Source: Cylindrospermopsis raciborskii Cr2010 (GTDB taxonomy: Bacteria; Cyanobacteriota; Cyanobacteriia; Cyanobacteriales; Nostocaceae). Taken from it: a stretch of DNA of 32,000 nt. Below are positions 1-32,000 of the stretch, piece by piece. A program made the translations under genes and the position numbers. Positions within the stretch are counted from its first letter, which is position 1; each line of letters opens with the position of its first letter. The notes under the pieces were generated by a model that was not told the origin of the DNA, made no database searches, and worked only from the letters and a program-made list of their open reading frames with translations. The stretch lies in NCBI RefSeq assembly GCF_003367075.2, contig NZ_CP065936.1, positions 720,001-752,000 on the forward strand. Reading direction: 5' to 3'.

Positions 1-393
1 GTTGATCATCCTTCCGTTGGTGATGATACCGGGGTTGTGGGATCAGAAATTATCCGCTTTGATCGCTGGAGTCAAGGAAATCGCACTCCCAAATGGCGAG
101 CAGTAATTCCCTATGACAATACAGGTCAACGAGAAGTATCTACTGCTGCTATGAGCGTAGCAGGAGATTATGTATTTGCTGTTACAGTTAAAACTGCGGA
201 GGTCTATGTTTATAGAAACGATACGGGAAAATTTGTGCGCAAATTTGGTCCAGGTCCAGAAGTCGGTAAGGAAAGTGGTTGGGTGGATATTCCCCATGGT
301 ATTCGAGCTTTTCGTCGTCGCAATGGTGAATACTTATTGTTTGTAGAGGAGAATAGAAATGGCAAGGTGATTATTTATCGGTTCCGTTTTTAA
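1..393 (+). CDS. Hypothetical protein, C-terminal fragment (CDS enters from the left edge)
   Basis: Frame 1 is open from base 1 (VDHPSVGDDTGVV...) to the stop at 391-393. The ORF track only starts at an internal GTG (37). I recognise no family motif. The alternating hydrophobic strands suggest a beta-rich fold. Confidence 0.45.
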   Translation, partial: VDHPSVGDDTGVVGSEIIRFDRWSQGNRTPKWRAVIPYDNTGQREVSTAAMSVAGDYVFAVTVKTAEVYVYRNDTGKFVRKFGPGPEVGKESGWVDIPHGIRAFRRRNGEYLLFVEENRNGKVIIYRFRF

Positions 394-481
394 AAACAAT
401 GACCATCTTCATATTCACATTCTGAATTTACACAATCAACAAATATCAGGTGTCTACATTCATTATCATAGTGAATAGGTT

Positions 482-598
482 GTTAAGTAGGTGAGTGGAA
501 TTAAACATAAGATGAACGTAGGTTGGGTTGAGGAACGAAACCCAACGCCCCCATGGGTTACCCTACCACTAACCCATCCTACAAATAATTGTGCCTCC
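482..598 (+). repeat. Dispersed intergenic repeat, copy A (with a nested insertion at 519-547)
   Basis: Apart from the 29-bp insert, bases 493-598 match the reverse complement of 13229-13305 with about 4 mismatches. It contains an 8-bp stem hairpin: ATGGGTTA-N9-TAACCCAT. Confidence 0.8.
519..547 (+). mobile_element. Nested 29-bp hairpin mini-element (cyanobacterial small-dispersed-repeat type)
   Basis: The sequence taGGTTGGGTTgaggaacgaAACCCAACg is present in copy A but absent from the otherwise collinear copy B. It has an 8-bp stem, GTTGGGTT/AACCCAAC. AACG occurs at both junctions. Confidence 0.55.
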
Positions 599-693
599 CT
601 ACTTAGCTAAATTCTGGCTTTAGCTATAACGCCTATGACCATGGGATTGATGTTCATTAACAAGTTGATCCGTAATTAATAAATGACGGTTTT

Positions 694-1497
694 ATGAGTA
701 GTTTTATGAGGAATATGCAAAAAACAACTTTGAGTAAATTACAAAGATTAATTCCCATTCATTTTTTAAGTACCATTCAGTATATCCATGCCTGTTTACT
801 TTCGCACTGGATTTTACGATGGGGGAGTCAACCAATAGCATTGACCACAGCACCAGTTATGGTTTTCTCCCCCCATCAGGATGATGAGACTTTTGGCTGC
901 GGGGGAATGATTGCTCGCAAACGACAACAGGCAATTAGGGTGGGAGTGGTGTTTCTTACCGATGGAAGAGGTTCCCATGGACTAGAACCTAATATCCAAA
1001 ATCAGGTTATGCAAATTCGTCAGCAGGAGTCCCTACAAGCATTAGAAATTTTGGGAGTTCCCCAAACAGAAATTAAGTTTTTAAATAGGGAGGATGGCAG
1101 TTTATTAGATTTGAATATTTCTCAAAAAAGACAACTGATCTCAGAAATAGTTACTTTGTTAAGAGATTATCAACCAGGTGAGGTTTATGTGCCTCATTTT
1201 AAGGATTGTCACAGAGATCACGAGGCTACATATTCTCTGGTAAAAGAGGCGATCGCCGAAAGTGGAATAAGCGTAGAACTTTTGCAGTACCCTATTTGGA
1301 TTTTTTGGAGAGCACCATTATTTATTCTGTTAAAATTACGGGATATTGCCCCAGCTTATAGATTATCAGTTGCACAAGTTCAATCTCAAAAACAACAGGC
1401 GATCGCCGCCTATTCTTCTCAAATATCCACTCTTCCTCGGGGCTTTATTAAGAGATTTTTACAAGCGGAAGAAATCTTCTTTAAAACGGAATATTAA
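694..1497 (+). CDS. PIG-L/LmbE family de-N-acetylase
   Basis: It has the signature VMVFSPHQDDETFGCGG (PIG-L HxDD motif) and a later HRDH. The start is uncertain (Met codons at 694, 706 and 715). Confidence 0.85.
   Translation: MSSFMRNMQKTTLSKLQRLIPIHFLSTIQYIHACLLSHWILRWGSQPIALTTAPVMVFSPHQDDETFGCGGMIARKRQQAIRVGVVFLTDGRGSHGLEPNIQNQVMQIRQQESLQALEILGVPQTEIKFLNREDGSLLDLNISQKRQLISEIVTLLRDYQPGEVYVPHFKDCHRDHEATYSLVKEAIAESGISVELLQYPIWIFWRAPLFILLKLRDIAPAYRLSVAQVQSQKQQAIAAYSSQISTLPRGFIKRFLQAEEIFFKTEY
1249..1256. repeat. HIP1 octamer GCGATCGC (representative instance)
   Basis: Exact GCGATCGC. Further exact copies start at 1399, 6849, 16831, 17770, 22527, 24482, 28943, 29106 and 31561. HIP1 over-representation is a cyanobacterial hallmark. 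Confidence 0.9.
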
Positions 1498-1542
1498 TTC
1501 TAGAGAAAATCAGTTTAAAAAAATACTGAGGAGTAAAAATAA

Positions 1543-2655
1543 ATGCGAATTTTACACTTAACTAACCATATTCAAAATGTTGGTAACGGTATTGTCAATG
1601 TGGCAGTAGATTTGGCTTGTTTACAAGCCACAGACGGTTTAGAAGTGGCAATTGCTTCCCTGGGAGGAGAATACGAAATACTCTTAGAAAAGTATGGTAT
1701 TTCTCACTTTGAATTAGACCAGTCCCGGAGAGTAACCAAGTTAATTAAGGCAGTTTATTCCTACCGGGACATAATTAAAAAATTTCAACCTGATATAGTT
1801 CATTGCCACATGATGACAGGAGTTTTACTAGCAGGAATTTTTAGAAATAATCATGAATATGGTTTAGTTGCTACAGTGCATAATGAATTCCAACGCAGTG
1901 CAATATTAATGGGATTAGCAGATCGGGTAATTGCAGTCAGTCATGCGGTGGCTAATTCGATGATCCGTCGTGGAATCCCATCCCGAAAATTGCGGGTAGT
2001 TGCTAATGGCACTTTGGGGAGTCCCAGACATAAAAAAATTCAAGAATATCAACCTATGAAATTACATCATCCAGCTATTACTACAGTAGCAGGAATGTAC
2101 ACGCGCAAAGGCATTAGTGAATTAATTCAAGCCTTTCAAATCATTGCCCAGGATTTTACTCAAGCTCATCTCTATATTGTGGGTGAAGGTCCCGATCGGA
2201 CTATGTTTGAAGCCATGGTACAAAAGTGTGGGGAACTTAAACATCGTATTCATTTTGAAGGATTTCAACCGGAACCACAAAGATATATGTTATCAACAGA
2301 TATCTTTGTTTTGGCTTCCCATTGTGAGTCATTTGGCTTGGTTCTCACGGAAGCTAGAGAAGCTGGTTGTGCTATTGTTGCTACTGATGTAGATGGCATT
2401 CCAGAAACTTTAGATTATGGTCAAGCAGGTATTTTAGTTCCTCCTCAAGATAGTCAAAGTTTGGCTTATGCTTTAATCCAACTTTTGAGGGATCGCCATA
2501 AGCTACAAGCTTGGAAATTACGTGGTCAACAAAATCTTCAAAGATTTAGCACCACACGTGTGAGTGAGGAAACTTTGAGCATATACCGGGAATTAAGCAA
2601 CAAATATAATGTCTTCTCCCCTATTGACACCAGGCAATTGGTAACGGGTAAGTAG
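1543..2655 (+). CDS. Glycosyltransferase family 4 (GT-B, retaining type)
   Basis: It has the C-terminal E-x7-E region SHCESFGLVLTEAREAGCAIVATDVDGIPE. A GAGGAG Shine-Dalgarno lies 10 nt upstream of the ATG. The gene starts 45 nt after the PIG-L gene. Confidence 0.9.
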   Translation: MRILHLTNHIQNVGNGIVNVAVDLACLQATDGLEVAIASLGGEYEILLEKYGISHFELDQSRRVTKLIKAVYSYRDIIKKFQPDIVHCHMMTGVLLAGIFRNNHEYGLVATVHNEFQRSAILMGLADRVIAVSHAVANSMIRRGIPSRKLRVVANGTLGSPRHKKIQEYQPMKLHHPAITTVAGMYTRKGISELIQAFQIIAQDFTQAHLYIVGEGPDRTMFEAMVQKCGELKHRIHFEGFQPEPQRYMLSTDIFVLASHCESFGLVLTEAREAGCAIVATDVDGIPETLDYGQAGILVPPQDSQSLAYALIQLLRDRHKLQAWKLRGQQNLQRFSTTRVSEETLSIYRELSNKYNVFSPIDTRQLVTGK

Positions 2656-2719
2656 CTTGGGGGATAATTTCAAAGTCTAGACTAAGCCACATTGTCATTT
2701 CTTAATCTCCTATATATAA

Positions 2720-3631
2720 CTATATATCAACTAGTTTTTTATGAGTCAAATGCATGGCAATTCCTTTTTCATAATAGGCAGCTTCATTAATAAAAACTGG
2801 ATAAACTGTAGACTCTCCTTGGTAAAAAATCTCTTGATTATCAAAGGTTAGAAAAATTGCATCACCGAAATTTAGTGGTTGATAATCTTTATATTCAAGT
2901 TGGGGATGAATCATCCCTTGGAGATCCCCCAATTCATTTCTGGGGTAGTCAACTGTACTCATAAATTCATAAACTTTTAGTTTCTTCCCATTGGACTTCT
3001 GATTAATGGAAATTTTACCTTGATTATAGTTTTCAAAAAAATCTAATATTGCATAAACGATTTTTGCTGTTTGTTGAAATAGTTGGGCATTTAAAACTCC
3101 TTGAGGGACAGGACCTACTTCTAAAGTGAAACCTAGTTCACTTAAAGAACGCAAAAAACCACCACTGGGTGTTTCTGGGTGAAAACATACTTTAATTAAG
3201 GGACTTATACTGGTTAAGTGAGCTATTAAAGTGAGCAATATGGGGTGCATACTATTAATGATCATACATAATCCCATATTGGCAGTGGTTGTATGTATGT
3301 CAATTATAGCATCTAATTTTTGGGGATGGTGTGGTTGCAGAAGTTGCCAAATTTCCTTAGCTCTTGATTCCTCATATATAGAAGTATTGGCATTGAATAA
3401 TATGTCTTTGGTAAAACAACGATTCAAATCTTTATCAACATATCTTCTCCCAGCATTAATAGCTGGGGTGTTACCAAGTAAACAGATGGTTTCAAAAGTT
3501 TCTCTCTCAATTAAATTTCCATACTTTTCAAAGGTTTTGACCAAATAAACTCCAATCAGTTCATTACCGTGAATTCCTCCTGCAATTATTACTCGACTGA
3601 TTTCACGATTAATTGGCTGGTATGCTAACAT
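2720..3631 (-). CDS. Aspartoacylase / succinylglutamate desuccinylase (AstE/AspA) family Zn-deacylase
   Basis: It has the Zn-ligand motifs IIAGGIHGNELIG and DIHTTTANMG. It starts 56 nt downstream of the Wzy-like gene on the same strand. Confidence 0.8.
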   Translation of the reverse strand: MLAYQPINREISRVIIAGGIHGNELIGVYLVKTFEKYGNLIERETFETICLLGNTPAINAGRRYVDKDLNRCFTKDILFNANTSIYEESRAKEIWQLLQPHHPQKLDAIIDIHTTTANMGLCMIINSMHPILLTLIAHLTSISPLIKVCFHPETPSGGFLRSLSELGFTLEVGPVPQGVLNAQLFQQTAKIVYAILDFFENYNQGKISINQKSNGKKLKVYEFMSTVDYPRNELGDLQGMIHPQLEYKDYQPLNFGDAIFLTFDNQEIFYQGESTVYPVFINEAAYYEKGIAMHLTHKKLVDI

Positions 3632-3687
3632 TTTGATGCCCTACTCTGATGTTTTTATCAGTCTAGCATCTTTGGTAGTTTGTTTTA

Positions 3688-5112
3688 TTAATAATGGTGT
3701 TTATAATATTTATGGGCAGCCATAGATACAGCTAAGAACCCCCACATAATCATACCCGCAACACCTAACATCCCGCTGTAAATAATTAACTGGGCACATG
3801 AACTTATGCCAATAGCACGAGCTGCACTGATAAAAACATCCCGTTTAGCTTCAGTACAGTTAATCACAGCAACCAGGATCAGGACTAATCCGCTAGTATA
3901 GGGTATGGCACCAAACCAACCCAGGGTAAAAAACATATCTAAAATGCCACTGTCAATGACAACAACTTCAATCTGTCCTGTCTTTTCATTTACCTTCCAA
4001 ATATTTCCTACTCCATTACCCAGAGGGGTAGAAAGTGCTAAGTTTAGATTCCTATCATAAGTTTTAGATCTGTCCTGAAAACTACTATCCTCTTCTAACT
4101 TGGAAAAACTTTCAAGCCGTGTGGTCACAACTTCAGAAATAGGTTTTATGGTGACTAAGGGTATAATACTAAGAACCATTATTAAAATGATTACTGCTAG
4201 GCGCATTTGAACTTTTGCTTTTACAGAACCTAGCATGATGAGAATTCCCAATAACCAACATCCCCAACTAGTGCGAACTTGTGACAGTAAAAATGACAAA
4301 TACCCTACCACTGAAGCAGGAAAAATTAAAGGTCCATAACTGGTAAATAGCAATAGTAATCCTGTTTGCATAACCGCACCGAAAGTACCTGGTGAGTGCA
4401 GGATACTCCAAACTCTCATGCCAAATGGTTTGGGAGATCCAGCACTGGTAAACATTTTTGACTCTACTAACCAAAATCTGTCCCACTCAGGAGCAAATAT
4501 AAATTGATATATCCCATAGGCTCCTATTAGTAAAACAGCCCAAATAAACACCCGTTGTATATTTTGGCGATAGCTGGGATAATCTCGCCAATTGATAAAT
4601 AAATGAAAGCCAAAAATAATTGGAGTAAACCAGTCTAAAAAGCCTCGGATAACTGATATTGGTTGATTGTAAAGCAGTCCAACTAACAATCCATAAATAA
4701 CAGCGATTAAGGCTAAGATAAACGGTAATCCCCCTTCTTTGAGAGCGCGAGGTAAGTTTTTAATTATCGAAGCAGTAGTTATCAGTACTACTAAATAAGG
4801 TGCTACTAAAATTTGACGGGTGGGATCCCAACCCACTCGATAATCTATTAATCTTGCTAATAATGGGGTAATAAACCATATCCACCAGGTAAAACCAAGA
4901 TAGAGAATGGAATGACGCAAATATAAAAATATTCCTACTAGAAGGGCGCTAACAGGAAAAATAATTCTTAGTAAGTTGGCAGCACCGACAAAATAACAGG
5001 TACTTATAAATAGAATAAAGGAAAAAATGATTACCCAACTTTGGGCTGATCTATCTTCCGGGGAATAGGAGGATTGTAAAAAGCTATTGAAAAGCAGTTG
5101 TTTGGAAGTCAC
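3688..5112 (-). CDS. O-antigen ligase/polymerase (Wzy_C-like) polytopic membrane protein
   Basis: It has about 10-12 hydrophobic segments. A large loop carries the RLESFSKLEEDSSFQDRSKTYDR...PLGNGVGNIW motif typical of the O-antigen ligase/polymerase family. GTG start, 5 nt after the upstream GT2 stop. Confidence 0.75.
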   Translation of the reverse strand: MTSKQLLFNSFLQSSYSPEDRSAQSWVIIFSFILFISTCYFVGAANLLRIIFPVSALLVGIFLYLRHSILYLGFTWWIWFITPLLARLIDYRVGWDPTRQILVAPYLVVLITTASIIKNLPRALKEGGLPFILALIAVIYGLLVGLLYNQPISVIRGFLDWFTPIIFGFHLFINWRDYPSYRQNIQRVFIWAVLLIGAYGIYQFIFAPEWDRFWLVESKMFTSAGSPKPFGMRVWSILHSPGTFGAVMQTGLLLLFTSYGPLIFPASVVGYLSFLLSQVRTSWGCWLLGILIMLGSVKAKVQMRLAVIILIMVLSIIPLVTIKPISEVVTTRLESFSKLEEDSSFQDRSKTYDRNLNLALSTPLGNGVGNIWKVNEKTGQIEVVVIDSGILDMFFTLGWFGAIPYTSGLVLILVAVINCTEAKRDVFISAARAIGISSCAQLIIYSGMLGVAGMIMWGFLAVSMAAHKYYKHHY

Positions 5113-5117
5113 TTTTT

Positions 5118-6074
5118 TTAGGAGTTGGAAATTATCAATTGATTGGTTTTATTGGTTTGCCATGCTTGCCAACGCCCAAGCAAAGAAGCGTGCAATTTTT
5201 TGTTAACAATTCTCCCTTGACTAGGTAAAAATCTTAACCATTGTACTATGCCTAAAGCATCTCTTGTTCCTATGAATATTGCCCATAATAAAAAAACGAT
5301 TTGTCTTAAAGGTGGCAAGTATTCTAGTAAAACTAGGGTTTCATTATGAACTAGGTTGGTTAGGGCAATTTCATTGAAATTTTCCCTCTGATCTTCATCA
5401 AAACGTGTGGCTGGGTAGTGATCTACTGCTATATGGGGATCATAAATTATTTTCCATCCCACACGTTTAAGAGCTAGGGTAAATGCCATTTCAAAATGTA
5501 CTTGAGCTCCTGTACCGCGCATCCTTTCATCAAAAGTTAGTTTCCCTATGGACTGGGTGCGAAAACTCATGTTTACACCTTTGAGAACATCTACTTCGCG
5601 AGCTTTTCCTGTTCCTAGATGATGATTACCAATAACCCTTCCAAACCACTGTACACGTCCCACAACCGCACGGGAATCTCCCTCCACCTTATCTCCCCTA
5701 TGTACCCAGTCTCTTCCACCTACTGCACCAATATCAGCATCTTTGGTGAAATGGGCAGTGATTTTTTCCAACCAGTCAGGATGGGGTGCAGCATCATCAT
5801 CGGTGATGGATAGGACATCACCATTGACAACTTTTAATCCAGTGTTCAGAGCTTGTACTACTCCTGGTTTGGTAACTGTAACTATTTGCAATGGTAGGTT
5901 ATCAGAAGATAGTTCACTTGGTAATTGATTTAAAAATTCCCAGGTCTGTGTATCCACATCCCTAACCACTATAATTATTTGATTAGCTGGTCTAGTTTGG
6001 GCTTGCAGTGCGACAAGGCAACGCCATAGATCGTGGGGACGACGATAAGTAGGGATAAGAACCGTATTGCGCAT
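5118..6074 (-). CDS. Glycosyltransferase family 2
   Basis: It has VLIPTYRRPHDL at the N-terminus and a DxD region SITDDDAAPHPDWL. Confidence 0.85.
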   Translation of the reverse strand: MRNTVLIPTYRRPHDLWRCLVALQAQTRPANQIIIVVRDVDTQTWEFLNQLPSELSSDNLPLQIVTVTKPGVVQALNTGLKVVNGDVLSITDDDAAPHPDWLEKITAHFTKDADIGAVGGRDWVHRGDKVEGDSRAVVGRVQWFGRVIGNHHLGTGKAREVDVLKGVNMSFRTQSIGKLTFDERMRGTGAQVHFEMAFTLALKRVGWKIIYDPHIAVDHYPATRFDEDQRENFNEIALTNLVHNETLVLLEYLPPLRQIVFLLWAIFIGTRDALGIVQWLRFLPSQGRIVNKKLHASLLGRWQAWQTNKTNQLIISNS

Positions 6075-7194
6075 TTTGGATTACTTCATTAAATAAATCT
6101 AAATAGTTTTGTGCCATTATCTTCCAGCTATATTGCTCAGCAATAGCACGAGCAGCCTTGCCCATTTTTTGACGTAACTGATAATCGCTTTTTAGCAATT
6201 CTAAAGACTGAGCTAGGCTATTTATATCATTGCAGTCAGCTAATACAATTCCACAAGCAGGGGTAACTAGATCTGCTGCACCTGTGCTTTTGGACGTAAT
6301 TACTGGTAAACCAGAAGCCATTGCTTCAATTACTACTAGTCCAAAAGGTTCATAACGGGAAGGAAATACAAAAAAATCTGCTGCTTTTTGCAGAAGTGGC
6401 ATATCTCGACGATAACCTAAAAAATGTACTCGTTGACCTAATTGTAATTTTTCTACCATTTTGGGATAGGGACTATTTTTAGTTTCTCCCACCACGGCTA
6501 AATGTAAATCGGGAACTTTTACTAAGGCCTGAAGTACCGTATCTAAATTTTTGCGGGAGATACGAATATCTCCTGCAAACATTGCTAAAGTGACATTTTT
6601 TGGTAAACCTAATTCCTCCCTTTCTATGCTTCCCGGTGTGAATTCTTCTAGGTCTACTCCATTGGCAATCACGCGAATTTTTCTGGGATCTACACCAATA
6701 TTTATTAGTTCCTCCGCCACTTTTGTGGAAACCGCTACCACAACTTTACTTTTGCGAAATGCCTGTTTTTCCCAATAGGAATTGATCCCGGTATATAGCC
6801 ACTGATATAAACCATATAGGTCTCGATGCTCTTGAGAAATATGTACAGGCGATCGCCACCAAGAGTTATGTACAAAATGCACAGCATTGACATCACTATT
6901 AACTCCAGTAATTGCACCATTAACTTTTACGATGTCAAACTCTCCCCGATGATCTCGTAACCAGCTGCCACTTTTTTGGGCAAAGACCAAATTACGAATG
7001 AATTCGGTGGGATATTTATGGACAATAATTGGAACCCAATCAACGGAAATACTGTCTGCTAGTTCAGGAGCGACTTCACTGGCCAATAATGTTAATTGAT
7101 GACCACGACGTAGCAATTCCATCGCTATTTCATAATTAACTCTACCCTGGCCATCACCTTTTCTAATCTTGTGGGTGACAATACAGATTTTCAC
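5992..7194 (-). CDS. Glycosyltransferase family 4
   Basis: It has FVFPSRYEPFGLVVIEAMASGLPVITS (E-x7-E). GTG start with a GAGG Shine-Dalgarno upstream. The 3' end overlaps the next GT2 by 83 nt. Confidence 0.85.
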   Translation of the reverse strand: MKICIVTHKIRKGDGQGRVNYEIAMELLRRGHQLTLLASEVAPELADSISVDWVPIIVHKYPTEFIRNLVFAQKSGSWLRDHRGEFDIVKVNGAITGVNSDVNAVHFVHNSWWRSPVHISQEHRDLYGLYQWLYTGINSYWEKQAFRKSKVVVAVSTKVAEELINIGVDPRKIRVIANGVDLEEFTPGSIEREELGLPKNVTLAMFAGDIRISRKNLDTVLQALVKVPDLHLAVVGETKNSPYPKMVEKLQLGQRVHFLGYRRDMPLLQKAADFFVFPSRYEPFGLVVIEAMASGLPVITSKSTGAADLVTPACGIVLADCNDINSLAQSLELLKSDYQLRQKMGKAARAIAEQYSWKIMAQNYLDLFNEVIQNAQYGSYPYLSSSPRSMALPCRTASPN

Positions 7195-7390
7195 TTCTCA
7201 CCTCAAACTTCTAGTTGTTCTAGTCCTAAAAACTTCTGCTAATTTTTTTACCATTATCTGTTATAAAACTAATACAGGAATAAACCTACAAATTAACGGA
7301 ACTGAAAAATCATCTCCCAAAATTTGTTTATTTGGTCTATGCTACGATTATATAAAAAATCTGGCTAAGATCAAGATTAATGTCTAATCT

Positions 7391-8383
7391 TCATGAATTA
7401 CTGCTCAAAAATTTATTAATTAATTTTGGATGAAAGAAACTAATTAATAAGGCAATAATAGTCCGGAAATTCAATCTTCCTTGCCGTAAAACTTCCCAAA
7501 AATAAGAACGTGCCGCAGATGGTTGATTTTCTCTTATCAGTCCAATACCTAGTGTTGTATGTGCTTCTAACCATAATTTTTTAAAGTGATTATAGAAAGA
7601 CTGTAAATGGGGGTCATTCATAAATATCTTATAACAGAAAATTTCACTTTCAGCCTTGCTGATTTTTGCTTTTACATTGCGTCTACCACTGAGCATAGTT
7701 TCCGTTTGTTCATGTTCGCGATAGTAAGTTAGTTTTTCTGGGACATAGTAAGCACCATAGCCAGATACAGAGGATAAATATGTCAAATATAAGTCCCACA
7801 TTCCTCCTACCTGCAAGGGAATAGCATCCCAATTAATCAAACCATTACGAATTACACAAGCAGCAGCGGTGGGGATACTTTTATCGACTAATCCCATTTT
7901 TAAAAAATTCCTATGTATTCCAAGGGATATTTGATCTCGTTTATAAGCACGAGAACTTTTCTGGGTGGCATCAAGATTGATTTGACCATTAGCATCTATA
8001 ATATATTGGTCACAAAAAGCAAGAATCAAATCCGAATTGTTCTCCAAATGTGGTATGAGTGTGGCAAGAAAATCAGGATGCCATAGGTCATCATCATGGA
8101 GAGTAGCGATATATTTACCCCGTGCCATTTTGAGAGCATGAATCTGATTTTTGAGCATCCCTACATTTTGTGGGTGTTGCCAAAATCTGATCCGTGGATC
8201 ACAAAAATCAGCTACTAAATTTGCTGGACTTTCTGGACTACAATTATCCGAAACAATAATTTCAATATTCTGATATGTTTGAAGAGCAGCACTGAAAATT
8301 GCTTGTTTGAGATATTGAGGACGATTATAAGTAGGGATAATCACACTAACTAAGGGTGGTAGTAAGTCAGAAGTTATGGACAT
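7391..8383 (-). CDS. Glycosyltransferase family 2
   Basis: It has VSVIIPTYNRPQYLKQAI...IIVSDNCS and a DxD region ATLHDDDLWHPDFL. Confidence 0.85.
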   Translation of the reverse strand: MSITSDLLPPLVSVIIPTYNRPQYLKQAIFSAALQTYQNIEIIVSDNCSPESPANLVADFCDPRIRFWQHPQNVGMLKNQIHALKMARGKYIATLHDDDLWHPDFLATLIPHLENNSDLILAFCDQYIIDANGQINLDATQKSSRAYKRDQISLGIHRNFLKMGLVDKSIPTAAACVIRNGLINWDAIPLQVGGMWDLYLTYLSSVSGYGAYYVPEKLTYYREHEQTETMLSGRRNVKAKISKAESEIFCYKIFMNDPHLQSFYNHFKKLWLEAHTTLGIGLIRENQPSAARSYFWEVLRQGRLNFRTIIALLISFFHPKLINKFLSSNS

Positions 8384-8387
8384 GTTG

Positions 8388-9539
8388 TTAACTCACCTTT
8401 TGATAAATGGTTTCTAGGAAACGTAAAGCTGTGGGAGCAGGACTATAATTTTTCATAGCCCATTTTCTACCCTCTGTAGCAATTGCTGGTAAAATTTCCG
8501 GTTGATCCGCTATTCTTTCAATTGTGGCTTTAACATTATCTAAATCCACACCAATATAATGTGCCCAATTTTCTGGCATAACAGGTAAACAAACACCATA
8601 TTTTTCAAAATCCACATGAAAAGTAACACATCCAGCTGCTAAAGATTCCCACAATCGCCAACTGTCCCACTGTACTATCTGATGGGATTTTAACTGTAAA
8701 TGATTGAGCATTTGCTTACCTATACGATTCAGTAAACTGGCTGGGTCATCAGGCCAGCTAGGCACAAAAAAACCTCCAAAACAAGCACAAGCAATGGAGT
8801 TTTTTAGACGCTGGTAAAAGCTGGGATAATGTCTCTTACCGGTTTGTAACCACTGCAATTGATGATATGGGTCTGATGTTAGATTGTGGGGACTATCAAT
8901 AGTGTGGTCTATGGAGAAAATTTTACTGATTTGGGGTATAAACATCCGAGAACTAATATTTCTCACAGGATGGCCTTTTTTCCAGTGGCGAAAATTAACC
9001 AAAATTTGTTTTTGACGATCATCAAAATCTGGCACTGTGTTCAGTTCTCGCAAAATTCGACTGCTTAAACCAAAAGCCCAAGGGTAAAAATTATTCCTAG
9101 ATTTACTATTTCCATATTGTAACTTACGATTATAATGGGTTCGAAAAATAAAATCAAACTGGTTGAATTCAGGTCTAAACCTATAAGTTTTATCACTGTC
9201 TTCTCCATCTAAGTAAACCGTAAGATATCCACGATTCGGTTTAAATAGATTATCTACCCAGGCATAATTAACAGACAACCAAATATTAGTCAATATAACC
9301 AAGTCACAATCATCAAAGGTAATATTTGGGTTATAATTAAAAAGATATTTTTCCTCTTGAGATGATTCTAACCAATAATTTACATTAGCAAAAAATGAGA
9401 TTCCTAGTTCCTGAAAACCTTCAGCTAAACAAACCAGTAAATGTTGAAACTGATCACCAACATCATCCAACTCTCGAGGATCACATAAAAAATATACTTT
9501 ACCATTAAACTTATGTTTCAACTGTGCAATTATTGTCAT
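8388..9539 (-). CDS. Uncharacterised protein, possible GT-B-like glycosyltransferase
   Basis: The C-terminal WDSWRLWESLAAGCVTFHV...GRKWAMKNYS resembles the C-terminal half of group-1/exostosin-like transferases. I recognise no firm family. An alternative start at 9584 would overlap hepA by 14 nt. The gene ends 4 nt before the next GT2 starts. Confidence 0.45.
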   Translation of the reverse strand: MTIIAQLKHKFNGKVYFLCDPRELDDVGDQFQHLLVCLAEGFQELGISFFANVNYWLESSQEEKYLFNYNPNITFDDCDLVILTNIWLSVNYAWVDNLFKPNRGYLTVYLDGEDSDKTYRFRPEFNQFDFIFRTHYNRKLQYGNSKSRNNFYPWAFGLSSRILRELNTVPDFDDRQKQILVNFRHWKKGHPVRNISSRMFIPQISKIFSIDHTIDSPHNLTSDPYHQLQWLQTGKRHYPSFYQRLKNSIACACFGGFFVPSWPDDPASLLNRIGKQMLNHLQLKSHQIVQWDSWRLWESLAAGCVTFHVDFEKYGVCLPVMPENWAHYIGVDLDNVKATIERIADQPEILPAIATEGRKWAMKNYSPAPTALRFLETIYQKVS

Positions 9540-9570
9540 GTGTTTTGTATATTTGATAAAGAACCAGAAA

Positions 9571-11400
9571 CTATCTGATATCATTTTGGGTCTGATAATA
9601 TTGCCAAAATTTACCTTGTTGTTGAATCAGATCTTGGTATGAACCCTGTTCCATAATTTTTCCCTGTTCAATGACCACAACTTTATCAGCTTTAGCCACT
9701 GTAGAAAGACGATGGGCAATAACAATTACTGTTCGCCCAATAGTGAATTTATCTAACAACTCTTGAATTACCTGCTCTGTAATTGCATCCAATGCACTAG
9801 TTGGCTCGTCTAAAATAAGGATTTCAGGATTTCTCACTAAAGCTCGAGCAATGGCAATTCTCTGTTGTTGTCCTCCAGATAATTGCATGCCATCAGCACC
9901 AATTATGGTATCAAAACCTTGAGGTAATTTTTGAATAAATTCAAGAGCATTGGCTAACCGTGCAGCTTCAATAATTTCTTCCTCGGTGGCCAGGGGTGTA
10001 CCATAGGCAATATTATGACGAATTGAAGTGTTAAAAATAAAACTTTTTTGACCAACTATAGCCATTTTCCAACGCAGAGAGTTGATTTCAAATTTTTGGA
10101 AATCTAACCCATCTAACAAAATTCTCCCGTTAGTTGGTTCATGGAATCTAGCAAGTAAGTCAGCTAATGTGGTTTTGCCACCACCTGATGCACCAACTAG
10201 GGCAGTCATTTTACCTTTTTCTATTGTCAAGGTGATATCTTTGAGAACTAAATGATTGGGTTCATAACCAAAATTTACAGCCTGTATGTCTATAGCTTTT
10301 TGAATTCCACCAAATTCAAGATAGCCATTTTTAAAATAGGCCTTATTTTCAGATTTCAATAAATCTTTGATATTTTCTACCGCACCAGCTTGAGTATTTA
10401 AGAATGCTAAAACTCCGTTAACATCTTGAATCATTGGTACCAAACGAAACAGTACGAAAAAGAAAGTCAGGAGGTTAGAAATTGGCATTAAATCTACAAC
10501 TACAGCCACGCAAATGATACCAACTAAAATCAGAGTTGATATACTATCCGCCAGGGGTTTAACTATCAGGGAAATCCAATAAACTCTACGCCAAGATTTA
10601 ACAATGTTGGCGCTGGCTTCAAAGTATCTTTGCCGTTCAAACTGTTGTGTACAAAAAGCATGAACTACACGAATACCATCCAAAAACTCCAGCACTCTAG
10701 TGGTAAAAATATCATTGGCTTTAGTAATCTCGAAACTGCGTTCCCTAATATGTTTATTTAGTGTCGATAGTCCTAAGGCTAAAAAGCTAAATAAGAAAAT
10801 AGACAAGATGGAAAGATGCCAGGATAAAACAAATAGGGAAATTGAGTAAACTGCTAAAGTAAGACTTTTAGTGACTAAAAAAGCCAATCCTCCAAAAATC
10901 TGTCTAATTCTCTCCATTTCATTGGTGAGAGTATTAATCAATTCTCCAGAGCTTTTTTTAGAAAAGTAACCCAGAGTTTGTGTACTCAATTGCTCAAAGA
11001 TGCGTTTGCGCAAGTTATCTACTAAATTAATCTCACTAAACTGAATACATAATTGTCCTACATAGTTAAATAATGCCCGTACACAGGTAGTAATTACAAT
11101 GAGAGAGGATATGCGATATAATCGTTCTATTACTGGGGTATTAACTCCTAAAATAAAAATATCAACCCAATCAATTCCCGTTTTTACAGGTGCAGCAGAA
11201 GGAGTGGTTAAACTCTGTAGAAATACCAACAAAAAACCTAAACCAAACCCCTCGAAACTAGCAGCAAGAGCTGAAAAAAATATGGCACCAATGGCCATCA
11301 AGCGAAAATGCTGGAACTCTTTGAGAATTAATTTATGGTTTTGCCAAAAACTTGCACTTTGCAAGATTTCGAGAGGGAGACTAGCAAGTTTAAGGTGCAT
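9571..11400 (-). CDS. hepA: HepA-type ABC exporter (fused 6-TM permease + ATPase, MsbA/PglK-like)
   Basis: It has Walker A GASGGGKTT, signature LSGGQQQRIAIARAL and Walker B ILILDEPTSALD. About 609 aa, and located after a hepC-like gene inside a HEP-type cluster. The ATG at 11400 is preferred over the TTG at 11412. Confidence 0.8.
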   Translation of the reverse strand: MHLKLASLPLEILQSASFWQNHKLILKEFQHFRLMAIGAIFFSALAASFEGFGLGFLLVFLQSLTTPSAAPVKTGIDWVDIFILGVNTPVIERLYRISSLIVITTCVRALFNYVGQLCIQFSEINLVDNLRKRIFEQLSTQTLGYFSKKSSGELINTLTNEMERIRQIFGGLAFLVTKSLTLAVYSISLFVLSWHLSILSIFLFSFLALGLSTLNKHIRERSFEITKANDIFTTRVLEFLDGIRVVHAFCTQQFERQRYFEASANIVKSWRRVYWISLIVKPLADSISTLILVGIICVAVVVDLMPISNLLTFFFVLFRLVPMIQDVNGVLAFLNTQAGAVENIKDLLKSENKAYFKNGYLEFGGIQKAIDIQAVNFGYEPNHLVLKDITLTIEKGKMTALVGASGGGKTTLADLLARFHEPTNGRILLDGLDFQKFEINSLRWKMAIVGQKSFIFNTSIRHNIAYGTPLATEEEIIEAARLANALEFIQKLPQGFDTIIGADGMQLSGGQQQRIAIARALVRNPEILILDEPTSALDAITEQVIQELLDKFTIGRTVIVIAHRLSTVAKADKVVVIEQGKIMEQGSYQDLIQQQGKFWQYYQTQNDIR

Positions 11401-11445
11401 AGGAATTATCAATAGTAATAGAATTAATCACAATCAAGAGAAAAA

Positions 11446-12390
11446 TTACATAGGAGCACGACGGATAAAACGACCAATAGCTGAACCAAGTAAAATCTCC
11501 AAATTTTGCTGCATTAATTTGGCATTGGAATAAAGTTTAATAGGTGTATAACTGTGTTTCCAATACAATTTATCTGTGATGCTAGGAGCACTACCCAACA
11601 AAGCACTCAGCATCAACTTCTTACGCCAAGGCTTGATATTTGGTACCGTCGCATGAGACATAATAGTACCACCAGGAATAAAATCCATACCGTCAGGTCC
11701 AACCGTACTTAAAGGATAATTATTTAACATTAAAGCTAAATTCAAGTAGGTTTGATCTCCATATAAATAGGGAGGAAAATTAAAAGTACGACTCCCGTAT
11801 AGATCCGTTAGGTCGCTATAACCCAATTTCTCACCTATTTCTTGCAAATTTTGCCAAGTAGTCAGAACTGATTGATATTGCTTGGGTATGCCAATAAACC
11901 CACTATTATAGTGATAATCTAATTGACGTTCACAAATAAAACCATTACTTTCGGCGAATTCTTTCCATGCTAGTCTTCGGGGATGATTAGCAGGAACCAA
12001 ATACCAGGAGTCACCACAAATGGCAATCCCCCGACTAACCCAGTTTTCATAAAAGTTCCATTTACACTTATTGACTATATCAGGATCAAAGTAAAATAAT
12101 GCCTCCATATCACAACAGTATTTTTGCCATAGTAGAGACATAAAATCAGGTTTGTAAAAACCTAGATGTTTATTGGTTTTTACCTCTATAAATCTGATGG
12201 CACAATCTGGAGACACAGTAAACTCTTCGTAACCTGCTCCTGTTTTTAAATACTTCGCCCAACTTGGTAATTTACCACGATAGCCAGCCCAGCATATTCC
12301 TTTAAAACCATGATGGTGTAATGAGTTGACCAACGCGCCTACACCATAGTGGTAGTCTTTTTCAAATACGGTACAAATAGCGGTTTTCAT
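11446..12390 (-). CDS. Putative GT-A fold, GT8-like (glycogenin/LgtC-like) glycosyltransferase
   Basis: GT8-like motifs appear in the usual order: FYFDPDIV (DxD), NSGFIGI, GDQTYLNL and MSHATVPNIKPW (H...KPW). Confidence 0.55.
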   Translation of the reverse strand: MKTAICTVFEKDYHYGVGALVNSLHHHGFKGICWAGYRGKLPSWAKYLKTGAGYEEFTVSPDCAIRFIEVKTNKHLGFYKPDFMSLLWQKYCCDMEALFYFDPDIVNKCKWNFYENWVSRGIAICGDSWYLVPANHPRRLAWKEFAESNGFICERQLDYHYNSGFIGIPKQYQSVLTTWQNLQEIGEKLGYSDLTDLYGSRTFNFPPYLYGDQTYLNLALMLNNYPLSTVGPDGMDFIPGGTIMSHATVPNIKPWRKKLMLSALLGSAPSITDKLYWKHSYTPIKLYSNAKLMQQNLEILLGSAIGRFIRRAPM

Positions 12391-12465
12391 TTTTTGTTGC
12401 CCTTGTTAGCTGTTGTTAATTATGTGAACTTTCATGGGTTATTAGCAACCCTGGGCTAGGTTTGT

Positions 12466-13110
12466 CTAAAGCTTGGAGTGTCTGGAGTTAAATAAACTAG
12501 TTTCACCCCGCAAGATATTGAATAGCTCTGGCAATCTATGTAATCTTAACTTCGTCATTCCTAGGCTCGAAATCGGAAGATTTTGTTGAAGATTATGATC
12601 AAAATTTACCAAACGAAATAATTTGCCCTTTTTGCCAATACACCATTCATACTTAAATATTGATCCTGGCGATTTCAATAACATTAATAAGACTATAACT
12701 GCTATTAAAGGACTAAATAAAGATAAGAAGAACAATGCCAAAAATATGTTTATTGTTCTCTCTAATATCCCCAATATATCATCACCTATGGTAAGAGGTT
12801 GATTTTTATTAACAGGACGTATAAATATTGGTTTATTAGCCTTCTCACAAGCATTTGCCCAAAATTTTAATGTGGAGTTTCCCAGTTTGGAATCTATAGT
12901 TACTAAATTAACTGTGGAATGTTTTAGACAGTTAATCAACTGTTGTTCATTGTTTAGGGAAGGTAAATGTATTGGTGAGGAATTTCGGGAGGATGTAACT
13001 AATAACTGATCCCTACGCCATTTAAGAGAGTAAGATGGAAAAGCAAAATTTTCAGATAGGTCAGATAGAACACCAGATTGCTGTAAACTAGGAAAAATAG
13101 AAGTTGTCAT
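12466..13110 (-). CDS. hepC: HepC-like bacterial sugar transferase, truncated and degenerate
   Basis: It has the TM helix plus SPGSIFKYEWCIGKKGKLFRLVNF and LHRLPELFNILRGETSLF. These correspond to the SPGP..R.G..G..F...KFRTM and DELPQL.NVL.G.MSLVGPRP blocks of undecaprenyl-P sugar-phosphate transferases. The ORF stops right after the second block. It lies upstream of hepA. Confidence 0.6.
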   Translation of the reverse strand: MTTSIFPSLQQSGVLSDLSENFAFPSYSLKWRRDQLLVTSSRNSSPIHLPSLNNEQQLINCLKHSTVNLVTIDSKLGNSTLKFWANACEKANKPIFIRPVNKNQPLTIGDDILGILERTINIFLALFFLSLFSPLIAVIVLLMLLKSPGSIFKYEWCIGKKGKLFRLVNFDHNLQQNLPISSLGMTKLRLHRLPELFNILRGETSLFNSRHSKL

Positions 13111-13228
13111 TGTCGTGTTTTTCCTCTCTCTATATTTTCTATAATAGAATAAGATGGTCAGTTGATTTTTGAACTCATGAATTCTTTATTTATTCTTGAC
13201 TAACTCTTGATTAATTCCTTAAATATAA

Positions 13229-13320
13229 GGAGGCACAATTATTTGTAGGATGGGTTAGCGGTAGGGTAACCCATGGGTGCGTTGATCTTATATTTAATTC
13301 CACTCATCCACTTATAGAAC
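13229..13320 (-). repeat. Dispersed intergenic repeat, copy B (inverted relative to copy A, no nested insert)
   Basis: The reverse complement aligns to 482-598 minus 519-547. It has the same ATGGGTTA-N9-TAACCCAT hairpin. Confidence 0.8.
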
Positions 13321-13350
13321 AACAGAAAGTTCCCCGTTTCCTCAGAATAA

Positions 13351-15597
13351 TTATTTTTCCACAAATTCTTTTAGAGCTAATGCTTGTGGTTTGATATATG
13401 GAACATAAGTGCTTTCAGAGTCAGATACCCCGTTAGCTACAACGCCAATAAGATTTAACTTGCTCAACATAGATGTAGCCTGGGCTAGATGATTATGTGT
13501 CACTTTACCAATGCTAGCAACCATAACTACACTTCGACAGGAAGAACCTGTAATTATTGCATCTACCATACCCAACACTGAAGGTGCATCTATGAGCACT
13601 AAATCATAATTTTCTTCAAACATGGTAATTATTTCCCTCATACGTGGAGAGCTTAAAAGATGTGCTGGGTCTGCAGGTATAGGACCAGCAGTTAAAATAT
13701 CAATGTAAGCTGAACCTGAGTAGGAAATTCCTATTTGATCGGGTATGTTTGCATCATTAGCTAACAGAGTTGATAGACCCTGTTCATTCGGTAGATTTAA
13801 CTGCTTATGTAAATTTGGGTCTCGTAAATTGGCATCAATTAGGAGCACTCTTTTATGTAGACGTGCTGCACTCATAGCTAAACCTAAGGTTAAAGATGAC
13901 TTACTGATATCTGGTAATGCTGAAGTTACCATTAAGGATTTTAAATCGGACTTGCTGTGGAGCAATTCGATATTTTTATAAATCAAATCTAGGGACTCCC
14001 ACCCAGGAGAAGATTGTAAAACCTGAATTGTCCAGGGAGCTAAAACATCCGGTTTACCAAAAGGCAATTTAATGACGGATTCCTTACCTTTTGCTGATGG
14101 TAATTTTGGTGTTGTTCCCAATAAAGGTAATGCTAATTGTTTTTGCAATTGGGCGGTAGTATGCACCGCATCATCTGATGACTCACGGATAAAAGCAGCA
14201 ACTCCACCTAAGATAAATCCTACAATTGCACCCAGTAATAAATTTTGTGAAAGATTGGGTCCTAATTTAACGCCCATTTTTGGTTCTTCTACTACTTGCC
14301 AATTAAATCCACCTTTAGACAATTCTTGACGCAATTGCTGTTCTGCTCTTAGCAATTGTTCCATTCTTTCTCGACTAAATTTTAGTTGGGGAATGATCCG
14401 ATTGTAGTAGGATAATAGAGAAGGAAACCGTTTTAACTGCAATTGGAGTTGACTTTCTTTCTGAGCTAAGGTCTGATCTCTAGCGCTCAGTGCCACAATA
14501 TTAGTTTGAGTGGTTACCAATTCACTGGTTAAGTTCAGATCAATTTGTCCTAGTTGTCCTTGTTCTAACAAATTTTCTCCGAAATTTAAGGAATTATTAT
14601 TCTCACCTAGAGTTCTGCTTACCTCTTTTTGTAAAAGTCCTTTTTGATCTTGCAGTTGTTGATTTAGTTTCTGTACGTTAGGAGTATCATCGGTAAAACG
14701 CAATCGCTCTTGAGCTAAAGCCAACTCTGTTTTCTGAATTTCATTGAGCAAACCTTGGTAGCGCGTAGACTGACTCAAACGAGAAGAAACTAAAGCATTT
14801 TGTGGTGAGCGATTCAGTTGTTGTTGCAAGGATTTTTGCTTAGCTATGGCTTCTTGGTATAGAGAATGAGTGGTTTGTCTTTCCTTGCGAATACTATTTA
14901 AAGTTTCTTCAATTGCTTTTGCTTCTAACTCCGGATCAATCAAATTCTGATTGCGGCGAAATCGTTGTAAATTAGCCTCTGACGCGTTCACTTCGTCAGT
15001 TGCTTTATTTAGCTGTTCTCTAATAATTTGTAGACCTTTTTGTAACCGAATATCCTGTTGATTTTTATTGTACTCAAGATACACTTGCTGAATAGCAGTC
15101 AGAACCTTTTGGGTTTTATATGGATCATCACTGATATAATCAATTTGAAAAATTTTCGTGGCAATATTATCTTCAGAGGTCTTAATCTGAGTCGCAACTA
15201 AGGATTTTTTAAGTTCCTCTGTAGTGATATCCGGATATTCGGACTTAAGCCGAGTCACTGCTTTTTGTAAAAGTGCAGAACTCCTCATTAAATTTAACTG
15301 GGTCGCTGTGTCAATAACAATGTTAGATTCAGTGAAATCCGTTCCCAATTTATCTTCCTTTTCCCTTCCTTGGTAGTTAGGTTCTATCAATAACTGGAGG
15401 GTACTTTGGAAAGTTGGTTGAGTTTTTGCAGTGATAATTCCAGCTACTGCTGTGGAAGTTAAAAGTACTAATAGAACCCAAGGAAATCTTCTAATAAATA
15501 CAGACAACATTTGTCCATAGCTTGCTTCTGAATCTGCTGAAGTATTTAGAGGTGAGTTTAAACTAGTTTGAAGCACTGTAATTATCCTTCTATACAA
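13351..15597 (-). CDS. Polysaccharide co-polymerase (Wzz/GumC domain) fused to a BY-kinase-like P-loop domain (Wzc-like)
   Basis: It has an N-terminal TM, a long coiled-coil periplasmic region, a second TM (LLLGAIVGFILGGVAAFI) and a C-terminal ATPase-like domain (VLLIDANLRDP, YDLVLIDAPS). The track start is TTG at 15597; an alternative ATG lies at 15510. Confidence 0.8.
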   Translation of the reverse strand: MYRRIITVLQTSLNSPLNTSADSEASYGQMLSVFIRRFPWVLLVLLTSTAVAGIITAKTQPTFQSTLQLLIEPNYQGREKEDKLGTDFTESNIVIDTATQLNLMRSSALLQKAVTRLKSEYPDITTEELKKSLVATQIKTSEDNIATKIFQIDYISDDPYKTQKVLTAIQQVYLEYNKNQQDIRLQKGLQIIREQLNKATDEVNASEANLQRFRRNQNLIDPELEAKAIEETLNSIRKERQTTHSLYQEAIAKQKSLQQQLNRSPQNALVSSRLSQSTRYQGLLNEIQKTELALAQERLRFTDDTPNVQKLNQQLQDQKGLLQKEVSRTLGENNNSLNFGENLLEQGQLGQIDLNLTSELVTTQTNIVALSARDQTLAQKESQLQLQLKRFPSLLSYYNRIIPQLKFSRERMEQLLRAEQQLRQELSKGGFNWQVVEEPKMGVKLGPNLSQNLLLGAIVGFILGGVAAFIRESSDDAVHTTAQLQKQLALPLLGTTPKLPSAKGKESVIKLPFGKPDVLAPWTIQVLQSSPGWESLDLIYKNIELLHSKSDLKSLMVTSALPDISKSSLTLGLAMSAARLHKRVLLIDANLRDPNLHKQLNLPNEQGLSTLLANDANIPDQIGISYSGSAYIDILTAGPIPADPAHLLSSPRMREIITMFEENYDLVLIDAPSVLGMVDAIITGSSCRSVVMVASIGKVTHNHLAQATSMLSKLNLIGVVANGVSDSESTYVPYIKPQALALKEFVEK

Positions 15598-15670
15598 GAG
15601 ACTATAGACTAAAAATTCGAATCATTGACGAAAGTATTAAAATTTGGGGGTGCTATACCCCTTCATTCCA

Positions 15671-16762
15671 TCAGTGATGTATACCGGAGTTTTTCATGAC
15701 AATCTCCTCTATCTTTTGAAAAAACACTGATTCTGAGAAGTTGTTAACAGCGTGATTGCGAATGCTTTGATAATTCCAAGCTATTTCCTTGGCCCGAAAT
15801 AATCCTGTCTGTAGAGAGTCAGCTGATTGTCTGTTAAAAAACACTCCAGTTTTTCCAGGTATTTGAGTGTCTAAAACACCCCCTGCACCATAAGCAATCA
15901 CTGGAGTTCCACTGGCATTCGCTTCTACTGGCACTAATCCATAGTCTTCCAATGCTGCAACAATAATGGACTTAGCTCTAGAAAATAGGTCCTTACGCTT
16001 AACGTCGCTCACATGACCTAAAAATTGAATATTATCTAGTGCTTTGGATTTTAACCTTTGTAGTTCTGGTCCGTCACCTGATATTAATAAAGGCCAACCT
16101 AACCAGTTAAAAGCCTCGACTATGATATCAAAACGTTTATAACTTATCATCCTAGCAGATGCCAAGTAGTAGTCATCTTTTATTTCAGAAAAAACAAAAT
16201 TATTGGTATCAATTGGATAATTGACTACCATTGCTTCCTTGCCATATATTTGTTGTATACGTTTGGCAACAACGCTGGAATTGGCAATGTATAAATCTGG
16301 TTCCTGGGAGTATTTCAGATCCACATTTCTCATCATAGCAAATATTTTTTCTATTACTGGAGCAAAGTAACGATAATCTCCATACTCCCGTAAATAAGTT
16401 TGTGTATCCCATAAAAATCTAGTTACATTGTGACAGAAGCAAATGTGTTGAGCTTCCTTTTTTTTACGAACCGCTTTGGCAAAGCTCGTACTGCTACTAA
16501 TAATTAAATCATAGTCTTGTAAATCCAGGGAACGGAAAGCTGGAAAGTATAACGGGGCTATAAGTCGAAAATATTTCTTAGCCCCAGGAATGCTTTGTAA
16601 AAAAGTAGTTTTAACTATCCGATCGCCTAAGTCAATAGTTTTTTGGGCATCATATACAGATGTAAAAATATCCGCTTCGGGGTAGTATTTGCAAAGCAAT
16701 TCAAATACTCGCTCTGCTCCACCGCGCTGGGTTAAATAGTCATGGACTAGAGCAATTTTCAT
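15671..16762 (-). CDS. Glycosyltransferase family 4
   Basis: It has MKIALVHDYLTQRGGAERV at the N-terminus and ALEDYGLVPVEANASGTPVIAYGAGG (E-x7-E region). Confidence 0.85.
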   Translation of the reverse strand: MKIALVHDYLTQRGGAERVFELLCKYYPEADIFTSVYDAQKTIDLGDRIVKTTFLQSIPGAKKYFRLIAPLYFPAFRSLDLQDYDLIISSSTSFAKAVRKKKEAQHICFCHNVTRFLWDTQTYLREYGDYRYFAPVIEKIFAMMRNVDLKYSQEPDLYIANSSVVAKRIQQIYGKEAMVVNYPIDTNNFVFSEIKDDYYLASARMISYKRFDIIVEAFNWLGWPLLISGDGPELQRLKSKALDNIQFLGHVSDVKRKDLFSRAKSIIVAALEDYGLVPVEANASGTPVIAYGAGGVLDTQIPGKTGVFFNRQSADSLQTGLFRAKEIAWNYQSIRNHAVNNFSESVFFQKIEEIVMKNSGIHH

Positions 16763-16823
16763 TGTTTGAATAGGGGGGAGGGGGAATAGGGAGTATTGGG
16801 TCTCCCTATGACTGCTGGAAACT

Positions 16824-18137
16824 CTATCTAGCGATCGCTAAGGTTTTAACTGGGGAAAAATAGGCTGTTTGTTCAGCACGCAATCTATCACAAAGTCTAC
16901 CTGTAGGCAATTCGACATCGTTATAAGTGAGGACTTGATCTCGAGGAATATCTCGTATTAAACGACATCCTTGTGCTAGTCCCATGGGTAGTAAATTTTC
17001 CTGTTGCACAATGGAGGAATTTTCACATTGTCCATAGGTCATATAATAGCCAATACCATCAATTATTTCCCCTGCTTTTAAATCAATCTTGGCTGTGGCC
17101 ACCACATCAACTATAGGACCTGCTATGGGGGTTAAAACTGCATCATGTAATAACACTGCACGAGCTACAGAAATAGGAACTTCAAAATGACATAAGTGAT
17201 AGGGTGTATAGAAACTATAAAGAGGACCCTCGCCCAATTTATAGAGGTTCAAATAATGGCGTTGTTTGGGATCTTCGTGAGTAGCAAAAACAAATACTCC
17301 TGGACTGGGTTTTGCACCTACCACATAGTCTACAATTCCACCCAGTTCCCTAAGCTGATCTAGATCATACATTTTGGTCATTTCATCTACATGACCTGTA
17401 TATTCATATCCCAACATACCCCGCTTTGCTACCTTCATCCCCGTACCATTGGCTACAATTGCTTGCTCAAAGGAAATTTTTGTACCGTCAGCAAAACTTG
17501 TCACCATAGCTGGATTTTGTCCCCAACGTTGAGCAAAACCAGCTTGAGTGGTTGGATTGCGGTAGGGATCTTGTAATCCCTTAATATTTCCACATAATAG
17601 GGGGGTTAAACCAATGCTTTTAACAAAGCGATATAAATTCATTTCTACCCCTGGTTGATCCCCATCGCAAGCTGTGAAAACTACTCCAGCTCTATCAGCA
17701 TGAATTTTTAAAATCGGTCCCACTGTTCCATCTAGTTCCGCATTCATTAATATCACATGCTTTTGATGGGCGATCGCTCTGGTTACCAAATGAGCTGCAT
17801 ATTCTATGGTTCCAGTGACTTCAATAATTGCATCTATACCGTCTGCTTCACATAGCAACATGGCATCTTCGGTGATTGCATATCCATTTTGGGCGATGGA
17901 ATCTTCCAAATCTCCTAAATTATCCACAGTGCGGAAATTTTCGATTCCTGCTTCCAAATATGCTCGTTCTGCTGTTTGAATATGACGGTTAGCAATAGCT
18001 ACCAATTCCATTCCTGGAACAGAATTAATAATTTGATTAGCTATACCTCTCCCCATAAAACCAGCACCAATCATGGCAACTTTTACTGGTTTACCTAATT
18101 CAGCACGTGCTTGTAATGCTTGATCAACTATTATCAT
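16824..18137 (-). CDS. NAD(P)-dependent oxidoreductase, homoserine-dehydrogenase-like Rossmann domain with a C-terminal SAF-like domain
   Basis: It has the Rossmann motif VKVAMIGAGFMGRG. The overall length and layout resemble the predicted dehydrogenase-plus-SAF family. The ATG at 18137 is preceded by GGGAG; the track start at 18143 is TTG. Confidence 0.7.
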   Translation of the reverse strand: MIIVDQALQARAELGKPVKVAMIGAGFMGRGIANQIINSVPGMELVAIANRHIQTAERAYLEAGIENFRTVDNLGDLEDSIAQNGYAITEDAMLLCEADGIDAIIEVTGTIEYAAHLVTRAIAHQKHVILMNAELDGTVGPILKIHADRAGVVFTACDGDQPGVEMNLYRFVKSIGLTPLLCGNIKGLQDPYRNPTTQAGFAQRWGQNPAMVTSFADGTKISFEQAIVANGTGMKVAKRGMLGYEYTGHVDEMTKMYDLDQLRELGGIVDYVVGAKPSPGVFVFATHEDPKQRHYLNLYKLGEGPLYSFYTPYHLCHFEVPISVARAVLLHDAVLTPIAGPIVDVVATAKIDLKAGEIIDGIGYYMTYGQCENSSIVQQENLLPMGLAQGCRLIRDIPRDQVLTYNDVELPTGRLCDRLRAEQTAYFSPVKTLAIAR

Positions 18138-18197
18138 TTTCAACTCCCGGGAAACTCCGAATAATTTTTATACAAACTCTCAAAAAAGGTATGGGTA

Positions 18198-18743
18198 CTA
18201 GACACCTATTAACACAGATTCCAATAAAGGCCAACTAAGATCTTTCTGAGAAATTTCAGTCACATTCAAAGGCCAAACAATGTCTAAAATGGGATCATCA
18301 TAACGCAGACCTCGTTCATAACCAGGGGTGTAAAATTCACCAACTTGGTAAACAACTTCCGCGCCATCAGTTAGAGCTTGATACCCATGGGCAAACATTT
18401 CCGGTACATATAAAGCACGACGATTTGTTGCTGTTAGTTCGACGCCAATATATGATAGGTAGGTAGGAGATTCCGGACGCATATCCACAATCACATCATA
18501 AATTGCACCTTGAGTACAGCGAATTAATTTGGTTTCTGTTGCTGGTGTAATTTGGTAGTGCATTCCTCGCAGGGTGCCTTTTTGATGATTAAAAGATAAA
18601 TTACATTGGGCAACTGTTGGCTTTAAACCATGTTCAGCAAATTCTTGGGCGCAGAAAGTTCTGGCAAAAAAACCACGATGATCTGGTTTGTCTTCTAATT
18701 CGATAATGAAAGCACCAGCTAGACTTGTTTGGGTAAAAATCAT
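18198..18743 (-). CDS. NDP-4-dehydro-6-deoxyhexose 3,5-epimerase (RfbC/cupin family)
   Basis: It has HRGFFARTF, RGMHYQ, KLIRCTQGAIYDVIVDMR and FAHGYQAL, which are typical RfbC blocks. The ATG at 18743 gives a canonical 181-aa protein; the track GTG at 18812 adds an unsupported 23 aa. Confidence 0.85.
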   Translation of the reverse strand: MIFTQTSLAGAFIIELEDKPDHRGFFARTFCAQEFAEHGLKPTVAQCNLSFNHQKGTLRGMHYQITPATETKLIRCTQGAIYDVIVDMRPESPTYLSYIGVELTATNRRALYVPEMFAHGYQALTDGAEVVYQVGEFYTPGYERGLRYDDPILDIVWPLNVTEISQKDLSWPLLESVLIGV

Positions 18744-18825
18744 ATTTTTGAAAACTCTCGGTGAATTTGGATAAGCGAAAATGAAAACTTGATAGGGATG
18801 CTCTAACAACACACCCTAGAAAAAT

Positions 18826-19683
18826 TTACCGGGCTTTATTTGCAATTTCAGTCTTAAATTGCCCAGGGGGTTTGGTGAAGGTATGATCATGGTATTGAGT
18901 GCAAAGTTCCGGGCGTTTAGGAGTGTGAGAAGTGTAAACAAAAAATGCTGTAGAACGCTCTTCACTTCTAACTGTTCCGTGATGTAAAACATTTCTAGGA
19001 TCAACAAAAATTACAGTTCCTGCTTTTCCTGGACAAGATTTCCAGAATTTTTTAGGAATAACATTCATCATTTCTCGGTCATCAATTCCCAAAAAACCCG
19101 ACTTCCACAATCTATAATCGACCCGATAATAATTACACCATTCTCCAATATTACTGGGTAAAGGTATATATTCAAAAGGTCCATGTTCTTCCCCCACATC
19201 GTGTAAATAGACGATGATTTTAATCATCCGTCGATCTTCCGCATCCTTGTGCCACAGCAGAGTTTGTAGTTGCTGCTCATTTGGAAAATCCTTCCGCACA
19301 TGAACACCATGAAAAGCTATAGGTAACTCTATATAACTTTCAATGATATTCCTTAACCTAGATTCAATTCCCCAGGTAAAAAATTCCGGTAGATCTGTAA
19401 CCGTGTAAATTTGTGGTAAGCTATATCCCGACTCCACATTTCTGGGAGCTGATATCATCCCTGCATAACCCGTAGCACTTACCCACATTTGTGTGGTTGA
19501 TGGCATTCCTAAATCTGTGAGAGAAGTAATATAAACACCTTGCTGCTTTAAGGTTTCAGCAATTAATTTATCTTTTGGGGATAATACAGGTAAATGCTTT
19601 TTATATTTAGCCACAGATACCCGATAATTAAAATCCTCAGTAAAGGCGTTGAGTTGATCTTGCCAAGTATTAATCATCATCAT
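18826..19683 (-). CDS. Putative Fe(II)/2-oxoglutarate dioxygenase, PhyH-like
   Basis: It has LWHKDAED (HxD), IKIIVYLHDVGEEHGPFEYIP, and KAGTVIFVDPRNVLHHGTVRSEERS (distal His plus Arg). Order and spacing follow phytanoyl-CoA-dioxygenase-family enzymes. Confidence 0.55.
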   Translation of the reverse strand: MMMINTWQDQLNAFTEDFNYRVSVAKYKKHLPVLSPKDKLIAETLKQQGVYITSLTDLGMPSTTQMWVSATGYAGMISAPRNVESGYSLPQIYTVTDLPEFFTWGIESRLRNIIESYIELPIAFHGVHVRKDFPNEQQLQTLLWHKDAEDRRMIKIIVYLHDVGEEHGPFEYIPLPSNIGEWCNYYRVDYRLWKSGFLGIDDREMMNVIPKKFWKSCPGKAGTVIFVDPRNVLHHGTVRSEERSTAFFVYTSHTPKRPELCTQYHDHTFTKPPGQFKTEIANKAR

Positions 19684-19713
19684 TTAAACTAATAATTCAA
19701 CCCAGTAATTAAC

Positions 19714-20727
19714 TCACGAATCTTTATTGCGACGAAGAGAAGAAGTAGATATTTGCTGATTACAATCAGCAATTTTCAGTTCAGGAGCGGCCATAACTTC
19801 TACTGCGGAAACCGTAACTACAGCAAAAAAGGGAAGTATGGTTTGAATAGCAGAAATTGGCCATCTTCTTAAAGCACCTAGGAAAACTTTTGGATTAACT
19901 CCTCGCCAGTTCTGAATCATCATTCTGGCATAAAACTGTTTAGAATATCCATTTTCATGGAGCTTAGAAATCACCTCTGGTATGTGTTTATATTGCATTA
20001 ATAGTGCGGATTTAGGTTCCTTTTGCCAATAACTGACACCTACAATACATTCTAAAAAGTTTTCTTTGGTGACAATTACCTTTCCATGAGCTGCACAATA
20101 ACCCGCAAAATAGGCTAAAGAAATCCAGTTATTAATGGCATCCGGCCAAATTTGTAGAGCCTGTTTAACCAGATCAGCCCTATAAATTGAAGCTGTCAGA
20201 AATATTACTGCGCCCACACTTTTAGCAAGACAATGTTCAAAGATTGCCTTACCATTTCCCGCACCATCTTCCACATCAATATCAAACCAACGATTGCCAG
20301 AAATAGTGGGTGGATGAACTGCTTCCCCAGTAATTTTATTTCTTCCTGAAAAATTCAGAAACATTAAAGATAAGTCCTGGTGTTTTTGCAATTTATCTAT
20401 TACGTAACCAACAGTTCTATCTTGAATGGGATCATCATCACCAATTGTCCATACATATTTGGTAGTGGCGGAATTTAGACAGTAAATTATATTCCTCATC
20501 ACACCCAAATTGCTACTGTTTCTGTTAGATATAAAAGTTACAGAGCTGAGAATTTTCTGCCATTTTTTGATAACTTGCGGTGTATAATCACTGGAACAAT
20601 TGTCAGATACTAAGATTTCACAATCTTGTTCATAACCTTTAATAGCATGAGATAACCACTCCAATTGTTGATCCAGCAAATTTGCTCGATTATAGGTGGG
20701 AATGGCAATAGTCAGTAATTTACTCAT
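19714..20727 (-). CDS. Glycosyltransferase family 2
   Basis: It has LTIAIPTYNRANLL...ILVSDNCSSD and a DxD region WTIGDDDPIQ. Confidence 0.85.
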   Translation of the reverse strand: MSKLLTIAIPTYNRANLLDQQLEWLSHAIKGYEQDCEILVSDNCSSDYTPQVIKKWQKILSSVTFISNRNSSNLGVMRNIIYCLNSATTKYVWTIGDDDPIQDRTVGYVIDKLQKHQDLSLMFLNFSGRNKITGEAVHPPTISGNRWFDIDVEDGAGNGKAIFEHCLAKSVGAVIFLTASIYRADLVKQALQIWPDAINNWISLAYFAGYCAAHGKVIVTKENFLECIVGVSYWQKEPKSALLMQYKHIPEVISKLHENGYSKQFYARMMIQNWRGVNPKVFLGALRRWPISAIQTILPFFAVVTVSAVEVMAAPELKIADCNQQISTSSLRRNKDS

Positions 20728-20860
20728 GTAAAATAATTTCCCAAGTATGTTAATTAAACCAGAATTATTAGATCCCAGCAGTGATTTTGATGAAGATTTC
20801 CATAAGATTACTGCTTGGGACTTTTTGAAATATTAAAAAATTAATTCAAAAAACTAATTC

Positions 20861-21886
20861 CTAGCTATGCCAAAAAAAATTCTGATCGAGTTGTTGAGTA
20901 CGGATCAAATACTCCAGCTGCTTTAATCTGGTAAATCCTCTAAAAAGGAATGTATCCTCAGTCATGTCAATTTGCTGGAATAAATTCAATAACTGTTGGG
21001 CACCACGCTCCGCATTCCACTCACATTTGAATCCTGGTAATATTGTGTTGATCTTCTCGAAGGATACTCGATAACTACGATTATCCGCACCATTATTACC
21101 AAAGGTTAATTTACAATCTGGGAAGGTTGCTGCAATGATTTGGGCAATTTCTCGCACGCGATAATTATTTTGTGTATCTCCTACATTAAAAACCTGATTG
21201 TGAATAATATCCCTGGGTGCTTCCAAGACACAGACAATGGCTTTACAAATGTCCAAAGCATGAACTAAAGGTCGCCAAGGAGTACCATCACTAGTCATTT
21301 TAATTTCCTTGGTAGTCCAAGCTAACCCAGCTAAATTGTTTAAAACAATATCAAATCTCATGCGGGGGGAAGCTCCAAATGCTGTTGCATTGCGCATGAA
21401 GGTAGGGGAAAAATCATCATCAGCTAATAACTTAATATCCCTTTCCACCAAGGTTTTGCACTCAGCATAAGCTGTTTGAGGATTCACTGGTGATTCTTCT
21501 GTTACATCCCCATCAGTGGCAATTCCATAAACACTGCAAGAAGACATATAAACAAACCGACGCACTCCCATGGTTTTAGCCAAATTGGCCAATCGCACGG
21601 AACCTAAATGATTGATATCATAGGTAATATGGGGTGCCAATTGTCCTGTGGGATCATTAGAAAGTTCTGCTTTGTGAACTATAGCATCTACTCCCTCTAG
21701 GTCTTCTGGATTAATATTACGAATGTCTTTGTTGAGAGTTTTGACTGTTATTTCTGTACCGTTATATAACCAGCCAACTTTATAAAAACCCGTGTCTACT
21801 CCAATTACCTTATGACCTTTAGCAATTAATAAGGGAGGGAGCAATGAGCCTAAATATCCTTCTGTACCAGTGACTAATATTTTCAT
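20861..21886 (-). CDS. Extended-SDR NAD-dependent sugar epimerase/dehydratase
   Basis: It has MKILVTGTEGYLGS (GxxGxxG), SSCSVYG and YAECK (S...YxxxK catalytic set). Confidence 0.85.
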   Translation of the reverse strand: MKILVTGTEGYLGSLLPPLLIAKGHKVIGVDTGFYKVGWLYNGTEITVKTLNKDIRNINPEDLEGVDAIVHKAELSNDPTGQLAPHITYDINHLGSVRLANLAKTMGVRRFVYMSSCSVYGIATDGDVTEESPVNPQTAYAECKTLVERDIKLLADDDFSPTFMRNATAFGASPRMRFDIVLNNLAGLAWTTKEIKMTSDGTPWRPLVHALDICKAIVCVLEAPRDIIHNQVFNVGDTQNNYRVREIAQIIAATFPDCKLTFGNNGADNRSYRVSFEKINTILPGFKCEWNAERGAQQLLNLFQQIDMTEDTFLFRGFTRLKQLEYLIRTQQLDQNFFWHS

Positions 21887-21932
21887 AGTTTTCCTCTTGA
21901 TTTTGATTTGGGACTTTACTCCAGGCTTGTTT

Positions 21933-23141
21933 TTAAAAACACCTGATTAAATTTGCTGGTTCTGGTAATTGATTCACAATGGCCTTACCAATCTCTAAAG
22001 AAGATGTAGCTGCAGGTGATGGTGCATTGCAAACGTGAATAGAGTTTTTACCAGGAACGATTAAAAAGTCCTCTACCAGAGAACCATTATTCATTAATGC
22101 TTGAGCTCTAACCCCCGCATGGGTGGGTACTAAATCTTTCGCCTCCACTTCTGGAATCAGTTTTTGCAAACTTCTGACAAAAGCTGCTTTACTCCAGGAA
22201 CGTATCATTTCTTTGATTCCTTCATCAGCATGTTTGGCTGCTAGTTTCCAAAAACCAGGATAGGTAATGACTTCAGTTAGATCTCTTAGATCAAAATCGG
22301 TTTTTTTGTAACCTTCTCTTTTAAAACTCAAAACCGCATTTGGACCAGCGTGAACTGTGCCATCAATCATCCTGGTAAAATGTACACCCAAAAATGGGAA
22401 ATCTGGGTTAGGAACTGGATAAATAAGCGTTTTGACTAAAGAACGTTTTTCCGGTGTTAGTTCATAGTATTCTCCCCGAAAGGGAACGATTTTAGCTTGG
22501 GGATTTACCTGACCCAATTCCGCCAGGCGATCGCTATGTAGTCCACCACAGTTAATTACAAATCTAGTTTCAAAACTGCCTTTGGTAGTTTCTATTATCT
22601 GATTTTCGCCGCTTGGGTGTAGTTTTAAAACCCGGGTGTTAAGGCGTAAATCGCCTCCTTGATTTTGAATAATCTCCGCGTACTTGAGGCAAACTTGTTT
22701 GTAGTTGACAATCCCAGTAGAAGAGACTCGAATTGCTGCCAAGCAACTAAGATGAGGTTCAATTTCCCTTGCTTCTTGAGGACTAATTCTCTTCACGGGA
22801 ATACCATTATCTAAACCTCGCTGATAGAGGTTTTCTAATCTTGGTATTTCCTCGGGTTCTGTGGCGACAATAACCTTACCACAAATATCATGATCTATAT
22901 TATGTTCTCGACAAAATTCCACCATTGATCGACTGCCATCACGGCAGAATTTTGCTTTGAAACTACCGGGTTTGTAGTAAATACCAGAATGAATGACACC
23001 ACTATTGTTGCCAGTTTGATGAAATGCCCATTCCGCTTCTTTTTCTAGGACTAAAATCTTGGTCTGACCATAGCGTTTACCTAAAGCCATGGCCGTAGCT
23101 AGTCCTACTATTCCACCACCAATAATGGCAAAGTCATACAT
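21933..23141 (-). CDS. lhgO: FAD-dependent oxidase of the L-2-hydroxyglutarate oxidase (LhgO) family
   Basis: It has MYDFAIIGGGIVGLATAMAL...LEKE...HQTGNNSGVIHSGIYYKPGSFKAKFC. From memory, this closely parallels the N-terminus of E. coli LhgO/YgaF. Confidence 0.7.
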   Translation of the reverse strand: MYDFAIIGGGIVGLATAMALGKRYGQTKILVLEKEAEWAFHQTGNNSGVIHSGIYYKPGSFKAKFCRDGSRSMVEFCREHNIDHDICGKVIVATEPEEIPRLENLYQRGLDNGIPVKRISPQEAREIEPHLSCLAAIRVSSTGIVNYKQVCLKYAEIIQNQGGDLRLNTRVLKLHPSGENQIIETTKGSFETRFVINCGGLHSDRLAELGQVNPQAKIVPFRGEYYELTPEKRSLVKTLIYPVPNPDFPFLGVHFTRMIDGTVHAGPNAVLSFKREGYKKTDFDLRDLTEVITYPGFWKLAAKHADEGIKEMIRSWSKAAFVRSLQKLIPEVEAKDLVPTHAGVRAQALMNNGSLVEDFLIVPGKNSIHVCNAPSPAATSSLEIGKAIVNQLPEPANLIRCF

Positions 23142-23169
23142 GATTATTTTTCCCTTAAATCACCATCAA

Positions 23170-23946
23170 TTATGCCCACACCTTCCAAGGAGCTTGATTA
23201 TTTTTCCACAAATCTTCCAGGTAGTTTTTATCTCTTAAAGTATCCATTGGCTGCCAAAATCCCTGATGTTTAAAAGCTGACAGTTGTTCCATATCCGCTA
23301 ATTTTTCTAGTGGTTCCTTTTCCCAAACCGTACTTTCATCAGCAATAAAATTAATTACCTCTGGTTCTAGGACAAAATAACCACCATTAATCCAAGCACC
23401 ATCACCCTCTGGCTTTTCTTTAAAACTGGTAATTTTAGTTTGTTCTTGTCCTAGGGAAATTGCCCCAAATCTTCCTGCTGGTTGGACAGCACTAAGGGTG
23501 GCTAAGGTTTTTTGGCTTTGGTGAAAATTAATTAGTTCCGTAATATTAATATTGCTGACACCATCTCCATAGGTAAAACAGAAAGTTTCGTTACCAATAT
23601 GTTCTCTCACTTTCTTTAGTCTACCACCTGTCATGGTATTATCGCCCGTATTTACCAAAGTAACCCGCCATGGTTCTGCATATCCGGAATGGATACTCAT
23701 TTGATTAAATCTCATATCAAAAGTTACGTCTGACATGTGGAGGAAGTAGTTGGCAAAATACTCCTTAATAATGTAACCCTTGTATCCACAACAAATGATA
23801 AAATCATTAATACCATGAGCTGAATATATTTTCATAATATGCCAAAGAATTGGCTTGCCACCCACTTCTACCATTGGCTTAGGTCTAATACTAGTTTCTT
23901 CACTCAGACGCGTTCCTAAACCACCAGCTAGAATTACTGCTTTCAT
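23170..23946 (-). CDS. rfbF: Glucose-1-phosphate cytidylyltransferase
   Basis: It has MKAVILAGGLGTRLSEETSIRPKPMVEVGGKPILWHIMKIYSAHGINDFIICCGYKG and a C-terminal WQPMDTLRDK...W. This is characteristic of RfbF rather than RmlA. Confidence 0.9.
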   Translation of the reverse strand: MKAVILAGGLGTRLSEETSIRPKPMVEVGGKPILWHIMKIYSAHGINDFIICCGYKGYIIKEYFANYFLHMSDVTFDMRFNQMSIHSGYAEPWRVTLVNTGDNTMTGGRLKKVREHIGNETFCFTYGDGVSNINITELINFHQSQKTLATLSAVQPAGRFGAISLGQEQTKITSFKEKPEGDGAWINGGYFVLEPEVINFIADESTVWEKEPLEKLADMEQLSAFKHQGFWQPMDTLRDKNYLEDLWKNNQAPWKVWA

Positions 23947-24133
23947 GCAAATACCTCTGATTTATTTGATTTAACTATTTGCCAGCACGACAAGTTATGG
24001 GAATTAAATAGATGGGATTTTGCTTGGTTTCCCTTTCTGATGGAACATAATAGTAATCTAGCGAAAAAAAACGGGACTGTTTATAAAGAGTCAGTAAATT
24101 TAGGGTAAGCCTTGAAATAAGATAATTGTCAAC

Positions 24134-24173
24134 AAAAAAACAAGGAGACAGCTACTAGATATCTATCTCCTTG
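24134..24173 (-). terminator. Rho-independent terminator after the kinase gene
   Basis: The minus-strand RNA reads CAAGGAGA-N17-UCUCCUUG followed by UUUUUUU, 31 nt after the stop at 24205. The loop is long, though it contains its own palindrome TAGATATCTA. Confidence 0.5.
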
Positions 24174-24204
24174 GTGAGGAAAATATTATTTTTCTTACTA
24201 CATT

Positions 24205-26397
24205 TCAGGGATTTACATTATAAATAATTGATGAGTTCTGTAAAAAATAGTCGCACTTTTCTTCAGCAATAACACAAATATTACTGATAGCTTGCTGGTA
24301 GTTGTTCACATCCTTCTTATTCAGATATAATTGAGCAGATTTTTCTAAATCTTCCAGAGCTTGTTGCTGATTATTCCTGGCTGTCCTTTCTCCATATTGG
24401 GCTAATTCATAGTAAATCATTCCTCTTTTGAGGAACACCTCTGCCATTTCCGGATTAATATTTAATGCCTGGTCAAAATCTGCGATCGCCTGTTTATATA
24501 TTTGAGCATAATTACTGCTATATTGGGCAAATTGGTAACGAGCTAGACCGCGCTGAAAGTAGGCTTCTGCTTTAAAACGATTGAGTTTAATTGCCTGTGT
24601 AAAGTCCCCAATAGATCTTTCGTATTCCTCTTGTGAGTTATTACTATATCTGGCTATTTGTGACCGAACAATACCTCTTCTAACATAGGCTTCATCATCT
24701 TGTTGGTTAATGTTAATAGCATTATTGAAACTGTCTATAGCTTTTTTATATTCATAATCCGGATCATTGCTATAGTCAGCCAGTTTAAGATAAGCATTAC
24801 CACGATTGATAAATGCCTTAACTTCCTGGGGATTAATTTTCAAAGCCAGATTATAATCTGTCAATGCTCCTTCATAATCATTTAAATTATAGCGGGCATT
24901 GCCCCTATGCATGTATAGTTTAGAAAAATTAGTATTTTGTTTGATACCTTGGCTAAAGTCCTCAATTGCTTGTTGATAGTCCTGTTGTTGATAAGCCTGA
25001 TTACCACGTTGATAGTAATCATTAAAACTTAAACTTAATGGGGAATGAACATTTTCGCTTCTACTAGACAATAAACTTTGTTGAGTGTAAGGATTAGGAG
25101 AGAGAAAAGGACGGGTAAATTTAACCATAATATCCAAATAACCCAATACACCCAAACCTAAAAGTCCAAACATAAGAGTATAAAACTTAGACCTACTTGA
25201 TGTTTGTACAGGTTGATAACCAGGCGAAGTTGATCTCAAAGAGAATTGGGTATAGGTAGCCAAAACGGGAACAGCTGGTTTACGAACACGGGGCTGATAT
25301 CTAGGGCGCTTACGAGATTTGCGTCGGGGTTGGAGATGTTCCCGAGCGGAGATTGCCTGCAAAGATGGAAAGGGGTCTCTCCCCCCCAACTTCATAGTGC
25401 GTTCACACCAGGGACATTTATCTAGATGAGGATGATAAGCATGCTGAGGATTAACAGCACAAGAAATCAAACTTGCTTCTGCAGTAGATAAAACCGATAG
25501 CCAAGTTTGGGCACTGGGGCGCAAATAGGGAGAATGGTGACCATCTTCAAAACAGCTGATAAACAGATCTCGTAAATCAGGATGAAGAGTTTGCCAACTG
25601 GGAGTAATGGGAGTAGGTAAATAGGGGACTTTTTGTTTTTGGCTATAGGTAAAATGGCCAGCTAGAATGCGGGACTCATAAGTGGGGGGATCCCCTAAAC
25701 CTTGAAAAACCCCAGAAAAAGGGTGAGTCCCTTCCATCAAAAGCTGGAATATCAACACCCCTAACCCGAACAAATCATGATAGGTTTCCCGATTATAGTC
25801 AGCAAAGGTTTTATTCTGAAGTTCTGGGGGAGTATATTCTGGTTTACCCACCAAACATCGATAAACCGTATTTTGAGACAAATCTGGGACTTGAAAGGAG
25901 TCCGTATCCACTAAACTAACTAAAGCTGTGTTACTGACTAGAATATTTGATTCATTGACATCGCCAATACAGTAATTACTTGCATGTAACGCGGCAAAAG
26001 CTGCGGCCAAATTGCGAGCAGTGCGCAGTAAATATTGATAATTAAATAGGGGACAGTTTTGACGACGATTGCCAGGATTATAAAAGTCCATAATAGGACG
26101 CATGTTCCGAATCCGTGGCATTAAAAAGCCAATAATAGTATCACTACCCTCCGCAGCAGTTAATAACTCCTGTGGCCATGCTATAGAAATATGACCAAAA
26201 CTGGCCGCAGGATTTGCTGGGGGGTTGGCGATCATGGCCCGCAGTTTCTGAATATGACTAGAAGTTGGGTGATGATAAATTTTGGCGACTAAATTTTCAT
26301 CGCTTGGAACCGTATAGACACAAGCTTCACCCCCGCGTCCCAAATTTTCCTGTAAATCCAGAACCTCTTGATTGGAAAAAGAACGTAGTACCTGCAT
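24205..26397 (-). CDS. Atypical Ser/Thr protein kinase (TerY-P triad type) with Cys/His cluster, TM helix and C-terminal TPR array
   Basis: It has Gly-loop GRGGEACVY, Lys VAKIY, catalytic loop IGDVNESNILV, DFG-equivalent DTDSF and APE-equivalent TPPE. A TM helix FYTLMFGLLGLGVLGYLDIMV (nt 25123-25185) follows. Then come 2 canonical 34-aa and 4 expanded 42-aa TPR-like units. Confidence 0.8.
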   Translation of the reverse strand: MQVLRSFSNQEVLDLQENLGRGGEACVYTVPSDENLVAKIYHHPTSSHIQKLRAMIANPPANPAASFGHISIAWPQELLTAAEGSDTIIGFLMPRIRNMRPIMDFYNPGNRRQNCPLFNYQYLLRTARNLAAAFAALHASNYCIGDVNESNILVSNTALVSLVDTDSFQVPDLSQNTVYRCLVGKPEYTPPELQNKTFADYNRETYHDLFGLGVLIFQLLMEGTHPFSGVFQGLGDPPTYESRILAGHFTYSQKQKVPYLPTPITPSWQTLHPDLRDLFISCFEDGHHSPYLRPSAQTWLSVLSTAEASLISCAVNPQHAYHPHLDKCPWCERTMKLGGRDPFPSLQAISAREHLQPRRKSRKRPRYQPRVRKPAVPVLATYTQFSLRSTSPGYQPVQTSSRSKFYTLMFGLLGLGVLGYLDIMVKFTRPFLSPNPYTQQSLLSSRSENVHSPLSLSFNDYYQRGNQAYQQQDYQQAIEDFSQGIKQNTNFSKLYMHRGNARYNLNDYEGALTDYNLALKINPQEVKAFINRGNAYLKLADYSNDPDYEYKKAIDSFNNAININQQDDEAYVRRGIVRSQIARYSNNSQEEYERSIGDFTQAIKLNRFKAEAYFQRGLARYQFAQYSSNYAQIYKQAIADFDQALNINPEMAEVFLKRGMIYYELAQYGERTARNNQQQALEDLEKSAQLYLNKKDVNNYQQAISNICVIAEEKCDYFLQNSSIIYNVNP

Positions 26398-26439
26398 AAT
26401 TCAATGGTGATTAATGGACTTTATAAAACAAACCTTTTA

Positions 26440-27219
26440 TCAGTTACTAAATGCTGCTAGTACCAAAGTTAAATCATCATCCGTACGTTCAATAATTTTT
26501 CTAGAAGATAAAAAACTTGTTAACTGTTCTTTTGCTAGTCTATGGTCTTCAACCTTGGCAACAAAATCAAATAAGGGTAAAAAGAAGGGTTGATGTGGTT
26601 CTTGAACTAGCATATTTAGAGCTAACATTTGTAGACCATCGGTAAGCACTCCAATATTAACTATGTTATGACGCAAGATTTGTAGCTGAGTTGTAGTCAC
26701 CGCTTCAGATGAAGTCAAAAATATGGTTTCGTTGACATATTCGCCCCTGTGGGGAATGGTCAGAGCTTGCAATTTACCCGTGCTATCCCTAGTCACAGCT
26801 AAACCATCTCCTATTTGTGCTACCGCTGCAAGTTTTGGGGTAGCAACTACAATAATTAAGGTAGTTGCTAGGTCAGATAGCTCATATTTGCCCACCTGAG
26901 CTTCGTTTTCCAAAGCGGTTTTGGCATTGATCATGGCCTCATGCAGCAACTCTCTCAATAGGATATCATCAGTGATGACGGTGGCAATATCTTTCCGCTG
27001 GGATATATACTCTATAGCTGTTTGGGTGGCTATCACCGCTCCTACTTTCCCTAGATTGGCACAACCTGCTCCATCTGCAACTGCTATTAATAATACATTA
27101 TTGGGCAGTATATGCCAATAGTGAGCATCTTGACACAACTGGTCATTTTTGATATGGCTGGTTCCACATACGGATGCGGCTGCTACTCGCCATTGGGCAA
27201 CCTGTTTCGATGAGTTCAT
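26440..27219 (-). CDS. PP2C-family Ser/Thr phosphatase
   Basis: It has ASVCGTSHIKNDQLCQDA, LIAVADGAGCA and IGVLTDGL, which are blocks of the bacterial PP2C_2-type. Confidence 0.8.
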   Translation of the reverse strand: MNSSKQVAQWRVAAASVCGTSHIKNDQLCQDAHYWHILPNNVLLIAVADGAGCANLGKVGAVIATQTAIEYISQRKDIATVITDDILLRELLHEAMINAKTALENEAQVGKYELSDLATTLIIVVATPKLAAVAQIGDGLAVTRDSTGKLQALTIPHRGEYVNETIFLTSSEAVTTTQLQILRHNIVNIGVLTDGLQMLALNMLVQEPHQPFFLPLFDFVAKVEDHRLAKEQLTSFLSSRKIIERTDDDLTLVLAAFSN

Positions 27220-27264
27220 AATCGCATAAATGGTAGCTGATGGCTGGCTATTGTCAATATATAT

Positions 27265-27939
27265 TTAGATAGAACCCCAACCGATGGGCGGTAGTGCTAC
27301 TTGCTCTTCTAACTGAGAATGGGATACAGCGGACATACTGGCCGAAAGCCACACAAACATTTCTACAAAGTTGAGACCTTTGAGTTTTAGGGGAGTCCGC
27401 ACAGCTATTTGATGGAGACGATCCATATTGGCATTTTCTACTCCTACAGTGAAAAAAGCTACTTTTTTATTGGACTCATCTCCTCGTAGACGCTGGGTTG
27501 CTTGTTCTATAACCTCGTCTATCTCACCCTGGGGTTCACCATCTGTAATCATAAATACCCATGGACGATAGTAAGCAATGCCATTGGCACGATACTGGGA
27601 TTTGCGCTCCTGAATTATTTCTAGGGATTTATTAATTCCCGCTCCCATAGTTGTTAATCCCTGAGCTGTTAGAATAGGAGGAGTAAATTGATCTACGGTC
27701 ACAAAATCTTGTACCACGTTTACATGACTATCAAAAGTAACAATTGCCACTTCTACTCTTCTAGCAGCTAGGGTGTTCTTAACCAGTTCATCCTTAAAAC
27801 TCAGTAGACCCTGATTTAGTGCCTCAATTCTATCACCCTGCATGGATCCGGAAGTATCTAGCAGGAGTACACAGGGACACCGAGGTTCTGGATTTTCTGC
27901 GAACTCAACCACTTCATCTAGGGTAAAGGTATTCAGCAT
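27265..27939 (-). CDS. von Willebrand factor A domain protein (TerY-like)
   Basis: It has the MIDAS motif CVLLLDTSGSMQG, later TTMGAGI, and VFMITDGEP. The ATG at 27939 is preferred; the track start at 27963 is TTG. Confidence 0.85.
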   Translation of the reverse strand: MLNTFTLDEVVEFAENPEPRCPCVLLLDTSGSMQGDRIEALNQGLLSFKDELVKNTLAARRVEVAIVTFDSHVNVVQDFVTVDQFTPPILTAQGLTTMGAGINKSLEIIQERKSQYRANGIAYYRPWVFMITDGEPQGEIDEVIEQATQRLRGDESNKKVAFFTVGVENANMDRLHQIAVRTPLKLKGLNFVEMFVWLSASMSAVSHSQLEEQVALPPIGWGSI

Positions 27940-28345
27940 AATTTCTTGTGTGATGTCGTCCAAGGTTCTGATTTCCTCTTCTCAAATTATATAGTGTCTA
28001 GACTGTTAGGACTGCAATTATTGCATCTGGTGGTAGATAAACAGGATTTTGTCTCCCAATTATTTCCCATTTAATTCTCCAGTTCAGGAAACTTGAGCAT
28101 TACCATACGGTTTGTTAATGGCTAATTAATCTAAAGGTACACAAGACACCCCTAATATATAATATATAATGACCAGCTAGAATTTAAAGATTCTATGTTT
28201 TCTCTTCTCTATATTATCGATTAGTTTGAAAGAAACTACTGTATCAAAAAGACTCCCTCTTGACCCAATATTCTCATAATATGGTCATGGTAGCACAACT
28301 GCTTTGGGGTCTTAAATCACTTATTAATTTACTTAATCACTTACT

Positions 28346-29629
28346 GTGGCAAAAGTTGTATTAGAAAACGTTTACAAAACTTTCCCTCCCCGCATAGGAG
28401 AAGTTAAGAACCAAGAGTCATCTTCTCCTAACCAACCTGGAGATAGTATTCATGTCCTACGTCGGATTAATTTAACTATTACCGAGGGCGAGTTTATGGT
28501 GTTAGTGGGCCCCTCAGGTTGTGGAAAAAGTACCTTGCTACGTTTAATAGCAGGATTGGAGGTGATGACGGGGGGTAACATTTGGATAGGGAATGATCTG
28601 ATTAATGATTTACCTCCCAAGGCCAGAGATATTGCCATGGTATTTCAAAATTATGCTCTTTACCCCCATTTGACAGTTTATGAAAATATTGCATTTGGTT
28701 TACGTCGTCGTTTACCAGTTAACCACACTAGCTCTAAGGGAACTATGGGTCAGTGGGGAGAAAATCTGCTCATGGGTTTGACTCAAAAACTACCCAAACA
28801 ATTACGTTATCAGACTCAAACGGAAAAAATTATAGAACAACAGGTTTTAAAAGTTGCTCATTTGCTACAAATCAACACAATGTTACATAGACTGCCTAAA
28901 CAACTCTCCGGAGGACAAAGACAACGGGTAGCACTGGGTCGAGCGATCGCTCGGGATCCACAAGTGTTTTTAATGGATGAGCCCCTATCTAATTTAGATG
29001 CTAAACTACGAGCAGAAACTCGCGTACAAATTGTCAAATTACAGCGACAATTGGGAACAACCACTATTTATGTTACCCATGACCAAACAGAAGCAATGAC
29101 TATGGGCGATCGCATTGCCATTATGAATATGGGACAAATTCAACAAGTTGCCCGCCCCTTAGAAATATATAACTATCCCAAAAATCGCTTTGTGGCAGAA
29201 TTTATTGGTTCACCACCGATGAATTTCATTCCCGTAGAATTTTATGCACCACTATTAATTACCCACAGCAATTTTCGCTTTACTCTACCAAGTGAGTGGG
29301 GAAAAGCACTACAAAAATACAGTGGACAAACCGTAATTTTAGGTATTCGTCCAGAACACCTGATGTTAAGTGTACCGGCGACAAAAAATATACCCGTTAA
29401 AGTAGATCTAGTAGAAAATCTGGGAAATGATAGTTTCCTGAGTGTAAGAGTAATTAACCCTGATTTACCGAAATTAGATGGTCAGATACTACAGGTAAGA
29501 GTACCTTCGGATAGACTAATTAACATGGGGGATCAAATTTGGCTATCACCCATTGTGGAAAAACTGCACTTTTTCGATCCAGAAACCGAATTAGCGATCT
29601 TTACCGACAATAAAAACATTAATTTTTAA
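28346..29629 (+). CDS. MalK/UgpC/MsiK-type carbohydrate ABC transporter ATP-binding subunit (orphan; no permease or binding-protein gene in the window)
   Basis: It has Walker A GPSGCGKST, Q-loop VFQNYALYPH, signature LSGGQRQRVALGRA, Walker B VFLMDEPLSNLD, H-loop VTHDQ and a C-terminal regulatory (TOBE-like) domain. GTG start giving MAKVVLENV. Confidence 0.9.
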   Translation: MAKVVLENVYKTFPPRIGEVKNQESSSPNQPGDSIHVLRRINLTITEGEFMVLVGPSGCGKSTLLRLIAGLEVMTGGNIWIGNDLINDLPPKARDIAMVFQNYALYPHLTVYENIAFGLRRRLPVNHTSSKGTMGQWGENLLMGLTQKLPKQLRYQTQTEKIIEQQVLKVAHLLQINTMLHRLPKQLSGGQRQRVALGRAIARDPQVFLMDEPLSNLDAKLRAETRVQIVKLQRQLGTTTIYVTHDQTEAMTMGDRIAIMNMGQIQQVARPLEIYNYPKNRFVAEFIGSPPMNFIPVEFYAPLLITHSNFRFTLPSEWGKALQKYSGQTVILGIRPEHLMLSVPATKNIPVKVDLVENLGNDSFLSVRVINPDLPKLDGQILQVRVPSDRLINMGDQIWLSPIVEKLHFFDPETELAIFTDNKNINF

Positions 29630-29682
29630 AAACATTAATTTGCCACTGCTTGGTATTGACACCTCCCCCAGATATCAAGTAG

Positions 29683-30075
29683 CTATGCCAACTTTTTCTC
29701 TCTGCGGGTATGGTGAACTTCTGACTGGGACTTTTTACCTCTTACCTCCAGATAGGCCAAGTCTTTAATTTTGGTCAAACAGTTGGTTTGGGTTACATGA
29801 TTATTATCAGTTCGTTTGTCGCTGGATGATGAAGCAAGTTTGAGATTTTCCTTTTTCTCGGTCTCGGACCGATTTTGATGGGAGTTTTCCTTGATTAGTC
29901 GGTTGTAAGTACGGTAAGGAATATAATGCAAAGGATTATAACCCACAAACCGCAACATTAGCACGCAGGCCCAAGAATACTTGCCAGCTAGAATGGCCTC
30001 TATTACCTGGTCAAACTGCTCAGGATTGATTTTCGTATCAGCAAGTCCAGTGTTGTTAGAAAAATTGTGATTCAT
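29683..30075 (-). CDS. hetP: HetP-family heterocyst commitment protein
   Basis: From memory, the N-terminal block [47 protein letters not shown] matches the conserved HetP-family core. The C-terminal tail is variable. A HetR-type palindrome lies upstream. Confidence 0.75.
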
Positions 30076-30453
30076 AGTTAGTCTTACTTTTATTTTTTAG
30101 GCGTGATTTATTTGATGAATGCTCAGATGTGATTGACCAGTTTCGGATCCGTGTTTAATTATCCTCTAGTCATCAACCCCAAAGAGTAACCAGAACAAGA
30201 CTATGGTCATTGAGTATTGTTGTACAAATAGCCGCTGATAAATGGTGAAACTTTTTTATAAAGTATCACCATTTTTGAGTCAGTAAACCCATGGAATCTG
30301 ACTTCTCTCAAGCTACATTTGTAATTTATACTATCTTTTTTTCCCATATCATCTGCCAAGATGGCAAGTTGATAAGTCAAATTTAGTGAAGATCTCAAAA
30401 CGTTCATTTGGTCATTGTGCAAGTTTAACTTTCGTCTGATTTTTGTTAGATAA

Positions 30454-30474
30454 ATGGGGGGTCAGACCCCTCAT
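30454..30474 (-). promoter_or_regulatory. HetR-type binding palindrome upstream of hetP
   Basis: The sequence ATGGGGGGTCAGACCCCTCAT has core GGGGTC-A-GACCCC as a perfect inverted repeat. As I recall it, the HetR site upstream of Anabaena hetP is GTGAGGGGTCTAACCCCTCAT. The site lies 379-399 nt upstream of the hetP ATG. Confidence 0.65.
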
Positions 30475-30983
30475 TTTAGACAACTTTAAAGTTATCAATT
30501 GTTGAATATTTGAGGCAATCTCAATTTGATGTAGGAGTGTAAAGCCTTATAGAATAAGAACTTCATAAATTATCACTCAGCAGAAATCCCTGATTTTCCG
30601 TAAAATTGCCTTCGGTAGTTCCTTGATTATAGATTGTTATATGTTTTTTGGCAATCTCCTTTAATAAAATAATTATTAACACAGAAATAGCAAATCACTC
30701 AAGTTAAATAAATAGCAATAACTGTGGGGCATGAAGATAGAATATTTTTATAATTTAGTTGCTTATGATACCATTTAATAATTTATTAAATTAAACATTT
30801 AAGGGGAAATAAATGATGCTCCCTAACAAATACCCATAACCAAGTGTATTATCAAGTGATTCACGACATAGATGTCATATTTAATGTCAATTAATATATG
30901 GAACCAGAACGCTATAAAAAGCTGGATAGACATTCTGGCCCGCTGGTGGCTATGGTTATCTCTTAAGATTTAATTACCAATAA

Positions 30984-32000
30984 CTATTTAAAGCATATAT
31001 ACACAGCCCAAATAGCCATAGGCCGAAGGTAGGTACTAGCCCGAAAAGTACCAGCAGCGGTGATCGCCTCTGGTGTGCGGAACTGTAGACCATGGTCATA
31101 GACCTGTCTCACCACTGCTTCGGTTAAACGCAAACCTTGATCTTTCATGCCCATTTGCAGTAAAAAAGCAGCCAAGCCAAAATTGATACCCGTCCAAACC
31201 TCCAGAGGGTGGGTAGCTTGAGGGTTTTCCGGTGAACCATCCAGAAGAACACCATTAGCAGCACCAAACTTACCATCTTGGAACTTGAGGAAACAAGCAT
31301 CGTAGATAGTAGTCAAAGCGGAAAGGGCCCGATCTTTTGGCACAATATCCGGTAGATTAAGCAACCTGGCATAAAACTGTCCTGATAGTTGATCAGCCAT
31401 CACCACATTGGAACCACTTTCACTATCTAAACGGTAAAATTTGCCATTCCATAGTTTTTGTTGATATACTGGCAATGATTGGTTTAACCAATGCTCATAA
31501 ATAGATTTTTGCTCCCCTACATTTGGTAATTCCGGGCGGTTTATCAAAACATCACAAATGGCGATCGCAGCTTCCAAAGCTGCCAACCACAAAGCACCAC
31601 AATAGGCGCTAACACCACTTAGTCGCCAATCATCAAAGGTCTGGTCGGGAGCGCCAGAATTTTCCGGTATTCCATCCCCATCCATGTCAAATTGTTTGAG
31701 ATAATCTAAAGTCAGCACCATACCATGCCAACAGTCAACTAGAAACTCTATATCATTAGCACCGGTAAACAGGAAATCACGGTACACCTGGAGGACAAAA
31801 TCACAACCCAAATCTTTCCATAGGTTACAGTCCTGATAACTGGTATAGTTGGTTTGCTCCCAAACCCACTCATTAGGTGCGCCTAAATCGTGAGGTGTAG
31901 CCCCTGCTACCTTGCGTAATGCCATCGGACTGGGGGAGTTAATGGTTAAATAGTATCCAATAATTCTAGATCTATCATCACTTTGGGGGATGGCCCGCAC
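30984..32000 (-). CDS. GH116-type (GBA2-like) beta-glucosidase/glucosylceramidase, C-terminal part (CDS continues beyond the right edge)
   Basis: It has GIPENSGAPDQTFDDWRLSGVSAYCGALWLAALEAA and PLEVWTGINFGLAAFLLQMGM, which are typical of the (alpha/alpha)6 catalytic domain of GBA2/GH116 enzymes. Confidence 0.7.
   Translation of the reverse strand: MRAIPQSDDRSRIIGYYLTINSPSPMALRKVAGATPHDLGAPNEWVWEQTNYTSYQDCNLWKDLGCDFVLQVYRDFLFTGANDIEFLVDCWHGMVLTLDYLKQFDMDGDGIPENSGAPDQTFDDWRLSGVSAYCGALWLAALEAAIAICDVLINRPELPNVGEQKSIYEHWLNQSLPVYQQKLWNGKFYRLDSESGSNVVMADQLSGQFYARLLNLPDIVPKDRALSALTTIYDACFLKFQDGKFGAANGVLLDGSPENPQATHPLEVWTGINFGLAAFLLQMGMKDQGLRLTEAVVRQVYDHGLQFRTPEAITAAGTFRASTYLRPMAIWAVYICFK

What the first reader, a model, noticed from the sequence alone, without database searches (positions are those of the whole stretch)
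24205..27963. TerY-P-type triad (vWA / PP2C / atypical kinase) sits as a self-contained module between hetP and the HEP island
Three co-directional genes are separated by only 45 and 42 nt. They encode a vWA protein with an intact MIDAS motif (DTSGS), a PP2C phosphatase and a divergent Ser/Thr kinase. This is the TerY-phosphorylation triad defined computationally by Anantharaman, Iyer and Aravind. Gao et al. (2020) later listed a TerY-P system among experimentally supported anti-phage systems. Its mechanism and its substrate are unknown. Here the module has its own divergent promoter region (27964-28345) and its own terminator (24134-24173). It is wedged between two heterocyst-development loci, so it is either an accessory defence insertion or a recruited signalling module. 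The second option is plausible because HEP deposition in Anabaena is known to depend on Ser/Thr kinase and two-component signalling (HepS, HepK/DevR, HepN). The kinase also carries a membrane anchor and a repeat array (see next finding), which looks like a sensor.
Basis: partly seen in the sequence, partly recalled or inferred. Interest (0 to 1): 0.75.

Follow-up and report, generated by a model that had tools for sequence, protein, structure and literature searches.

The report
Kinase switch module heading heterocyst-envelope island
Three adjacent genes (a vWA protein, a PP2C phosphatase and an odd membrane kinase) are a true TerY-P/YegL-PphC-YegI-type triad, but in heterocyst-forming cyanobacteria the triad is a fixed, vertically inherited, development-co-regulated front end of the envelope-polysaccharide gene island, not a mobile phage-defence insertion.

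Summary
The window (Cylindrospermopsis raciborskii) carries three co-directional genes with gaps of 45 and 42 nt. They encode a vWA protein with an intact MIDAS motif, a PP2C_2 phosphatase and an atypical Ser/Thr kinase. A hairpin plus U7 terminator follows the kinase gene.

All three proteins are homologous to E. coli YegL/PphC/YegI (54/37/36% identity). They are more distantly related to the ter-plasmid TerY/PP2C/kinase set. The family call therefore holds.

The "accessory defence insertion" reading is not supported:
- Starting from rfbF, the triad lies directly upstream in 20 of 20 Nostocales-type loci with a triad hit. It is absent next to rfbF in Richelia, Calothrix NIES-3974 and non-heterocystous cyanobacteria.
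- Triad divergence tracks HEP-gene divergence (Mantel r=0.91).
- By synteny the PCC 7120 orthologues are alr2822-2824. These fall together with the whole HEP island in sigC and sigE mutants 8 h after nitrogen step-down.

This clade's kinase has a zinc knuckle, one membrane helix and about seven TPR repeats that must lie outside the cytoplasm. Close relatives elsewhere sit on mobile or defence-like elements.

Best reading: a domesticated TerY-P triad that acts as an envelope-linked receptor-kinase switch. Its function is untested. PADLOC was uninformative because its positive controls also failed.

The parts
27265..27963 (-). vWA (TerY/YegL-type) protein gene, 232 aa, TTG start; orthologue of PCC 7120 alr2822
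   Evidence: ORF. Pfam VWA 3e-13. 54% identity to E. coli YegL over the full length. 28% identity, E 8e-19, to ter-plasmid TerY. 143 of 234 alignment columns are invariant among 19 Nostocales orthologues.
27844..27858 (-). MIDAS DxSxS motif (D36-T-S38-G-S40)
   Evidence: Invariant in all alignments, together with T104 and D141.
27961..27995 (-). Conserved translation and promoter-proximal block: box ACTATATAATTTGAG (TATAAT at 27986-27991), GAGG Shine-Dalgarno at 27975-27978, TTG start at 27961-27963
   Evidence: TTG sits at the aligned start in 18 of 19 loci. The box AACTATATACTtTGAG and the GGAAA element are conserved from Calothrix to Fischerella. Promoter function is inferred, not shown.
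27964..28345 (.). Divergent intergenic region between the vWA gene and the ABC ATPase gene; site of the lineage-specific loss of a PatA-like response-regulator gene
   Evidence: The PatA_N+REC gene is present at this position in 18 other loci and absent here.
26440..27219 (-). PP2C_2 phosphatase gene, 259 aa; orthologue of alr2823 and homologue of E. coli PphC
   Evidence: Pfam PP2C_2 1e-54. 37% identity to PphC over the full length. PphC dephosphorylates YegI in vitro (10.1101/303594).
25468..26397 (-). Atypical Ser/Thr kinase domain (residues 1-310): K39, catalytic loop GDVNESN (25945-25965), DTD in place of DFG (25900-25908)
   Evidence: 36% identity to YegI residues 10-327. These motifs are invariant in 21 to 36 orthologues. 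YegI, with VGDxxQxS and DSD, is an active Mn2+-preferring kinase (10.1101/819920).
25405..25461 (-). Cys/His zinc knuckle C313-x5-H319-x4-H324-x3-C328-P-W-C331, followed by invariant LGGRDPFPS
   Evidence: Invariant in 21 orthologues. CPxC is kept at about residue 325-330 in 148 of the 149 nearest family representatives and in YegI and the Mesorhizobium kinase. It matches the zinc ribbon described for TerY-P kinases.
25105..25191 (-). Single transmembrane helix (residues 403-431) after a basic, disordered linker
   Evidence: One hydropathy peak is found in all 21 orthologues. There are 2-7 K/R (4-7 in all but the window and Aphanizomenon) in the 15 residues upstream against 1-3 downstream. The AlphaFold2 model has a helix at 403-431.
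24268..25026 (-). TPR solenoid of about seven helix pairs (residues 458-710), predicted to be extracytoplasmic, with an invariant Cys pair C708/C715 (24253-24276)
   Evidence: Pfam TPR families. AlphaFold2 pLDDT of about 90. Foldseek matches TPR superhelices. The Cys pair is invariant in 21 to 36 sequences. The topology is inferred.
24134..24173 (-). Intrinsic-terminator-like hairpin (24141-24173) plus U7 (24134-24140), 31 nt after the kinase stop codon
   Evidence: Comparable strong hairpin plus U tracts (dG <= -12) follow the kinase gene in 8 of 21 loci, with non-homologous sequences.
23170..23946 (-). rfbF (glucose-1-phosphate cytidylyltransferase), first gene of the HEP island (alr2825 orthologue); the conserved downstream partner of the triad
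   Evidence: Synteny.

Best explanation
The three genes are a TerY-P-type triad of the YegL/PphC/YegI subfamily. [quoted passage not shown]

Proposed working, step by step:
1. The triad is switched on together with the HEP genes in differentiating cells. This is shown for the PCC 7120 orthologues alr2822-2824, which depend on SigC and SigE at 8 h.
2. The kinase is a single-pass receptor kinase. Its ATP-using domain and zinc knuckle are cytoplasmic. Its TPR solenoid therefore lies on the far side of the membrane, in the periplasm. This is inferred from topology, charge bias and an invariant Cys pair.
3. The TPR domain engages a periplasmic or envelope ligand. Candidates are nascent HEP, its export apparatus or a cell-wall cue. 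Binding changes kinase autophosphorylation in the DTD-S activation segment. This is inferred by analogy with YegI, whose DSD serine is autophosphorylated.
4. The PP2C resets the kinase. This is shown only for E. coli PphC acting on YegI.
5. The cytoplasmic vWA/MIDAS protein is the most conserved component. It acts as the output or adaptor: a metal-dependent binder or substrate whose state tunes HEP synthesis or export. This step is inferred and its target is unknown.

The module is a separate transcription unit. It has its own conserved TTG start and promoter-proximal box, and in this genome its own terminator.
For: Family:
- Identity to YegL/PphC/YegI is 54/37/36%.
- All three proteins are homologous to the ter-plasmid TerY/PP2C/kinase set, in the same order.
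- The TerY signature FxWxSxSxxxxS and the MIDAS residues are invariant.
- The zinc knuckle is present.

Fixed linkage to the HEP island:
- A scan seeded with RfbF, not with the triad, found the triad directly upstream, on the same strand and in the same order, in the 20 Nostocales-type loci L002-L021 (two are cut inside or before the vWA gene). These include Aphanizomenon, Nostoc, Fischerella, Scytonema, Calothrix, Rivularia and Tolypothrix.
- The scan found no triad next to rfbF in the non-heterocystous cyanobacteria (L025-L034) or in other phyla.
- The same arrangement occurs in PCC 7120-type chromosomes and in L087.

Vertical co-inheritance and constraint:
- Mantel r=0.91 between triad distances and RfbF+DAO distances; 0 of 5000 permutations reached it.
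- The vWA protein is as constrained as the sugar-nucleotide enzymes (mean distance 0.13 against 0.11-0.14).

Co-regulation:
- The gene order in L084 matches the annotation order alr2817 to alr2831. Hence alr2822 = vWA, alr2823 = PP2C and alr2824 = kinase.
- All three are down (log2 -1.4 to -2.2) in both sigC and sigE disruptants at 8 h without nitrogen, together with every HEP-island gene (PMC4390870).
- They also fall with the island in a cse mutant (PMC7065334).

Receptor architecture:
- All 21 orthologues have one transmembrane helix, a basic upstream flank and an invariant C708/C715 pair.
- The TPR solenoid has pLDDT of about 90.
- Of the 149 nearest family representatives, 148 keep the kinase-plus-CPxC core. 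Most have a membrane helix followed by unrelated C-terminal domains. This is a modular receptor-kinase family.

Domestication:
- The closest non-HEP relatives are tight triads on mobile or conflict-type contexts. In Floridaenema the triad lies on a relaxase/NikA element next to an EAD4-nSTAND NTPase. In L094 it lies next to Crp and PycTM genes.

Biochemical precedent:
- YegI is an active kinase and PphC dephosphorylates it.

HEP precedent:
- HEP formation is already known to be controlled by Ser/Thr phosphorylation through HepS, HenR, Alr3423 and All4160, and its regulation is described as poorly understood (PMC13555669).
Against: - No mutant or phenotype for alr2822-2824 was found in the searchable literature. 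The classic HEP-island definition starts at alr2825, so a role in HEP deposition is untested.
- Richelia intracellularis and Calothrix NIES-3974 have rfbF and its neighbour without an adjacent triad. Linkage is therefore not absolute, and the triad may be dispensable or located elsewhere in those genomes.
- No conserved sigma-HetZ/DIF1 promoter precedes the triad, so its direct regulator is unknown.
- The expression data come from PCC 7120, not from this organism. The locus-tag mapping rests on synteny.
- The extracytoplasmic location of the TPR domain, its ligand and the role of the vWA protein are inferences. The vWA structure model was too poor to use.
- Co-location and co-expression do not prove a functional link.
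Confidence: 0.55

Rival explanations
1. It is an anti-phage TerY-P defence system, as reported by Gao et al. 2020. It happens to sit beside the HEP island and senses infection through the kinase.
For: TerY-P-like modules are reported as stand-alone anti-phage systems (summarised in PMC11090510). The closest non-HEP relatives sit in mobile or conflict contexts. The Mesorhizobium plasmid triad lies next to AbiEii and UvrD genes. The kinase gives weak hits to defence kinases PD-T4-6, mad6 and MkoA.
Against: The triad occupies a fixed position in every Nostocales-type locus sampled and co-diverges with housekeeping-like HEP enzymes. Its sequence constraint is strong. It is induced with the developmental programme and depends on SigC/SigE. 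The tested defence version has an OB-fold tail, whereas this one has a zinc knuckle, a membrane helix and TPR repeats. PADLOC gives no vWA or PP2C hit, although that result is uninformative. The kinase hits are generic kinase-core matches.
Confidence: 0.1
2. It is a general envelope, metal or stress-sensing Ser/Thr switch used by all cell types, as the silent E. coli yegLKI locus may be. Its position next to the HEP island and its co-expression are historical accidents or read-through, with no role in HEP.
For: TerY-P triads are hypothesised to be metal-sensing phospho-switches. The triad has its own terminator and start signals, so it is a separate unit. Two heterocystous lineages keep the HEP genes without an adjacent triad. 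No Fox mutant was found mapping to these genes in the searchable literature. Raphidiopsis strains keep all three genes; that the genus lacks heterocysts is from my own knowledge.
Against: Linkage has persisted across the deepest splits of heterocystous cyanobacteria, although the flanks rearrange: the hetP side is variable, and there is a 7-kb insertion in Aliinostoc. The triad is absent next to rfbF in non-heterocystous cyanobacteria. Co-regulation is at the same magnitude as the island genes in three mutant backgrounds.
Confidence: 0.25
3. It is a decaying or non-functional remnant of a mobile element.
For: One Cylindrospermopsis/Raphidiopsis assembly (L082) has a frameshifted PP2C gene and a 6.6-kb insertion in the kinase gene. 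The kinase lacks canonical HRD and DFG motifs.
Against: The ORFs are intact in all other genomes. Catalytic, MIDAS and zinc residues are invariant. YegI, with the same atypical motifs, is active.
Confidence: 0.03

Closest known systems
E. coli YegL / PphC (YegK) / YegI
   Same: All three proteins are homologous (54/37/36% identity) and in the same gene order. The vWA proteins share the NPEPRCPC extension and the MIDAS motif. The kinases share the atypical motifs (GDxNxxN-type loop, D-S/T-D in place of DFG) and the CPWC zinc knuckle. Both kinases are membrane-bound.
   Different: [quoted passage not shown] The protein here has one membrane helix and an extracytoplasmic TPR solenoid. The E. coli locus is transcriptionally silent and has no known role. 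The cyanobacterial triad is induced during development and fixed next to a polysaccharide island.
TerY-P triad of ter (tellurite-resistance) clusters (Anantharaman, Iyer & Aravind 2012; example: Klebsiella plasmid L090)
   Same: The order is vWA (TerY), PP2C, kinase. The MIDAS residues and the C-terminal FxWxSxSxxxxS signature are shared. All three components are detectably homologous.
   Different: Identity is only 22-28%. The ter versions lack the NPEPRCPC extension, have a 577-aa PP2C and a soluble 499-aa kinase, sit with TerD/TerA and nucleoside-metabolite genes, and are plasmid-borne.
Gao et al. 2020 TerY-P anti-phage system
   Same: The three-component logic is the same.
   Different: The tested kinase carries a C-terminal OB fold. 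The kinase here has a zinc knuckle, a membrane helix and TPR repeats. The context here is chromosomal, fixed and developmental, and no defence phenotype is known.
Known regulators of HEP deposition in Anabaena (HepK/DevR, HepN, HepS, HenR-Alr3423-All4160)
   Same: These are phosphorylation-based controls of heterocyst polysaccharide synthesis that act on or near biosynthetic enzymes.
   Different: They are unrelated protein families encoded away from the island. The triad is encoded inside the island's expression unit and is uncharacterised.
Receptor Ser/Thr kinase plus PP2C pairs such as PknB/PstP, PrkC/PrpC, the PpkA/PppA pathway of type VI secretion, and PknG (kinase with TPR)
   Same: A membrane or scaffolded kinase with a sensor domain is reset by a cognate PP2C. 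Foldseek matches PknB and PknG. The PpkA comparison is from my own knowledge.
   Different: These have a canonical Hanks kinase core with PASTA or vWA ectodomains, and no obligatory cytoplasmic TerY-type vWA partner.

Membership tests
TerY-P triad (TerY-like vWA + PP2C + Ser/Thr kinase; Anantharaman et al. 2012, as summarised in PMC11090510) | TerY-like vWA protein with an intact MIDAS motif | tested here: met
   28% identity, E 8e-19, to ter-plasmid TerY. tblastn hits 2324 plasmid records annotated as TerY-C or VWA. MIDAS D/S/S/T/D and the FxWxSxSxxxxS signature are invariant.
TerY-P triad | Adjacent PP2C-family phosphatase | tested here: met
   Pfam PP2C_2 1e-54. 37% identity to PphC. E 2e-10 to the ter-cluster PP2C.
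TerY-P triad | Adjacent Ser/Thr kinase fused at its C-terminus to a zinc ribbon | tested here: met
   36% identity to YegI and E 4e-10 to the ter-cluster kinase. The element C313..H319..H324..C328PWC331 is invariant. Zinc binding itself has not been shown.
TerY-P triad | Three genes contiguous and co-directional, in the order vWA, PP2C, kinase | tested here: met
   The same order is seen in E. coli, Mesorhizobium, Klebsiella, Floridaenema and metagenomic relatives.
TerY-P triad | Mobility, or association with ter, restriction or conflict systems | tested here: not met
   The triad is fixed next to the HEP island and co-diverges with it. No conflict genes lie nearby. This is a contextual feature, not a sequence-defining one.
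Gao 2020 TerY-P anti-phage system | Match to the defence-system HMMs (PADLOC or DefenseFinder TerY-P) | tested here: inconclusive
   PADLOC v2.0.0 gives no hit for the vWA or PP2C proteins, even at E<=10. E. coli YegL/PphC, the Mesorhizobium triad and the Klebsiella ter-cluster TerY/PP2C also give none. The library therefore cannot discriminate. DefenseFinder was not available.
Gao 2020 TerY-P anti-phage system | Kinase with a C-terminal OB fold | tested here: not met
   No OB domain is found by Pfam or in the AlphaFold2 model. The tail is a zinc knuckle, a disordered linker, a membrane helix and TPR repeats.
Gao 2020 TerY-P anti-phage system | Protection against phage | not testable with these tools
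   This needs cyanophage plaque assays or heterologous expression.
HEP island (heterocyst envelope polysaccharide gene cluster) | Physical contiguity with alr2825-alr2841 orthologues | tested here: met
   The triad lies directly upstream of rfbF in the window and in the 20 Nostocales-type loci L002-L021, with 258-1463 nt between them (6.8 kb in Aliinostoc).
HEP island | Co-induction after nitrogen step-down, with dependence on heterocyst sigma factors | tested here: met
   Literature for PCC 7120 shows alr2822-2824 down with the island in sigC, sigE and cse mutants. The locus-tag mapping is by synteny. This was not tested in Cylindrospermopsis.
HEP island | Requirement for the HEP layer or oxic N2 fixation (Fox/Hep phenotype) | not testable with these tools
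   No mutant was found in the searchable literature. Huang et al. 2005 is not held.

The most novel reading that the evidence does not exclude
A module otherwise found on mobile or conflict elements (a TerY-P triad) has been captured by the ancestor of heterocyst-forming cyanobacteria. It has been turned into a developmental checkpoint. Its periplasmic TPR receptor kinase would read the state of the nascent envelope polysaccharide or its export machine. Through PP2C-reversible phosphorylation and the MIDAS/vWA partner, it would gate HEP synthesis. If so, this would be the first physiological role and the first tractable readout for any YegL/PphC/YegI-type triad.
Probability: 0.3. Interest if true: 0.8.

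Novelty: new variant of a known kind. Interest (0 to 1): 0.6.

Why it matters
TerY-P/YegLKI triads are very widespread. The kinase core alone matches 3,723 cluster representatives at E<=1e-30. Even so, no cellular function, substrate or stimulus is known for them, and the E. coli copy is silent.

Here one clade is locked to a well-studied developmental programme with easy readouts: Alcian-blue staining, Fox growth and nitrogenase activity under oxygen. It is also available in a genetically tractable model, Anabaena PCC 7120 (alr2822-2824).

This does two things. It offers a direct way to learn what the vWA partner does. It also adds an overlooked island-encoded Ser/Thr switch, plus a conserved neighbouring PatA-like response regulator, to the still poorly understood control of heterocyst envelope formation.

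Finally, it is a clean example of a conflict-system-type module being domesticated for multicellular development.

Tried and rejected
- **PADLOC scan.** No vWA or PP2C hits. I rejected this as evidence either way, because three positive-control triads also fail.
- **Sigma-HetZ/DIF1 promoter** (TCCGGA-N16-17-TGNA, at most 1 mismatch). It is not conserved upstream of the vWA gene or of rfbF. Only Amazonocrinis has a perfect site. I make no claim of direct HetZ control.
- **AlphaFold2 model of the vWA protein.** Mean pLDDT was 54 from a shallow alignment. I did not use it for fold search.
- **Solved structures.** There is none for vWA or PP2C relatives.
- **Foldseek on the kinase model.** It returned only generic TPR and kinase folds.
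- **Direct PCC 7120 identification by cluster look-up.** This failed. It was solved instead through a vWA hit on a 6.41-Mb PCC 7120-type chromosome.
- **Supplement searches for alr2822-24.** Flaherty 2011, the 2026 FOX-prediction paper, the HetZ paper and the A. variabilis array paper held nothing usable. Huang et al. 2005 is not held.
- **Simple terminator scan.** It missed the real hairpin because of its loop-size limit.
- **L082 frameshifts as sequencing errors.** The two 1-nt deletions lie in homopolymers and could be errors. The 6.6-kb insertion with a 325-bp duplication cannot be.

Full report
**1. What is in the window**

The window comes from Cylindrospermopsis (Raphidiopsis) raciborskii. 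The three proteins, HetP and RfbF all have exact matches in that species.

On the minus strand lie three genes:
- a 232-aa vWA protein at 27265-27963;
- a 259-aa PP2C at 26440-27219;
- a 730-aa kinase at 24205-26397.

The gaps between them are 45 and 42 nt.

Pfam gives VWA (3e-13) and PP2C_2 (1e-54). For the kinase it gives only a partial Pkinase match (1.6e-8, residues 118-284), plus several TPR families at about residues 460-700.

The MIDAS DTSGS motif is intact.

The consensus scan missed it only because its loop is longer than 8 nt.

rfbF and further HEP-type sugar genes lie downstream. A MalK-like ABC ATPase and hetP lie upstream.

**2. Family assignment**

The three proteins match E. coli K-12 YegL, PphC (YegK) and YegI:
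- vWA against YegL: 54% identity, E 6e-75;
- PP2C against PphC: 37% identity, E 1e-46;
- kinase against YegI: 36% identity, E 2e-59.

The kinase match ends exactly at a conserved CPWC motif.

The three proteins also match a Mesorhizobium plasmid triad at 56/31/37% identity. More distantly, they match the TerY / PP2C / kinase set at the end of a Klebsiella ter cluster (28/26/22% identity; E 8e-19, 2e-10, 4e-10). Gene order is the same throughout.

An alignment from the ter-plasmid TerY proteins to the cyanobacterial protein keeps the five MIDAS residues. It also keeps a C-terminal FxWxSxSxxxxS signature. An N-terminal NPEPRCPC extension marks the YegL subfamily only.

The CoCoNuT census (PMC11090510) defines TerY-P as three parts: a TerY-like vWA, a PP2C, and a Ser/Thr kinase fused to a C-terminal zinc ribbon. 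The same paper states that the version Gao et al. tested for defence has an OB fold instead.

The kinase here has an invariant element C-x5-H-x4-H-x3-C-P-W-C and no OB fold.

E. coli YegI has the same unusual catalytic loop and D-S-D in place of DFG. It is nevertheless an active, Mn2+-preferring, autophosphorylating kinase, and PphC dephosphorylates it. The window kinase has GDVNESN and D-T-D at the same positions, invariant in all orthologues.

The call "TerY-P-type triad" is therefore supported.

It also returns nothing for YegL/PphC, the Mesorhizobium triad and genuine ter-cluster TerY/PP2C. That test says nothing either way.

**3. Is it an accessory insertion?**

I scanned one genome per species using RfbF, not a triad protein, as the query. 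This avoids conditioning the result on the triad being present. I then searched the flanks of the hits for the triad.

Results:
- In all 20 Nostocales-type loci (L002-L021) the three genes sit immediately upstream of rfbF, on the same strand and in the same order. Every ORF is intact, and the kinase and TPR parts always form one ORF. Two of these loci, L006 and L018, are cut before or within the vWA gene.
- These loci cover Aphanizomenon, eight Nostoc, Aliinostoc, Amazonocrinis, Fischerella, Scytonema, Brasilonema, two Calothrix, Rivularia, Tolypothrix, Iphinoe and two unnamed MAGs.
- Gaps within the triad are 37-165 nt. The gap to rfbF is 258-1463 nt, and 6.8 kb in Aliinostoc.
- The triad is absent next to rfbF in Richelia intracellularis and Calothrix NIES-3974.
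- It is also absent in ten loci (L025-L034) from Gloeocapsopsis, Leptolyngbya-like cyanobacteria, unclassified cyanobacterial MAGs and a Gloeobacteraceae MAG, and in more distant cyanobacterial and non-cyanobacterial loci.

Pairwise divergence of the triad proteins tracks that of RfbF and the neighbouring oxidoreductase (Mantel r=0.91; 0 of 5000 permutations reach it). The vWA protein is as constrained as those enzymes. Among 19 orthologues, 143 of 234 vWA alignment columns are invariant.

This is the pattern of an old, vertically inherited island component, not of a variable defence cargo.

**4. Link to development**

A vWA homologue on a 6.41-Mb PCC 7120-type chromosome gave locus L084. Its gene order is hetC, hetP, two small ORFs, a PatA_N response regulator on the opposite strand, vWA, PP2C, kinase-TPR, then NTP transferase, DAO, epimerase, GT2, a 270-aa ORF, rfbC and an oxidoreductase.

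This matches, gene for gene, the published annotation of alr2817 to alr2831. Hence alr2822 is the vWA gene, alr2823 the PP2C gene and alr2824 the kinase gene.

In the microarrays of Ehira and Miyazaki (PMC4390870), these three "hypothetical proteins" are reduced at 8 h after nitrogen removal:
- in the sigC disruptant by log2 -1.48, -1.58 and -2.24;
- in the sigE disruptant by log2 -1.42, -1.60 and -1.93.

They fall in one block with hetP and every HEP-island gene.

Other papers treat alr2822 or alr2823 through alr2841 as the island when reporting its down-regulation.

I found no paper that identifies these genes as a vWA/PP2C/kinase triad or reports a mutant. A 2026 paper on HEP control lists HepK, HepN, HepS, HenR and Alr3423/All4160, and calls the regulation poorly understood.

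**5. Anatomy specific to this clade**

All 21 orthologues have one hydrophobic helix at about residues 403-431. It follows a basic, variable and disordered linker. There are 2-7 K/R (4-7 in all but the window and Aphanizomenon) in the 15 residues before the helix, against 1-3 after it. A TPR domain follows, with two invariant cysteines, C708 and C715.

AlphaFold2 models the helix and a TPR solenoid of seven helix pairs at pLDDT of about 90. Foldseek finds only generic TPR and kinase folds.

The kinase domain needs cytoplasmic ATP and there is a single membrane span. The TPR domain must therefore be extracytoplasmic. This is an inference.

A search of all proteins with the kinase core finds 3,723 cluster representatives at E<=1e-30. 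The 149 nearest are 49-62% identical to the window's kinase domain. Of these, 148 keep CPxC at about residue 325. Most then have one or more membrane helices followed by unrelated C-terminal regions, and only eight are TPR-like. This is a modular receptor-kinase family.

The closest relative outside the HEP clade with the same layout is in Floridaenema evergladense. There the triad has gaps of 0 and 7 nt. It lies on a relaxase/NikA element next to an EAD4-nSTAND NTPase. Another relative lies next to Crp and PycTM genes. Others have unremarkable neighbours.

The HEP-linked clade therefore looks like a domesticated descendant of a mobile, conflict-type triad.

**6. Expression signals**

The vWA gene starts with TTG in 18 of 19 loci. 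The start is preceded by a GAGG/GGGAAA Shine-Dalgarno element and a conserved box, AACTATATACTtTGAG. In the window this box contains TATAAT at 27986-27991, 23 nt upstream of the start.

This box may be the -10 element of a short-leader promoter, but that has not been shown.

The sigma-HetZ/DIF1 consensus is not conserved here or upstream of rfbF.

Strong hairpin plus U terminators follow the kinase gene in 8 of 21 loci, with unrelated sequences.

The triad is thus probably its own transcription unit, co-regulated with the island rather than read through into it.

**7. How it most likely works**

Shown:
- homology and gene order;
- conservation and co-divergence;
- co-regulation of the PCC 7120 orthologues;
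- activity of the E. coli homologues.

Inferred:
- The TPR ectodomain binds a periplasmic or envelope component.
- This alters autophosphorylation of the kinase.
- The PP2C resets the kinase.
- The cytoplasmic MIDAS/vWA protein is the phospho-dependent output towards HEP synthesis or export.

I put about 0.55 on the core claim: an envelope-linked developmental signalling module rather than a defence system or an unrelated neighbour. I put much less on any particular ligand or target.

Rivals:
- a genuine phage-defence system (0.1);
- a general envelope or metal stress switch with only a historical link to the island (0.25);
- a decaying remnant (0.03).

**8. Verdict**

The family call is right. 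The defence-insertion reading is disfavoured. The recruited-signalling reading is favoured but functionally untested.

It is a new variant of a known kind: a TerY-P/YegLKI triad with a membrane-anchored TPR receptor tail, fixed in a developmental polysaccharide island.

Interest is moderate to high. It gives a tractable handle on a very widespread but functionally blank triad, and it adds an unrecognised component to heterocyst envelope control.

Noticed in passing
window 27964-28345 (compare L084:8024-9397, L002:3524-4891): A 457-aa PatA_N (PATAN/DUF4388) + receiver response regulator is encoded divergently, directly upstream of the vWA gene. By position it is all2821 in PCC 7120. It is present in 18 of 18 heterocystous loci with enough upstream DNA, and in L083, L084, L087 and L088. 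It is missing from this window, where only 382 nt separate the ABC ATPase and vWA genes. The closest relative, L002, has hetP, ABC, PatA-like, then vWA. Cylindrospermopsis forms only terminal heterocysts, like Anabaena patA mutants (my own knowledge), so a link is conceivable but speculative.
   Followed up: partly
L082 (GCA_002321945.1) 9180-20895; corresponds to window 23100-27219: In one Cylindrospermopsis/Raphidiopsis assembly a 6.6-kb block (GT4 glycosyltransferase, PIG-L deacetylase, a 738-aa ORF and others) is inserted inside the TPR-coding part of the kinase gene, with a 325-bp duplication. The PP2C gene is frameshifted in a homopolymer. The ABC and DAO genes are also split. This may be a natural knock-out, or in part assembly error.
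   Followed up: partly
window 27961-27995: The vWA gene uses a TTG start that is conserved in 18 of 19 Nostocales loci. A Shine-Dalgarno element and a conserved TATA(C/A)T-containing box lie just upstream. NCBI annotation instead starts 8 codons downstream at an ATG (224 aa).
   Followed up: yes
L091:8543-14775 (Floridaenema evergladense) and L094:6511-11578: The nearest non-HEP relatives are tightly packed triads in mobile or conflict contexts. One lies on a relaxase/NikA element next to an EAD4-nSTAND NTPase. Another lies next to a Crp-family regulator and a PycTM (Pycsar-type effector) protein.
   Followed up: partly
L023 (Richelia intracellularis) and L024 (Calothrix sp. NIES-3974), upstream of position 10001: These two heterocystous genomes have rfbF and the next HEP gene but no adjacent triad. 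Richelia has an unrelated small vWA ORF and an Mfd-like gene there. Whether the triad is lost or relocated could not be checked.
   Followed up: partly
L006 (Aliinostoc sp. HNIBRCY26) 3135-10001: About 6.8 kb is inserted between the kinase gene and rfbF in this genome. I did not examine its content.
   Followed up: no
window 24205-25026 (kinase residues 526-693): Four of the seven TPR-like repeats are about 42 residues long, not 34. Each has a conserved insert of the type A-x-Y-S-x-x-x-x-x-x-Y-x-x-A-I between the helices.
   Followed up: no
proteins P0380, P0016, P0029, P0009, P0023 (Raphidiopsis sp. BLCC-F218, R. curvata NIES-932): Raphidiopsis strains keep full-length triad genes. BLCC-F218 has all three (vWA, PP2C, kinase) at 99% (vWA) or >=90% (same 90% clusters for PP2C and kinase) identity to the window proteins, together with hetP and rfbF. 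R. curvata NIES-932 has at least the PP2C and kinase genes. The genus is defined by the lack of heterocysts (my own knowledge).
   Followed up: no
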